Shown: piece after piece, positions 1 through 64,000 of the stretch | How positions within the stretch are numbered: the first letter of the stretch is position 1 | Layout of the letters: every line of letters starts with the position of its first letter | Source: Auanema rhodensis | Lineage: Eukaryota > Animalia > Nematoda | Direction: 5' to 3' | NCBI GenBank assembly: GCA_964057225.1 | Contig: OZ059895.1 | Span: 15,996,001 to 16,060,000, forward strand | DNA length: 64,000 nucleotides | Program-made: the position numbers and the translations under genes | Notes under the pieces: model-generated | The model's database searches: none | Seen by the model: only the letters and a program-made list of their open reading frames with translations | What the model was told of the DNA's origin: nothing

Positions 1-2989
1 TCAACCGTCCAATGTTTTGCCTTATCTAGACCTGAAATTAGATTCATCCTGAGTAACAATGTTGGAGGGTTTGTTTACGAACCTAGAATTAAGAAACATT
101 TTTTATTTAGAAAAAGGCAGCAAGTTTTATGCACTCCAGGAGGAGTTGGCTTGAAAGAGGTATTTGTAAGCTGTTTTATTTTTTTCGCACTTTAATATTA
201 TAGGTTGTCAGCAATTTATTTGGAGGACGAACGGACAAAAATAAAATGTTAGACTTAGAAAAAGATTCTCCTGATGAAGAGATCTGCTCTATTTATGGTG
301 TAAATAGTGTTAAAGATGAAGAATATGACTCTATCAGGTTTTCCATATTTGAAGAATTTCAATTACATAGCCATGTTCAGTTTATCTGGCTACATTAGTT
401 CATGTGAACATGGGTACGGAAGAAGCTCAACAGATAGACAGTTTTTATATTTCAATAAGAGACCTGTGGATTATCCAAAGGTGGCGAAATATTTTATATG
501 TTTTTAAATATATTCAAACTTTAGGTTTGTCGAGCTATAAATGAAGTTTATCAAGCATACAACAAATCTCAATACCCTACGCTTGTGTTGTTCGTAGATG
601 TGCCCCCAGGTTTGCTTCTAAATTATATCTTTTTCAACTGTATAAGTTTTATTTAACAGAAAGTATTGATGTAAATGTGACACCAGACAAAAGAACTGTA
701 TTCTATGACAAAGAAAGAGTATTGCTGGCAATCATCCGTGCTTCTGTACTTTCTACTCTGAAGCAAGTTTTGGGAACGTTCACTACTGCTAGTGGATCTC
801 AGTCAGGTTTACAACCTTTTAGATCATTGTTTTTTCACCTTTTTGCATGTAGCTGTTCAAACTAGACTGACAAGAGCAATACAGTCGACTCTTAATCGAT
901 CAGAGTCATCAGACTTGGATTCGTCAAGAATTTCATTATCGTCGTCAGCTGATCCTTTGCCAAGTGTTTATGATCTACTTCGATCTGCCAATTTGGGTGC
1001 TAAACGTACCTCTACTTTTGATAAGCCAGAGGCTAAGAGAGGAAAAACCAGTTCACGTGAATCAGCGTTCAGAACGTTGGAATCATTTTCGTTCAGTTCA
1101 ACTCCAAATAACACGTCTTTGTCCTCGTCTATTGCCACCTATGCTACACGATCAACAAAAAATAATAGTAAAAGTAATGATAATGATGACAGTGAAGGTA
1201 TATCAACCACTGTTACTGAAGCAACCTTTTTAAGACGTTTGTATAAAACAAAAATATTGATAATCGTAAGCAATACTTTCAGATTTAACACCTGATAAAC
1301 GAACAAGTACTCCTATTTCTAAAACCCCTACCAGTTCCGCAAAAAAGACTAGTAGTTCTTCTTCGAAGAAAAAAGATTCAGTTTTTTCAAACTCTTCAAA
1401 TATTCCGACAGCGCCTGCTTCAAAAGATTTAAGAAATATTTTCTCACCCCAAAATGAGGTTTGCACTATTCGATGCAAAAAAAAACTAATGCATGTTGAT
1501 TGCAGCGGGAAGGCTTATTACAAGGAAGAACGTCGCTTATGGCGCTTTCTCGAGGTTCTCAGCATGAAAGAAGTGAAGATGACGAACGTGTCTTCAAAGC
1601 ACTTGAAACAAGATTAGATTCAGATGAGAATCAAGCTTCTGAGCACACTGAAGATATTCGCCAAGCAGGAGACGCTGAAGATATTCGCCAAGCAGGAGAC
1701 GCTGAAGATAATGGCTCCAGAAGCCCTAAAATTGAAGTTGCTTAAGAACACTAATTGTTTTTCGAACCTACATTTAGATCCTTTCACAAACGAATGCTGT
1801 GATGTCTCAATTGAATGATAATGGGACTTTTATGCGTCCTCAACAAACTGTTTGTTCCAAGAAGTTTTATCTTATTTTCCTCATAATTAAACATTTAGGT
1901 TCCATTCGATCTAGAAACGTTTAACGAACGTATGAATTCAATGGAAGCGCGAAGAGTAACAAAAGAAGAAATTCAGAGGTATTCAATTTGGTTTCAATTG
2001 ATACAAGATATGTATTTGATTATAGTCAGATTGTTAGCGAAGCTGTATTTCAAGCTGCTTTAGAACCTGAATCTAATGAAAAGGCAGAAAAGGAATTAAC
2101 ACAGATATTAAAGTCATTCAACGACATTTCTGATATTTATTATTTTTATTTGATTTCAGGAAAAGCGATTTCAATGATATGAATATTATTGGTCAATTTA
2201 ATAAGGGCTTCATTATAGCTCGTTTAAGAAATAATCTTTTCATTATTGACCAGCATGCTTCTGATGAAAAATTCAATTTTGAACGTTTCCAGAAAAAAGC
2301 GTGTGTTGACAACCAGAAACTTTTACAGTACGATATTAAACTAAGCAAGCCATGTTACAAACTTATATTTAGACCATCGCCTTTGAATTTTGGCGCTTTA
2401 CAGGAATCAGCTTTGAGAGATAACATCAGTATATTCAGAGCTAACGGTTTTGATTTTGATTTCAAAGAACAACGTTAGCATGAGTAAATTTTTGTTGTGT
2501 ACTTTTACTTTATATTATAGCTGATGGTGGTACCTTGGCTTATTTGACATCAGTTCCAGTTTTAAACAGCTGGCAGTTTGATAGATCTGGTATAAAGAAA
2601 ACCTAAGAAATTGTGTGAACATTCATGTTTTTGTTTCAGATATTGAAGAAATTCTGTCCTTTGTTCAAGAGTTTCCCGGCGAAATGTACCGACCGTCAAA
2701 ATTGCAAAAAATATTTGCTTCACGTGCTTGTCGTAAGTCAGTTATGATAGGTACAGGCCTTAATCATAAACAGATGGAATCAGTTAGTTCTATATCGATT
2801 TCTCATCTAATTTCTCTTGTTTAGATTGTCCGAAATCTAGCTAAGTTAGATCAACCTTGGGTATGTTTTATGTTTTCTTATCTTCCGTTTTAAAAGAAAT
2901 CATCTTTTTTTCAGAATTGTCCTCATGGTCGACCAACTCTCCGCCATCTAGGAGATATAAGTCATGTTTTTAGTGATGTTAATGCTTGA
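1..2989 (+). CDS. pms-2: Mismatch-repair endonuclease PMS2, 5'-truncated by window edge, multi-exon
   Basis: Exons give [40 protein letters not shown], the endonuclease motif [25 protein letters not shown] and [13 protein letters not shown]; stop TGA at 2987-2989. Confidence 0.95.
1648..1710 (+). repeat. 27-bp in-frame tandem duplication (EDIRQAGDA x2) in the PMS2 linker
   Basis: ctgaagatattcgccaagcaggagacg repeated directly, plus a partial third copy. Confidence 0.9.
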
Positions 2990-5385
2990 ACAGTTAGTTG
3001 TTTCAATATTCTTTTTTCTAAAACTTGATATGTATAATTTGCCATTTCTCACATGTAATTCTTTTTTTCTCGTTGAACATTTTTATAAATTCTAATAATA
3101 ATGAAAGACGACGTTTATGCTTTGAAGTATGGGTTGTTCGGGCCATACACGGCCTTTTTAATTCATTTCTCTGTTGTGCTCTTCTTTTCCCTGTTAACGC
3201 TTACTTCCAACAACTAATCTCTTTCGCTTTCTTTGCTATGAATGTTTGAGGTTTCGGTAAGTATGACTAGACTGATCATTGCTTTTTCTACTCTCTTTCT
3301 CCCTTGCCTAATCTTGTTCGGACACAGCTTCTCCGATGACCTCTCAAACAACTTTTCTTCCCAAGATTACACATTTCAAATTTGCCTTGCTATTTGGTAA
3401 ATCAAAACAAATCAAATTTATTTGTGTTAATAGTTAACTCAACTTTTTAAAAAATATTTTTTAGAACACTTATCAGACTTAAAGTTCTTTTCAAGATTAA
3501 CCAATATTTGCTTTGTTTTCATACTTTAACATAGTTCACTAGGTTGTTTCTCTTTTTATTACACAACTTGGATTTTTTGTTCGATTTAACCTGGATTTAT
3601 GAAACCACAACCATTCAATGTTGTTGGTCTATTGCCACTTGTCTAATATTCTTCCGAATGCATCCTTTCTTGAATCTAACCCAATTCTCGCTCGGAGATC
3701 TGATTCCATCATGAATGGGAGCTCTTGCAAAACCACTTATTTGTGCTCCAAGTAGTGGGAAAACGAAATGAATGATTGATCATCTCAAATCAGATCGCAA
3801 CCATTCTTTAACTTTACGTGTGTTATGTCGTCTACGAAGAACGAAATCTTGCCTGTTGAATCAGTTTCCACGACCTGTGATAAATTGATTAGAATCGCCA
3901 ACCATATTCTCTACATTGAATTTGATCATTGTCGTTTAACGGTGCGGAAATTTTCTGTGATGTTATAGCCCCTTTCATCATTTTCTTGTATTTTCGTTCC
4001 CTCCTTTAATTGCCTATATTCCCAACTTTCTCACATTACTTTATATTTTATCATCTCTCGTCTCCTTACACTTATGTGTACAGCCTTGACTTCCTGAATG
4101 AGGCAAAACGTTCAAAATCTCATGAATCTTCTCTCCTGATGATTGCACGTCAATTCTCGCTTCCATCATAAATTCTTGTCAGCTAGCTCCCTCTGTGCAT
4201 TTACGTTTTTGCCCCAAATCTTGCCTATTCTTAATATCTAGCAGGTTCTTCTCTATTATCTTCAAATCCATCTTCCATATCGCCTACCGTTCACATCACC
4301 TATATTCAGGATTTCAAATCTCGAATTTCCTTATTATGAACTCTCAACCAAAATTGATGATATTCGCGTGTGGTGTCTAGATGAATCACGTTTCTTATGT
4401 ATAGAGTACGTGAAAACTGTTTCATATTTTATTTTCAATTCAGTAGAAGTGATGAGCGGTTGGTCACAACTAATACAATGCGTCCTTATCTAATATTTTG
4501 GTTCATTTCGTGTGCCATCCTTATTTTTATTCGCTGTACACCTACTTACTGTTTAATTCTTTATCTTTCTTCTAAATATTTTTTCTTATTTTAGTTTTTT
4601 ATAGGATTTAAAATATTTTTATCATCTCTATCGTCTACTAGTCGTGAACTTAAGAGAGGCTTTGGTATTTGCGAGATGTTGTATCGGGGTTTCACACAGG
4701 ATTTTTACCCTATATGAGGTAAGAATTGTCTTTATTACTCCGAGGAAATGTGCTCGGGGACCCATAAAACTATGGTCATGATTGAATGAAAGGAGGCGAA
4801 CGATGGAACCTATGGGAAGGAAGAGAGCGTATGCATACAAACCCATTCCCCTTCCTTCTGATCTTCATCGTTCATCTCTCTCCTCTTCCTCCTCTTCCTA
4901 TCCGCTCTACTCCACCCCTATTCCAACATCGCTCTTCTCTCGATTTCTTTCTCCCTTACTCCCTCACCCTGAAACGCACAGCTGACAGCCGCCTAGGTCC
5001 GTGGCTGCTGGCGAGACATCAGACCACGAGAGTAGTGTGCGGGGCTTTGGGCGAGTCAGGCACATAGACACATCGATCGCAGCCCACCCTTACGACCAGC
5101 AACAACAGCCAGCAGCAGCAGCCGTCGACAGCGACTCACACACATATTCATACTTTTCCTCCTAAACTGTTACTTCTTCAGTCTTACGTAGGCTGATTTA
5201 GTTATTTAGACAGGTTGTGAGAAAAGAATAATCGATTTTCTATACTTTGATTGTTTTCACCAACCGTTTTGTCTGATTTTTCTTTTGCTTTTTCGTTATT
5301 TCATTGAAGTCTATACTTTATTTCTACCTAACCCGTCACCATATACAGCCCACTTCACAGCCCACAGGCCGTGCCAGCTCGGCTC

Positions 5386-8300
5386 ATGGTCGAGCTGTGT
5401 GAGTTGAAACAGTTTGTTGACGAGGATCAATGGCCTGCTGATATCGATACACGAATTGCCAATCTCGACTTTGGAGGCGACAGTGTGCTTTTTGAAAGTT
5501 TCGATCCTTCTGTCAGTACTGATTCATTGGATTCTGCTCAACTTAGAGAGCAATGTAGACCTCGTACAGATGACTATCAGATGGCCTTTGCCGATTCTGG
5601 TCATTGGCAATCAGGAATTGGCTCAGGTGGACCGGCTCCATTAACTACATGGGGTCGAATCCATTCCACGGAGCCACTAGACGATAAAACAGCTTCCGCT
5701 CCTGATATTGGACCAACTATTCATGCAGGCCAAACTGCAACTAACGCAACTAACGGTATTAGTACTAGTATTCATACCCGAGGTGCAACTCGCCCACGAG
5801 CTCGCCCCACAAGCCTATTAGCTAATTTTGTGGATAGCCGCAGATCAGATGCAGCAGCTCGATATGTAGACTTTAATGATAACGAAATCGTAAGCCCAGG
5901 TCTCCAAAGAGCAGACCGATGGAGGACACCTAGAGCTTCTACAGCACCAGCGAAACCTAGACGTACCTTTGCTGATCTCCAGAAGAATATGGCCCCAGAG
6001 CTTCAATTTCTGGCGCTTCCTCATGAGGTAGTTTTTAAACATGTATTCAACATATCCCATGGATCCCCGTGCATATTCCCAGAAATTATTTTGTATAGTT
6101 TTAAAACATTTGCTTATATTCCAGATGCCAACATTGTGTGAGTCTAGTTCCATGTCGCTAAGTGATGTTTTACTAAAAGTTCGACGCGAAGGTATGCCAC
6201 CAATCACATCAGATCTTGATCTACCTGTTCCTAGTCTTTTTCAAGTAAGTTTTTTTTGTTCATTTTCGATCGATGTTGCCCCTAGTTTCGCAATGTTCGT
6301 CTAGCATGGCAAAACACGGGGTGACGTCAACAAGCTTGCTTGTGTGGAGGGCAAATTCTAATAAGAAGACAACTTTCTAATTATCTTTTCTAGGATGATT
6401 CTCCCGACTCAGGCTTGGGTTCGAGTGGTCCTTCACATATTGAAGATTGGCCTTCTTTATCCATTCTACTGCCCAAGTACGTACCATTTATTAGAATTAT
6501 TTTTTTATTTATTTCTATTATTTGTTCATTACTCTGCTTATTTGTCCATAACGTTTCTGTTCATATGATATATGACATCATTATTATAATAGTTTGTTAA
6601 TTCATATTATGATTCTTCTAAAAACGGCTGTCTACGTTTTTCCTCATCTTACTTCCCATTTACTAGGAACTAGGAAGTTGCTTAAATCATCGTGAGCAGT
6701 TCGTACACTATATGCATATTCGCTGCAGCCCACTCGTTTCTTATGCCATCAACATTCTTTCTCTCTCGTCTCCCACTTTGCATCTTATATTCCACAATTC
6801 TTCATTCTCTTCTTCTCTTCAGCGCGTATACATCCCTTCTGCTCCATACATTCTGAATTTCTCCTCAATTTCCTATCGATTATGCGTCTCTGAGGCAGAT
6901 TTCGTAATGAGTCTCAGGGCATTTCCATGCGACAACAGCCTCAGGGCAATGGGAAGATGAACTATGCTTTTAGCTGAATCTCCTGAATTAAAGTATTAAC
7001 GTTCTTTTTCTCGAGAAAAAAAACTTTTTCTTTTTTTTCATTAGTTGATTCACTGAAATAAAAGGGAGTGTATGTCATAGTTAACTGCCGTTACATCCTC
7101 GTTTTATGTGTCCTTAATTTTCAAAATTATCTGAGCATTAGCTGTTTATTGCTGTACTATCTCAGGTCACATCGTCTCCGATTTTCATCTATATGTTTTT
7201 TGTAAAATTGAGACGAAAATCCTCCTCTTAGTGTGTGTGTTATACGTCGATTTCAATTTAAACCGGCAGTTTTGCAAACAAGCATTGTGCATCATCCTAA
7301 ATTTGATATTTTCGTGGAAGAAAGAAGAAGAAGAAGAAGATAACCACATTATTTTGGTGCAACTAACAGCCCGAAAAAAAACTATGAAGTTACTACTATT
7401 TTGGCTTCTTATCTTTAAAAAACATCTTTATTTATCTCATTTTCCCACTTATTAGCTTAGTGTAGCATATAGATTGTGAAACGCTTTCAATTGCTTAAAC
7501 TCTTGAGAAATGCTGAAGAAGAAATAACGGAAGTGGCGATTAATCTGTCGTCACATTGTTGTTCAAAGCTCATTTCCATCATTCGTTTATAATTGTTTTA
7601 GCACCTAGGTGCGAGTTGATGTTATAGTTAAGAATCCTTCGTCGAAATCTCGAAGAAGATAACTTGTGAAAACATGCAAATATTAGTTTTATTTTATAAC
7701 TTTTGCCTGTTGACTTCAACTTAAAGTATTTCGAGGAATGTTTTTCGTTAGTACCTAACCCGGCAGTTTCACTCTTTTCGTGTGAAAAATGGGCTGTTGT
7801 CTATGTACGTATGTCAATATCCTGTTCACTATCTAAGCCACATAAAATTTGGTTGTTTTGTGGGCTCGATTGCGAAATGTTCGGTGGAACGATTTACAGA
7901 TGTATCTAGCGCATGTGTGATTCCTTAGGCTTCATGACCACAGGCTACACTTTATTTCCGATTGTTTCCGATTTTCGTTTGTGTCTTACCTAAAACGTCC
8001 AGGTGTCTCCCAATGTGATTCTACAGTTTTGAACAAAAAACGCCACATGGCCAAAACTAATGGAATCTGTGGAATGTTCTAGTTGACGACGTGCTGTTCG
8101 TTCTGTCGTTTGTCATGTTCTGTATATCGTTGACTGTCAAAGAAGCCATCATTGACTAATTTGAACGTTGTCATTAGTTGGCGATGAGTCATGGAATAGT
8201 TTTGCGATTTTTTCTGATATTGTGTTTGAAAATGCATATTTCCATCTAACCCTAGAAAAGGGTTGGAAAGGAAAAGCAACATTTCAACTAGTTTCATATG

Positions 8301-11300
8301 CCAGCATGCTTCATATAAGAACTTTGTTTCTATAAAACTGGCCTTTCATATTTCTAGTGCTTTTATAAATTTGAGCAGTAATCAAGTACTGGGATTGTGT
8401 TGTCCATACGATAGACAAATAGCATTTCATGCTTGAGATCGACTATTAATACTGACCAACGATCGTTATCTTGAGAATGTAAATATACTGACAAACGACT
8501 TGCAGCCTGAGGCTGAACGACAGTTTGTCAGTGATTTCGGCATCTGTCCATATGAACATTATGCATTGCTCAGACATATCTCGGACCCTCTTCTCTTACC
8601 ACAGGCCTACTCACTCATTTTTAAGAATTCGATTGAAGAACGATAGAAAGACAGCCGAAAGGAGTAGAAGTTGTGAAAGCATGGGATATGAGGCCAAGCT
8701 TCAACCAAGTTCTGTTTGCCTCATATAATGCTCCCGTGAGACCGGAACAGCCAATGCTCGCGTACCGCTCGCATGAGCTTAGTTTTGAATTTGCCTACAT
8801 TGAGCTGCACTCTCGACTGGACCAAACAGATGCAGCCGGATGCTTCTAATTGCATTTCTCGGCAAACTGAACGTTAAGACAGGAGAGGCTATGTGCATAT
8901 TTTTGACTTCTCGTCTGTTTCTCGGACCTGCTCTGCAACTTCGGCATAAACCTGAGCAATGAAAATAAGTGGAAGCTTGAGCGATAGTTTGACTCTTCCG
9001 ATCCAGTATCTGTCACCGTGTATGCGATCAGTATGATGCATGATTGAAAACTGTTGGAAGCCAATTGACTGATAGTTAAAAGAAAATATTGAATCACATG
9101 CTATCTAGTTTCTCTTCCAACATCGTGATTCCTTGTTCAATCAAAGCCTAAGGCATTAGGTTTTACCAACTGTTGCTTCTCAGGGGTTCATATCTTTCTT
9201 AAATATAGATTTTATATAGTGAGTGAGCGGAGTTCAAAAAGTCCAGTTGTTTATGAGGCAATTTGAAGAAAATGCCCTCAATTTTATTGGAAATAGTCTG
9301 TATTATAGCAATTGAAGATCACTTCTCGCGGGCTTAAATCTAGAGAGACAATGAAAGTGCCGCCCTTGAAGATATAACTCGGCTTTCCTTAGTTCATATA
9401 TCAGATGCTAAGAAAGATAAAGAGACAAGTAACAGGATATCTGATAATGTACGAAGAGAAAGAGTTTACTTCATCAAACTGGCATATCATCTTACTTTTA
9501 CTTACTCCATATCTCTCTGCCTTGTAAACATATCCATTTGTTTTACCCAATTTTCGTCTGTGACGAGTTGATATGAATATTAAGAAGGTTGTAGAGTAAT
9601 CATTAATGGGTCAACAACCTTGTAAAATATATAAGGGATCTTTGATGCGTAGTACAACTGTTACAATCTGAATTACTCAGTAATGATTATATGAATAGAT
9701 ATCATATTACTAATATCAGATTATACTATTATATATCGTTTATCTTATCATATAGTTATATTTCGTATTCTTTATGTCATCTTCCTGCTCATCTATCATT
9801 CTCATATTGAAGTTCTGGCAGTTGCATTTAGAAATTTCAAACAAACAATCAAAATTAAAGGGATTTAAGCTTATCCTTTACTGTTTTCAGACATGTCGCT
9901 GATGCTTGTTCCTTCTTCAAGTCTAATGCACAGTTGCTGTCATCGACACACCCTTCGAACTGTATAGAAAGAAGCCGACGATCCGAACCATGTACCACTT
10001 GCTTCCGCGTCCGGAGGAAGTAAGTATTCAGTTCATTAAATTTACAATTTTATGTTGTTGGGAATTAGAGAGGAAGCGAATTGAATACAATGAGAGCTAG
10101 CGAATCTTTTCTAATTGTGATTCACTCATCTGCTATTACTTTCAGAATTCATCCTCCAAATTGGGCGCAATCCGCTACTTCGCGTCATGTTCTCTGCGAT
10201 TGTTCCAACTCGGAATTCATGGAGACATACGAATTAATGCCACGACCTAGCAGGTAAAAAGCTTTCTTTAAAGTTGAAAAGCAATTGACGGTAGTTCATA
10301 AATATGCTGCCATCAATGATTGATGTGCAAATGTGACCGATTTATGCTTGAATGCAGAGTAAAAATGAAAAATAATTTTGTGTTGCCGGTAGCTTCGGCT
10401 GCCAGCTTCTAAGTGTCAATAACAATAAATAAGAGAAACTTGAAACAGATGACAATTTGCGGAAGTATATGAAACAAAACTAATTTCAGACCATCCACTT
10501 GTCCTACACTTCGTAACCGAGAGTTATCAATTGTTGGTCTACCTATTTATGCTGTGAAAAGAACACTAGTGGAGGCTGTCGTGGAAGCTGTAGCTGGTAT
10601 TGCCAGGGGCGAAGGACCATATGCTTTGGTACAAGCAATGGAGGCTTTAGTCTCCGATGGCTTGAAAACCGAAAATTCAGTTTGGGATATGATCCGAACA
10701 GTCACAGCCCCTGGTCCAGCTACAAAGGATGTTTATTCCATTGTAAGAACATTGGATAACAGCGAGAAGTCCCTAAATTCTCGCGTCGAAATATTCTTCG
10801 AAGAACTATTAAAGTACGTTCTATCATCTCATTATTTCATCTTTAATCTCACGTTTCAGAGAAAACTCTTTGGACTGCTGGCTTAGCTATGTTGTTCTCA
10901 AGGAGAATGTTTTGAAAAAACTTTATGACGATGGAGCATTCCTTCTTAGTTGCCCTTCGGCTTACAGATCTCTACTCTGGCGCTTGATCGATTGTCTAGC
11001 AATTATTCCAGGTTAGGAACATATCTTGATATAAATCTTATAAACAAATTTACAGTTTTGGAAGCCAGAGACCCCTTACAGACACGCTCGATGTGGACTA
11101 GACCCACCAGAATTGTTGGAGATAGCAGAGTTCCCAAAAGTTCTTCTGTTCCCGCTCGGTTATCAGTGCAACCTAATTATCGCAGTTCGAGAATTCCACT
11201 ACCCAAAAAGTAAGTTTTTTCTTATTTATTTTACGTTGCTTTCTATATGTTACTTCTTCAAGATGCTATTGAGTTTTTTCTTTTTTTTCTGACATGTTTA

Positions 11301-11616
11301 CTCGAATTTTATTTGAAATATTTTATTCCCAAAGAGGCCTTATCAATTATAGAGCATGAAAGCCTAAACATATATTTTCAGCCGTCCTTCAATGTCAAGG
11401 ACTATGTCAACTGCCAAGAGTCTTATCCGGGCTTCACCTATGGCTAGTGTGATTGAAGATTCTCCTGGAGGAGCTGGTCAACTGTTCGTATCTCGGGGAG
11501 AACAGGTCCGAATCCTGTCAACAAGGGGGAACATGGCAAGATGTTGTCGAGTACACCCCCGCCGTAGCCACGTTTTCACAGGATCCATACCTGTATCCAA
11601 CCTCATTCTCCAATAA
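5386..11616 (+). CDS. unc-14: UNC-14 RUN-domain kinesin/UNC-51 adaptor, multi-exon with a ~3.4-kb intron
   Basis: N-terminus MVELCELKQF resembles C. elegans UNC-14; RUN-domain-like exons at 10490-11010 (ALVSDGLK...VWDMI...LDCWLSYVV); SH3-like C-terminus; exon edges approximate. Confidence 0.8.
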
Positions 11617-12447
11617 TGATCTGTACACAGCTCTTGTTTTCTCCTTCCAGGGTTGAAATGCATGAAGCCACCAAAGCTTTTCCCCATCATTCTCATAAAA
11701 TCTTTATTTCTGTCTGTACCCGGTATTCTGTCTGCTCAGGCCATAATTCTCTCTTGTTTTTGTGTAAGTACTTCTCATCTCGACAAGCTTTAGCAAGTCG
11801 AAGAGTGGCAGACGATAATCCACTATTGTCGATCCCTTGCCCCATAGCTCCCGTGATACTCCCGCCTAGTCATCTTCTGTTCCGGCGTTTTACAAATTTT
11901 ATTAAATAATAAGACGTTAATTTGCACTCGGCAACATGTTTCGTGTCGAATAAAAAGTTTTAATAACATTTCCCTGTTCATTTTTTTCGTAACGGCGTCA
12001 AAGGATTACCATAATCCCTTGAAACCGAACACCATCAGTGTCTATATTATGACGCATGAATTTATAAAACATCATCATCATCATCATCATCGTCCAGAGA
12101 CATATTGATTGCCACGGTTATGCTGTTAACTCGTATATAGTTACTACATACCCGGAAATGTATAACGATTGCAGTTCCGGATATAAGTTGTGTACACTTC
12201 AAAAACAATTTGAATATCACTCAGTTTTACATGCAAGCATGTGTGTGTATTTGTGTGTGTATATATATATGTATTCGTCATATAGAATTATATGAAATAT
12301 GACATAGGAAATCCTGGAACATAGTAGTTTTACTGAATTATCTGGCTACACTATAATATATAGTTAGCAATACAAGTCTTTAGTAGCATATAAACACAAA
12401 GATCATCCGCAAAAGGTAAACAAATATTAAATAATTATTAAATGTAC

Positions 12448-15400
12448 TCAATAGCGACGAGCTGCGTACTTGTTGTCATAGTCGTATCTCATACTGGAAT
12501 TTGAGCCGTAAGCCCAGGAATCTAAAAACGTGTAAGTGAACGAGTTTGTTATTAACAAAAAGTACTTTCTGCTCCTCGACCTCCACTGCTGCTACCCCCA
12601 CCGCCGCCGCTACCACCGGTCCAGTTAGTGTTTAAAGCTGAGCTACCCCCTGAACCACCGGAGCTTGACCAATTTTGGTTTCCATATGAATGATGAGCAT
12701 TTGGATTCCAGTTTCCAGAGCTTCCCATCGTTCTAGATGACGAATAGTTGTTATCTCTCGATGCTGCAAAAAACCAAAATGACATGAGCATCTCATCAGA
12801 TAAGAACTAGCCAGTTCCAGAACTATATGAATCTCGCCCTCCATAATAAGAAGAGGAATTCCCGAGAGAACTTGAACCAGCTGTTTCCCTAGAACGTGAA
12901 AATTATTTTGAAGAACAAGCATATTACATGTAGAACAGCAAAAAAACAAACCTGCTAGTATTATTGAAATTTTCCCTTTCGTAACCTCGAGAATAATTTC
13001 CCGAAACAGCACTGTTGTGCTTACTAGAAAATCCAGCATCGTTTCTTCCGACACTTCGGTCTCTATCTGGAATCGGCAATTATTTTCAAACTTAGTATCT
13101 CAAGAGGAATTACCCGGATGAACAGAGCGATTGGAATGTATGTTGGAACTACTTCTGAAAATGAATACGTTTAGGTACGTTTGCTTGATTTAGTCTCTAA
13201 CCTGTCATGTCTTCTACCATCTGATGGAGCTCGTGAGCCTACTCTACCGACATGCTTCTCTCTTTGCTCGCGATCCCTCACACGGTCGCGTTCACGGTCT
13301 CTTTCACGGTCACGGTCTCTATCACGATCCCTTTCAGAGTGACGGGAATGAGAACTTGTTCGATTCCTGAAGAAATCACATGCACAAGTTAAAAAAAACA
13401 GTTTGGTCAAATAACACGAACTACCAACAATCACGATAACTACCTGGTTGTGTCAGAAGTAGCAAACCCTTCACTTCTCACGGCTCCCGTGTTGCCGGCC
13501 ATTACTAGAGCAAGTTTGAGCTGTAACTCCAGCTTTTCTTTTTCAATCTTTTCGCGTTCGATTTGCATCTGTTGCTTTTGAAGTTCAATGTTTCTTTCGA
13601 GGTCTCTGACGCGTCGTGCATCGTCACGCATGCGGATTTCCATAACGTCTCGACGATCCATAGGATCTGGTCGTACGACATTGCCGGATCGAGGCATGGG
13701 TGGGCCGTGACGAGCGTTTGCTGATGAGCTCGTACGGCCATAAGGGCGAGTCACTCGATTACTCAAACTTGGTCTATAAGAACTGGAACCACGGAAGCCT
13801 TCTGATCTGCGGGATGGAATAGGTCGTCGTGCAGGACGCCTGATATCCTTTGCCGGTCGACGATCATCTTTACGGGACTTGACATCCTTATCTGAAGATT
13901 GTTGAATTTAATTAATTTCGTAGCTGCTTCTTTCTTTAGATATAGATAAACAATGAAGATAACTAGGTTAAAAGAAGTAGAAGAAGAGATCATAGGTAGA
14001 AGTACCGACCATTATCACGACGAATCCGATTATCATTAGCTTTCTTTGGTTTATCAATGGTAATTCGTTCATGCTTGGATTCCTTTGGATCGGACTTCTT
14101 TCCACTTGGATCTTTCTTATTCGACTCAGACTTCTTGGCATCCTTCGGAGAATCGGAAGTACTCTCAATGTTGCCGGCCTCAGGTTCAATTAATGAAGCT
14201 TTGTCGCTATTGGAAGGAGACGAAACAGGAGGAAGTCGAAATTTGATAGCCTGAACCATTTAAAGTTAACAAAACTGGACCATAAATAGACGAGGCATCA
14301 TCAGAATAATTATGCCGACCTTCTCGATATTCAATGTCATATTTCTCCACACGAGTTTATGTAGTTGGGTGAAGCATTTTTCGAAGCTTTCCATATCTAC
14401 AAGGGTGACATATCCATAGCATTGTTGATCCAGACCAGCTTGTTTCTTCGTAGTAAAAATCTTAGCACGGAGAACTTTTCCATGTTCAGCAAACAAATTC
14501 TGCAAGTCGATTCCACCATAGACCCCAATCCAGCATGCTTAAGAAAACGATGAAAACTAACCTTCAATTCTGCAGCTTTTACTGCGATGCTTAAACCACG
14601 AACCCAAACTGATCTCTTTAGCAGTTCTTGTTCATCTTCTTTGTCTTTAGCATCAGGAGAATCAGTTGGCTCCATGGTACGAGCAAGGACAGGTGAAGCA
14701 GCATCGCATTCGCTCTTCTCATCCACTTCATTTAACGGATCTTCCAATTCTTCTTCGTGATGATCAAGTTCCTCATCAGGACATAAACTCTTGGAATCCT
14801 TGTTCTCAGATGAGCAGCTTTCTCTGCCTTCGGCAGGCTCATCTGAAGCGCACTTTTCTTCATCAATGGCGACATCATCATCCAAACAAAGTTCAGTTCC
14901 ACTAGCTATAAAATGAAAGTCGGCTTCCTTAAAAGCTAAGAAGCTCGTACTGTCAACAACTCTAAGCGATCCCTCATCTCCTGTAGTATCTAGATTGTCA
15001 GCTGGTTCTTCCGTTTCAACAGTAGCATGCGATGTGGAAGAAACAGAATGGTCAGCAACTGGAGTCTGGGAACTGATGGGAGTTGACGTACATCCCGGAC
15101 CGATGTAAAATTTGAATGTTTGTGGGTCATGACCTTCCGTTCTTAAAGCCTATAAAATTTTCACTCATACTTCATAATACGGCTTCTTTTTTTCTTTTTT
15201 TACGCCATTTCGGATAGCTTGGTAGTAGGGGTGGCCCTCACAACAACAAACAATCAATGCTTCGCGGGTGCAGAAGAGGCGTGGTTCTTCGTCGTATCTA
15301 TCTTTCCACTCGTTTCAGCACAAGTTTCCTCTTCTCAGAGCTTTAGCTCCAAGTTCATACTCTTTACTCTTTATCTGTTAAGCTTAGGCTCCGTGCAAGG

Positions 15401-16768
15401 CATGACGGACGTTATCCAACTCCGTTGTGCCGGTGGAACCTCTATTGCAACGACAAGAACCACTTTATCTCGAGTAGCATTTTCTCGTCTAGCTACTGAT
15501 GATACCGCTACCATTAACTCAGACCCCAAGATAATTGGACTCCTTCTAGACGCTTTAAGGCGACCTGACATGAGAATTGTAACGCCCGAACACTTTACCG
15601 AATGGTCTATTTTAGCAAAAGAAGCCAAGCAACTTGGTCTACAATCTATCGTTGATATTCTAACCCCCAGCACAATTGGAGTAGCTTGTCATGCCGCCTT
15701 ATCAACTGGTCGTCTAAATCCAGAAGTAACATTCCGGAAGGTATTACGAGTAGTGGTGTCCGGCAAGGCAAGCATATGTCGTTCCGTTTTCGGAGACAGC
15801 TTAAATGATTGCCGAGATGGTGGCGGGACAGACTTTGAAGAAGACCGATATACTTCGAGGTAGCATTACTTTCCATAAGCTTTACCCGCAAAATAACTTT
15901 TCAGACTTTTCCTAAAGCATAACAATCTGGAAAAAGCATTCGACACATTGGCATCAAAAGGCTTTGTTCTCGTGCATTCTAACACGTTCGCTCCTTCTTC
16001 TACATCCGCTAATGCTGAAGAATCACAATTTGTTCATCATTCTCAATACGTCTTTCAGAGAGATATACAGGTCAGGCAAAATCTTTTTTTTTTTCAAATT
16101 GTTTTCAAAGAAAGCGTGATCAACATCACCATCATCACGATGATGGTTCGATAGTTTAGTCACGCAAGCTAATCTAAATTCAATTAAGTGAACCGGAAAA
16201 GCTCTCAACTTCCATTATATTTTTGTCCGATATTCTAAAGGCTTACTCTCTCTGTATTCAGTAATAAACTGAAAGCAAAGAAGCTAGCATATGGAAGAAA
16301 AAAATATTTTAGAAAGAAAGAGAGAGAGAAAGAGACGTCTTCCACAATACAAAGCAGCTAATGAGCATTCTATGTAATGGTTTCAAAGACGAAATGTCAA
16401 TATATTCATAAAACACCATTGTCAACGAGCCCATACTGCTAAAACACAGCTAGATGCAGCGCATGAGTCTTATAAAAACATATAAGGCATGATACTTTTC
16501 GAACTAATTGTAAATAAAAACTAGAAAATAGCCAGCTTTTGCTACTTATTTCAAGTTGAGAGGAGAAGCGAGCGTAATTTATAAGATTCGAAATACTAAC
16601 ATAATAATAAGATAATAACGTTTCAGAAAAACTTACTTTCTCAAGCCGCTCTACCAGCATTATTTTAATTCCGTTCTTATCCAGATTTCTTTTTTCTAGT
16701 TCTTGTTTTAACTCTGTGACACGTAATTCGCTTAGCAGCTTACTTTCTAGCTCCGCTTCTGCTGTCAT
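12448..16768 (-). CDS. SAFB/SLTM-like scaffold attachment factor (SAP domain, acidic region, RRM, R/E/D-rich coiled coil, Gly-rich tail)
   Basis: SAP motif LSELRVTELKQELEKRNLDKNGIK; RRM (SVWVRGLS...CYGYVTL); RD/RE repeats; ends ...RRY stop; TTTATTCAG acceptor directly before the ATG. Confidence 0.85.
15402..16159 (+). CDS. KCTD8/12/16-like BTB + H1-domain protein nested antisense in SAFB intron 1 (15150-16636)
   Basis: BTB-like start (IQLRCAGGTSIATTRTTL...EAKQLGLQSIV) and H1 motif FRKVLRVVVSGK...VFGDSLND.RD...RYTSRLFLKHNNLEKAFDTL; introns at 15860-15904 and about 16071-16114; last acceptor uncertain. Confidence 0.8.
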
Positions 16769-16935
16769 CTGAATAAATGTTTTTAACTAAACACAAAAAA
16801 AGTGATATTGCTGGAAGTATGAATACGAGCAAACGCAATAATGAAAAGAAAAAACGAGAAGAAAACCTATTTTTAATCTAAAAAATAATAATAAACAAAT
16901 AACCCGTTGAAACAAAACAAGACATAGAGAAAAAT

Positions 16936-17808
16936 CTAATCTAGAAAACGGCAAACAGAGTCTATAAATTCATTGGGATATTCGGCATGAACCCAGTGTC
17001 CCGCATTGGGAATAGCTTCGAATTCCACTTGAGGAAATAAACAACGGATTAGAGGACGATCACTATCAGGTACATATCCAGAAATAGCTCCATACAAAAA
17101 CAATGTTTTACCTCTAAAAGCACCAGAAGGAACAGAAAAGCCTAACACATCGTCAACATAATTGTCTATAACATCCATATTGCATTTCCATTCGAAGCTT
17201 CCATCTCCTTTTGATTGGAGATTGGTTATAAGAAATTGGCGAACAGCTAAATCGGGAACTGCAGGAGCAAGTGCCTCCAGAATATCACGACGAGATTTGG
17301 TCAAGTTCATTTCGCGCATGGCTCTTATGTAGTCTCGAAACTTAATATGACTGGTAGAATATCCTTTAGGGGAAACATCTTCAATTATAAGTTTATCGAT
17401 GAGAGTAGAACTAATTGGTTCAACTGCAAGACGCATCGCAGTTTTACCTCCCATCGAATGACCAAGCAGATGGACTTTCGGGAAACCACTTTCTTCTCTT
17501 CTATCTCGAATAAATTCTGCGACATCTGCAGCCATATCGGAATATGTCATTGAAGGAGCTTTGGGAGATGAACCATGGTTTCTCATGTCGACGCAATATA
17601 CAAGGCTTTTTAAACGTCGTTGTAATGCTTTTCCTACACTGTTCCAATTCGTTTTCTGACCGAACAGGCCATGCAAGATGACTAAGGGTGGACGAGCCCT
17701 ATCTGACGCTGGGTCACCAAAAACATTGTAGCTCAATTTCACAGGTTGAACATTACTGATATTCCTATATTGGAAGAGAATTGAACGAGAAGAAAGAAGC
17801 CTTGTCAT
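16936..17808 (-). CDS. abhd-11: ABHD11-like mitochondrial alpha/beta hydrolase, intronless
   Basis: LHGLFG, DMRNHGSSP, nucleophile motif GHSMGG, AGHWVHAE; presequence-like N-terminus. Confidence 0.9.
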   Translation of the reverse strand: MTRLLSSRSILFQYRNISNVQPVKLSYNVFGDPASDRARPPLVILHGLFGQKTNWNSVGKALQRRLKSLVYCVDMRNHGSSPKAPSMTYSDMAADVAEFIRDRREESGFPKVHLLGHSMGGKTAMRLAVEPISSTLIDKLIIEDVSPKGYSTSHIKFRDYIRAMREMNLTKSRRDILEALAPAVPDLAVRQFLITNLQSKGDGSFEWKCNMDVIDNYVDDVLGFSVPSGAFRGKTLFLYGAISGYVPDSDRPLIRCLFPQVEFEAIPNAGHWVHAEYPNEFIDSVCRFLD

Positions 17809-18456
17809 TAACTGATATTGCTCCTAAAAACTAAATAGGTCAAGAGAGATTTAATGTGTAAGAAGCCAAGAAAAATTTGTTTCTATTGCAAGATAGATCA
17901 GAAATTTCGAGAATAAATTGAGAAATATTAGTTAAAAACAGACTTTTTACAATTGTGTCACAAAAATAAAGAAATAAAGGCAATAACTGTTGCAACAAAA
18001 ACAAATAAAAACATATTTCGTAATAGCCCGGCTATTCAATCGACCTTGAGCAAGATGCACTGAGGTTAGCACAACGTACAAACGAAAGCCATACCCTCGA
18101 CGCCACGATTGTTTACGTACTGACGTCTGAAGAAAAAGGCACACTGCTCGCCTGGACTCTAATTCTTGTACCAATTATATGTTTATTTCATTGAAAAAAA
18201 AATACTAAAAATAAATAAAACTTTATTTATAAATTAAGGCTTGTTTATAAAATATAAGACATTTATAGTATATACTTTAAAGCATCCCTTAAGTTCTGGG
18301 AAAAAATATCTTAATAATATAGTGAAAAAGGGTTAAAACATCCATTGAAAAAGGGAAATGTTAAATGCAAAGTTAGGTATAGTACAAGAAAAGGCAAGAC
18401 ATTGCAAAAGACACTAGTCAGGCCTGTCCATACCCGTATTTCAAAGAGCAAGCAAA

Positions 18457-21400
18457 TTAGTCTAATAAATCTTCAACAGGGCGAGGATCTTCGGGATTCT
18501 GAAAGTAACTGGTTTTAATAAGCTCTTCAAAGATAGTCCCCCACCTCTTCCAAAGCAGAATCGGACCCATGTCGAGTAATTAAACTGCTTAGCTTGTCGC
18601 TGGCTCTACCAGAATCCTTTAATCGTTGTAAAAGTGCAGCTGTACTTGCCGAAAATTTGACGGGAACTGCAGTCGCTGCGGCTTCGACTGGCACTGCTAA
18701 AGAAGGAAACCAATCGGAATTTTATGCTCAACATCAATATTCTTACGCTTTTCAGTAGGAGAGACGCGTCCTTCCCTGGTTTTTGATAAAACAGCGGCAA
18801 GACGAGCTCTAACATCGGATTCTTTTTTTTGTGGTTCTTCATTGGTAGGAACATCAGTCTAAAGCTTGATTTACAAAAAAAATTCAAATGCTCAAGATTT
18901 TACTTCTTTGGACTTTTGTTGAATTGGTGGAGAAGGTGGGAGAGATGAGATCTTCACCTGATCAGCTTCGGGTAGGACTTCTGGCTTTTCTTGTGTTGAA
19001 TGTTCTTTCTCAGTCTGAAAAGTATAACACAATAATACAAAGTAAGAAAGAAAGCCATACAATATTCAAAGAACTGAATGAGAGATTCTCATTTTTATCA
19101 TTCTCAGAATCAGAAAGAACATTATTATTCTGAAAATGATTAGTATATTTGAATGTATTAATTAAAACATACATCTCCTACTACGTTGGTAGGATTTTCG
19201 TTAATAGTTGTGAATTCTGTAGGATTTACATGCTGAGCTATATCAAAAGCGTGATTAGCAACGGACAAAACGTTAGGTTCGGCACATGGTTCATTTGAGC
19301 TGTCAAGATCAAGAAGTTCGGATGCTAAACTATGACCCTCAGTCTGTAAGTTATTAGTTAGACAAGCGTGTTATATGGATTAAGAACAAACCACGATATT
19401 AGGAAGGGGCTGTACAAGAGAATGAACACCTACATCAATAAGATCGCCAAGCAGATCATCCACAACAGCAGGAGTATTCGGCTCAGCTGGTGCAGAATCC
19501 TGAAATTTGTACGATGACATGATCAGAAAAGATGAACGCCTAACAATTGATTCCTGTTCATTCTCATTTATATTAAAATTAACATTTGCAGATAAGAGAT
19601 CATTATTCTGTTCGGGAATGGTATTCTAAAGAAAAACTTAATGCTATCATAGATAATTTTAAGTACCTGTAATGATGGAGCAATAATCTCGGTCTCAGAT
19701 TGTTCAGGTAATGGTTCAATGTGATCTTCAAGCCCACTGAGTTCTTGAGCAAGAGATAAAGGTTCTTCTTGAGTTTGAATAATTGAGTGCTGAACTGGTG
19801 AAGTAACATCATTCTCAACTAAGTTATTCAATTCAGAAGCAAGAGAAACGTTCTAAAAGCAAAAAGTTAATAACATTCCGTGCTGCTGTTTTGGAAACCT
19901 CTAGGGCAAGTTCAGAATTTTCTTCATGTGTGGATAATGCAGCTGAAATATCTGCTGATTGCTCGACATCAGGAATTAACTGCTCATTGTCAGCCTGATT
20001 GTTCTCTGAAGTAGCTTCTTCCACAACTAATTCACTCAACTCTGCAGCTAAACTCTGTCCCTAAAACGAATGTTTGAAACAATGAAAAGAAAAATGGAGA
20101 CAAAAACCTCAACAGATTGGTCAATTCCTGAGGAATCTCCTGGAATCTCATCTTTTACAACGTCAGATTTCAGCTCAAGGGCAACTGGCTCGACGATGTC
20201 AACAAACGATTCAGTAGATGGATCATTATTACTTGAAGAAAGATCAGGAAGTGCTTCGGTGATTGCTTGCGTCTCCTGTGATTCTATTAAAGCCACCAAT
20301 GTTTGAGGCTCAATTTCATCTGCTTGAGTGAGCTCTTCTTGTTTAGCTGTTTGAGCAAGGGTGGGAGGTGCTGCTTCAACTTCAGGCTCTTTTTCAGGGA
20401 CAGCAATAGTTTCAGGTATAGTTGCTGGAATAGGGAGTTCTACCTTATCTTCCTTAGTTCGATTTGGTTTAGTCTGCAAAAAAATAACTAATGAAATAAA
20501 CGCATCATGTCTTACAGTATTTGTAAGTTTATTAGTTGTAAGACGTCGACTAGGTGTTGAAGAAGGTAGAGGTGGCTTTCCACCAGCACCACTAGGAGGT
20601 AATCCAGCCCGTGTACTAGGTCGAGGAGGAACTCTAGACTTTTGATTTTGCATATTTGGTGAAGGTCTTGTTGTTCCAGCAGAACTAGTAGTACGAGCTG
20701 TGTAGAACGACTGGGTCATCAAGTTTGTTGTCTAAATCGGTATTATTAAGTATAAGAAAGTGTGCTCATACTTTTGGAGTAGACGTTCTTGATACAGGCG
20801 TTGGTTTAGTTCTGGGAGAAGAAGGTACATACATAGAGCTGACCATTAAAGCATTACTCCTACGAGGATTAGGAGCTGTCTTAGGAGTTCTAACTTCGGA
20901 CTCCTGGGAAAAAATCAAAATAGATTACATAAGAGAAAAATAGTTACTATACCTTAGATGGTGGCGGAGGGCTTAGTTTCTTGTCATAAGCCTTTTGACT
21001 TTTAGGTAGCCTATCCAAATATGAAAGTTCTCTGGGAGTAGATGATCCAAAAGCTACATTCCTAGCAGCAGTTCTTGATGTAGCTGCATGGTTTCGTGCC
21101 AGAAGTTCCTAAAATTTAAAGTTTTAAACAAAGGAAACAAAGCAATACAGACCTTTCGTCGTTGTTCATCACGGTTCAATCTCTCTAAATTCTTCTGAAT
21201 AATTTCTTGCTGGCGCCTCAGTTCTCTTGCCTCTTTCTCTTTACTATAATAAAGAAATGAAAACCTTTAAAAAATGAAAACAAACAGTTCTCTCTGTAAT
21301 CTTGCATGTTCTTCCAAATCTTTCCTAAGTTTGTCACAATGTTCCCTCTTGATTAGTTGATGTCTTTCTCGCATTTTGCGTTCGGCTAATTCCTTTCTTC

Positions 21401-21518
21401 GTCGAATCTTGAAAAAAATAATATTATTCTAACAAAATGAACTAAAGATACTTACATCATCTGGACTATCCATCAACTTTGCCGGACTATTCTTACCTGA
21501 GTTGCATCGAGACGACAT
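18457..21518 (-). CDS. MAP7/ensconsin-like microtubule-associated protein, multi-exon
   Basis: N-terminal E/R/K coiled coil followed by AFGSSTPR, a P/S/T-rich region, a long acidic region and a C-terminal RARLAAVLSKTR helix; TTTGTAG acceptor directly before the ATG. Confidence 0.65.
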
Positions 21519-21782
21519 CTACAAACGAAGGATTATAAAGTTTAAGAATATTTAAAGAAATGATAAGTAATCAAAAACGTTAAAACGCTGATAAGTAAAA
21601 ACGAGAAACGTTACATTCAAATGTTTGATAAAAATTTCAACATGATAACAACAAATCAACAAATTATAAAAAAAACAGGAAACAATCAACAAGATAGGTA
21701 TCACTGGGAAAAACGGATCAATGAGTTTTTCTTAAGATTCTAAATCAAATAAAAAAGAGCATATCTAACTTAATCATTTTGT

Positions 21783-23761
21783 TTATTTCATATGTTGACG
21801 ATGTGCCCTTTTCTTAACATGCTTAGGAATTTTCTCTTTTCGGGATTCCCTTTTCTCTTCTTTTATCATAGCTTTTCGAGCTTTTCGTTCTTCTGTTGTT
21901 TCCTCACGATTTCTGAATATAAAAATGAATTCGCATTAACAAGCCTGCAACACTAACCTCTTATATAATTTTAACTTTTCTTCCTTTTCTGGATCGATAT
22001 CTTTCTTGTTTTTTTTTTCCTCATCATCGCCTGCATCAGCCTCATCTTCATCCTCACTTTCAGATTCAGCAGAGTCTTCGTCATTACCTTCCTGGAATTT
22101 CCGGCCACTAACAGCAACCTGAAAAACAAAATTAATAAAAATATAAACAATAACCAACAAATTCACCTTAGAAACCATTGTTTGGAAAGGATTATTAACT
22201 TCTTTTCCGGTTTTAACCAACTGACTATCTCTTTCAAAATGCAAAACGTGATCCAATTTATGTGGAATAAACGCATTCATGAATACAATATCATCTGCAT
22301 GCTCGTGGGATCTTAAGCATCGCATTATAACGAGGATATATTTTCAAATAACAATACCTATCATCGAAGTACGACTCAACTTTGTCATCTCCAACAAGTG
22401 GATCAACAATTAATTCAAATAATTTGCGTAAAGAGAGAACAGGAACGCCCAAATCCCTACACAAAAAGATGAGAAAGAATAGAAAAAAGATCAAAAACCT
22501 GAAGAACTTATTCACATTGTTGCAGTCCATACGTAGAAAATCCAAAGCATATGGATGATCGTGCTCAACAGACTGTGAAACATCAATAATGTATAATTTT
22601 CCGTCAAGTACAAGTGTGTTAAATTCGGATAAATCGGCATGAACAAGATGGCAAACTCTATATAACTTTCGCATATCTCGAACAAGTTGTGTGTACATTG
22701 GTTCAGCTTCCTAATGTGAGAATATTGTTGAAAAAAATTTAAAAATTAAAAATTCGTACTTCAGCAGTTAAAGTGGCATTCTTGAGTAATGGAGCAGGCC
22801 ATCCATCTTTACCAATGAAGTCCATAACTAACACGTGTCCCTACAGATATAATAAATAAGAACAACGGCTAGACGATGAGTCACAACTTTAAGTATATGT
22901 GGTTGGGGCACTGGAAGACCTGCTTGATGCATGCGAAGCAAGTTACGCATCTCTTTTTCAGCCCACACGGCGACCATTTTACGAGGATTATGCTTGCAAT
23001 AACCGTTACGATATCTAAAATCATAAACCAATAAGACTACATATTAAAAACTATCCAAAATACCTGAACTCTCCAGCAACATATCGTTCACGATCCTTGA
23101 AAGTTAATATACTCGTCTTGTAAATTTTGACAGCCAAGCTTTGACTATTATTGGTTCCATGATAAACGTTAGCTTCTTTACCAGTAGAAATACAGCCATG
23201 AATATTTTCTAAAATTCCACGTTGTAGCAAACGGAATAACACTAGACGAGTTCTTGGATCCAGTACCTAATAAGAGTAAGAAATTAAATATAAAAAAGAA
23301 AAGTTTTACCTGTTCCACGGTGGCACGATCTGCTCTATCCTTGATTCTTTTTCTTTTTCTTTCTTCGTGATTATCAGCTTGTTTCTCGGCAACTACAAAC
23401 AAAAAATTATAAGAATGTTAATTATGAAATTCAAACCATGATGAGCTCCTTCCACTCTTGTTTGACAATTTGGTCCAATTCTATTTGCATTTAATTTTTT
23501 GGTGAAATCTAAATCAAAAATAAACAAATGAACTAGAACTTTCGATAAATACCATCTGTTTCATCACCGAAATCGTCTAGGTCATCTTCAAAATCGGAAT
23601 CGTTAATCTGCTCACCCTCTGTAATATGCAAAATGTACAGAACAAATACAGAACGAAATACCAATAAATTCATGCTCGCCGTCGGACGAACTGCTAGCAT
23701 CACTAAGAACATCAATTCCATCTAATATGTTTCCGGTATTTAAAACAGCTATCTGATCCAT
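21783..23761 (-). CDS. riok-1: RIO kinase 1, multi-exon
   Basis: [73 protein letters not shown]-terminal KIPKHVKKR. Confidence 0.95.
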
Positions 23762-25286
23762 ATTCTGAATATATAATTTTTTAGAAAAAATAAGAAATAT
23801 ATAGAGAAGCTAAAACAAGTGAAAACAAGATAAACAAAAGCATTTGAAACACAATTAAAGCAACTGTTTCAATAGCATTGAGCACATGAGAGTATCGATA
23901 AAACAATTAAATTGAGCATTCATCATAGAAAATATACAATGTTCGTGTTAATAATATCAAGTTTCTATGTTTGGAATTATACAAAAAGTTAACTAACCAT
24001 ACTTAGCTTCCAGATAATGCTCAAGTGCTTTGAGGAAAAAGGTGAAGCTTACCTTTGCTCCATGGTTACTAATCTATATGCGCTCTGGGACCAAATAAAT
24101 TAGTTATGCATATAGTAAAATTGAGTAGATATAGTTAACATTAAAGATGAAAAATTCGTCTCTACTTTTGAAATTGTTGACTATAATGGTTAAGAAAGCC
24201 ACAAAGACCAAAACCATTAGTGTCCGTCTTACTCGTTTCCGATATTTAGCTGATGCGCCTAATGAAACGCACGCGAAAAAATCAATAAGAGTTTTTTTTA
24301 AAATTCGATAATCAATCGCAAAAAAAATAATTAAAAATCGGGAAATCGTGAGCGAATTTTATTGGAAAAAGTACGTGAGCATTACAGTGCAATCCACACG
24401 CCTATACACATAGAAAGACAAGCACACAAAGAAGTCATACGAGAGACATATACGGTTTGTCACTTTTTTGATTAGACTAGCAAGTGTTTCACGATTTATT
24501 ACGACTTAATTTTACATTTTGAAATTTTGAGAAAAGTTAAAATAAAGTTGCAAAAATTGCGAAAAATGCGAAATTGAACTAAAATGTAACAGAAGGTGTA
24601 TGTGACTGCGACCGCATTAATGTGAATTCTCAGGTCGAGACAGGTCGAATGCCCTTGGTCCGTCATAAATCGGAGTAATAAGATCTCGGATTGTCTTCAT
24701 CTTTTAGTAAGTGGGGCTTTACGCTGTAAAAGATATAGGATCAGAGTTTCGTAGAGGGTTGGATTCCTCATATGATGTGTTTTGGAGGATGAAGAAACAG
24801 AATGAGAGAGATTTTGAAATTGTGTATGTATGAAGCTTGCGGGACTTAGGGAGCATAAGTAATTCCTCAGAGATTTGTAAGATATATGTAATTTAGAATT
24901 TTATATTTTCATATGCCCTTTTGAGATTTCGATGTTTTGCGCTTTTTTCTTAATTTTTTTGAATATTTAGGCTGTATTCTTATTGTTGTGATTGCAGCTT
25001 GCCATGTGACATGTACAATTGATTATTGATAAGAGGTGTCCCGATTTTCAATGATATTTCTGGTTAGTTTGATTCCACATGAGTTAAATTAATGTTTCTT
25101 ATTAATGCTTTCTTATATATTTTGATATCAATATATTAATGTTTTCCTTGCTGTTTAAATGAAATTTCTTCTTTTTTTTAATATTTATCACGTATAATTC
25201 TGTAGTTTTTCGCCGATATTGTAGTTTTAATTTTTAAAATTTTTGTTTTAACATTTTTCATTTTGTAATGTTATAGATTTCTACAA

Positions 25287-26799
25287 ATGGAAGTTAGTTG
25301 TGCTATATGTGGTGATAAAGCTACAGGGAAACATTACGGAGCAGTGAGTTGTGATGGGTGTAAAGGTAAATTAATTTTTTTTTCTTTTTTGATTTTTACG
25401 CTTTAGTTTTGTAGGGTTTTTCCGACGAACTATTAGAAAAAGACATAGTTATGTTTGCAGGTTTAGCCATAATTGTATTGTTGACAAAGGTTTTCTTTTA
25501 ATTATCCTATTTCATATTATTTTTTAAAATATTCAGATAAACGAAACACTTGTCGAAGTTGTAGACTTAACGAATGTATTCGTAAAGGTATGCGTAAAGA
25601 AGCTGTACAAGCTGAGAGAGATCGGTAAGTTTATTCTTTTATGAAAGCTTCATTATGAATTTTCTTGTTATCTTTAACTAATATTTCACATTGCCTTCCA
25701 TACTTTGTGCCTTATCATCTTTGTAGTTCCGTATCTTAATAAGACAGCGATTTGATTTTAGGATAAGACCTCCCGGAACTTCACCAATACCTGATGATCC
25801 ACTTTTGGATTCTTTACTACGAGCAGAAGCCGCTGTTCGACAGTTACGATCTTCTGTGATTACTCGAACAGCGGATGCTCGCAGACAAGCTACAACGGGT
25901 GATGTAACTGATAGGTAATACTACTCATGAAGATTTTAAATAAACAAGTTTAATCTTTAGCATGAATCAGCAACTGATTTTATTGGTCGAATGGGCAAAG
26001 AATTTGGAGCAATTTCAACGATTACCCATGACGGCTCAAATAGCTTTATTGAGGTTCCGTTGAAAAAATTTTTATGTTAGAGAAAATTCTTCTCTATAGA
26101 CATTTCTCTGCTCAGCATCTAGTAATGTGTGCAGCTTTTCGTTCGATTCATATGAACGATGCTGTATGGCTAACAAATGAAACAACGTTGCACAAGGATA
26201 GTCCGAAAATACCGGATGTGAAGTATTTTTATTCTATTATTTCAAAGTTTTTATAAATTTCTTTTATAGTCGAGTAGCAGCACGTATCGTTGATCATTTA
26301 ACATATCCTATGAGACAGTTACAAATGAATGAAATTGAATACACAGCTTTAAAGGCTATAGCATTTTTTGATCCTTGTAAGCTTTTTCTTGGTTATTTGA
26401 TGATGTGTTATTTTAATTATTTAGGGGCTAAAGGTGTTGAAGGATCTCATACAGATGTAGATGACATGAGGCAAAAGGTAAAGCTTCTTTTCTTTTTTTT
26501 TTTTTAAACTTGTTCTGTTTTCTCTAGGTGATTGATTCATTAGAAAGGCATGTTAGGACAGTGTCACCGTTAAGGGATATGCCTAGGCGATTTCCCAATT
26601 TGCTGTTATTACTACCACCTATGTTAGCAATAGCAAGAGATTTAGTAGAAGTATGTATTCTAACCACATCAGTGTGTACTAATCAACAATTCAAATTTAG
26701 GATGTTCAACTAGCTAAGCTATTCGGTTTGGCTGCCATTGATCGCTTGATGCAAGAGTTGATGTTACCTCCTGATAGTTCAACGGACAAGCAACAATAA
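25287..26799 (+). CDS. nhr-64: HNF4-related nuclear hormone receptor NHR-64, multi-exon
   Basis: C4 zinc fingers [37 protein letters not shown]; ligand-binding domain motif [20 protein letters not shown]...DSPKIPDV. Confidence 0.85.
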
Positions 26800-26928
26800 C
26801 GGTTTTTCATATTTGTCATTTCCCATCGTTTGTGCCAAGAATATCGAATTTATATCCTATAATATTATATTTATATATAGAAAGAGAGAAAGAAAAGAAA
26901 AAATTTAATAAATAATTTAAGTTCTAGT

Positions 26929-28909
26929 TCATGAATAATCGTTAGGTGTGAGTGGAGTTGTCTCACCAGTACTGACACTTGATTTCACATCATCTACTAC
27001 CATTTGGGGCTCAAAGTCTTTTTTCTGTCTGAAAACGCAGGAGCTACAAAATGTTTTCTGGCTAGATAACTGACTTGTGAGCTTCCCACAGATTCTCAAT
27101 GATATCTGTAGCAATAACTTCAGTAGCATGGGATCCGATGAATTTCAGCAACACAACGATATCACTGTTAAGAGTCCGGCGACAGAAATCAATCATTATT
27201 ACTTCTTCTGACATATCGTTTTTGATAAACCTGAAAAAAGAATATTCCGGTATGTAACATTCTTTTTAGAGAATTTTACTTTTTGATATAAGCAGCCTTG
27301 TGTCCTTCAGTCCTAGTATCACGTATGAGGCATACCAGATCAACAAGAGTAAGCATGCCGACGATAACAAACCTGAAATAAAAATATTATTTGAAGCTTC
27401 AGTACTTCATGACTGATTCTAACCAGCAGTAAAGGAACAAGAATATCTTTTCATTGAACATGTTTAATGAGAGGACACATTGAATCGAATATCGTTGTAG
27501 GTTGCCCAAAACTCTAACCTATGAAGCATGTTTTAAAAGAAATGCTGTTCTCATTCTCATAAACTTACTTGAAAATCACACATAGCTATTCTGGGAAAGT
27601 TTCCTGGAAGATATTTAGAGAATTTCAATCTTTGTCTTTAATTTTAAAGATACTAACCACTTAATTCCCAATCTGTTCCAGTCATAATATCACTCAAAAT
27701 ATGGAATCCCCACCAAGGGTTATTTTGACCAAGAAATTTGTTCATCATCAAAAATTGAGCTATAAGATTGACGACATAAAGAAATTTCGTCATTGTGTAT
27801 AAACTGCAAGTTCAACGTTAGTACTTAGATTCTGTATCTTTTATCATCTTTCCAATGATCACATACTTGCATATGTAAGTTCCATCTAGTTTTCCAAGGT
27901 TTAACAAGCGCATGAGCATGTTACTACCTCGACTTCTAACATTTTGAAGTTTTAAACTATCATGAATATGACCGACGATTATCCCTACTTTCTTCTTACG
28001 ATTTTCTTCCTTAAAAAGACCAATTCGTATTGAATGAAACAGTTTACTTGCATCATCTTGCTCTGCTTTCTGAGCTGTTTCCACTATATTTACTATGTTT
28101 AGACCACTTTTGTTGCTTGTCTGACCCCAGAACAATGCAGGAAAGTAAAAGAAAGCAGCTTCCAGTCCCATAATGAATGGCACCCATTGGTAGTAAATGA
28201 GTTGTTGAGCAATCCTGAAAATATGAGAAAACTTTAATTTTTTAATTTCTCTTCATCTGACCTTTCCTCAACCGATGTCGGTACATTCTCACCCGGTTTC
28301 ACCCAATACGTATTGTAAACAAAACAATAATTTTCCGCATACTGCTCCCATGCATGGGTAAACTACAACAGTTTCAGAATTCTTAAGCATTGTCATTGCA
28401 TAGCAATTACCTGAGCTGGTACCCAACACTGTAATGGAGCTCCTACATACTGCTTAGCCGTAATGGTTAAAGAACAGAAAACTATAACCATAGACGAATA
28501 ATAGTAATTCAGCCTATCCATGCCATTGTCATCTAATCTGAAATATCATTTCCTCGTTGTCTTGCAGTCTTCGAATTCTTTGATTGAAATGTAGATGTTA
28601 GAACGTGTTGAAACAAGATGCTAGCGAGACTGCCCTACTACTTTTCGTTTTGTTTGCAAACTCTTCACATGTTATTGATGTATCATCAACCAAAAGGTTA
28701 TTAGAATATTATTATATTTTCAGGAAAAAAAAAAGAAGAAAAAGTTCATGGCTTTTTCTCTTATATAGCATCAAAATTAATATTTTTAGCCTTTTGAAGT
28801 GGACCTGTTCTCAATAATAGTAGCTTGCTATATGTACAATATTCTTTAAAAGTATTTTATAAGCATACCTGGGCTTTATAGCATTAACAGCTGGCGCTAG
28901 AAAGTTCAT
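26929..28909 (-). CDS. eat-5: Innexin EAT-5, multi-exon
   Basis: [82 protein letters not shown]. Confidence 0.88.
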
Positions 28910-30006
28910 ATGTGATTGTTGTCGGGAGTGTTAAAATGAATATATCAAATATTATGAATATAGAAATTTCTAGAAAGAAATCAGAAGGATATGTGTGTCC
29001 TTGTGAGTGAGAAGATGAACTGATCTGTATGTCTTAGATGATGTCAATGAGCATGTAGGTGGGTTGTGAAGAGGAGAACTCTTGACTGTTAACACGGATA
29101 GGAGACAAATTGCAAACCGTTGAAGAATAGTTGAGAAAAATACGAAGATATCACGGTATTCTATGTACATTTTGAACTCTCCTCAGTGGAAAAAGCTATG
29201 TTTGAATGTGATATGCTGCAGTAAAAAGGCAAATCAAGTCTATTGTGATGTGATTTTCTCACAATTTCTCATATACCAACACCATACTGTGTATAAACTC
29301 TGATGTAGAAAAGGTGCGTACGGAAGTAACATTGTGAATTAATTTTAAAAAACATTTTGAAGAAAACTTTATTTCTAAAACATTTTTTTCTGTATTCGAA
29401 GTGTTTTGCCATCAAACAAAATGTTCACGTCCATCAAAGTTCACGTGTGAATGAAGTGAACCAGTTCACGTTAAAGGTCACGTAGACAAGCAATGCATTG
29501 ATTCTCGATCTGTTACTTTGTTGTAGCAGTAATGCGAATCAAGGAGAAACAACTATTCGAAAATTGTGACTCATCAGCCAACAGCTGTGATATAGTGAGC
29601 ATCACAATACATTCTTCCCTCTGCCTTCTTCCCTTACATCCCTTCAGGTATCTAACTCCTCACCTGCGACTAGTATATTCGTTTTAGTCAGTCAATACAA
29701 GTTCTATTATAACCAACTTGAGTTTCAATAGAATTAGACAAGGCTGCGATTCACTTGTTGTCACATTGCGAATGATTGTCGTCATTAAATTTATTTTTTT
29801 ATTCCACTTTCGTCAGTGGCAAGATTCGTTCTTACTGATTCTGTTTTTACTTCAGTATTTTAGTCAGTTTCATTTTTAAATGTTTATTTTCTTTCATATT
29901 TTTTGCTTTCTTCTTGTATTATATATCGCATATTGCATTTTGGAATAATTTTTGAAATATTCATTCATTTCTTTGTCAGAATTCATCTTTGTCTTCCTCC
30001 GGAAAT

Positions 30007-30563
30007 ATGACGTATATACTAAAAGCCGTTGCTTTAACATTCTTTGTTGTGCACCAAATTGGAGTATCAAATTCAAAAGCTATAAATTCAGGTGAGTTCC
30101 CATCAGGTACATGTGGGATTGATATTTTTTATATTTTTGAGATGAATCTCTCCTATCGCCTGTACAACATGTTAGAAAAGAAAATGGAATTTACATCGCT
30201 GATAAAGATATTCAACTTGGAGATCCAGATGATGTTCCGGATGATGAACCAAAAGTTGAAAAAGTTGCTTGCATTCCTCGTATAAAATAACTATGATTTG
30301 TTTCCTTTCTAAAATCTGAACTTTCAGGCGAAACTACGAAGACAACAGGTGATAATTCTAGTGAAGAAGGCCAAGAATCTAATGGTAAAGCACTAGTTCT
30401 CTTTGAAAAATAGATAAACAGTCAAACATTTTTCTTTTTTTTTCTTTTAGAAACGGAATTGGAGGATGTTACTACAGTTTTTAATGATACAACTGTGTAT
30501 AATGGAACAGATGTGAATGAAGTCATGGAACTTCGTGTATATCGCCCATTATGCGATGATTAA
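30007..30563 (+). CDS. Possible small secreted acidic protein, multi-exon
   Basis: Signal-peptide-like MTYILKAVALTFFVVHQIG and short acidic exon-like blocks bounded by GT/AG; AATAAA near 30633; no recognisable homologue. Confidence 0.35.
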
Positions 30564-30768
30564 CATTGCGAACGAATTTTGTACGGGTTTTTATATGCAT
30601 TTTCAATTGTTATCGATTGTAATAACCTGATAAATAAAGAAGATAAGGTGTTCTCTATTATGCCTGCAACGGTAACATTATAATTGACCCTTCTGATATC
30701 CCCGTCTTGAAAACCCATATGAGATACCAAACAAGGTATGGCCTGTTAGACTCATTGAGTTGACCAAT

Positions 30769-30932
30769 AAACTTACCTGGCTGGGAGCTGCCCGCGATCA
30801 TCAAGGCGGGCTCTCTACGAAGAGGCCTGATCATTGCACTTTTCGATTGGGCTGACCTGTATGGCAATCTCGAGTTGAGATTCGCCAACAGCTAAATTTT
30901 TGCGTTTGGGGATGCGTTCGCGCGTCCCTTAC
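30769..30932 (+). ncRNA. U1: U1 snRNA
   Basis: 5' AAACTTACCTGG, stem-loop I loop GATCATCAAG, U1A-binding loop ATTGCAC, Sm site AATTTTTG, terminal GGGGATGCG-TTCG-CGCGTCCC hairpin; 3' end +/-2 nt. Confidence 0.95.
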
Positions 30933-31171
30933 AATCTCGAATATTAATTTCATGCTTGGTAATCAGAATATCGTGAGAGTTTCACGTGAAATCCACGTAC
31001 ATCCACACGCTCACTTCATTTTTGAATTATAATAGCACTTGACCGGTTGTTCTTCATGTTATAAAATTACTTCTATACTACAATTTTTCTTTTCAGGAAA
31101 TTGTGATCATTGAAGCCAAGGGAGAGACTTAGAATCGTAACGTTGGTATTCTGATAACGTGTAGTCTCATA

Positions 31172-31243
31172 TCCTCGGTAGTATAGTGGTGAGTATCCGC
31201 GTCTGTCACATGCGAGACCCGGGTTCAATTCCCGGCCGGGGAG
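31172..31243 (+). tRNA. trnD-GTC: tRNA-Asp(GTC)
   Basis: 72-nt cloverleaf TCCTCGGTAGTATAGTGG...CTGTCAC...GGTTCAATTCC...GGGGAG; TTTT terminator follows. Confidence 0.97.
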
Positions 31244-31495
31244 AATGTTTTACACCTGTTCAGTATGTTTTCTTCCAGGTAATGCCCTGAGGGTTAAATT
31301 ATCCGTAAATGTATTGTTTCATTGGCTAAATAGTTGTGAACGGGATGGTCGCCAATACTTTCGGGTTCTTCCCGCTTGAGTTGCAATTAAAACCTGATCG
31401 AATGTTTTTCCTCAAGATTCAGAAATTGAATAAAGTGAAACCCATATGAGATACCAAACAAGGTATGGCCTGTTAGACTCATTGAGTTGACCATT

Positions 31496-31659
31496 AAACT
31501 TACCTGGCTGGGAGCTGCCCGCGATCATCAAGGCGGGCTCTCTACGAAGAGGCCTGATCATTGCACTTTTCGATTGGGCTGACCTGTATGGCAATCTCGA
31601 GTTGAGATTCGCCAACAGCTAAATTTTTGCGTTTGGGGATGCGTTCGCGCGTCCCTTAC
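31496..31659 (+). ncRNA. U1: U1 snRNA
   Basis: Copy of 30769 unit. Confidence 0.95.
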
Positions 31660-31898
31660 AATCTCGAATATTAATTTCATGCTTGGTAATCAGAATATCG
31701 TGAGAGTTTCACGTGAAATCCACGTACATCCACACGCTCACTTCATTTTTGAATTATAATAGCACTTGACCGGTTGTTCTTCATGTTATAAAATTACTTC
31801 TATACTACAATTTTTCTTTTCAGGAAATTGTGATCATTGAAGCCAAGGGAGAGACTTAGAATCGTAACGTTGGTATTCTGATAACGTGTAGTCTCATA

Positions 31899-31970
31899 TC
31901 CTCGGTAGTATAGTGGTGAGTATCCGCGTCTGTCACATGCGAGACCCGGGTTCAATTCCCGGCCGGGGAG
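31899..31970 (+). tRNA. trnD-GTC: tRNA-Asp(GTC)
   Basis: Copy of 31172. Confidence 0.97.
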
Positions 31971-32222
31971 AATGTTTTACACCTGTTCAGTATGTTTTCT
32001 TCCAGGTAATGCCCTGAGGGTTAAATTATCCGTAAATGTATTGTTTCATTGGCTAAATAGTTGTGAACGGGATGGTCGCCAATACTTTCGGGTTCTTCCC
32101 GCTTGAGTTGCAATTAAAACCTGATCGAATGTTTTTCCTCAAGATTCAGAAATTGAATAAAGTGAAACCCATATGAGATACCAAACAAGGTATGGCCTGT
32201 TAGACTCATTGAGTTGACCAAT

Positions 32223-32386
32223 AAACTTACCTGGCTGGGAGCTGCCCGCGATCATCAAGGCGGGCTCTCTACGAAGAGGCCTGATCATTGCACTTTTCGA
32301 TTGGGCTGACCTGTATGGCAATCTCGAGTTGAGATTCGCCAACAGCTAAATTTTTGCGTTTGGGGATGCGTTCGCGCGTCCCTTAC
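32223..32386 (+). ncRNA. U1: U1 snRNA
   Basis: Copy of 30769 unit. Confidence 0.95.
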
Positions 32387-32625
32387 AATCTCGAATATTA
32401 ATTTCATGCTTGGTAATCAGAATATCGTGAGAGTTTCACGTGAAATCCACGTACATCCACACGCTCACTTCATTTTTGAATTATAATAGCACTTGACCGG
32501 TTGTTCTTCATGTTATAAAATTACTTCTATACTACAATTTTTCTTTTCAGGAAATTGTGATCATTGAAGCCAAGGGAGAGACTTAGAATCGTAACGTTGG
32601 TATTCTGATAACGTGTAGTCTCATA

Positions 32626-32697
32626 TCCTCGGTAGTATAGTGGTGAGTATCCGCTTCTGTCACATGCGAGACCCGTGTTCAATTCCCGGCCGGGGAG
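32626..32697 (+). tRNA. trnD-GTC: tRNA-Asp(GTC) variant with anticodon-stem and T-stem mismatches
   Basis: CGCGT>CGCTT and CCGGG>CCGTG. Confidence 0.85.
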
Positions 32698-32949
32698 AAT
32701 GTTTTACACCTGTTCAGTATGTTTTCTTCCAGGTAATGCCCTGAGGGTTAAATTATCCGTAAATGTATTGTTTCATTGGCTAAATAGTTGTGAAGGGGAT
32801 GGTCGCCAATACTTTCGGGTTCTTCCCGCTTGAGTTGCAATTAAAACCTGATCGAATGTTTTTCCTCAAGATTCAGAAATTGAATAAAGTGAAACCCATA
32901 TGAGATACCAAACAAGGTATGGCCTGTTAGACTCATTGAGTTGACCATT

Positions 32950-33113
32950 AAACTTACCTGGCTGGGAGCTGCCCGCGATCATCAAGGCGGGCTCTCTACG
33001 AAGAGGCCTGATCATTGCACTTTTCGATTGGGCTGACCTGTATGGCAATCTCGAGTTGAGATTCGCCAACAGCTAAATTTTTGCGTTTGGGGATGCGTTC
33101 GCGCGTCCCTTAC
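32950..33113 (+). ncRNA. U1: U1 snRNA
   Basis: Copy of 30769 unit. Confidence 0.95.
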
Positions 33114-33352
33114 AATCTCGAATATTAATTTCATGCTTGGTAATCAGAATATCGTGAGAGTTTCACGTGAAATCCACGTACATCCACACGCTCACTTCAT
33201 TTTTGAATTATAATAGCACTTGACCGGTTGTTCTTCATGTTATAAAATTACTTCTATACTACAATTTTTCTTTTCAGGAAATTGTGATCATTGAAGCCAA
33301 GGGAGAGACTTAGAATCGTAACGTTGGTATTCTGATAACGTGTAGTCTCATA

Positions 33353-33424
33353 TCCTCGGTAGTATAGTGGTGAGTATCCGCTTCTGTCACATGCGAGACC
33401 CGTGTTCAATTCCCGGCCGGGGAG
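33353..33424 (+). tRNA. trnD-GTC: tRNA-Asp(GTC) variant with anticodon-stem and T-stem mismatches
   Basis: Same two substitutions as 32626. Confidence 0.85.
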
Positions 33425-33676
33425 AATGTTTTACACCTGTTCAGTATGTTTTCTTCCAGGTAATGCCCTGAGGGTTAAATTATCCGTAAATGTATTGTTT
33501 CATTGGCTAAATAGTTGTGAAGGGGATGGTCGCCAATACTTTCGGGTTCTTCCCGCTTGAGTTGCAATTAAAACCTGATCGAATGTTTTTCCTCAAGATT
33601 CAGAAATTGAATAAAGTGAAACCCATATGAGATACCAAACAAGGTATGGCCTGTTAGACTCATTGAGTTGACCATT

Positions 33677-33840
33677 AAACTTACCTGGCTGGGAGCTGCC
33701 CGCGATCATCAAGGCGGGCTCTCTACGAAGAGGCCTGATCATTGCACTTTTCGATTGGGCTGACCTGTATGGCAATCTCGAGTTGAGATTCGCCAACAGC
33801 TAAATTTTTGCGTTTGGGGATGCGTTCGCGCGTCCCTTAC
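33677..33840 (+). ncRNA. U1: U1 snRNA
   Basis: Copy of 30769 unit. Confidence 0.95.
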
Positions 33841-34079
33841 AATCTCGAATATTAATTTCATGCTTGGTAATCAGAATATCGTGAGAGTTTCACGTGAAAT
33901 CCACGTACATCCACACGCTCACTTCATTTTTGAATTATAATAGCACTTGACCGGTTGTTCTTCATGTTATAAAATTACTTCTATACTACAATTTTTCTTT
34001 TCAGGAAATTGTGATCATTGAAGCCAAGGGAGAGACTTAGAATCGTAACGTTGGTATTCTGATAACGTGTAGTCTCATA

Positions 34080-34151
34080 TCCTCGGTAGTATAGTGGTGA
34101 GTATCCGCGTCTGTCACATGCGAGACCCGGGTTCAATTCCCGGCCGGGGAG
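34080..34151 (+). tRNA. trnD-GTC: tRNA-Asp(GTC)
   Basis: Copy of 31172. Confidence 0.97.
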
Positions 34152-34403
34152 AATGTTTTACACCTGTTCAGTATGTTTTCTTCCAGGTAATGCCCTGAGG
34201 GTTAAATTATCCGTAAATGTATTGTTTCATTGGCTAAATAGTTGTGAACGGGATGGTCGCCAATACTTTCGGATTCTTCCCGCTTGAGTTGCAATTAAAA
34301 CCTGATCGAATGTTTTTCCTCAAGATTCAGAAATTGAATAAAGTGAAACCCATATGAGATACCAAACAAGGTATGGCCTGTTAGACTCATTGAGTTGACC
34401 AAT

Positions 34404-34567
34404 AAACTTACCTGGCTGGGAGCTGCCCGCGATCATCAAGGCGGGCTCTCTACGAAGAGGCCTGATCATTGCACTTTTCGATTGGGCTGACCTGTATGGC
34501 AATCTCGAGTTGAGATTCGCCAACAGCTAAATTTTTGCGTTTGGGGATGCGTTCGCGCGTCCCTTAC
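34404..34567 (+). ncRNA. U1: U1 snRNA
   Basis: Copy of 30769 unit. Confidence 0.95.
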
Positions 34568-34806
34568 AATCTCGAATATTAATTTCATGCTTGGTAATCA
34601 GAATATCGTGAGAGTTTCACGTGAAATCCACGTACATCCACACGCTCACTTCATTTTTGAATTATAATAGCACTTGACCGGTTGTTCTTCATGTTATAAA
34701 ATTACTTCTATACTACAATTTTTCTTTTCAGGAAATTGTGATCATTGAAGCCAAGGGAGAGACTTAGAATCGTAACGTTGGTATTCTGATAACGTGTAGT
34801 CTCATA

Positions 34807-34878
34807 TCCTCGGTAGTATAGTGGTGAGTATCCGCGTCTGTCACATGCGAGACCCGGGTTCAATTCCCGGCCGGGGAG
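34807..34878 (+). tRNA. trnD-GTC: tRNA-Asp(GTC)
   Basis: Copy of 31172. Confidence 0.97.
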
Positions 34879-35130
34879 AATGTTTTACACCTGTTCAGTA
34901 TGTTTTCTTCCAGGTAATGCCCTGAGGGTTAAATTATCCGTAAATGTATTGTTTCATTGGCTAAATAGTTGTGAACGGGATGGTCGCCAATACTTTCGGG
35001 TTCTTCCCGCTTGAGTTGCAATTAAAACCTGATCGTATGTTTTTCCTCAAGATTCAGAAATTGAATAAAGTGAAACCCATATGAGATACCAAATAAGGTA
35101 TGGCCTGTTAGACTCATTGAGTTGACCATT

Positions 35131-35294
35131 AAACTTACCTGGCTGGGAGCTGCCCGCGATCATCAAGGCGGGCTCTCTACGAAGAGGCCTGATCATTGCA
35201 CTTTTCGATTGGGCTGACCTGTATGGCAATCTCGAGTTGAGATTCGCCAACAGCTAAATTTTTGCGTTTGGGGATGCGTTCGCGCGTCCCTTAC
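35131..35294 (+). ncRNA. U1: U1 snRNA
   Basis: Copy of 30769 unit. Confidence 0.95.
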
Positions 35295-35533
35295 AATCTG
35301 AAGTATAAATTTCATGCTTGGTAATCAGAATATCGTGAGAGTTTCACGTGAAATCCACGTACATCCACACGCTCACTTCATTTTTGAATTATAATAGCAC
35401 TTGACCGGTTGTTCTTCATGTTATAAAATTACTTCTATACTACAATTTTTCTTTTCAGGAAATTGTGATCATTGAAGCCAAGGGAGAGACTTAGAATCGT
35501 AACGTTGGTATTCTGATAACGTGTAGTCTCATA

Positions 35534-35605
35534 TCCTCGGTAGTATAGTGGTGAGTATCCGCGTCTGTCACATGCGAGACCCGGGTTCAATTCCCGGCCG
35601 GGGAG
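35534..35605 (+). tRNA. trnD-GTC: tRNA-Asp(GTC)
   Basis: Copy of 31172. Confidence 0.97.
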
Positions 35606-35857
35606 AATGTTTTACACCTGTTCAGTATGTTTTCTTCCAGGTAATGCCCTGAGGGTTAAATTATCCGTAAATGTATTGTTTCATTGGCTAAATAGTTGTG
35701 AACGGGATGGTCGCCAATACTTTCGGGTTCTTCCCGCTTGAGTTGCAATTAAAACCTGATCGAATGTTTTTCCTCAAGATTCAGAAATTGAATAAAGTGA
35801 AACCCATATGAGATACCAAACAAGGTATGGCCTGTTAGACTCATTGAGTTGACCAAT

Positions 35858-36021
35858 AAACTTACCTGGCTGGGAGCTGCCCGCGATCATCAAGGCGGGC
35901 TCTCTACGAAGAGGCCTGATCATTGCACTTTTCGATTGGGCTGACCTGTATGGCAATCTCGAGTTGAGATTCGCCAACAGCTAAATTTTTGCGTTTGGGG
36001 ATGCGTTCGCGCGTCCCTTAC
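35858..36021 (+). ncRNA. U1: U1 snRNA
   Basis: Copy of 30769 unit. Confidence 0.95.
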
Positions 36022-36260
36022 AATCTCGAATATTAATTTCATGCTTGTTAATCAGAATATCGTGAGAGTTTCACGTGAAATCCACGTACATCCACACGCT
36101 CACTTCATTTTTGAATTATAATAGCACTTGACCGGTTGTTCTTCATGTTATAAAATTACTTCTATACTACAATTTTTCTTTTCAGGAAATTGTGATCATT
36201 GAAGCCAAGGGAGAGACTTAGAATCGTAACGTTGGTATTCTGATAACGTGTAGTCTCATA

Positions 36261-36332
36261 TCCTCGGTAGTATAGTGGTGAGTATCCGCGTCTGTCACAT
36301 GCGAGACCCGGGTTCAATTCCCGGCCGGGGAG
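36261..36332 (+). tRNA. trnD-GTC: tRNA-Asp(GTC)
   Basis: Copy of 31172. Confidence 0.97.
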
Positions 36333-36584
36333 AATGTTTTACACCTGTTCAGTATGTTTTCTTCCAGGTAATGCCCTGAGGGTTAAATTATCCGTAAATG
36401 TATTGTTTCATTGGCTAAATAGTTGTGAACGGGATGGTCGCCAATACTTTCGGGTTCTTCCCGCTTGAGTTGCAATTAAAACCTGATCGTATGTTTTTCC
36501 TCAAGATTCAGAAATTGAATAAAGTGAAACCCATATGAGATACCAAATAAGGTATGGCCTGTTAGACTCATTGAGTTGACCATT

Positions 36585-36748
36585 AAACTTACCTGGCTGG
36601 GAGCTGCCCGCGATCATCAAGGCGGGCTCTCTACGAAGAGGCCTGATCATTGCACTTTTCGATTGGGCTGACCTGTATGGCAATCTCGAGTTGAGATTCG
36701 CCAACAGCTAAATTTTTGCGTTTGGGGATGCGTTCGCGCGTCCCTTAC
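36585..36748 (+). ncRNA. U1: U1 snRNA
   Basis: Copy of 30769 unit. Confidence 0.95.
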
Positions 36749-36987
36749 AATCTGAAGTATAAATTTCATGCTTGGTAATCAGAATATCGTGAGAGTTTCA
36801 CGTGAAATCCACGTACATCCACACGCTCACTTCATTTTTGAATTATAATAGCACTTGACCGGTTGTTCTTCATGTTATAAAATTACTTCTATACTACAAT
36901 TTTTCTTTTCAGGAAATTGTGATCATTGAAGCCAAGGGAGAGACTTAGAATCGTAACGTTGGTATTCTGATAACGTGTAGTCTCATA

Positions 36988-37059
36988 TCCTCGGTAGTAT
37001 AGTGGTGAGTATCCGCGTCTGTCACATGCGAGACCCGGGTTCAATTCCCGGCCGGGGAG
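36988..37059 (+). tRNA. trnD-GTC: tRNA-Asp(GTC)
   Basis: Copy of 31172. Confidence 0.97.
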
Positions 37060-37282
37060 AATGTTTTACACCTGTTCAGTATGTTTTCTTCCAGGTAATG
37101 CCCTGAGGGTTAAATTATCCGTAAATGTATTGTTTCATTGGCTAAATAGTTGTGAACGGGATGGTCGCCAGTACTTTCGGGTTCTTCCCGCTTGAGTTGC
37201 AATTAAAACCTGATCGAATGTTTTTCCTCAAGATTCAGAAATTGAATAAAGTGAAACCCATATGAGATACCAAACAAGGTAT

Positions 37283-37648
37283 CGTTCCATTATGCTCCTA
37301 CGTATATTGAACAGACCATTGTAGTCTGCTCAACTACGCGTATAGTATTCCATAAGTGTAGCGGTATGGAAACAGAGCATAAGGATTACATAAGATAAGG
37401 AAATATATAGGTTTATTATACACAATACAATATCATTACAATACAATAACACAAGGATAAAGTAAACTACATTTACAAGACAAAGACTAATATATAAGAT
37501 TAACTAAGTTAGATGCAAACCGTCCATGGGCTTGCAAAGGGGCGAACTCCCGAATAGGGGCATGAGGGAAGGCGGTGCCATTCCTCATTCCTCTAGTCGG
37601 TCTGGCTCTAACCCTGCAGTTACATATATAGAGTCTCCGAATGGAACG
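37283..37648 (-). repeat. 3' LTR of the Gypsy element
   Basis: CGTTCCAT...ATGGAACG; no differences from 48996-49361 seen by eye; sense-strand AATAAA at 37412-37417. Confidence 0.95.
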
Positions 37649-37650
37649 TG

Positions 37651-37659
37651 CCCTTTTTC
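37651..37659 (-). promoter_or_regulatory. Polypurine tract
   Basis: GAAAAAGGG on the element sense strand, 2 nt (CA) before the 3' LTR. Confidence 0.75.
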
Positions 37660-38347
37660 AAAGATTGTCGCGACCTCGCGATATTTTAAACAAAAATTTG
37701 GGCTTATATGTAACTGAGTTTTAGAGTTCAATTGTTTTAGCTTCACAATAACTATAGTATGATAGAGTTTTAGTTAGTATACAAACAAAATTACAATAAT
37801 TTATAAGAAGGGTTCAATATAATATGAAGTGACGATGAATTAGAATATTATTAATTTCATAAATTAATTATCTTAATATTCAAGCATTTCCTAATAGAGA
37901 TTGTAGAATAAGGGGCTAGTAATGAATGGGAATATGTTATTATTTTGACTAATGGTCTCAAGAAGTACTCATTTCTAAATTGAACCGAGATTATGATTTA
38001 ATAATGTGTCTCCATATGTCTCCCAGAGTGAATCCTTGATTACTAATGGAGACTACCACTTAAGATGAAATTGTGGTTGATACGCCTACCAGTGTTTATC
38101 TCATCTTATTTGGAGAGGCACATGGAGCTCGGATGGTTGTCAAAATGTCCTCTAGTCCGCATAGGATTACGGTAACTTGGAACCATTAGTCATAACATCT
38201 CCTCGTTTAGAATTTGCCTTATTTTTCCTTTCTCAATCTCTATTAAATGCTATTTTTATTTTGAATGTTATTTAGCATTAATTTTTTTTTTTCTAATTCA
38301 TCGTTATTTTGTTACAATAATTTAAATAACGTAGCATTATCTTGTTG

Positions 38348-41300
38348 TTATTCTTCTTCATTCCTCGGAAGCCATATTTCGTCTTCATTTTCATCTTCTG
38401 GCTCTGTATCTATGCTATCCTTGTTGTTCCTGTTGATCACTTCTATTATTTCGATGTCGCTATCTTCTTCTGCTTGACTTTCTCGAAACCTTGCGCGAGT
38501 GTTGTAAGAGATGTTTTGTGAAGCAGGAGAGAAGATTTTCAAGTTATCTTTGTGGATATCTTGTAGTTTTCCTGATGAATTTCTGATTTGAACTTTTGAT
38601 CCTTCTACGTTGATGACTTCGTATGGTCCATCATAGCTTTTCCGAAGCTTTTGGCCGATTTGGTGTGATTTTATAGTCGTCATCACCATGTCGCCCGGTT
38701 GAATGTCTCTATGGTGTGCTCTTTGCGTTCTATCTTTCTTCTTTTTCGCATTTTCTTGATTTTTAGCTATGCGGTTCTTTATTATTTCGTCTCTCTTGTC
38801 CATATCTGGTCTTCTTTGGAGTAATTCTTCAGAAATTTCTTGAATTTTGGTGATCGTTTCTGGTAATTCAGCGTCCATTGACATTCTGCATTCTTTACCG
38901 AATAATGCAATGTATGGCGCAATCCCTGTAGTCGCGTGCTGAATATTGTTAATAGCAAAAGTGATTTTTGGTAATACAGTATCCCAGTCACTAAGGTCCT
39001 CTTTTAAGTAGTGGGTTAATCCTTCTTCGAGGGTTCTATGAAGTCTTTCCACTTGTCCATTTGAGTTCTTTTGGTGTGGTAGTGTTGGTTCATGTTTGAT
39101 TCCAAGTTTAGTACACATTTCTTCGAACTTTTTGGATACAAAGTTCGAACCTCTATCGGTGATCAAGCGATGTGGTGGTCCAAAAATGTAAACGAAATGT
39201 CTTAGAAATCGGTCAATTGTGATTTCCGTTGTTATTTGTGGTACAGCAATTGTTGTTGACCATTTTGTAAATGCGTCTTGCATGGTAATGACGTAGGTAC
39301 AGTTTCTTTTTGAAGGGGGAAATGGTCCCATTACGTCCATGTGGACTCGTTCAAATGGCTTGCTTGGTATCTCAAAATGACCTATTGGTTGTACCGTCAT
39401 GGAATGTGGATCTTTTTTTCTTTGAGCACATTTAATGCAGTTCTTGATGAATATAGTAATGTCGTTCTGCATATTTGTCCAATAGAATCTTCTTAGAATT
39501 GCTTCTTTTGTTTTAATAATTCCTTGATGTGCTGCAATTGTAGGATCCTCATGAAAAACTTTGATTATTTCCTCAATTATGGGGTGTTCTTGTGGTATTA
39601 CGATAGCGGGTTGTGGCTTTTTGTCTGTTGGTTTTGTATAGAGCAAGTCATTTATGACACAATATCTGTCATTAGCTGTCATGTTCTTTTGTGCTCTATA
39701 TTCAATCTCCGCTATCGTCCGTTTAATCCAAGGGGTGTTTAGTTGAATTTCCTTTATTGTTGGTGTATTTATGGCGTTAATGTGAATTTCTTCCATTTTC
39801 GTCTTCTTTGTTTCCGGCTTAGCATCGTTAGCTTCTTCACCTATATATCGAGATAGAGCATCGCATACTTTATTTAATTGGCCTGCGCGATATTTTATTT
39901 CAATATCATATTCTTGGATGACCAGCTGGAACTTCGCAAGACGACCAAATAAGTCTCTGCGTGTCATTAAGCTGGTAAGGGGTCGATGGTCCGTAATACA
40001 TATAGTATGAGTTCCAAGAATGTATGTACGGAATTGATTTAATGCATATACAAGGCCTAATGCTTCTATCTCGATTGGTGCGTAGTTACGTTCGGCTTTA
40101 ACTAGTTTTCTGCTTGCAAATGCGATAGGGTGTAGATTTTTCAGAGGTTGTTTTGGATCTTCCGGTTGTAATAATACAGCACCTATGGCGATGTTACTAC
40201 CGTCGCTTTCAACTATAAACAAGCGGTCCGATTTAGGTGGGCTTAAAACGGGTGCCTGTATTAAACTTCTTTTAAGGAGGTCTAAAGCTTCTTTATGTTT
40301 GTTTTCCCATTTGAATTCAGTATCTGCCTTTGTCAGATCGTATAAAGGGCTTGCGATACGTGCAAAATCTTTCATGAATTTGCGAAAGAATCCAACCATT
40401 CCCAAGAATGCTCGTACACCTGTTGCATTCTTTGGTGCCGGATAATCTTGTATGGCGGCGACTTTTTGAGGGTCAGGTTTTATACCTTGACATCCTACAA
40501 TAAGTCCTAGAAATTTCACTTCTGGTTGAGCAAAAGCGCATTTCTTAAGCTTTATCTTCATTCCCAATTCTTCTACTGCTTGCAGTAAATCATCGATATC
40601 TTTGAGATGTTGTTCTCTTGTATCAGATATAACTAATAGATCGTCCAAATAAACAAATAGTTTACAAGAACATTTACTTTGCAAATACCTTACTGCTGTT
40701 TGAAAGGTATGAGGGGCTCCACAAAGGCCCATCGGCATCCGTTTGTACTGGTATGTGCCGGATGTGGTCGTAAATGCTGTTAGTGGTCGATCTGATTTTC
40801 TCAAGGATATTTGAAAAAATCCTGACACTAAATCGAAGTTTGAGAAAAATTGGGCGCCTGCTGCCAAATCAACTATGTCAGAAATGCTTGGAATGACATA
40901 AGTTTGCTTGCGTGTGACATTATTTAAAGCTCGAAAATCTGTCACAAACCTATACGTGTCATCTTTCTTCTTAACTAGTACTACAGGGCTATTAAATAGA
41001 GATGTAGAAGGCTCTATTATGCCTTGCTCAAGCATTTCTTTGACTTGTTTTTCAATTTCTTCCTGTTTTCCTAAGGGAATACGTGTTATTCTCGGCTTTG
41101 GCATATCCATATCTGTTCTCAATGGTATGGTATGCTCTATAGGACCTTTAAATAAGCCTATTTTCCTGTCCTCGTTAAGAAATGCCTCACGATGGCTTTC
41201 AATTATTTTTGTAAGCTCATGTTTTTCTTCTTTCGTGAGATCAGCATTCTCTAGATCAAGATCTTTTATGAAGTCTCTTGGAAAATATGGTAGTTTACTC

Positions 41301-44300
41301 TCCCAATCGGCTTCTGGCGGAACATATGGTAGAATTGGCTTATGCTTAAAGGGTTCACAAGCCGGAATTTTTCCAATTATTGCCTGTCCGATGACTGAAT
41401 TAGCTTCCATAGCTATTGTTTCATCGGTATCGTTACGGAACATAACATATACTCCACTGGTATCACGAAACGCAGTTGGATATAATGATTTTAATGCGCT
41501 TCCACTATCCCCTAAGACAACCACTTCGTTAGATTCTAGTGGTTTATCTGTCTTTATTGGGATAGGTGCCTCTTCATCAGGCTTTAATGTTTTTGTTCTT
41601 AAATTAATGATATTCACAGTTATCTCCGTATGCTTAATAGATTCGTTTCCTATTAATGGGATGGCATTGTTTCCAATCTCCAACCTCTTCTTGGATGGTT
41701 TAAGGCTGACGTCGATGTTTTCGCTGTCAAGCGCTTTCATGAAATCTAGTCCAATTAAAGCGGGAGCAGGACAGTCATGATCGTTTGAGACCAAAAAGGT
41801 GTGTTCGATCTCGTAACCGGCAATTTCAATTACAAGATTTATCTTTCCATAAAATGTGAAAGTGGACTTGTTGGCTGCCATCGCTACTAAATGTCTCTTC
41901 TTGACATTTTCGGCCATGTTCAGATATTTGAGGGTGGAGAGCCTAACATATGACACTGATGAGCCTGAATCCCATAAAGCTAAAATCAGTTTATCTTCAA
42001 CTGATATATATACTAATGGTAACTTTGTTTCCGCTGATACAATAGAAGCAACAAATGGTATTGCGATTGGAATAAATGTTACTAAAGCAGGATAGTATTG
42101 CTTCATGATGTTATCTGGCATCTGTTGGTCTGGGCGGCTTACAAGTTCCAATGTTTCTTCATAGCTTGGGGGCTCATTATCTATTTCGTGGACATGCATT
42201 ACGGTTAGTGGAGTGGCTCTGAAGAACCAAAATTTAGCAACAACGAAAAGAATTATTAATACTGCGGCAATCGTAACCATTGATCCTATGAAGATGAGTG
42301 TTCTCTCAATTGATCCTATTAGAAATTGCTTTACGCTAGTCCAGGCGGAAGTTGTGAACTCAGCTGCTTTAGAGATATAGTCACTGCCCTTTTTCAAAAG
42401 ATTAAAGGCGGACGTAATTTTTGGATCGTTGTGAATAGTATGTAAAACATGGTTCTGTCGTATGGATGCTAAACTTGCTCCATATGCAATAGCTGTTGAC
42501 ATTGAGTAAACTCTCAATGATAAATTGGTGTATAAGTTAGCGCCTGTGAACTTTAAAGGTGTTAATTGGTGGTATTGCGCTTTATCAAAGAGTGATATTG
42601 GTTTTACTTCAACCGATCCATTTATATTTATCCATTCTCCATTTTGATAGTATACATCTGTGGGTACATGTTCGCAATCTATCTCTTTTCCATGTGTTAA
42701 TAAGTCTCTTGATCCTGGAGCAGCAAAATATAATCTCTCATCTTCTGTTATTACTGGTGTTTCCAAATAGCATGTATCATTGATCTTATGATTATGATAA
42801 ACAGCTTTAGGTTGAAGAGGTAGGCATATACGAACATGAACTATATCGCTGCCTACGAAACGGGCTGCAATATCCTCTCTTCCTAAAATAGTCCTCATTG
42901 CTATTGTAGGTTCTATGTGTAAAATAGAACGCCATAGCTCGAGGTATCTATTTTGAATCTCACATATGGATTCATAAGATTCCATGAAATGTTTCTGTAG
43001 CTCTTCTTGTATGAGTGTTGTTGTATATTGTAGATGATCTTGAGCTATTCTGCGAGATACGTTGAGGTTGAATTGTATTTCGTTGTTCACTTTTGACGCT
43101 GTATACGTTGCCTGAGCCTGAATTTCTCTGGTTTCTACGGGTGGAGATGATGTTCTTTGTTTCCTTAAGATTCGTGACGCCGTGTCAGTGACTGTTGCTA
43201 ATGTTGTTGGCGAGAGAGTCGTAGTTATCGCGGCTGTTGTCGTCTCAACTGTGGTTGTCGTCGGAATCCGAGTCGTATGGCTTTTAGTTGTCTCCTGAAC
43301 TAGTGAAGCGGGTTTGTCCGTTGTTGTCGTTAATGACAGTCTTCTAGTCAGATAAGGCGGTGTTTCAATATCCTCTAACAGTGGTAAAAATGTTTTTATA
43401 AGTAGCTGGCGTGTATCTGCGCTTGGGTTTTGAATGCGAGGGTGGGGCCCTATCGATATACCGTAGTTAGAATCTTTATCTCGATATAATTTGTTGGTAT
43501 CTGGCACATTGATTGTTAATTGTCGGAACTTTTCATCATCTACGGCTGCTGCTGTTTTATTTGGCCTTATTACTCGCAATGTCATCAAGTTATGGTATAA
43601 GTAAAGAGTGTTTCTAAGTACTATACGCTCATCAGCATTGTCAGTTGTTAGAGTTGGTCGGATCGGCGGCATGTTCACAAAGGATTTTAAAACCTCTTGC
43701 CTTGATGGTACCGACAGATTGTTTTCAAATATTACCGGTGTATAAGCTAACTCCATCGCTATGCTTTCGGCTCTTTCACGGTAGGATCCGTCTTTTTCTA
43801 GCAGTTTTTCGTCAAATTCGTGTGCTGTTAATCTGTCACCTATCTGTTCTAATAATTGTTGTGAGGTTAAATACCGTATAGCGCCGCGAGTGGTTGCTGC
43901 CAGTTCCTTTTGCGCAAGAAAATAAAGTATTGCTTCCTCAGGGTCGTGTATTTCGTATGTTTGAAGGAAACGTTGTATGGATTTATCAGATACGGGACTT
44001 CTTAAGAAGAAATAAAACTTCTCGGGATGTGCTGAAACCCAATCAATAATTGAATATGAAGGGTTGACAGCTCGTCTGGCCTTTATAAGCGGTATTATCT
44101 GATAAATACCAGGATTACTCATCACCGGTCGTAAGAAAGGATAAGGACAAATATTTAATATTAAAGTTTCAAAATCTTCCTGTTTTTGTATCCACTCCTT
44201 GTTTAATTCAACCGTGCATTCCGCAATTGCTCTTTTATCTCTTTTCGCCGGAAGTTTCTTATATTCTCTCTCTATTAAAACATGGATATTGGTGTCATTT

Positions 44301-46054
44301 GGGTACTGTGGTAAGAGAATGTAATTGCCAGTTGTGGTGTGGAAGATTGGCTGTTTAAAACAAGAAGATATTTGCTTCGGTATCTCTTTTTGATCGATTA
44401 CAAGGGCTGATTGAGTGGTTGGTAACAGAATAATGCCGTCTCCAATTATCACATCATATTCACTCATGTCGATATAGTTGCATCGATATTCATAAGGCTG
44501 TTTCTCCCATATGATGATTGAGGTATCTGATGCACATTCTCCATGATGCGCTAAGCATCCTTCAGTATTTAGTATTAAATTGGAGATTATAGTTTCATCT
44601 GGCATCCGTGTCATAACCCCTCTTTCGATAACCAATCTGGCTTTCTCTTCACATAGTTCATTATTAAAAGATCGGCCTGGCGAGAAGGAAGGCTCGTCAG
44701 TTGCATATGTTATGCTGTCGATCTTCTTTAATTCACTCCAATTCCATCTTCTATCTCTCACTGCCAGTCTGCATTCTGCAGCTGGTATCTTTTCAATTCT
44801 CGCTATCGTTGTATTGGTATCTCTAAGGAACAAAAGGTCTCTGATACACATTTTATGAATTTCTTTGGAGCATCTCCATGCATCCCATTCATGTGCCGTT
44901 TGATTCCTTGTATAAAGATGAACTTTTGTTCGTAAGATATGCTTTATTGGTGGTAATAAGCATTTTCGGAGAGATGGGGGACGGAGAAGGGCTCCTCCAG
45001 TAGCTTTAGTACATAGCTGGTATGCTTCAGCTGTTGTAACCAGTGATAAGATTACTGATAAAGCTACGGCTAAAGTCAAAGGAGATATCAGAGTCAAATT
45101 ATTGACTCTTGAGCCTCTACCTCTGCCTCTATTGTTGTTATTTCCCCTAAAGGTACTGTTATTTCTCTGTCTATTATTGCTCATTTCTTGATTTTGTGAT
45201 GCATTATGGCTTCTTTGATACCCATTTTGATTTTGATTCTGATAATTTCGACCGCGGTCACCAAAATTGCGGTTCCTAGCAAATGGGTTTTGGAAATTCC
45301 AGCCTTTTTGATTTTTTGAAAATTTATGATAATTTTGATTGTTTTGAAAGTTTGGATGATAATTGTTATAATTATTATAATTTTGATAATTTTTATTATT
45401 AAAAGATTGATAACCTCTTGCCATACCTCTCCCACCATTGTTTCTGCGCGGGGGGAAAGTTCTTTCAATTGCGTTAACCAATAGCGCCTGAGGGTCTGCT
45501 ACTTGGTTTGCAATTGATTCCTCCCAGCGAGCACTATCAACAGCCTCAGCAAAAGTTTTGGGTTTTGCTCGAATTACCCCTGGGCGTATCGTATTTTTCA
45601 AGCCTCTCAAAAATGTGGACCTCAGAATGTGATCTTTATGAGTATCACTATTAGAGAAAGCATTTAAGCTGAGGTTTCTTAACGTTTGTGCAAAACCATC
45701 AATTGATAAATCGCCTTGAGTGCTGTTTTGAAGTGTGATAAGGGCAGGGTCTTGATTGTATTCGGGACACAGCTTGGATGTTAACTCTTCTATTAGGGTA
45801 ACCCAAGGTCCAGCTGTTCTGACCTTGTCAGGTAGCTCTAAATAAGCTTCCTCTGCTCTGTCATTTTTCAATAGTAATGGTAAAATAGTTAGTCTTTCGG
45901 GCATCACTAAGCCTAAGGCGTTAGAAAAGGTATTAAACTTTGCCACGAAATCTCTAAAGTTACGACTTCCGTCGTATATGGGGCAATAAGGTGAGCTTAA
46001 TGCGTGCGCAATGGTAGATTTACCAGCTCCCGGAAGACGTGGTGTCTCCGTCAT
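38348..46054 (-). CDS. Gag-Env-Pol polyprotein (2568 aa): capsid-like Gag, internal signal peptide, gB-like class III fusogen with TM, aspartic protease, RT, RNase H, integrase
   Basis: Gag YDGS...FLRGL; signal LTLAVALSVILSLVTTAEA; TM at about 42221-42300; LWDSGSS; RMPMGL and YLDD; ESDGS/EIEA/TDH; integrase H-x-H...CIKC, MDVMGP, ITDRGSNF, NGQVER, YDGPY. Confidence 0.95.
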   Translation of the reverse strand: MTETPRLPGAGKSTIAHALSSPYCPIYDGSRNFRDFVAKFNTFSNALGLVMPERLTILPLLLKNDRAEEAYLELPDKVRTAGPWVTLIEELTSKLCPEYNQDPALITLQNSTQGDLSIDGFAQTLRNLSLNAFSNSDTHKDHILRSTFLRGLKNTIRPGVIRAKPKTFAEAVDSARWEESIANQVADPQALLVNAIERTFPPRRNNGGRGMARGYQSFNNKNYQNYNNYNNYHPNFQNNQNYHKFSKNQKGWNFQNPFARNRNFGDRGRNYQNQNQNGYQRSHNASQNQEMSNNRQRNNSTFRGNNNNRGRGRGSRVNNLTLISPLTLAVALSVILSLVTTAEAYQLCTKATGGALLRPPSLRKCLLPPIKHILRTKVHLYTRNQTAHEWDAWRCSKEIHKMCIRDLLFLRDTNTTIARIEKIPAAECRLAVRDRRWNWSELKKIDSITYATDEPSFSPGRSFNNELCEEKARLVIERGVMTRMPDETIISNLILNTEGCLAHHGECASDTSIIIWEKQPYEYRCNYIDMSEYDVIIGDGIILLPTTQSALVIDQKEIPKQISSCFKQPIFHTTTGNYILLPQYPNDTNIHVLIEREYKKLPAKRDKRAIAECTVELNKEWIQKQEDFETLILNICPYPFLRPVMSNPGIYQIIPLIKARRAVNPSYSIIDWVSAHPEKFYFFLRSPVSDKSIQRFLQTYEIHDPEEAILYFLAQKELAATTRGAIRYLTSQQLLEQIGDRLTAHEFDEKLLEKDGSYRERAESIAMELAYTPVIFENNLSVPSRQEVLKSFVNMPPIRPTLTTDNADERIVLRNTLYLYHNLMTLRVIRPNKTAAAVDDEKFRQLTINVPDTNKLYRDKDSNYGISIGPHPRIQNPSADTRQLLIKTFLPLLEDIETPPYLTRRLSLTTTTDKPASLVQETTKSHTTRIPTTTTVETTTAAITTTLSPTTLATVTDTASRILRKQRTSSPPVETREIQAQATYTASKVNNEIQFNLNVSRRIAQDHLQYTTTLIQEELQKHFMESYESICEIQNRYLELWRSILHIEPTIAMRTILGREDIAARFVGSDIVHVRICLPLQPKAVYHNHKINDTCYLETPVITEDERLYFAAPGSRDLLTHGKEIDCEHVPTDVYYQNGEWININGSVEVKPISLFDKAQYHQLTPLKFTGANLYTNLSLRVYSMSTAIAYGASLASIRQNHVLHTIHNDPKITSAFNLLKKGSDYISKAAEFTTSAWTSVKQFLIGSIERTLIFIGSMVTIAAVLIILFVVAKFWFFRATPLTVMHVHEIDNEPPSYEETLELVSRPDQQMPDNIMKQYYPALVTFIPIAIPFVASIVSAETKLPLVYISVEDKLILALWDSGSSVSYVRLSTLKYLNMAENVKKRHLVAMAANKSTFTFYGKINLVIEIAGYEIEHTFLVSNDHDCPAPALIGLDFMKALDSENIDVSLKPSKKRLEIGNNAIPLIGNESIKHTEITVNIINLRTKTLKPDEEAPIPIKTDKPLESNEVVVLGDSGSALKSLYPTAFRDTSGVYVMFRNDTDETIAMEANSVIGQAIIGKIPACEPFKHKPILPYVPPEADWESKLPYFPRDFIKDLDLENADLTKEEKHELTKIIESHREAFLNEDRKIGLFKGPIEHTIPLRTDMDMPKPRITRIPLGKQEEIEKQVKEMLEQGIIEPSTSLFNSPVVLVKKKDDTYRFVTDFRALNNVTRKQTYVIPSISDIVDLAAGAQFFSNFDLVSGFFQISLRKSDRPLTAFTTTSGTYQYKRMPMGLCGAPHTFQTAVRYLQSKCSCKLFVYLDDLLVISDTREQHLKDIDDLLQAVEELGMKIKLKKCAFAQPEVKFLGLIVGCQGIKPDPQKVAAIQDYPAPKNATGVRAFLGMVGFFRKFMKDFARIASPLYDLTKADTEFKWENKHKEALDLLKRSLIQAPVLSPPKSDRLFIVESDGSNIAIGAVLLQPEDPKQPLKNLHPIAFASRKLVKAERNYAPIEIEALGLVYALNQFRTYILGTHTICITDHRPLTSLMTRRDLFGRLAKFQLVIQEYDIEIKYRAGQLNKVCDALSRYIGEEANDAKPETKKTKMEEIHINAINTPTIKEIQLNTPWIKRTIAEIEYRAQKNMTANDRYCVINDLLYTKPTDKKPQPAIVIPQEHPIIEEIIKVFHEDPTIAAHQGIIKTKEAILRRFYWTNMQNDITIFIKNCIKCAQRKKDPHSMTVQPIGHFEIPSKPFERVHMDVMGPFPPSKRNCTYVITMQDAFTKWSTTIAVPQITTEITIDRFLRHFVYIFGPPHRLITDRGSNFVSKKFEEMCTKLGIKHEPTLPHQKNSNGQVERLHRTLEEGLTHYLKEDLSDWDTVLPKITFAINNIQHATTGIAPYIALFGKECRMSMDAELPETITKIQEISEELLQRRPDMDKRDEIIKNRIAKNQENAKKKKDRTQRAHHRDIQPGDMVMTTIKSHQIGQKLRKSYDGPYEVINVEGSKVQIRNSSGKLQDIHKDNLKIFSPASQNISYNTRARFRESQAEEDSDIEIIEVINRNNKDSIDTEPEDENEDEIWLPRNEEE

Positions 46055-46119
46055 GGTTGGTATATCCTCAGGGTATGTGCGAGATGACGTAATCCCTTTA
46101 CTGCCTGAGCTTCTCGCCG

Positions 46120-47052
46120 TTAAATTCTTACCTCCCTTTTTCGAGTTACCAGATGTTGGATAACTAATGGTAGGGGCGGCTGAGGAGAACCGCTTCCCTG
46201 GGAGTTTGATAATTCGACTCGTTGCCTGAGGCGTCGAATGTATTGATACGCTTGAGCTGGGTATAGCGCTATCTGACTTATTAAGGGTTGGGTTGGAGGA
46301 TACGTGAAGAGAGTTATCACTTGTTCTGTTGTTACCTCCCCTGGAGACAAATTCAAAACTTTTATTAAGCGAGCTGTTAAAGATTTCTTACTTTTGAACT
46401 TATCAGTAGTTAGTGATAAGGGCAAAACTTCGGTAATTTCCTGATTTGGTTCTACAGGATTATTAGAGGTTGAGCGCCTACGCGGTGTATTAGTTTTTCT
46501 TTTATTAATTTTTTTAGAATCAAGCTTTTTCGAATCAAGCTTATCAGTGATAACTGATAAGGGTGATTTGCGAATAGTGAGAGATGAGGTTTTATTAAGT
46601 TGTGAGTTTTCTATCGGAGTGGAAAATGCCTGCGGTGTTAGAGTTAGTTCAAAAGAAGATGCAAGATCGTTATCAGTATTAACTGATAAAGTTGATAAGT
46701 TTAGGTGGGGAGTGGCTGGTGAAGTATTAGAGGTTATTTGTTTTGGTTTTTGAATTTTTTGAATCTTTTTATTACTTTTAAAAGAGTGTACCTTTGGAGT
46801 TGAAGCTGAAGTTTGAATATTGTAGTCCTGAATATAGAAATCAGGGTCCTCCTCGGTGTTGTCCGGAGGTGAATACGTGCCTTCTCGAGGAATGAAGGTT
46901 TTCTCGACTTTGGGTTTTACCTCTTGTTCAGGCTCTTCAATCTGAACACTGAGGAGTCGAGTGCGGCTTCTGGTTCGACTGGCGACTGCGATGTCGTCAC
47001 TGGACTCAGAAGGGTATAGAGCAGGGACGGCCGAAGAGTATCTTCGTGCCAC
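46120..47052 (-). CDS. Upstream S/T/K-rich ORF0, probably an N-terminal extension of Gag in the adjacent frame
   Basis: 310 stop-free codons with no ATG (GTG start in the track); overlaps the open upstream extension of the polyprotein frame. Confidence 0.55.
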   Translation of the reverse strand: MARRYSSAVPALYPSESSDDIAVASRTRSRTRLLSVQIEEPEQEVKPKVEKTFIPREGTYSPPDNTEEDPDFYIQDYNIQTSASTPKVHSFKSNKKIQKIQKPKQITSNTSPATPHLNLSTLSVNTDNDLASSFELTLTPQAFSTPIENSQLNKTSSLTIRKSPLSVITDKLDSKKLDSKKINKRKTNTPRRRSTSNNPVEPNQEITEVLPLSLTTDKFKSKKSLTARLIKVLNLSPGEVTTEQVITLFTYPPTQPLISQIALYPAQAYQYIRRLRQRVELSNSQGSGSPQPPLPLVIQHLVTRKREVRI

Positions 47053-47472
47053 TTTGGAATCACTCTTGGTTTGGAAAAACCGCGAGTGTTTCGTTATATG
47101 GGGGATGTTGACGTTGAATGAGTGACAAGAAATTCAGGTCGGTTATAGGGAAAAGTAAGAAAAGTTTGAAGATTGAGACGTGGCGTCTTTCGCCGAGAAT
47201 CGTTATTAGATGAGAAAGAGTTTTAAAATCTTGGCCTGAGATCTGGCTCCGCCTATCTACCGTATTCTCTTTTCTTTATTCTTTTTCACAGATGTTCATC
47301 AATTATAAATTTTGTTGGTCTTCGCTCTTTCCAGCCTCAATCTTAATACTTTACTCTAATTGAATTCTTGAAAATATGAGAGAGATTTTCAGTCGTTTTA
47401 TGTCCCCTTTTTATGCATAAGATTCTTTATATTTGTAGAGCTGAAGAAGAAAGAAAAAAAAATAATCAAAGA

Positions 47473-48451
47473 ATGGCTTATGAAGGTCTATCGGGAATGA
47501 CTTTTGTCTTGAGAAAGCTGTACGCTGACCTCGTCTTGTATGATCAAGACGAAGTGTTAGCTTATAGGCCTCACCCAGACATGATTAAGATGGTTGGTTA
47601 AAGCAAAGAAACATGTTATATTAATAATAAAAAAAAAATTTTAGTTTATCGAGGATTTAAAAATGCATTATCTGGGGAGGGGATTAGTGAATTTCTCCCT
47701 AATGCAAGAAATAGCGGATGAGGTTGCAGCTATTGGGCGATGGTGCCTCACCGATTTGTGCGCGCATTGGTATGAAAACCCCAATTTAATCGCATCCCCT
47801 TGGAATTGGTATGAGCATAAGCCTCATGATTTTTATGATTATATGTCTAAAATTTTGTTTAAAATTTATTTGTTTTATGAACAGTCTCCTATGGGCTTAT
47901 TGCTAAGGACCTCTGCGGATTCAGAGTATTCGCAGTATTTAGAGCCTAGCAATGAGCCCATCTCACAGCCTATAGAATTTGTGAGACAGTTGCATTTTAA
48001 ATGGGGCTTTTAACAATTGTTTTATATATAATAAATACTTAATTTCACTCATTTGTTCTCTCTCTCTCTTTTTTTTTTCATAACACAAACTTTGGTCGAG
48101 CTTATTAATAAAGAAGGAGTGCGTGCGCCTTGGGAAAATGGCTCATGTGCACGTTGATTATTAAAAGCCGTGGGCGATTCTTTTCCGGAATGATTTTGGC
48201 ATGCTAATGAGATTCCGAGAATATTTAAAAAGATTGCTCATTTTACTAATGGACTGAGACCAAAGCTCGTTTATAAAACGCAATTTTTTTCTTTAAACCA
48301 TTTTACTAATTTATAGAATATTACAATATGAAGACTACGGTAGGTGTGTGGGAATATCTTATGATGTTAGCAACAAAAATGAGCTGAGGAAGGTGACACA
48401 TTCTACGGAGAAGAAAACATCCGTAGCCCATGTGCTTTCGCCAAAATGACC
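47473..48451 (+). pseudogene. Antisense intron-containing accessory gene or remnant inside the element 5' region
   Basis: MAYEGLSG...DMIKM exon joins in frame across a 52-nt GT-AG intron (47593-47644) to FIEDLKMHYLGRG...; later exon-like blocks carry in-frame TGA stops; AATAAA near 48521. Confidence 0.5.
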
Positions 48452-48982
48452 TGACAGGCAACAAAATTTGTGCCAGGATTTTTCGTACTAGTGTGGTCTA
48501 TTCTCACAATCAAAAAAAAAAATAAAAACCGAATAACGGCTCCCGCAAAAATATTTAGTTAGCATGCTCTTTTACGCCTGAATTTAACTTTCAAATCTCT
48601 AGTCCTGACCACAATAAAATATTAAACTTTGTGCGCTTTCAAAATTTCATTCTAACTCCTCGTTGCCAAATAATAATGTAATCAAAATTTCGTTTGGTGA
48701 AATTGTCCCCTATTTCGATCCAAACGTCCTCAAAAAAAAATGCAAGAGAAGCGGTGCAGGATACGGTATTATAAGGGTGGACACTCAGACGGTTTTATGA
48801 GTGGGGACAGCGGGTGAAATTTCAAAATTATATAGTCCTAGCTCTCTAAAAGAGAGATCCCTTGTACCTGCACCTTATACAAGTTGGCGCCCTCATTATG
48901 TTGCTAACCGTGGAGGAAGTTTTAATTTAGATATCAAAATATGGACTTTTTATGCGAGTTTTTGCGACAAAAATGAGTTCGA

Positions 48983-48995
48983 GGTGGAACCTCCA
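48983..48995 (-). promoter_or_regulatory. Primer-binding site complementary to the tRNA-Gln 3' end
   Basis: TGGAGGTTCCACC directly after the 5' LTR; metazoan tRNA-Gln ends ...GGTGGAACCT-CCA. Confidence 0.85.
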
Positions 48996-49361
48996 CGTTC
49001 CATTATGCTCCTACGTATATTGAACAGACCATTGTAGTCTGCTCAACTACGCGTATAGTATTCCATAAGTGTAGCGGTATGGAAACAGAGCATAAGGATT
49101 ACATAAGATAAGGAAATATATAGGTTTATTATACACAATACAATATCATTACAATACAATAACACAAGGATAAAGTAAACTACATTTACAAGACAAAGAC
49201 TAATATATAAGATTAACTAAGTTAGATGCAAACCGTCCATGGGCTTGCAAAGGGGCGAACTCCCGAATAGGGGCATGAGGGAAGGCGGTGCCATTCCTCA
49301 TTCCTCTAGTCGGTCTGGCTCTAACCCTGCAGTTACATATATAGAGTCTCCGAATGGAACG
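48996..49361 (-). repeat. 5' LTR of the Gypsy element
   Basis: 366-bp direct repeat of 37283-37648. Confidence 0.95.
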
Positions 49362-49394
49362 GTATGGCCTGTTAGACTCATTGAGTTGACCATT

Positions 49395-49558
49395 AAACTT
49401 ACCTGGCTGGGAGCTGCCCGCGATCATCAAGGCGGGCTCTCTACGAAGAGGCCTGATCATTGCACTTTTCGATTGGGCTGACCTGTATGGCAATCTCGAG
49501 TTGAGATTCGCCAACAGCTAAATTTTTGCGTTTGGGGATGCGTTCGCGCGTCCCTTAC
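49395..49558 (+). ncRNA. U1: U1 snRNA (separated from its upstream promoter region by the insertion)
   Basis: Intact coding region; insertion at -33..-30. Confidence 0.9.
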
Positions 49559-49797
49559 AATCTCGAGTATTAATTTCACGCTTGGTAATCAGAATATCGT
49601 GAGAGTTTCACGTGAAATCCACGTACATCCACACGCTCACTTCATTTTTGAATTATAATAGCACTTGACCGGTTGTTCTTCATGTTATAAAATTACTTCT
49701 ATACTACAATTTTTCTTTTCAGGAAATTGTGATCATTGAAGCCAAGGGAGAGACTTAGAATCGTAACGTTGGTATTCTGATAACGTGTAGTCTCATA

Positions 49798-49869
49798 TCC
49801 TCGGTAGTATAGTGGTGAGTATCCGCGTCTGTCACATGCGAGACCCGGGTTCAATTCCCGGCCGGGGAG
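49798..49869 (+). tRNA. trnD-GTC: tRNA-Asp(GTC)
   Basis: Copy of 31172. Confidence 0.97.
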
Positions 49870-50121
49870 AATGTTTTACACCTGTTCAGTATGTTTTCTT
49901 CCAGGTAATGCCCTGAGGGTTAAATTATCCGTAAATGTATTGTTTCATTGGCTAAATAGTTGTGAACGGGATGGTCGCCAATACTTTCGGGTTCTTCCCG
50001 CTTGAGTTGCAATTAAAACCTGATCGAATGTTTTTCCTCAAGATTCAGAAATTGAATAAAGTGAAACCCATATGAGATACCAAACAAGGTATGGCCTGTT
50101 AGACTCATTGAGTTGACCATT

Positions 50122-50285
50122 AAACTTACCTGGCTGGGAGCTGCCCGCGATCATCAAGGCGGGCTCTCTACGAAGAGGCCTGATCATTGCACTTTTCGAT
50201 TGGGCTGACTTGTATGGCAATCTCGAGTTGAGATTCGCCAACAGCTAAATTTTTGCGTTTGGGGATGCGTTCGCGCGTCCCTTAC
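50122..50285 (+). ncRNA. U1: U1 snRNA, one C>T variant
   Basis: GACCTGT>GACTTGT. Confidence 0.93.
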
Positions 50286-50524
50286 AATCTCGAGTATTAA
50301 TTTCACGCTTGGTAATCAGAATATCGTGAGAGTTTCACGTGAAATCCACGTACATCCACACGCTCACTTCATTTTTGAATTATAATAGCACTTGACCGGT
50401 TGTTCTTCATGTTATAAAATTACTTCTATACTACAATTTTTCTTTTCAGGAAATTGTGATCATTGAAGCCAAGGGAGAGACTTAGAATCGTAACGTTGGT
50501 ATTCTGATAACGTGTAGTCTCATA

Positions 50525-50596
50525 TCCTCGGTAGTATAGTGGTGAGTATCCGCGTCTGTCACATGCGAGACCCGGGTTCAATTCCCGGCCGGGGAG
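50525..50596 (+). tRNA. trnD-GTC: tRNA-Asp(GTC)
   Basis: Copy of 31172. Confidence 0.97.
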
Positions 50597-50848
50597 AATG
50601 TTTTACACCTGTTCAGTATGTTTTCTTCCAGGTAATGCCCTGAGGGTTAAATTATCCGTAAATGTATTGTTTCATTGGCTAAATAGTTGTGAACGGGATG
50701 GTCGCCAATACTTTCGGGTTCTTCCCGCTTGAGTTGCAATTAAAACCTGATCGAATGTTTTTCCTCAAGATTCAGAAATTGAATAAAGTGAAACCCATAT
50801 GAGATACCAAACAAGGTATGGCCTGTTAGACTCATTGAGTTGACCATT

Positions 50849-51012
50849 AAACTTACCTGGCTGGGAGCTGCCCGCGATCATCAAGGCGGGCTCTCTACGA
50901 AGAGGCCTGATCATTGCACTTTTCGATTGGGCTGACTTGTATGGCAATCTCGAGTTGAGATTCGCCAACAGCTAAATTTTTGCGTTTGGGGATGCGTTCG
51001 CGCGTCCCTTAC
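50849..51012 (+). ncRNA. U1: U1 snRNA, one C>T variant
   Basis: GACCTGT>GACTTGT. Confidence 0.93.
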
Positions 51013-51251
51013 AATCTCGAGTATTAATTTCACGCTTGGTAATCAGAATATCGTGAGAGTTTCACGTGAAATCCACGTACATCCACACGCTCACTTCATT
51101 TTTGAATTATAATAGCACTTGACCGGTTGTTCTTCATGTTATAAAATTACTTCTATACTACAATTTTTCTTTTCAGGAAATTGTGATCATTGAAGCCAAG
51201 GGAGAGACTTAGAATCGTAACGTTGGTATTCTGATAACGTGTAGTCTCATA

Positions 51252-51323
51252 TCCTCGGTAGTATAGTGGTGAGTATCCGCGTCTGTCACATGCGAGACCC
51301 GGGTTCAATTCCCGGCCGGGGAG
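51252..51323 (+). tRNA. trnD-GTC: tRNA-Asp(GTC)
   Basis: Copy of 31172. Confidence 0.97.
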
Positions 51324-51575
51324 AATGTTTTACACCTGTTCAGTATGTTTTCTTCCAGGTAATGCCCTGAGGGTTAAATTATCCGTAAATGTATTGTTTC
51401 ATTGGCTAAATAGTTGTGAACGGGATGGTCGCCAATACTTTCGGGTTCTTCCCGCTTGAGTTGCAATTAAAACCTGATCGAATGTTTTTCCTCAAGATTC
51501 AGAAATTGAATAAAGTGAAACCCATATGAGATACCAAACAAGGTATGGCCTGTTAGACTCATTGAGTTGACCAAT

Positions 51576-51739
51576 AAACTTACCTGGCTGGGAGCTGCCC
51601 GCGATCATCAAGGCGGGCTCTCTACGAAGAGGCCTGATCATTGCACTTTTCGATTGGGCTGACCTGTATGGCAATCTCGAGTTGAGATTCGCCAACAGCT
51701 AAATTTTTGCGTTTGGGGATGCGTTCGCGCGTCCCTTAC
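51576..51739 (+). ncRNA. U1: U1 snRNA
   Basis: Copy of 30769 unit. Confidence 0.95.
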
Positions 51740-51978
51740 AATCTGAAGTATAAATTTCATGCTTGGTAATCAGAATATCGTGAGAGTTTCACGTGAAATC
51801 CACGTACATCCACACGCTCACTTCATTTTTGAATTATAATAGCACTTGACCGGTTGTTCTTCATGTTATAAAATTACTTCTATACTACAATTTTTCTTTT
51901 CAGGAAATTGTGATCATTGAAGCCAAGGGAGAGACTTAGAATCGTAACGTTGGTATTCTGATAACGTGTAGTCTCATA

Positions 51979-52050
51979 TCCTCGGTAGTATAGTGGTGAG
52001 TATCCGCGTCTGTCACATGCGAGACCCGGGTTCAATTCCCGGCCGGGGAG
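51979..52050 (+). tRNA. trnD-GTC: tRNA-Asp(GTC)
   Basis: Copy of 31172. Confidence 0.97.
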
Positions 52051-52302
52051 AATGTTTTACACCTGTTCAGTATGTTTTCTTCCAGGTAATGCCCTGAGGG
52101 TTAAATTATCCGTAAATGTATTGTTTCATTGGCTAAATAGTTGTGAACGGGATGGTCGCCAATACTTTCGGGTTCTTCCCGCTTGAGTTGCAATTAAAAC
52201 CTGATCGAATGTTTTTCCTCAAGATTCAGAAATTGAATAAAGTGAAACCCATATGAGATACCAAACAAGGTATGGCCTGTTAGACTCATTGAGTTGACCA
52301 AT

Positions 52303-52466
52303 AAACTTACCTGGCTGGGAGCTGCCCGCGATCATCAAGGCGGGCTCTCTACGAAGAGGCCTGATCATTGCACTTTTCGATTGGGCTGACCTGTATGGCA
52401 ATCTCGAGTTGAGATTCGCCAACAGCTAAATTTTTGCGTTTGGGGATGCGTTCGCGCGTCCCTTAC
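52303..52466 (+). ncRNA. U1: U1 snRNA
   Basis: Copy of 30769 unit. Confidence 0.95.
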
Positions 52467-52705
52467 AATCTCGAATATTAATTTCATGCTTGGTAATCAG
52501 AATATCGTGAGAGTTTCACGTGAAATCCACGTACATCCACACGCTCACTTCATTTTTGAATTATAATAGCACTTGACCGGTTGTTCTTCATGTTATAAAA
52601 TTACTTCTATACTACAATTTTTCTTTTCAGGAAATTGTGATCATTGAAGCCAAGGGAGAGACTTAGAATCGTAACGTTGGTATTCTGATAACGTGTAGTC
52701 TCATA

Positions 52706-52777
52706 TCCTCGGTAGTATAGTGGTGAGTATCCGCGTCTGTCACATGCGAGACCCGGGTTCAATTCCCGGCCGGGGAG
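52706..52777 (+). tRNA. trnD-GTC: tRNA-Asp(GTC)
   Basis: Copy of 31172. Confidence 0.97.
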
Positions 52778-53029
52778 AATGTTTTACACCTGTTCAGTAT
52801 GTTTTCTTCCAGGTAATGCCCTGAGGGTTAAATTATCCGTAAATGTATTGTTTCATTGGCTAAATAGTTGTGAACGGGATGGTCGCCAATACTTTCGGGT
52901 TCTTCCCGCTTGAGTTGCAATTAAAACCTGATCGAATGTTTTTCCTCAAGATTCAGAAATTGAATAAAGTGAAACCCATATGAGATACCAAACAAGGTAT
53001 GGCCTGTTAGACTCATTGAGTTGACCAAT

Positions 53030-53193
53030 AAACTTACCTGGCTGGGAGCTGCCCGCGATCATCAAGGCGGGCTCTCTACGAAGAGGCCTGATCATTGCAC
53101 TTTTCGATTGGGCTGACCTGTATGGCAATCTCGAGTTGAGATTCGCCAACAGCTAAATTTTTGCGTTTGGGGATGCGTTCGCGCGTCCCTTAC
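53030..53193 (+). ncRNA. U1: U1 snRNA
   Basis: Copy of 30769 unit. Confidence 0.95.
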
Positions 53194-53432
53194 AATCTGA
53201 AGTATAAATTTCATGCTTGGTAATCAGAATATCGTGAGAGTTTCACGTGAAATCCACGTACATCCACACGCTCACTTCATTTTTGAATTATAATAGCACT
53301 TGACCGGTTGTTCTTCATGTTATAAAATTACTTCTATACTACAATTTTTCTTTTCAGGAAATTGTGATCATTGAAGCCAAGGGAGAGACTTAGAATCGTA
53401 ACGTTGGTATTCTGATAACGTGTAGTCTCATA

Positions 53433-53504
53433 TCCTCGGTAGTATAGTGGTGAGTATCCGCGTCTGTCACATGCGAGACCCGGGTTCAATTCCCGGCCGG
53501 GGAG
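53433..53504 (+). tRNA. trnD-GTC: tRNA-Asp(GTC)
   Basis: Copy of 31172. Confidence 0.97.
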
Positions 53505-53756
53505 AATGTTTTACACCTGTTCAGTATGTTTTCTTCCAGGTAATGCCCTGAGGGTTAAATTATCCGTAAATGTATTGTTTCATTGGCTAAATAGTTGTGA
53601 ACGGGATGGTCGCCAATACTTTCGGGTTCTTCCCGCTTGAGTTGCAATTAAAACCTGATCGAATGTTTTTCCTCAAGATTCAGAAATTGAATAAAGTGAA
53701 ACCCATATGAGATACCAAACAAGGTATGGCCTGTTAGACTCATTGAGTTGACCAAT

Positions 53757-53920
53757 AAACTTACCTGGCTGGGAGCTGCCCGCGATCATCAAGGCGGGCT
53801 CTCTACGAAGAGGCCTGATCATTGCACTTTTCGATTGGGCTGACCTGTATGGCAATCTCGAGTTGAGATTCGCCAACAGCTAAATTTTTGCGTTTGGGGA
53901 TGCGTTCGCGCGTCCCTTAC
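53757..53920 (+). ncRNA. U1: U1 snRNA
   Basis: Copy of 30769 unit. Confidence 0.95.
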
Positions 53921-54159
53921 AATCTCGAATATTAATTTCATGCTTGGTAATCAGAATATCGTGAGAGTTTCACGTGAAATCCACGTACATCCACACGCTC
54001 ACTTCATTTTTGAATTATAATAGCACTTGACCGGTTGTTCTTCATGTTATAAAATTACTTCTATACTACAATTTTTCTTTTCAGGAAATTGTGATCATTG
54101 AAGCCAAGGGAGAGACTTAGAATCGTAACGTTGGTATTCTGATAACGTGTAGTCTCATA

Positions 54160-54231
54160 TCCTCGGTAGTATAGTGGTGAGTATCCGCGTCTGTCACATG
54201 CGAGACCCGGGTTCAATTCCCGGCCGGGGAG
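54160..54231 (+). tRNA. trnD-GTC: tRNA-Asp(GTC)
   Basis: Copy of 31172. Confidence 0.97.
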
Positions 54232-54483
54232 AATGTTTTACACCTGTTCAGTATGTTTTCTTCCAGGTAATGCCCTGAGGGTTAAATTATCCGTAAATGT
54301 ATTGTTTCATTGGCTAAATAGTTGTGAACGGGATGGTCGCCAATACTTTCGGGTTCTTCCCGCTTGAGTTGCAATTAAAACCTGATCGAATGTTTTTCCT
54401 CAAGATTCAGAAATTGAATAAAGTGAAACCCATATGAGATACCAAACAAGGTATGGCCTGTTAGACTCATTGAGTTGACCAAT

Positions 54484-54647
54484 AAACTTACCTGGCTGGG
54501 AGCTGCCCGCGATCATCAAGGCGGGCTCTCTACGAAGAGGCCTGATCATTGCACTTTTCGATTGGGCTGACCTGTATGGCAATCTCGAGTTGAGATTCGC
54601 CAACAGCTAAATTTTTGCGTTTGGGGATGCGTTCGCGCGTCCCTTAC
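54484..54647 (+). ncRNA. U1: U1 snRNA
   Basis: Copy of 30769 unit. Confidence 0.95.
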
Positions 54648-54886
54648 AATCTGAAGTATAAATTTCATGCTTGGTAATCAGAATATCGTGAGAGTTTCAC
54701 GTGAAATCCACGTACATCCACACGCTCACTTCATTTTTGAATTATAATAGCACTTGACCGGTTGTTCTTCATGTTATAAAATTACTTCTATACTACAATT
54801 TTTCTTTTCAGGAAATTGTGATCATTGAAGCCAAGGGAGAGACTTAGAATCGTAACGTTGGTATTCTGATAACGTGTAGTCTCATA

Positions 54887-54958
54887 TCCTCGGTAGTATA
54901 GTGGTGAGTATCCGCTTCTGTCACATGCGAGACCCGTGTTCAATTCCCGGCCGGGGAG
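54887..54958 (+). tRNA. trnD-GTC: tRNA-Asp(GTC) variant with anticodon-stem and T-stem mismatches
   Basis: Same two substitutions as 32626 and 33353. Confidence 0.85.
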
Positions 54959-55210
54959 AATGTTTTACACCTGTTCAGTATGTTTTCTTCCAGGTAATGC
55001 CCTGAGGGTTAAATTATCCGTAAATGTATTGTTTCATTGGCTAAATAGTTGTGAAGGGGATGGTCGCCAATACTTTCGGGTTCTTCCCGCTTGAGTTGCA
55101 ATTAAAACCTGATCGAATGTTTTTCCTCAAGATTCAGAAATTGAATAAAGTGAAACCCATATGAGATACCAAACAAGGTATGGCCTGTTAGACTCATTGA
55201 GTTGACCAAT

Positions 55211-55374
55211 AAACTTACCTGGCTGGGAGCTGCCCGCGATCATCAAGGCGGGCTCTCTACGAAGAGGCCTGATCATTGCACTTTTCGATTGGGCTGACCT
55301 GTATGGCAATCTCGAGTTGAGATTCGCCAACAGCTAAATTTTTGCGTTTGGGGATGCGTTCGCGCGTCCCTTAC
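55211..55374 (+). ncRNA. U1: U1 snRNA
   Basis: Copy of 30769 unit. Confidence 0.95.
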
Positions 55375-55613
55375 AATCTCGAATATTAATTTCATGCTTG
55401 GTAATCAGAATATCGTGAGAGTTTCACGTGAAATCCACGTACATCCACACGCTCACTTCATTTTTGAATTATAATAGCACTTGACCGGTTGTTCTTCATG
55501 TTATAAAATTACTTCTATACTACAATTTTTCTTTTCAGGAAATTGTGATCATTGAAGCCAAGGGAGAGACTTAGAATCGTAACGTTGGTATTCTGATAAC
55601 GTGTAGTCTCATA

Positions 55614-55685
55614 TCCTCGGTAGTATAGTGGTGAGTATCCGCGTCTGTCACATGCGAGACCCGGGTTCAATTCCCGGCCGGGGAG
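55614..55685 (+). tRNA. trnD-GTC: tRNA-Asp(GTC)
   Basis: Copy of 31172. Confidence 0.97.
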
Positions 55686-55937
55686 AATGTTTTACACCTG
55701 TTCAGTATGTTTTCTTCCAGGTAATGCCCTGAGGGTTAAATTATCCGTAAATGTATTGTTTCATTGGCTAAATAGTTGTGAACGGGATGGTCGCCAATAC
55801 TTTCGGGTTCTTCCCGCTTGAGTTGCAATTAAAACCTGATCGAATGTTTTTCCTCAAGATTCAGAAATTGAATAAAGTGAAACCCATATGAGATACCAAA
55901 CAAGGTATGGCCTGTTAGACTCATTGAGTTGACCAAT

Positions 55938-56101
55938 AAACTTACCTGGCTGGGAGCTGCCCGCGATCATCAAGGCGGGCTCTCTACGAAGAGGCCTGAT
56001 CATTGCACTTTTCGATTGGGCTGACCTGTATGGCAATCTCGAGTTGAGATTCGCCAACAGCTAAATTTTTGCGTTTGGGGATGCGTTCGCGCGTCCCTTA
56101 C
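55938..56101 (+). ncRNA. U1: U1 snRNA
   Basis: Copy of 30769 unit. Confidence 0.95.
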
Positions 56102-56340
56102 AATCTCGAATATTAATTTCATGCTTGGTAATCAGAATATCGTGAGAGTTTCACGTGAAATCCACGTACATCCACACGCTCACTTCATTTTTGAATTATA
56201 ATAGCACTTGACCGGTTGTTCTTCATGTTATAAAATTACTTCTATACTACAATTTTTCTTTTCAGGAAATTGTGATCATTGAAGCCAAGGGAGAGACTTA
56301 GAATCGTAACGTTGGTATTCTGATAACGTGTAGTCTCATA

Positions 56341-56412
56341 TCCTCGGTAGTATAGTGGTGAGTATCCGCGTCTGTCACATGCGAGACCCGGGTTCAATTC
56401 CCGGCCGGGGAG
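56341..56412 (+). tRNA. trnD-GTC: tRNA-Asp(GTC)
   Basis: Copy of 31172. Confidence 0.97.
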
Positions 56413-56664
56413 AATGTTTTACACCTGTTCAGTATGTTTTCTTCCAGGTAATGCCCTGAGGGTTAAATTATCCGTAAATGTATTGTTTCATTGGCTAAAT
56501 AGTTGTGAACGGGATGGTCGCCAATACTTTCGGGTTCTTCCCGCTTGAGTTGCAATTAAAACCTGATCGAATGTTTTTCCTCAAGATTCAGAAATTGAAT
56601 AAAGTGAAACCCATATGAGATACCAAACAAGGTATGGCCTGTTAGACTCATTGAGTTGAAAAAT

Positions 56665-56828
56665 AAACTTACCTGGCTGGGAGCTGCCCGCGATCATCAA
56701 GGCGGGCTCTCTACGAAGAGGCCTGATCATTGCACTTTTCGATTGGGCTGACCTGTATGGCAATCTCGAGTTGAGATTCGCCAACAGCTAAATTTTTGCG
56801 TTTGGGGATGCGTTCGCGCGTCCCTTAC
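56665..56828 (+). ncRNA. U1: U1 snRNA
   Basis: Copy of 30769 unit; unique upstream GACCAATA>GAAAAATA change. Confidence 0.95.
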
Positions 56829-57075
56829 AATCTCGAATATTAATTTCATGCTTGGTAATCAGAATATCGTGAGAGTTTCACGTGAAATCCACGTACATCC
56901 ACACGCTCACTTCATTTTTGAATTATAATAGCACTTGACCGGTTGTTCTTCATGTTATAAAATTACTTCTATACTACAATTTTTCTTTTCAGGAAATTGT
57001 GATCAGTCACGTCCTACTCCAATTGGCACCAACGTTGAACCTAATACTGAAAAGGTGAATCTGACGACTCAAGAT

Positions 57076-60000
57076 ATGGAGAACAACGTGAATATGATGC
57101 AACAACCGTGTCTGGATGAAAACTCCGCGTGCGGTGCAAATTCATCTTTTCATACATTGTCCATGGCAGTCACCGTTAAGGGCGTTGGCTGTGATTCAAG
57201 CTTGGACGTCGAAGTATCACCAAGCAGCAATGTAAGTCTTGATGAACTGAGGCTCTGGTCAGCTTCGTCTAAGATGAGCTCACGCGTATCGGGATCACTT
57301 GAATTAGAAGTACCTGTAGTTTCGCAGATGTCAACGATACGCGCACTACCAGGGTATAGCAAGCAATACCCAATGCTGGATATAATGAATTATTATTCAA
57401 TATTGCACTGCGGGCATGACGGTTCGGTGCTTGCCAGATCGGACGGAGAGAACTTCCAGATGTCTACTCGGCCTGATCAAGAGATATCTGCAGGGGATAA
57501 ATTTGCTCGATTTGAGCCAATAATCTCGGCCCTTAGTGCGGCCTTTATAATAATATCACCGAAATTGAGTGAGCCACGGGTCATGTATGAGGATGACCAC
57601 AAACGCATCTCTAGGGCTATGGATGAACTCCTTGAAAAGATGATGCGCGAAAATCATTTGAATCGCGGTGGTGGTTCCTTCGTAATCCGGTTTCAGGACA
57701 CGCGAAATCACATCGTTGTTTTGACATCGCCATTTTCAGTATTGTATAAGGTATACAAGCACTGCATTGGCATAACGCAGTCTTACGTGCGCACTGACTC
57801 GCTCACTAAGCCACACATAAGCATGATACCTTCCTATCGAATTACGGTACAGGAAGCTCATGTATCCCCACGGTTTGACGTCACTGTAAAACCAATTTTC
57901 AGTGAGTTGAGCTGCTTACTAGACGCAATGCGATATAGCAGCTATTTTAGGCATTTGACCGTCGTTCGCGATGTAAGTAATATGCATAGGGAGGGTACGG
58001 GAATTGCTCATGTAGCGCAGAAATTTGAAGCGCTTGAAAGCTCATTGCAACTACTCACCCATGATGTACGTAAACTGCAAGAGGGGGCTTTGATCTATAG
58101 GACTCTGAAGATTGACTTGCGTAAGTACGACGTATCAGTCATACGATGCGTTAACGTTAATAAGATCTTAATGAATCCGGAGCCTATTCCTTTGATAACC
58201 TATTCTTCTCACTTAGCCGTTAATATCGCTAACGAAGAGAGATTATATCGGTGCCCAGGTTTGCCCCTCATTTTAGGGTGCTCCGTTGCTCGTACTGGTG
58301 AGCCCGATTATGGTTCACATTATGGAGATCAGTTCGGCTCAATAACCCCCCAGGTTATTACACCCCTCAGCATAGGAAATGAACTACGTGGAGCGACTAT
58401 GTTTTCTCAACCATCTGTTAAAAGTGCACACTTTCATTACAGATTAACTTTACGCGACAATGTTGCTGATGACGAATACCCGCACGATCTTGAGTACATC
58501 ATCGTAGTTGATTTTGCAGATGATAATCTTGTGCCCCACGATTACATGGTGTCATCGTATGGCAGGCTTGAAGTCAAGAACGAGGGAGAAACAATAGTGC
58601 CTTTCCAAGACGAGACTTGCGATATGGGGGCACGCGGCACGGATTTCGCGATTGCCTACATGACAAAGACAATACCAGTGACTGGACTTTATAGTGCGCA
58701 TTACGCGCGGCATTACCTTCTGTTTCCGCACGCAGCCGACGCTGTGCAGAGTGTCGATGCCATTGAACTACACACTGGGGTGGGAAAGATTATGAATTCC
58801 ATATCCCTAAATCAAACCGTCGACTTTACAGCTCTTGACGGCACGCGCACGCACGCGTTGACTACCAGCTCCAACGGCAGTCATAGGGGAGTTTCGACGT
58901 TCTTCCCACGCTTCATTGAGTATGTGCCATTTGAAGATATATGCACACCAGATGAGGGTAAATCACGTACGACTGGCTTATCCTTTCGTTTCCTCGAAAG
59001 CGTTGTACCTGCGTATTTGGATCTCCATTGTCGCGACAGACGTGACGTCGGCCTTGCATGTAGCGTGTTCGGAGCCTTCTGTGAGGGTACCGAAGCATTC
59101 ACCTGTAAGAGGATACTAGTGCGTACCGATCGTGGTTACGCCATTAATAGAGAGGGAGTCTTTTACAGGCCCAAGGATAAACGAAGTCTTGATATCGATT
59201 CTTCGATTAACGCCATTGACATTAACTCACTGGCATGCGGGCCATCTGGTATCGTTAATAATAGGTCAAAGTTCATGACTTCGTCTGGAGGCATAATGGA
59301 TATTGTCTTTTCGGAGACTATGGCCATGTGTGATGCTACGGGCTTATCTAGCCGTTCATCAATGCTTAGCTTTGGCTATTTAGCTGGAGGCGGAAGTGTC
59401 AATCTTGCGTTACGGCCAAACGGGCTCGGCGATATCAAGACGTATAGTATGCTTACTGCATACTACAACGATAAAATTTACGACATGGAGCGTAACATGC
59501 TCGCAATTGTGCGCACCACCAACGAGCTATCCCTTAAGTTGGATTCATCCATTATACATGTAGGAAATGACATGGTGTACAGATTTGTTGACCATAAACA
59601 AGGGTTCGGCAAGTCAGTCGACCACCTGCTGTCAGTTATTAACAGCGGGGCATCTGCTGCTTCCCTTATTTTCCCACAAATTGGAGTAATTGCCTTTTAT
59701 GGCACCGCTCTACGCACGTTCCTTTCAGCCGTATCGAGCATCATCGACGGTAAAAATGCCACGCTGACCATTGCGTCTTCGTATGCGATGTCAAACTATG
59801 CTCTATCTCTAACCAACATGCATGGCTTAGTATCGCACATGTACTCCACGGTGCCAGACGAAGCTAAAGGGTGTGGTTTAGGTCGACTATCTAACCATTG
59901 GATTGATATTGCCCCAATCGCGAACATTGATGTAATATCAGATGCGTACACGAAGTATTCTGTCAATTTTGTTGAAATGCCAAAATTCGGGCGAGTAAGC

Positions 60001-60231
60001 GTTCGTACTTCAAGTCTAGGTAACAGCGCCTTGTCGAAGATGCTCCCTATTCATACTATCAGCCCTCACGATACCTCAGTCCAGGGGATGTTAACTAACA
60101 CGCTTAGAAGAATGAACCTTGGAATTGAGCACCAATATGTATCATTATGCTCTATATTACATGGAGGTTCCACCTTAGAATCTTTTTACGATTTTCGAAC
60201 TCGATTAAATTATGAATTATCATTCAGTTAA
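57076..60231 (+). CDS. Intronless ~1051-aa endogenous viral element-like protein resembling a dsRNA-virus outer-capsid/spike protein (Phytoreovirus P2-like)
   Basis: Uninterrupted ORF, visibly less AT-rich than the host; two coiled coils, a beta-rich middle, a hydrophobic hairpin VINSGASAASLIFPQIGVIA and an LPIH motif; first true ATG at 57076; family call from memory only. Confidence 0.65.
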   Translation: MENNVNMMQQPCLDENSACGANSSFHTLSMAVTVKGVGCDSSLDVEVSPSSNVSLDELRLWSASSKMSSRVSGSLELEVPVVSQMSTIRALPGYSKQYPMLDIMNYYSILHCGHDGSVLARSDGENFQMSTRPDQEISAGDKFARFEPIISALSAAFIIISPKLSEPRVMYEDDHKRISRAMDELLEKMMRENHLNRGGGSFVIRFQDTRNHIVVLTSPFSVLYKVYKHCIGITQSYVRTDSLTKPHISMIPSYRITVQEAHVSPRFDVTVKPIFSELSCLLDAMRYSSYFRHLTVVRDVSNMHREGTGIAHVAQKFEALESSLQLLTHDVRKLQEGALIYRTLKIDLRKYDVSVIRCVNVNKILMNPEPIPLITYSSHLAVNIANEERLYRCPGLPLILGCSVARTGEPDYGSHYGDQFGSITPQVITPLSIGNELRGATMFSQPSVKSAHFHYRLTLRDNVADDEYPHDLEYIIVVDFADDNLVPHDYMVSSYGRLEVKNEGETIVPFQDETCDMGARGTDFAIAYMTKTIPVTGLYSAHYARHYLLFPHAADAVQSVDAIELHTGVGKIMNSISLNQTVDFTALDGTRTHALTTSSNGSHRGVSTFFPRFIEYVPFEDICTPDEGKSRTTGLSFRFLESVVPAYLDLHCRDRRDVGLACSVFGAFCEGTEAFTCKRILVRTDRGYAINREGVFYRPKDKRSLDIDSSINAIDINSLACGPSGIVNNRSKFMTSSGGIMDIVFSETMAMCDATGLSSRSSMLSFGYLAGGGSVNLALRPNGLGDIKTYSMLTAYYNDKIYDMERNMLAIVRTTNELSLKLDSSIIHVGNDMVYRFVDHKQGFGKSVDHLLSVINSGASAASLIFPQIGVIAFYGTALRTFLSAVSSIIDGKNATLTIASSYAMSNYALSLTNMHGLVSHMYSTVPDEAKGCGLGRLSNHWIDIAPIANIDVISDAYTKYSVNFVEMPKFGRVSVRTSSLGNSALSKMLPIHTISPHDTSVQGMLTNTLRRMNLGIEHQYVSLCSILHGGSTLESFYDFRTRLNYELSFS

Positions 60232-61284
60232 AGAGAATTTATTTTTTTTTTGAGCTATTTCCCTGGGCTACCACCTCTCTTTCCAATTCAGTACGAAGGG
60301 TCTCACTCTTTTTTTTTAATAAACAGGGTTGATATTTTGCGCAGGGTGAGATACTGAATTGGCCAACTTTTCGATATTTTTGTTTCTGCGCAGTTGTATT
60401 TTTGATTTTTCATTGTGGCGAAAAATATATATTTTTTGGAAATGGAAAAGCTGTTTGATATAAGCAAAATTGGACCTTAATAAAGTCAATTTGCGATATT
60501 TTTGATAAAGATTACAAGTTTGTACTAACAGAATGGCCACTGTAAGAAAATAACATCCGCTGTATCATTTGTCATATTTGAATTTAAACCTTCCTCTCAT
60601 AATTTTTTGATTGTTGATTCAAGTTGAAACAAAGACTTTGGAATTTGAAAGATGCCTTGTTTGGTAATTCATTGTTATTCAGTAACAATTGAGATTTTGA
60701 TTTGTCCGCCATACTCACTTCTCTAATTTATGAATCACATTGTCACATAATCATATCCTATCATCATCTTAACAATTAATTATATTCACATCTTTTTTTT
60801 CCTCTCTATAGTTTGTTTTTGTATGAGTTCATTAATTAATTAATCTTCAACCCATATTATTATATATCTTTTTTTTCTTCGATTTTTTTTTCATGTTATT
60901 CACTAATTTATTCACTATCAACTATTCATATTCTTATCTTGTTTACTAACTTATTCCACTATTTTACATTGTAGATTGTTCTGACTTTCCTCCTTTTCCA
61001 AAACGGCAACCTCCAAGAATAATTATACGGATACGCCTTTCCGTACCTCTCAAAGATTAAGAGACAAGAGAAATCGTATTTCTCGATTTCCTTTTCCCGA
61101 TAGTGACGACTCGTTTGACAACGATTTAAGTCCATCGGACGACGAAAAAACGCCAACACACTTGGCTGTAACACCGAAAAAAGAAAAAACTCCCCAGCGC
61201 GAAAAACTACCTCTGAAGCTCCTACTCAACATGAGACCACATGAGCAATCAAACAGAGATTCAACTCTGTAAACGCCTAATTTA

Positions 61285-62266
61285 ATGGCATCTCCAGAGT
61301 TGACCAAAAACTTAACAAAAGTTCTAGGCAGTCCACACTGCCCTAAATACGATGGTAGCCGAAGCTTTCGATCGTACATCGATATATTTAACCGATTCGC
61401 GAATGCTGCGGGACTTTCGGTAATTGAAAGAATTTTTCTTTTTCCTCTGCTGCTTCAGCAGAATGATTCTGCGATCTCTGCATATAACTCGATTTCTTCC
61501 GAAATTCGTGAACGAGGGCCTTGGAAAGACCTTGTTTCACAATTGGCAGAGTTACTTTGCCCTGCCACGGAAAGGAATTTCACGATCGCGAAGTTGCTAC
61601 GCTCGACGCAAGGAGAGAAAACTGTTACTCAGTTGCCTCATACTTGGAAGAAATGGCTTCCAGTATTATGAGCCCAACTGATCGAGAAAGAGAGCTCATA
61701 TTAAGATCAGCTTTCTTAAATGGATTGAACGCTGATTTAGGCATAATTGTTCAAGGAAAAGATCCGAAGACTTATGAGGAAGCAAAAAGGACAGCACGTT
61801 TTGAAGAAGCAATTCGTGCTAACTATAAGAAACAGCATGAAGAAAACTCAACTATGCAAGAGTTGATTTCTGCAGTTCAGAAGATCACCATGAAGGAAAA
61901 TAGGAACTAAAGGAACCATCAGCAGCCACGAGATTTCGAACGGAATAATGGCAACAATCCAAGAAACCCTTGGAGGAATTTCAAAAATAAATTCAGCAGG
62001 AACTCTGGCCCTCGACAAAATTATGGAAACAACTACTCAATGGAGAGTCATCATCATACGAGAGAACCTCGCAACAATTATCCAAGAGGAAATCGAGACA
62101 ACCTATTCTAAATTCTCCAGAAAATGACGAATTATTGGAAAGAAATGAAAATCGGAAAAATACCTGGAATTCTATTCAAGAGAAAATTAAACAAAAATCA
62201 ATTGAACAACAACATCGACTGAATAATAGTAACCGAATAGCATCACGTACATTTGAAATAGGTTAA
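61285..62266 (+). pseudogene. Frameshifted gag homologous to the first element, fused to an integrase C-terminal remnant
   Basis: LGSPHCPKYDGSRSFR vs LSSPYCPIYDGSRNFR; ILRSAFLNGL vs ILRSTFLRGL; frameshift near 61630; ELLERN...RIASRTFEIG aligns ungapped with ELLQRR...RAHHRDIQPG. Confidence 0.85.
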
Positions 62267-62339
62267 ATGGCGTTAAAGGGGATGAAAAATTTTACAAACC
62301 TTATACCTGTGAGGACACAGGACTTCAAGAGCGGTATCA

Positions 62340-62734
62340 TGTAATACTTTATAATTCTGTACTTTATTCTTTCTATAATTTTTATGTATTTCTTTATTCT
62401 TTATTCTGTATTTCATATTTCTTAATTCTAATTTCTTGTCTTAGTGTATTATGTTATCAGTTATATTTTACAACCTCAGCATTTTCCAGGATAATTACAA
62501 TTGTCATTGACAACTTAAAACCTTGCGTGGAAAATGCTGATAACATTCGCTATATAAGCTTGCCATTCAACTGAATCTTCAGTTGGCGGACTTATCTTTA
62601 TTTGTTTATTGTTTAAATGTTTTTTATTTATAATAAATCTTTCTCTCTTCCTCAAATCTTATTGTTTCTTTTACAACACATCAATCTAAGGGTCAATAAC
62701 ATGGAACATTAATATCCAAATCAAGGATATTACA
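62340..62734 (+). repeat. Putative 395-bp 3' LTR of the second element
   Basis: TGTAATA...TATTACA terminal inverted repeats, TATATAA at 62551, AATAAA at 62633; ends exactly where the array resumes; only one copy in the window. Confidence 0.7.
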
Positions 62735-62964
62735 TGTTTTCTTCCAGGTAATGCCCTGAGGGTTAAATTATCCGTAAATGTATTGTTTCATTGGCTAAAT
62801 AGTTGTGAACGGGATGGTCGCCAATACTTTCGGGTTCTTCCCGCTTGAGTTGCAATTAAAACCTGATCGAATGTTTTTCCTCAAGATTCAGAAATTGAAT
62901 AAAGTGAAACCCATATGAGATACCAAACAAGGTATGGCCTGTTAGACTCATTGAGTTGACCAAT

Positions 62965-63128
62965 AAACTTACCTGGCTGGGAGCTGCCCGCGATCATCAA
63001 GGCGGGCTCTCTACGAAGAGGCCTGATCATTGCACTTTTCGATTGGGCTGACCTGTATGGCAATCTCGAGTTGAGATTCGCCAACAGCTAAATTTTTGCG
63101 TTTGGGGATGCGTTCGCGCGTCCCTTAC
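62965..63128 (+). ncRNA. U1: U1 snRNA
   Basis: Copy of 30769 unit. Confidence 0.95.
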
Positions 63129-63367
63129 AATCTCGAATATTAATTTCATGCTTGGTAATCAGAATATCGTGAGAGTTTCACGTGAAATCCACGTACATCC
63201 ACACGCTCACTTCATTTTTGAATTATAATAGCACTTGACCGGTTGTTCTTCATGTTATAAAATTACTTCTATACTACAATTTTTCTTTTCAGGAAATTGT
63301 GATCATTGAAGCCAAGGGAGAGACTTAGAATCGTAACGTTGGTATTCTGATAACGTGTAGTCTCATA

Positions 63368-63439
63368 TCCTCGGTAGTATAGTGGTGAGTATCCGCGTCT
63401 GTCACATGCGAGACCCGGGTTCAATTCCCGGCCGGGGAG
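63368..63439 (+). tRNA. trnD-GTC: tRNA-Asp(GTC)
   Basis: Copy of 31172. Confidence 0.97.
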
Positions 63440-63691
63440 AATGTTTTACACCTGTTCAGTATGTTTTCTTCCAGGTAATGCCCTGAGGGTTAAATTATCC
63501 GTAAATGTATTGTTTCATTGGCTAAATAGTTGTGAACGGGATGGTCGCCAGTACTTTCGGGTTCTTCCCGCTTGAGTTGCAATTAAAACCTGATCGAATG
63601 TTTTTCCTCAAGATTCAGAAATTGAATAAAGTGAAACCCATATGAGATACCAAACAAGGTATGGCCTGTTAGACTCATTGAGTTGACCAAT

Positions 63692-63855
63692 AAACTTACC
63701 TGGCTGGGAGCTGCCCGCGATCATCAAGGCGGGCTCTCTACGAAGAGGCCTGATCATTGCACTTTTCGATTGGGCTGACCTGTATGGCAATCTCGAGTTG
63801 AGATTCGCCAACAGCTAAATTTTTGCGTTTGGGGATGCGTTCGCGCGTCCCTTAC
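63692..63855 (+). ncRNA. U1: U1 snRNA
   Basis: Copy of 30769 unit. Confidence 0.95.
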
Positions 63856-64000
63856 AATCTGAAGTATAAATTTCATGCTTGGTAATCAGAATATCGTGAG
63901 AGTTTCACGTGAAATCCACGTACATCCACACGCTCACTTCATTTTTGAATTATAATAGCACTTGACCGGTTGTTCTTCATGTTATAAAATTACTTCTATA

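Follow-up and report, generated by a model that had tools for sequence, protein, structure and literature searches.

The NERV clade of Sacco et al. (2022) reportedly comprises elements of chromadorean hosts in which gag, env, pro and pol form one continuous open reading frame (ORF), with a nyamivirus-like glycoprotein and extra small or helicase ORFs. Elements with a glycoprotein B (gB)-type ENV in the order GAG-ENV-POL have been described in nematodes, bryozoans and flatworms by Chary and Hayashi (eLife, PMC13524379). In the available portion of that paper, the nematode case is credited to Sacco et al. 2022 with the remark that ENV and POL are flipped, and 36 nematode elements of this type are given, for example Caenorhabditis latens_4, tropicalis_1 and remanei_1; most members, though not all, exist as near-identical multiple copies, and members are also assigned to Cys-bridge classes (C1a, C1d, C2a, C2c).

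A 64,000-nucleotide stretch of Auanema rhodensis DNA (contig OZ059895.1, positions 15,996,001 to 16,060,000; 'the window') was analysed here. It is read with good confidence as holding an intact Ty3/gypsy element with a single Gag-signal-Env-TM-Pol ORF (TM, transmembrane anchor), likely a newly found addition to the nematode GAG-ENV-POL elements already published. The anatomy of the locus, a fold match, a reverse transcriptase (RT) clade and transcript-like contigs were all observed and carry this reading. The initial annotation had presented the layout as novel, and on that point it was anticipated by the gB-type nematode elements already in print (PMC13524379).

Anatomy and insertion site of the element

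The whole element spans 37283-49361 on the minus strand (12,079 bp) and is bounded by two long terminal repeats (LTRs). Its non-coding landmarks and surroundings are as follows.

48996..49361, minus strand: 5' LTR, 366 bp, ending CG...CG with short inverted termini (blastn and string comparison)
37283..37648, minus strand: 3' LTR, 366 bp (blastn and string comparison)
48978..48995, minus strand: primer-binding site (PBS), pairing with the 3' end of tRNA-Gln (sequence)
37649..37660, minus strand: polypurine tract (PPT), directly ahead of the 3' LTR (sequence)
37279..37282, plus strand: target-site duplication GTAT, 4 bp, with its other copy at 49362-49365 (compared with array units)
30711..57005, plus strand: host tandem array of a 727-bp unit, with one tRNA-Asp(GTC) gene in each

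The hallmarks of Ty3/gypsy elements (LTRs, PBS, PPT and target-site duplication) were all present, the LTRs terminating in CG...CG instead of TG...CA. Blastn and string comparison found the LTR pair to be 100% identical, which points to a recent insertion, and by its sequence the element is intact. The GTAT motif was single at the unoccupied site in three adjacent array units, and the window was free of N. Contigs from four read sets at 95-100% identity point to further copies or strains.

The insertion lies mid-spacer, 223 nt past one tRNA gene and ~437 nt short of the next, and Ty3-like targeting of a Pol III start site was ruled out by this position. A single insertion among near-identical array units constitutes no evidence of site preference.

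The Gag-Env-Pol reading frame and its relatives

The ORF at 38348-46054 on the minus strand was found to be stop-free over 2568 codons, and the main frame, read from stop to stop, is open from 46387. Pfam, hydropathy and motifs gave the order capsid, signal peptide, ectodomain, TM, protease, RT, RNase H and integrase, which bears out the earlier claim of one uninterrupted Gag-Env-Pol ORF. The features within it, all on the minus strand, are listed below.

45470..46012, minus strand: capsid domain, aa ~15-195 (Pfam Ty3_capsid weak, E 0.03, below cut-off; region common to relatives)
45101..45469, minus strand: nucleocapsid-like region by its presumed role, rich in Asn, Gln, Arg and Gly, without a zinc knuckle, with VNAI and VNNL at its borders (sequence)
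45023..45100, minus strand: internal signal peptide, predicted cut after ...AEA (hydropathy; comparable h-region before Env in the relatives displayed)
42305..45022, minus strand: class III (gB-like) ectodomain, aa 345-1250, 16 Cys (Pfam, PDB profile search, model and fold searches)
43355..44230, minus strand: all-helical insert of ~290 aa, after RDKR at aa 605 (model pLDDT 74, pTM 0.71)
43175-43342, minus strand: Thr-rich stretch following the helical insert (sequence)
42227..42304, minus strand: transmembrane anchor, aa ~1251-1276 (hydropathy peak 2.95; 44 of the 47 relatives compared have a TM here)
42023..42226, minus strand: cytosolic linker with PPSY at aa 1295, YPAL at aa 1321 and a proline-broken hydrophobic stretch at aa 1320-1343 (sequence)
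41720..42022, minus strand: aspartic protease, DSG at aa 1362 (Pfam, motif)
39908..41137, minus strand: reverse transcriptase and RNase H, YLDD at aa 1802 (Pfam E 5.7e-32 and 2.6e-28)
38555..39580, minus strand: integrase with H2C2, core and GPY motif (Pfam, motifs)

In close relatives, the capsid matched Pfam PF03732 or PF19259. The signal-like hydrophobic stretch covers aa 317-345 (Kyte-Doolittle 19-mer 2.24) and ends at TTAEA, encoded from nt 45037, with YQLC following the predicted cut; by hydropathy, the coordinates previously given for the signal peptide and the TM agreed to within a few bases. The Pol order protease-RT-RNase H-integrase is that of Ty3/gypsy (Metaviridae) elements by Pfam and, taken with the LTRs, PBS, PPT and target-site duplication, upholds the original assignment to Ty3/Gypsy.

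The segments ICEIQNRY (aa 1030) and CYLETPV (aa 1095) both lay within the Pfam matches to Monjiviricetes_fusion, which passes the cut-off (E 5.9e-15), and to Glycoprotein_B, which does not (E 6.5e-9). The initial annotation had pointed to a motif WCxxQN in this region; the segment does fall within the fusogen matches, but it reads ICEIQN here. A profile of 74 aligned sequences searched against the PDB returned herpesvirus gB chains first, with HCMV gB the best (E 1.1e-17). An AlphaFold2 model of the ectodomain (pLDDT 75, pTM 0.55) was then compared with known structures: the best Foldseek match in the PDB was HSV-1 gB (E 3.8e-12), and the best match by VIA-align was prefusion EBV gB (Z 13.3, rmsd 6.4, 399 residues aligned), with herpesvirus gB in all 50 of the 50 matches listed. 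Among the predicted viral structures of BFVD, the G protein of Beihai rhabdo-like virus 3 was best (E 3.4e-16), and Nyavirus G was also matched (E 1.4e-12). Whole-chain TM-scores were low (0.15-0.30), which is attributed to the helical insert and to domain motion. In the fold test proposed with the initial annotation, the model matched both gB and a nyamivirus-like G, and the claim of a gB-like class III fusogen between Gag and protease is supported.

Some 390 extra ectodomain residues, consisting of the helical domain and the Thr-rich stretch and not mentioned in the initial annotation, lie between two basic sites, RDKR and, past the Thr-rich stretch, RILRKQR (aa 961-967). Furin-type cleavage at these sites would prime Env and could free the helical insert. 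The insert was common to seven of the 151 fetched proteins and to P0160, and in the Auanema sp. JU1783 homologue it is likewise flanked by basic sites at both ends. No Pfam match to the insert was found, and the best structural matches had an E of 0.33 in BFVD and a Z of 3.9 across the PDB; the lack of a structural match does not show that the fold is new.

A deep search returned 288 proteins at E <=0.001, of which the best 150 were listed, and 151 proteins were fetched. The nearest, from Auanema sp. JU1783, was 47% identical where the ectodomains align and had the same Gag-signal-Env-TM-protease-RT chain. Env preceded Pol in one chain in 42 of the 72 fetched proteins of at least 900 aa, while four had Pol before Env and 26 had Env only in the map drawn here; these database homologues are gene models, in which predictors could have fused neighbouring genes. 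Nematode names were attached to eight of ten relatives looked up, the other two being nameless. Among the 120 RT-RNase H matches listed, all 11 with at least 52% identity carried a gB or Monjiviricetes domain, and all came from rhabditid nematodes (Auanema, Caenorhabditis and Diploscapter), as expected from the original description of a nematode element. An RT phylogeny and a search for the same layout had also been suggested. In an RT tree of 139 rows, made by a quick method and without the sequences of PMC13524379 itself, the element fell in a 13-row clade (SH-aLRT 100) of Caenorhabditis, Diploscapter and Auanema, in which every row has Env before Pol. This clade was nested in a 28-row set (support 97) that includes four rows without an Env match; the N end of these four is short and a TM is retained before the protease. 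These relatives make a rhabditid nematode the likely host.

It could be that Env came to lie within Gag-Pol through misassembly or a single accident in this copy, and the unusual order, though nothing beyond it, would fit such an explanation. The identical order in 42 database proteins, the same junctions in the 47% identical Auanema protein, the earlier publication of this order as a group and the clean LTRs and target-site duplication leave it scarcely credible.

Proposed topology, processing and expression of the polyprotein

On the sequence, Gag would lie in the cytosol, followed by an internal signal, an ectodomain in the lumen, a stop-transfer TM and Pol in the cytosol. Gag would be synthesised in the cytosol, after which the internal signal peptide would start translocation and be cut by signal peptidase. 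The ectodomain would fold in the ER lumen, the polyprotein crossing the ER once, and the TM would halt transfer so that protease-RT-RNase H-integrase remain cytosolic. Gag (by the signal stub) and Pol (by the TM) would both be membrane-bound at first, so that capsid, Env and enzymes gather at a single membrane. The PPxY/PSAP/YPxL-like motifs of the linker could recruit ESCRT for budding. Gag and Pol would then be released by the element's protease, which would cut behind the Asn of xVNxV-type sites located upstream of the signal peptide and downstream of the TM.

A signal-like stretch precedes the start of Env in the relatives displayed. The initial annotation had proposed that the polyprotein threads the ER and keeps Pol tethered to the membrane; the threading topology is supported by the signal-like stretch and the single TM, both kept in relatives, but the tethering is likely brief, with Pol freed on maturation, as suggested by the protease-site-like motifs after the TM. 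Of 18 chains, 11 had a motif that we take to resemble retroelement protease sites ahead of the signal, and 12 had it behind the TM. Its rate was 9.4 (pre-signal) and 12.0 (post-TM) per 1000 residues versus 1.1 in ectodomains, a difference of ~8-10x for a pattern that was picked after viewing the sequences. The element itself fits the pattern on the Gag side only, its own post-TM linker having no strict match.

The tail behind the TM had been described as short: a cytosolic tail is present, but it is about 70-80 aa long. Motifs of the P[TS]AP, PPxY and YPxL types resemble late domains. In a set of 44 TM-protease linkers (47 rows less three in which the linker is long or the TM missing), P[TS]AP or PPxY occurred in nine, versus 1.2 in shuffles (0 of 5000 reach the observed count), and at 2.1 versus 0.16 per 1000 residues elsewhere; the rows are related by descent, so the shuffle test overstates this support, and 35 of the 44 linkers are without strict late motifs. 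This distribution suggests that ESCRT budding may be driven from the Env tail.

The second hydrophobic stretch of the linker (aa 1320-1343) could instead insert in the membrane in some chains, sending Pol to the ER lumen for disposal and acting as a switch that lowers the Pol dose. Its hydropathy of 2.19 was the highest among the 44 linkers, and a similar stretch occurs in the closest clade (1.6-2.1 in several rows). Nevertheless, the stretch is broken by proline and is missing in most relatives, a second 19-mer with hydropathy of at least 1.8 being found in 5 of the 44 linkers, and relatives in which the stretch is polar still retain the core Y[IV]P motif. Such a switch is considered very unlikely.

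A stronger alternative agrees with the polyprotein model and differs from it in the route alone: Env is kept, but particles bud inward, into the ER or endosome, or pass only between adjacent cells, making the element a germ-line retrotransposon and not an animal-to-animal virus. The available portion of PMC13524379 reports congruent element and host trees, read as vertical descent, and states that herpesvirus gB requires partner glycoproteins; none is encoded here. Conversely, a working surface fusogen would suit the intact signal, the 16 Cys, the basic sites and the late-like motifs seen here. The G proteins of rhabdo- and nyamiviruses function without partner glycoproteins and are sufficient alone. 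On balance, this alternative is a genuine, if somewhat doubtful, possibility.

Turning to expression, the 2.9-kb leader carries 23 upstream ATGs together with one long additional frame on the sense strand.

46120..47133, minus strand: low-complexity frame of 337 codons, Met-less, with a 268-nt overlap with the open main frame (0 of 1000 shuffles attain this length)

Chance does not explain this frame, which is likely a disordered N-terminal Gag extension, frame-broken in this copy, or else a spliced-in exon. No homologue of it was found among the fetched proteins. A programmed frameshift joining it to Gag was rejected, as the overlap (46120-46387) lacks an X XXY YYZ heptamer. In some relatives, 75-157 residues precede the capsid. 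This copy may be frame-broken in the overlap, and the original start may thus have been other than ATG 46054; that ATG could nevertheless serve, since other relatives start 11-19 residues before the capsid. Further right in the window lies a decayed gag of the same group, whose capsid is likewise preceded by low-complexity sequence.

Four read sets of one study, presumed to be RNA although no listed run is recorded as such, hold 13-40% of the words, and their contigs, which include copies at 95-99% identity, touch 29, 19, 18 and 14 of 30 bins. Two of the runs cover mostly the 3' part of the element; subgenomic RNA was considered as a cause of this coverage and dropped, the contigs being insufficient for such a claim. 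Gag, Env and Pol would be made in equal amounts only if no message other than the full ORF exists. The single ORF could be real while cis- or trans-splicing into subgenomic mRNAs sets its expression, so that the three products are not equimolar. The long leader with its many ATGs, acceptor-like sites at 47441, 46341 and 42219, and the spliced accessory mRNA of the nematode Ty3/gypsy element Cer1 (described in the available portion of PMC10309623) are compatible with this scheme. It is nonetheless judged unlikely: no sense-strand joint was listed in the four runs, which are of low depth, short contigs span the nucleocapsid-signal-Env and TM-linker junctions unspliced, and continuity of the frame is kept across many relatives.

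A probable antisense gene in the leader, and comparison with known systems

The leader also carries a candidate spliced gene on the strand opposite to the element.

47473..47592, plus strand: exon 1, 40 codons from the likely ATG 47473, in frame with exon 2 (putative start codon)
47593..47644, plus strand: intron of 52 nt, GT..AG, phase 0 (absent from contigs of three of the four runs)
47645..48013, plus strand: exon 2, 122 codons and a stop, the longest stop-free frame of the leader (a length attained by 27 of 1000 shuffles)

The predicted product is ~162 aa. In the antisense exons, nine of ten listed substitutions were silent (3.0 expected; P about 9e-5), or eight of nine in exon 2 alone; the substitutions come from 40 of 54 differences listed and, since they derive from one or a few sister copies, amount to one comparison. 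For pol, seven of 12 listed differences were silent. The silent bias might have arisen from the mirror frame on the sense strand, but there six of nine substitutions were silent versus eight of nine antisense, the mirror frame has 51 codons and no Met, and GT..AG is found on the plus strand only. The antisense gene is probably real, is apparently under purifying selection as judged from these substitutions, and likely encodes an accessory protein.

No homologue of exon 2 was found by word search, in metagenome contigs, in NCBIfam or elsewhere in the window, and a parallel search of metagenome contigs with the C-terminal part of Env gave no related locus. A suggestion that exon 2 is a Peptidase_M13_N domain (ESM Atlas 0.94) was discarded, as a recognition value of 1635 and 115 shared features lie below the tool's marks. 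Nothing relevant on antisense accessory genes of Caenorhabditis LTR elements came up in a literature search, and none of the Auanema titles listed concerned the present element. Complex vertebrate retroviruses have antisense genes, to which the leader gene may be likened. One interpretation of these data, put forward tentatively and thought rather unlikely as a whole, is that the element is a complex nematode retrovirus with one polyprotein, ESCRT budding, a late domain in the Env tail and not in Gag, a helical protein of unmatched fold that furin frees from within the fusogen, and a spliced regulatory gene on the antisense strand of the leader.

The element is a young copy whose LTRs are identical and for which transcript-like contigs exist; it offers a concrete model for a gB-type fusogen acting alone and for processing of a Gag-Env-Pol chain. 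The main text of PMC13524379, in its available portion, makes no mention of a polyprotein, splicing, antisense, a late domain or a frameshift. The late-domain-like motifs behind the Env anchor, the putatively cleavable helical insert and the probable spliced antisense gene are details found neither in that text nor in the literature searches.

Env shares its fold and Cys-anchored domains with herpesvirus gB and with mononegavirus and chuvirus G, from which it differs in sequence (13-15% identity), in the ~390-residue insertion and in being embedded in a retroelement polyprotein. The Drosophila-type Errantivirus has an F-type env in a separate ORF after pol, whereas here a gB-type Env lies in frame before Pol. 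The continuous gag-env-pro-pol ORF and nyamivirus-like glycoprotein reported for NERV are matched by the present element, and the BFVD matches fit the nyamivirus-like description. Atlas virus and Tas, nematode members of the Belpaoviridae, are also LTR elements with one long polyprotein and a captured fusogen, and the Tas env is weakly similar to gB; they are, however, BEL/Pao elements with the order Gag-Pol-Env and the RT motif YVDN, in contrast to Ty3/gypsy, Env before Pol and YLDD here, and the Atlas Env is class II where the present one is class III (PMC9094657, available portion).

CERV of Cer1 (PMC10309623, available portion) is, as here, an accessory gene beyond gag and pol. It is in the sense orientation and partly 3' of pol, whereas the present gene is antisense, located in the 5' leader and without a detectable homologue; by analogy, candidate roles would include RNA export, silencing evasion or regulation. 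Plant LTR elements with antisense extra ORFs, as described in the available part of PMC7264820, likewise have an accessory gene beyond gag and pol. The closest likeness remains that to the nematode elements of PMC13524379 which, in the portion available, have an uninterrupted GAG-ENV-POL between LTRs of a few hundred bp, a length of ~11-12 kb and a gB-type Env flanked by a signal peptide and a TM, as here. No Auanema is among their 36 rows. A tRNA-Gln PBS is given for eight of the 36, and in two of these, both Caenorhabditis elements (supplement 1), the PBS 12-mer is identical to the 12-nt reverse complement of the PBS of the A. rhodensis element.

The tRNA-Asp tandem array and its second insert

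The main element, a Ty3/gypsy Gag-Env-Pol LTR element, lies in a host tandem array whose units were found to be ~99% identical, and 20 tRNA-Asp(GTC) genes were called across the two stretches of this array. Two mobile-element inserts, within 20 kb, were present in the array, and the second of these has replaced ~155 nt of one unit.

30711-57005 and 62734-64000: tRNA-Asp array, 727-bp tandem units
57006-62733, plus strand: second insert, 5.7 kb, inside the array that also holds the main element
57007-60228, plus strand: ORF of 1074 codons in the second insert
60985-62124, plus strand: decayed gag of the main element's group, terminal in the second insert

The decayed gag was interrupted by stops and frame breaks; its match within the main element's group covers 129 aa at 37% identity (E 1e-28). 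The 1074-codon ORF has a GC content of about 46%. Searches of Pfam, NCBIfam, viral contigs and the sequences of PDB gave no match for it, and its ESM Atlas scores were all below 0.8. It is possibly a captured gene, of viral or host origin.

Host-like genes elsewhere in the window

15156-15863, plus strand: exon encoding a KCTD8/12/16 H1 domain
16936-17823, minus strand: alpha/beta hydrolase frame of 295 codons, apparently without introns

LTR termini and primer site of the main element

Contigs from all four sequencing runs of one study, tentatively taken to be RNA, matched the main element at the LTR end and primer-binding site only (48977-49010), before continuing into different sequence. 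This suggests that there are further families using the same primer site and LTR terminus. LTRs usually end in TG...CA; the termini of the main element (37283-37284 and 49360-49361) are instead CG...CG.

Follow-up and report, generated by a model that had tools for sequence, protein, structure and literature searches.

A foreign, probably viral gene in the place of a retrotransposon 5' LTR within a U1/tRNA-Asp array of the nematode Auanema rhodensis

Organization of the locus

The window analysed here is a stretch of 64,000 nucleotides from Auanema rhodensis (contig OZ059895.1), and its features around the insert are collected in Table 1. The insert totals 5729 bp, and only its first 3148 bp are foreign. 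The first-pass annotation had extended the foreign gene to 60231; foreign DNA was found to stop at 60153, the final 25 residues of the reading frame being retrotransposon sequence. Its neighbours are not host genes: a U1/tRNA-Asp array borders it on one side and an LTR element on the other. The match to the array halts at 57005, which is position 665 of the unit, and its restart behind the insert leaves a gap of 156 bp in the unit that takes in one tRNA-Asp gene; entire additional units may have been lost too. No target-site duplication is present at the insert. An innexin gene is also present in the window, in which the motif TTTCAG is enriched.

Table 1. Features of the locus (positions of the window; aa, residues of the predicted protein)
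Feature	Position	Strand	Remarks
Full-length gypsy-type element	37283..49361	-	identical 366-bp LTRs; 4-bp target duplication; one 2679-aa frame; matching primer-binding site
U1 snRNA and tRNA-Asp(GTC) tandem array, left flank	49362..57005	+	727-bp unit
Nearest U1 copy	56665-56826	+	180 bp before insert; same strand as insert
TTTTCAG	56986-56992		13 nt ahead of left junction; in every array unit
Foreign DNA	57006..60153	+	3148 bp, intronless; occupies 5' LTR position; bounded by end of array match, contig branching/depth and composition
Open reading frame	57076..60231	+	1051 aa: 1026 foreign, 25 retrotransposon read-through
Predicted coiled coil, aa 309-336	58000..58083	+	crude heptad score 9.75, reached in 0 of 200 shuffles
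Weak heptad stretch, aa 797-824, then hydrophobic helix-Pro-helix, aa 851-879	59464..59712	+	
Terminal 8 nt of LTR, ATATTACA	60154..60161	+	identical to end of 3' LTR (62727-62734)
Primer-binding site, TGGAGGTTCCACCT, 14 nt	60162..60175	+	directly after the 8 nt
AT-rich leader of LTR element	60176..60984	+	GC 0.29; right edge approximate; multi-copy by contig depth
Broken gag-like region	60985..62266	+	several frames; no pol in insert
Single 3' LTR	62340..62734	+	395 bp; 7-bp inverted termini TGTAATA...TATTACA; AATAAA at 62632
Array, right flank	62735..64000	+	restarts at unit position 95

The 14 nt of TGGAGGTTCCACCT recur unchanged immediately behind the 5' LTR of the intact gypsy-type neighbour, and this identity fixes them as a primer-binding site, which we take to be of the tRNA-Gln type. 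Since ATATTACA and the primer-binding site lie directly 3' of the foreign DNA, the latter occupies the place of the 5' LTR, and the order along the insert is foreign DNA, the 8 nt of LTR end, primer site, leader, broken gag and 3' LTR. The reading frame and the element lie on the same strand, and the right side ends cleanly at the LTR end. The broken gag resembles that of the neighbour in tblastx (E 8.5e-32, 34-49% identity) and was matched by the Pfam Retrotrans_gag model only at E 0.08-0.16. The neighbour is a candidate for the type of helper element, as its identical LTRs and single intact frame indicate that such elements were recently active; a gag identity of only 34-49% means that it is not the parent element or family.

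With an intronless foreign frame fused, in the same orientation, to an LTR end, a primer site, gag and an LTR, the locus is a one-ended variant of an LTR-retrotransposon-captured sequence. Instead of the two LTRs and target duplication of the classic two-switch product, it carries one LTR plus 8 nt and the 156-bp loss of target. Two other classes of gene were considered and rejected. The frame is not an env-like gene of the element, because it lies outside the element and ahead of the primer site, its N-terminus is not strongly hydrophobic (best 12-residue Kyte-Doolittle mean 1.37 for windows starting in residues 1-30, a crude test), and it has no fusion-protein Pfam match, unlike the env of the neighbour. 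A DNA-transposon origin was dismissed because no terminal inverted repeats of note surround the frame.

The foreign reading frame

The stop-free, intronless frame of unusual composition described in the first-pass annotation was confirmed. It is open from 56932 to 60231 on the plus strand, with its first ATG at 57076; each of the remaining five frames of 57006-60153 is interrupted by 38-96 stops, and the longest stop-free run in 1000 base shuffles reached 243 aa at most. GC content of the foreign stretch is 0.46. Its GC3 is 0.469; a host hydrolase frame with a single exon has 0.297, and the polyprotein frame of the gypsy neighbour 0.329. An effective codon number of 59.9 likewise sets it apart from the gypsy frame, which has 50.3; for the host the comparison of effective codon numbers is a guide only, because the pooled host codon set contains some intron sequence.

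As to the possible 5' truncation raised in the first-pass annotation, the ATG at 57076 has G at both -3 and +4 and is preceded by 23 stop-free codons, a run expected by chance in about one case in three; no other ATG lies between the TTTTCAG acceptor and this position. Features that might permit expression are the U1 gene 180 bp upstream on the same strand, the TTTTCAG acceptor and the AATAAA of the LTR, the acceptor being one that every array unit carries.

Presence in sequencing runs

The stretch or part of it was found in 11 of the 14 runs listed, at least half of its words in nine, and three studies are represented. Seven of the 11 holders are possibly the source of the window; the holders X8-X11 are not so flagged. 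No RNA run is among the holders listed, which bears on expression in neither direction. Contigs were compared for four of the 14 runs (X1, X8, X9 and X10). In X1, one contig of 3208 nt spans 56976-60183 without a difference; in X9, which comes from a separate study, is not flagged as source and holds 0.94 of the words, one contig spans 57067-60079, again with no difference. Five pieces from X8 and two from X10, among those listed, likewise show none. Across these four runs, no difference fell in the foreign DNA among the 40 of 58 difference rows listed; the element part, in contrast, differs at many sites.

In both X1 and X9 the contigs are interrupted at 60154-60183, and depth across 60154 rises from 51.5 to 123-159 in X1 and from 28.2 to 75-77 in X9 (about 2.5-fold, to be taken as a rough guide). 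Break and rise together are the pattern expected for a low-copy sequence joined to a multi-copy element at 60153/60154. Contigs of X1 and X8 cross from the array into the foreign DNA and from the foreign DNA into the primer site without differences, reaching into the array by 30 and 25 nt, respectively, which is below the 31-letter rule used for bridging. The junction between LTR and array is bridged by no contig among those listed. At its left end the X9 contig begins with 29 letters that depart from the window sequence ahead of 57067, and X9 also carries other sequence before 62340.

An assembly chimera, or a contaminant contig spliced into the repeat array, had been named in the first-pass annotation as an outcome that would undo its reading. 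Such an artefact could be favoured by near-identical repeats on both flanks, by the unbridged right junction and by the seven holders that may themselves have supplied the window. We nevertheless regard it as extremely unlikely, since DNA-type runs of three studies hold the stretch, the left and primer-site junctions are crossed (by at most 30 nt on one side), the unflagged X9 holds most of it, and an assembly error would hardly fall, of all places, 8 nt from a primer site. The insert is accordingly treated as genuine host DNA.

Depth over the reading frame in X1 is flat and falls in a single contig, so that no second, intron-split copy, and thus no host parent gene, is seen at 85% identity or above. 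This bears on the suggestion that the insert is a retrocopy of a fast-evolving host gene, which would accord with the capture of host mRNAs by LTR elements (PMC5131818) and with the lack of homologs that a host orphan gene would likewise show. Given that X1 has no exon-like second copy at 85% identity and that GC3 is 0.47 against 0.30-0.33, a host retrocopy is very unlikely.

Protein features and homology searches

The late coiled coil proposed in the first-pass annotation was upheld in part: the motif is present, and its heptad score is only borderline (7.75 for aa 797-824, which equals the 95th percentile of the top scores of 200 shuffled sequences). A stronger coiled coil is predicted at aa 309-336 instead, above all 200 shuffles; it is a feature shared with the outer-capsid protein P2 of phytoreoviruses and not specific to it. 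The best 19-residue Kyte-Doolittle means are 1.57 (aa 143-161) and 1.55 (aa 861-879). The hydrophobic segment that follows the weak heptad stretch is possibly a membrane-active part, and coiled coil and segment together would be compatible with a membrane-penetrating spike, a fit that is not specific to such proteins.

Homology searches returned no relative. No match was obtained by phmmer against 1.84 billion protein representatives (E <= 0.001; a library without protein names), by Pfam with the whole protein, by NCBIfam and PHROGs, or by exact look-up of the protein. Eight windows searched against Pfam gave a best E of 0.036, below cut-offs, and the whole protein and four parts of it gave a best E of 0.26 against PDB, which is chance level. 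Word-indexed searches with the whole protein, aa 690-1026 and aa 790-900 found nothing among proteins of about 560-1840 aa, and seven pattern scans of viral, metagenome and prokaryote contigs, sensitive to close relatives only, found no relative. Best profile matches to cellular or DNA-transposon proteins, which the first-pass annotation had named as evidence against its reading, did not appear in Pfam, PDB or phmmer.

Single-sequence folds were not confident (pLDDT 29.6 and 34.2). The Foldseek rows obtained with them (TM 0.05-0.3) were treated as noise, the eight rows at E <= 0.001 were discounted for their TM of at most 0.07, and a protein of 1149 aa at E 0.07 was given no weight in view of the low pLDDT of the model. 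A language-model search with the whole protein led to MACPF/cytolysin-like clusters at a best score of 0.78, below the threshold of 0.9, and the C-terminal third gave nothing coherent, all scores being under 0.9.

These results also bear on the possibility that the same capture acted on an RNA that did not come from an RNA virus, and that it was the messenger of a DNA virus, of a symbiont such as a microsporidian, or of an accessory gene carried by another mobile element, the protein perhaps being of pore-forming type. The lack of a viral homolog among the 1.84 billion proteins speaks in its favour, as do the weak MACPF/cytolysin-like matches, of which nine of the ten best named fall in one clan. 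However, scores of up to 0.78 are also reached by shuffled proteins, the Pfam, NCBIfam, PHROG and PDB searches gave no match, the pattern scans disclosed no close relative in prokaryote genomes, and a cellular pore-former of this size would usually be expected to have relatives. Such a source is therefore considered rather improbable.

Source and identity of the captured gene

We consider it probable (about 0.7) that the foreign DNA is a cDNA copy of the messenger of an unknown RNA virus, made through a template switch of a retrotransposon reverse transcriptase and set in place of the 5' LTR. That the insert copies a foreign RNA, and that it is truncated at its 3' end, had been proposed at first reading; both are supported, more strongly than that reading could show, by the junction anatomy, in which foreign DNA is joined to the LTR end at 60153/60154. 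Outer-shell proteins of RNA viruses are frequently orphans. Because of this orphan status, the lack of a host parent at 85% identity, the foreign codon use and the anatomy of an RNA copy, the source is, by exclusion, likely to be a virus. The gene likely encoded a structural protein, for attachment or entry, of a non-enveloped RNA virus.

The more specific identification in the first-pass annotation was a Phytoreovirus P2-like protein, on the strength of an order of motifs ascribed to rice dwarf virus P2. All four motifs were found (aa 800-823, 851-873, 900-919 and 987-993), and the protein ends 58 aa past LPIH, where about 60 had been given. The resemblance drew no support from any sequence search run (Pfam, PDB, phmmer, word-indexed), and the P2-like identity is held to be doubtful. 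P2 has an L-shaped fold and low-pH fusion activity and is encoded by a segment of a dsRNA virus with a Reovirales RdRp; no cognate virus was found for the present protein. The present protein is like P2 of rice dwarf virus in size (127 kDa for P2, 1026 residues cut short here), heptad stretches and possibly a late hydrophobic segment (PMC8632066, PMC3797527). According to PMC8632066, P2 has an N-terminal hydrophobic peptide and a C-terminal transmembrane-like segment; here no homology was detected, the N-terminus does not appear strongly hydrophobic by the crude 12-residue measure and the true C-terminus is missing.

A fuller version of this identification is somewhat less likely again. It would make the insert a very fresh, near-complete entry-spike gene of P2-like type from an undescribed nematode reovirus-like virus that is still circulating, preserved at the very base at which a gypsy reverse transcriptase departed from its primer site; its left end would possibly be the RNA 5' terminus, and through U1 read-through with trans-splicing at the TTTTCAG ahead of the junction it could be expressed or could feed antiviral small RNAs.

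Nematodes are infected by reovirus-like viruses, which leave inserts (PMC12548735, PMC11445058). For the orbi-like Reovirales of nematodes, the part of PMC12548735 cited here names only VP1-, VP3-, VP4- and NS1-like proteins as recognised, and on this account the missing outer-shell segments could be orphans. The inserts described for these viruses differ from the present one in being degraded RdRp fragments, and no sequence link to the present protein was found.

Proposed mechanism and age

Reverse transcription of retroelements begins next to the primer site, and the second strand transfer ends there too. In the mechanism that we propose, a foreign plus-sense RNA would have been taken up, in germ-line cells, into a retrotransposon particle, the enzymes being provided by an intact element that uses the identical primer. 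The reverse transcriptase would have transcribed no more than the final 8 nt of the LTR, switched onto the foreign RNA and proceeded for about 3.15 kb toward its 5' end, so that the 3' part of the RNA was dropped and the C-terminus of the protein cut. Pairing at the primer site would then have linked the foreign cDNA to the remaining element cDNA; integrase would have joined the LTR end only, and host repair would have closed the left end with a deletion. This is the simplest account: after a single switch onto a plus-sense RNA packaged in the same particle, the foreign sequence should lie on the strand of the element, and both the 5' LTR and the 3' part of the RNA should be lacking, and all three are observed. 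A molecule with one LTR end only would be joined by integrase on the right side and repaired on the left, which would explain the deletion.

The same final sequence could have arisen if a two-LTR element was inserted first and a later break, which removed most of the 5' LTR and 156 bp of the array, was patched with free cDNA through microhomology of at most 8 nt. Such later repair would account for the deletion and the missing target duplication, and the odd left end in X9 may show further rearrangement. Yet if chance had placed the joint, it would lie no more than 8 nt from the primer site at about 8 of 395 LTR positions (about 2%), while template switching predicts that position, and later repair is accordingly judged quite improbable beside the single template switch.

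The insertion is likely very recent and has probably been neutral so far. The first-pass annotation had ascribed the unbroken frame to recent insertion or to selection, and only the former was borne out. As no divergence was listed across the four runs, selection need not be invoked for the open frame, which points to youth; selection as a needed explanation was rejected, since there is no divergence to measure. Our default reading is that of a young neutral relic.

Comparison with known systems

The closest comparison is with eBxnv-1, a nodavirus-like RdRp gene between the two LTRs of a Bel/Pao element in Bursaphelenchus xylophilus, for which copy-choice by reverse transcriptase was proposed (PMC5177903). 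The two loci have in common a nematode host, one intact intronless frame, an LTR context, low copy number and no differences among carriers (PMC5177903); they differ in that here an orphan gene supplants the 5' LTR at a gypsy-type primer site, inside a U1/tRNA array. In the LCMV-IAP recombinants of mouse cells (Geuking 2009, through PMC3205384), recombination with an LTR retrotransposon leads to the copying and integration of a non-retroviral RNA. That system is experimental and somatic, and the part of the review cited reports no endogenous copy (PMC3205384), whereas the present locus appears inherited and is common to several samples. In Aedes, gypsy elements adjoin viral inserts on the same strand (10.1101/127498).

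LTR-mediated retroposition of mRNA involves template switches at a median microsimilarity of 6 bp (PMC5131818). The partial frame fused to LTR-element sequence is consistent with such a switch at a few common bases. Two switches and both LTRs are described there (PMC5131818); here a single LTR remains beside a deletion at the target, no host parent was seen and just one switch is proposed. The retention of both LTRs in the usual capture model is a counterpoint to the model proposed above.

A literature search that left most subscription papers outside returned no report of the present locus, of an outer-capsid insert in a nematode, or of a U1/tRNA array with the present primer site. LTR capture of viral RNA in nematodes is already described; what is new is the one-LTR primer-site junction, the array as target and the orphan cargo.

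Significance

The locus offers a base-exact natural record of the likely entry of a non-retroviral RNA into the nematode germ line, through one switch and a one-ended insertion. It also provides a 3-kb bait for a virus with a protein that no search here recognised, at a time when, according to PMC12548735, reovirus-like viruses of nematodes still lack identified outer-shell segments. If the insert is polymorphic and yields small RNAs, it would allow a direct test of inherited antiviral memory in a nematode.

Copy number and left junction

The pol-less element, the LTR-element remainder lying right of the foreign DNA (60154-62734), is present in multiple copies according to rough contig depth in X1 and X9, two sequencing runs of DNA type. 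In both runs, and again as rough contig depths, its interior reached about 2.5-3 times and its LTR about 4-6 times the depth of the foreign, likely virus-derived ORF, a pattern that could be explained by two additional copies, each with a pair of LTRs. The copies differ from each other at many sites, as judged by a rough comparison of contigs with the window.

At the left junction, where the array meets the foreign DNA (57005/57006), the match between the X9 contig and the window starts only at 57067, and the first 29 letters of this contig were placed on nothing among the matches listed. Because these letters are unplaced, the foreign DNA may have a second left junction in X9.

Neighboring features

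Features neighboring the foreign DNA
Feature	Position	Strand	Description
Intact gypsy-type element	37283-49361	-	single 2679-aa frame
122-aa frame	47645-48013	+	antisense to the gypsy-type element, in its long leader
Tandem array	30711-37282, 49362-57005, 62735-64000		727-bp unit, each with one U1 snRNA and one tRNA-Asp(GTC) gene
Host gene fragments	1-30700		MutL C-terminal domain; alpha/beta hydrolase (single exon); RIO kinase; innexin

Between gag and protease, the single frame of the gypsy-type element has a fusion glycoprotein of class III (Pfam Monjiviricetes_fusion, E 6e-15). The element's LTRs are identical and end in CG, as against the usual TG..CA; it carries a 4-bp target duplication, and its insertion site lies roughly 30 bp ahead of a U1 gene. 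The antisense frame had no match in a Pfam search.

Within the window, array units are 99-100% identical, with 22 U1 and 20 tRNA gene copies, and in X1 the array's contig depth exceeds the ORF's roughly 100-fold. A literature search found no paper on a U1 snRNA/tRNA-Asp tandem array of such kind. In the region of the host gene fragments, the splice-acceptor signal TTTCAG is enriched: it occurs 40 times, whereas shuffled sequence had 21 on average and at most 35. This is consistent with a nematode host.

Follow-up and report, generated by a model that had tools for sequence, protein, structure and literature searches.

In the 64,000-nucleotide stretch of DNA analysed here (the window), a tandem host array is interrupted at 57006–62734 by an insertion made up of a 3.1-kb ORF that is still intact, the broken gag of a Ty3/gypsy element and a single 395-bp LTR. 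The ORF meets the element at 60153/60154, where it abuts the last 8 nt of an LTR (ATATTACA), followed by a tRNA-Gln primer-binding site (PBS). The ORF therefore stands in for the 5′ LTR and is itself cut at its 3′ end. The explanation we favor, with somewhat better than even confidence, is that reverse transcriptase (RT) switched templates once during synthesis of the left LTR and that the product was then integrated by one end.

Structure of the insertion and its junctions

The host array has a 727-bp unit in 22 copies, with tRNA-Asp genes (n = 20) and U1 snRNA. Comparison of the units returned the same insertion coordinates as the first-pass annotation, with 156 bp of host sequence lost, one tRNA included, and bore out both its placement of the right end 22 bp beyond the tRNA end and its report of no target-site duplication (TSD), which was absent when looked for at the insertion ends. 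In a tandem array, the 156-bp loss is indistinguishable from a 571-bp duplication or from the loss of extra whole units. The order at the locus is array, ORF, 8 nt of LTR end, PBS, leader, gag, full LTR and array:

56279–57005, + strand: array unit of 727 bp, the last complete one before the insertion (tRNA-Asp, 56341–56412; U1 snRNA, 56665–56826)
57006–60153, + strand: foreign segment of 3148 bp with no detected relative; intronless; present in contigs of runs X1 and X5
60154–60161, + strand: 5′ LTR remnant ATATTACA, 8 nt, identical to 62727–62734
60162–60174, + strand: PBS TGGAGGTTCCACC, complement of the tRNA-Gln 3′ end; 13-mer shared with a neighboring element
60175–61284, + strand: AT-rich leader, 28.6% GC over 60232–60984; about three times the ORF depth
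61285–62100, + strand: Ty3/gypsy-type gag, disrupted near 61635 by a frameshift and near 61910 by an in-frame stop
62101–62339, + strand: short 3′ region with a weakly purine-rich tract at its end; no detectable pol or integrase
62340–62734, + strand: full 395-bp 3′ LTR with TGTAATA/TATTACA as its 7-bp inverted ends; stops 22 bp past the end of the missing tRNA
62735–63305, + strand: array resumed 156 bp further into the unit (U1 at 62965–63126)

The junction between the putative virus and the element had earlier been placed near 60200–60240, some distance from its actual position, and the left LTR had been described as absent; the full 5′ LTR is indeed gone, but its last 8 nt and the PBS are still there. 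The identical PBS 13-mer lies immediately 3′ of the 5′ LTR in the neighboring element at 48995, and the site agrees with a GlnCTG primer (PMC7744096). As written, the PBS 12-mer is absent from the seven supplementary files of PMC13524379, its reverse form occurring solely in checklist file 1.

The gag remnant aligns by tblastn with the gag of the neighboring Ty3/gypsy element (40% and 27% identity, E 1e-30), whose pol is in PR-RT-RH-IN order. This match upholds the gag block of the first-pass annotation, and the base composition does the same for its AT-rich leader. The Pfam Retrotrans_gag match to the remnant is weak (E 0.08 and 0.16), and no gag relatives were found among longer proteins. 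An integrase tail had also been proposed; the best of nine frame/target pairs was equalled by 13 of 300 shuffles, and we reject it. The element gave no match to pol (PR, RT, RH or IN) and is either non-autonomous or internally deleted. Its 3′ LTR holds TATA-like and AATAAA signals. Classified from its sequence, by the gag, the TG…CA LTR and the PBS beside an LTR end, the element half is of Ty3/gypsy type, falling short of two LTRs and a TSD in that the 5′ LTR amounts to 8 nt and the TSD is absent.

In the single-switch model, a foreign RNA would have been co-packaged with the RNA of a gag-only Ty3/gypsy element, with RT and integrase presumably supplied by an autonomous relative. Minus-strand synthesis would have run through the 3′ LTR, gag and the PBS and 8 nt into the left LTR before RT jumped, at 60153, onto the foreign RNA, taking its sense strand as template for 3.15 kb or more. 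Integrase would have joined the good right end 22 bp beyond the tRNA gene, and host repair would have sealed the non-LTR left end. One switch gives exactly the observed order of parts, and repair of the left end by the host would account for both the lack of a TSD and the 156-bp loss (or 571-bp duplication). Because its 5′ LTR is missing, the copy should be incapable of moving.

The same order, absence of a TSD and host deletion would result if a two-LTR element had inserted first and a later break had taken 150-odd bp of array together with the greater part of its 5′ LTR, with free cDNA of a foreign RNA end-joined into the gap; ORF and element would then have arrived independently, at different times. 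With a damaged gag in the window and an intact, invariant ORF, the ORF could be the younger of the two. This damage does not date the join, however, since some of it may be specific to one copy or an assembly error; at several element-body positions the public sequencing runs read differently from the window. A random break would also need to lie no more than 8 nt from the PBS, as it would at 9 of 395 LTR positions (2%) or at 9 of the 2573 positions in the element (0.3%), and agreement of strand is worth another 1 in 2. We consider such a later repair unlikely and regard the position of the junction, at the LTR end and PBS, as favoring the single switch.

Copy number and contigs in public sequencing runs

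Copies were checked in public sequencing runs, the kind of run being guessed as DNA. All or part of the ORF was present in 11 of the 14 runs among those listed, and no RNA run among them carried it. In two runs from two studies, X1 and X5, the ORF forms one unbranched contig (56976–60183) with 0 differences from the window. These contig ends are exactly as expected with both junctions in the reads; the contig reaches 30 letters over each junction and so misses a 31-letter bridging rule by one. To the left of the ORF, both runs pass directly into the array with no LTR in between. Neither run holds a second ORF-like contig, from which it follows that a parent gene of at least 85% identity is absent there.

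The LTR is 4.9–5.9 times as deep as the ORF in all three deep runs and the element body 2.7–3.2 times as deep, both relative to the ORF only, corresponding to about three bodies and five to six LTRs per ORF. This excess depth indicates that the LTR family is present elsewhere, and the LTR also occurs with other 5′ flanks in the runs. The terminus of the 62340–62734 LTR is as the first-pass annotation had it. In place of the genome-wide search that it proposed, the public runs showed further copies of the LTR and gag; no LTR-ORF-gag-LTR copies were seen in them.

These observations bear on the second of its two proposals, a mobile non-autonomous family carrying a viral entry protein as a substitute for env, of which the present copy would have lost its 5′ LTR. 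The element family is multi-copy and apparently lacks pol, captured sequences may go on moving as non-autonomous elements according to the accessible text of PMC5131818, and in run X7, from a third study, the ORF has different surroundings. Against this, the ORF lies 5′ of the PBS rather than between the PBS and the polypurine tract and is therefore outside the packaged internal region; it has one-third of the body depth and, in X1 and X5, a single left flank without an LTR. Nor does it lie between gag and the 3′ LTR, the arrangement relevant to an env-bearing, errantivirus-like (gag-env-pol) element. Its product has 1.8% Cys, shows no glycoprotein features and bears no similarity to the gB-type env of the neighboring element (34 of 60 shuffles score equally high). 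We regard cargo of this kind as very improbable.

Run X7 differs from X1 and X5. Its ORF contig covers only 57067–60079, with 29 unlike letters after 60079 and four before 57067. A 7-nt match between the ORF and the LTR at the point of departure was considered as the cause and rejected, since the LTR contigs of X7 run on through that point and the number of unlike letters does not agree with it. Element contigs in X1 and X7 begin their match at 60154, and in X7 an element contig crosses 60154 unbroken. The X7 end points are left unexplained by a single fixed one-off event. Run X11 is too shallow to judge.

Repeats flank the ORF on both sides, and the right LTR/array junction is absent among the 32 records listed, with 256 more beyond that listing, so that the link from the ORF to the right end rests on the assembly of the window. 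These features would suit an assembly chimera in which a contaminant had been joined to repeats. Short-read contigs from two studies, one of which may be the window's own source, nevertheless carry the left and ORF/PBS junctions letter for letter, and we find such an artifact hardly credible.

The foreign reading frame and its origin

The frame is open over 1099 codons (56932–60231), a length with a chance probability of about 3e-27; the remaining five frames of the region contain 37–93 stops. Within the foreign segment it is open from the left junction, has its first ATG at 57076 and extends 1026 codons up to the right junction, then continues through the PBS to a stop at 60229–60231. GC3 (0.47), CpG (1.12) and TpA (0.93) are all above those of the five host-like ORFs compared (0.23–0.40, 0.52–1.01 and 0.50–0.88, respectively). 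The protein has a best 19-residue hydropathy of 1.57, with no clear transmembrane stretch, and visual inspection shows no signal peptide. The RdRp motifs SGxxxT and GDD are absent from it, and Pfam gave no RdRp match.

Searches for relatives gave zero matches in Pfam, NCBIfam and PHROGs, zero in a 5.8-billion protein set at near and shorter lengths, 0 at E 0.001 among 1.84 billion representatives, none among PDB sequences up to E 5 and none among viral and metagenome contigs. Single-sequence AlphaFold models have pLDDT values of 29.6 and 31.2, and their Foldseek matches (TM 0.25 or less) are meaningless. In the ESM Atlas, the whole protein reaches MACPF-like clusters weakly, at 0.75–0.78, and its C-terminal part reaches unnamed clusters at 0.80, a level that shuffled proteins attain one-third of the time. 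We did not adopt a MACPF identity, given Atlas scores below 0.8 and a single YGSHY (residue 412) without the downstream GG that we take to complete the MACPF motif. A presumed likeness to a reovirus outer-capsid protein found no support.

The earlier designation of the ORF as a viral entry protein is therefore not sustained by sequence, family or structure search, and because these gave no relative, the term viral applies only by exclusion. On that footing the ORF is probably of viral origin, and its product can, with fairly good confidence, be assigned to an unsampled virus, where it would serve as a non-enveloped structural protein or in the replication complex. As no protein of non-retroviral viruses emerged from these searches, the ORF is not classed as a non-retroviral endogenous viral element, though it behaves like one.

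Alternatively, the ORF may not be RNA-viral at all, being instead a fast-evolving host orphan, a gene of a DNA virus or DNA element, or RNA from a symbiont or food, joined by the same capture or at the level of DNA. There are zero viral matches, the Atlas leads are weak, and the occurrence of the same DNA with other ends in X7 could point to a DNA donor. Yet no parent copy is found in X1 or X5, a 1000-aa cellular protein usually has a relative among 1.84 billion representatives, and the ORF is 3 kb, intronless and non-host in composition. A non-RNA-viral source thus appears quite unlikely to us. That no viral relative was found counts against the capture model, in which the RNA origin of the ORF is putative.

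The single switch is further favored by the PBS identity, the multi-copy depths of body and LTR, the absence of a parent contig and the non-host composition. The ORF is also in the element sense and 3′-truncated, as in the LTR-mediated retrocopies described in the accessible text of PMC5131818. The other proposal of the first-pass annotation, a template-switch cDNA integrated by one end, accordingly gains support from the join 8 nt 5′ of the tRNA-Gln PBS and from the multi-copy LTR and gag; its viral label is unproven.

Significance and comparison with known systems

Where LTR elements have captured foreign RNA in nature, the product is mostly too decayed to reveal the RT switch point. The present capture would be recent, with a switch point located to single-base precision 8 nt 5′ of the PBS, and one-ended integration is as expected after a single switch. 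Whether the donor was an unsampled virus or something else, the 1026-codon ORF, which has no relatives, offers a probe for it. A bolder reading, to which we give only a modest chance, is that a relative-less, non-enveloped nematode RNA-virus lineage with a gene or segment of at least 1000 aa has left its first trace in this ORF, preserved at the very step of LTR synthesis at which RT jumped, and that the identical sequence with different ends in another population reflects repeated capture or re-copying by the gag-only family. If so, (i) one-ended capture close to the PBS would be a recurring path to heritable viral sequence in nematodes and (ii) the site, in a highly transcribed U1/tRNA array, could supply small-RNA immunity, a role that presence or absence among strains would allow to be tested.

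The comparisons that follow draw on the accessible parts of the sources cited. Aberrant integration of ASLV and HIV (PMC5041404) gives one normal LTR end and another repaired by the host with a deletion or large duplication and no TSD; those forms arose in cultured cells through mutated ends or drug treatment, whereas here the bad end is foreign sequence at a germ-line locus. Mosquito vDNA and NIRVS-LTR hybrids (PMC6797480) join virus to Ty3/gypsy DNA by reverse transcription, but involve known viruses, mainly as fragments, and no PBS-level junction was found in that text; the available portions of 10.1101/127498 and 10.64898/2026.03.30.715342 likewise hold no junction detail.

In LCMV-IAP recombinants (Geuking et al. 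2009, via PMC3205384), the RT of an LTR element recombines with non-retroviral RNA and the chimera integrates, although these are somatic and experimental. In LTR-mediated retrocopies of host mRNAs (PMC5131818), template switching has fused part of a foreign RNA, copied in the sense orientation, to an LTR element. They use two switches, replace the internal ORFs, keep both LTRs and can remobilise, in contrast to the one switch outside the internal region, the one LTR and the array as left flank proposed or observed here.

A close likeness is to eBxnv-1 of Bursaphelenchus xylophilus (PMC5177903), a nodavirus RdRp between the two LTRs of a Bel/Pao element. Like the putatively viral ORF described here, this virus-derived ORF is single-copy, tied to an LTR element in a nematode and explained by RT copy choice, and it is invariant in carrier strains and missing from others. 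The present insertion differs in its Ty3/gypsy element, in an ORF that lacks relatives and takes the place of the 5′ LTR, and in having one LTR end only.

Anatomy of the insertion and its element half

The insertion (window 57006–62734) is real and recent, and its anatomy is plain: an open frame, an AT-rich leader, a gag remnant and a 395-bp LTR (62340–62734) with 7-bp inverted ends, none of it matched at the DNA level elsewhere in the window. The junction between the foreign coding segment (the ORF) and the LTR element can be placed by comparison with a neighbouring element:

37283–49361, minus strand: intact gag-env-pol Ty3/gypsy element with one 2679-aa ORF
37283–37648 and 48996–49361: its identical 366-bp LTRs, with unusual CG...CG ends

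This neighbour encodes a gB/Monjiviricetes-type fusion protein, PR, RT, RH and IN, is flanked by a 4-bp TSD (GTAT) and is a very recent insertion 33 bp upstream of a U1 gene. It resembles elements with gag-env-pol order and gB-type env reported in Nematoda, Bryozoa and Platyhelminthes (PMC13524379, partial text). Its PBS corresponds to tRNA-Gln: the 13-mer TGGAGGTTCCACC, directly after the 5′ LTR, is complementary to the tRNA-Gln 3′ end, judged by its match to the mammalian GlnCTG primer (PMC7744096, partial text). Only one other copy occurs in the 64 kb, at 60162; the 8 nt before it, ATATTACA, are those with which the insertion's own LTR ends, and the foreign segment therefore ends at 60153. 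It is cut at its 3′ end and takes the place of the 5′ LTR except for 8 nt; the last 26 codons of the open frame come from element DNA. The first-pass annotation had correctly joined ORF and element, but near 60200–60240; its statement that the left end lacks an LTR holds save for these 8 nt.

The gag remnant, a relative of the gag of the neighbour (E 1e-30), carries a frameshift near 61635 and a stop codon near 61910. The insertion has no detectable remnant of pol or integrase, and the 'integrase tail' proposed earlier is not supported. In three sequencing runs (X1 and X5, from two studies, and X7, from a third) the leader and gag have 2.7–3.2× and the LTR 4.9–5.9× the ORF depth, ratios that are not calibrated on a single-copy gene and fit about two complete sister copies. 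The LTR start is joined to other flanks in X1 and X7; the LTR thus occurs elsewhere, as the first-pass annotation had asked. There is no break in depth between gag and the LTR, which suggests a gag-only family; the neighbour is a possible helper.

The LTR-end contig (62526–62735) runs one base, a T, past the LTR in all three runs, a hint that the family has a preferred target site. A further subtype of the 3′ region and LTR (62049–62218, 62470–62525), more diverged, is also present in all three; in X7, contigs turn at the end of gag (62101) into other sequence that may belong to a longer relative.

The ORF and its occurrence in sequencing runs

The frame is open over 1099 codons (P about 3e-27). 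No relatives were found in Pfam, NCBIfam or PHROGs, in a 5.8-billion set, among 1.84 billion representatives, or among PDB sequences, viral contigs and metagenome contigs; Atlas leads were at chance level, and fold searches were uninformative because the structure models failed. GC3, CpG and TpA exceed those of all five host-like ORFs, a mechanically chosen set in which some intron sequence may be included. The protein has 1.8% Cys, two Trp and no clear membrane anchor and is not an envelope glycoprotein; the 'viral entry protein' suggested earlier is not supported. These searches gave no homology to a virus; a virus is the likeliest donor, and probably the true one, by exclusion instead of homology. 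The earlier alternative of a non-autonomous element carrying the ORF as cargo does not stand up: position, depth and protein features are all against it.

All or part of the insertion is present in 11 of the 14 runs listed, from three studies; contigs from four of the 11 were compared with the window. In X1 and X5, one of which may be the source of the window, the ORF is a single contig (56976–60183) with no differences. Its ends fall where they should if the reads contain the left and ORF/PBS junctions, with an overlap of 30 letters, one under the bridging rule. Neither run has a branch to an LTR upstream of the ORF or a second ORF-like contig. None of the 32 records listed, beyond which there are 256 more, contains the right (LTR/array) junction. 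A one-off, immobile capture is most likely.

X7 differs. Its ORF contig is limited to 57067–60079, again with no differences, and carries 29 unlike letters after and four before; by depth arithmetic, 57052–57066 and 60080–60153 are without cover. Its element contig crosses 60154 with 21 more unlike letters, as many as an LTR end should contribute, and 57005 is crossed unbroken by an array contig. The holes in cover prove nothing, and graph cleaning may lose short links; the unlike letters, however, lie inside records. This pattern counts against a simple one-off picture and may reflect a second capture, a rearranged allele or an assembly effect.

The small-RNA array and the insertion site

The target is a 727-bp tandem array (30711–64000; 22 copies in the window), every unit of which carries tRNA-Asp(GTC) and a U1 snRNA with a nematode-like 5′ end; a Pol III and a Pol II gene are thus paired within one unit. 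This 5′ end and the gag-env-pol order of the neighbouring element, with its gB-type env, make a nematode the probable host. Array contigs reach 38–66× ORF depth in two runs. The two LTR-element insertions adjoin small-RNA genes of the array, a siting that may reflect targeting. The array spacer holds a TTTTCAG splice-acceptor consensus (56986–56992), 13 nt short of the left junction and 83 nt ahead of the first ATG of the ORF; it could permit trans-splicing of read-through RNA.

The array is interrupted after 57005 and picks up again at 62735. As first described, 156 bp including one tRNA are absent, the right end lies 22 bp beyond the tRNA end and no TSD surrounds the insertion. In a tandem repeat, a 156-bp deletion looks the same as a 571-bp duplication or the loss of extra units; the flanking units differ at two positions, and we therefore lean slightly toward deletion.

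Mechanism and comparison with known captures

Minus-strand synthesis in LTR elements runs back to the PBS and then continues through U5, R and U3, forming the left LTR (PMC5371799, partial text). A single switch by the minus strand, 8 nt into left-LTR building, onto a co-packaged sense RNA would yield ORF, 8 nt, PBS, gag and LTR, with one end integrase-ready. That end would integrate, and host enzymes would join the other with a deletion or large duplication. The first-pass annotation had proposed, as one option, a template-switch cDNA with one-ended integration: the anatomy, with the ORF 8 nt before the PBS and one full LTR, is shown, and we judge the switch and one-ended integration themselves to be moderately probable. 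The main rival, an existing insertion later patched with foreign sequence during repair, would give the same order of parts, but requires a chance break this close to the PBS (0.3–2%).

When one end of a retroviral DNA is bad, integration proceeds via the good end and the host joins the other, leaving deletions or large duplications (PMC5041404, partial text); the 156-bp loss or large duplication fits this behaviour. Within the literature searched, which took in few subscription papers and had Geuking 2009 outside its scope, there was no natural capture whose junction lies at the LTR end/PBS and whose integration was one-ended. LTR elements are described, in the available parts of the sources, as capturing RNA-virus sequence in a nematode (eBxnv-1, PMC5177903), mouse cells (LCMV-IAP, via PMC3205384) and mosquitoes (PMC6797480), and their capture of host mRNAs is a general phenomenon (PMC5131818). 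In eBxnv-1 and in fly and mouse retrocopies, as far as these texts extend, LTR-element sequence lies on both sides of the captured part, whereas here the array lies on the left. The insertion behaves as a non-retroviral endogenous viral element would, but is not classed as one because homology to a virus was sought and not found; it is a variant of a known capture process, its protein is an orphan, and one sample (X7) does not fit the simple picture.
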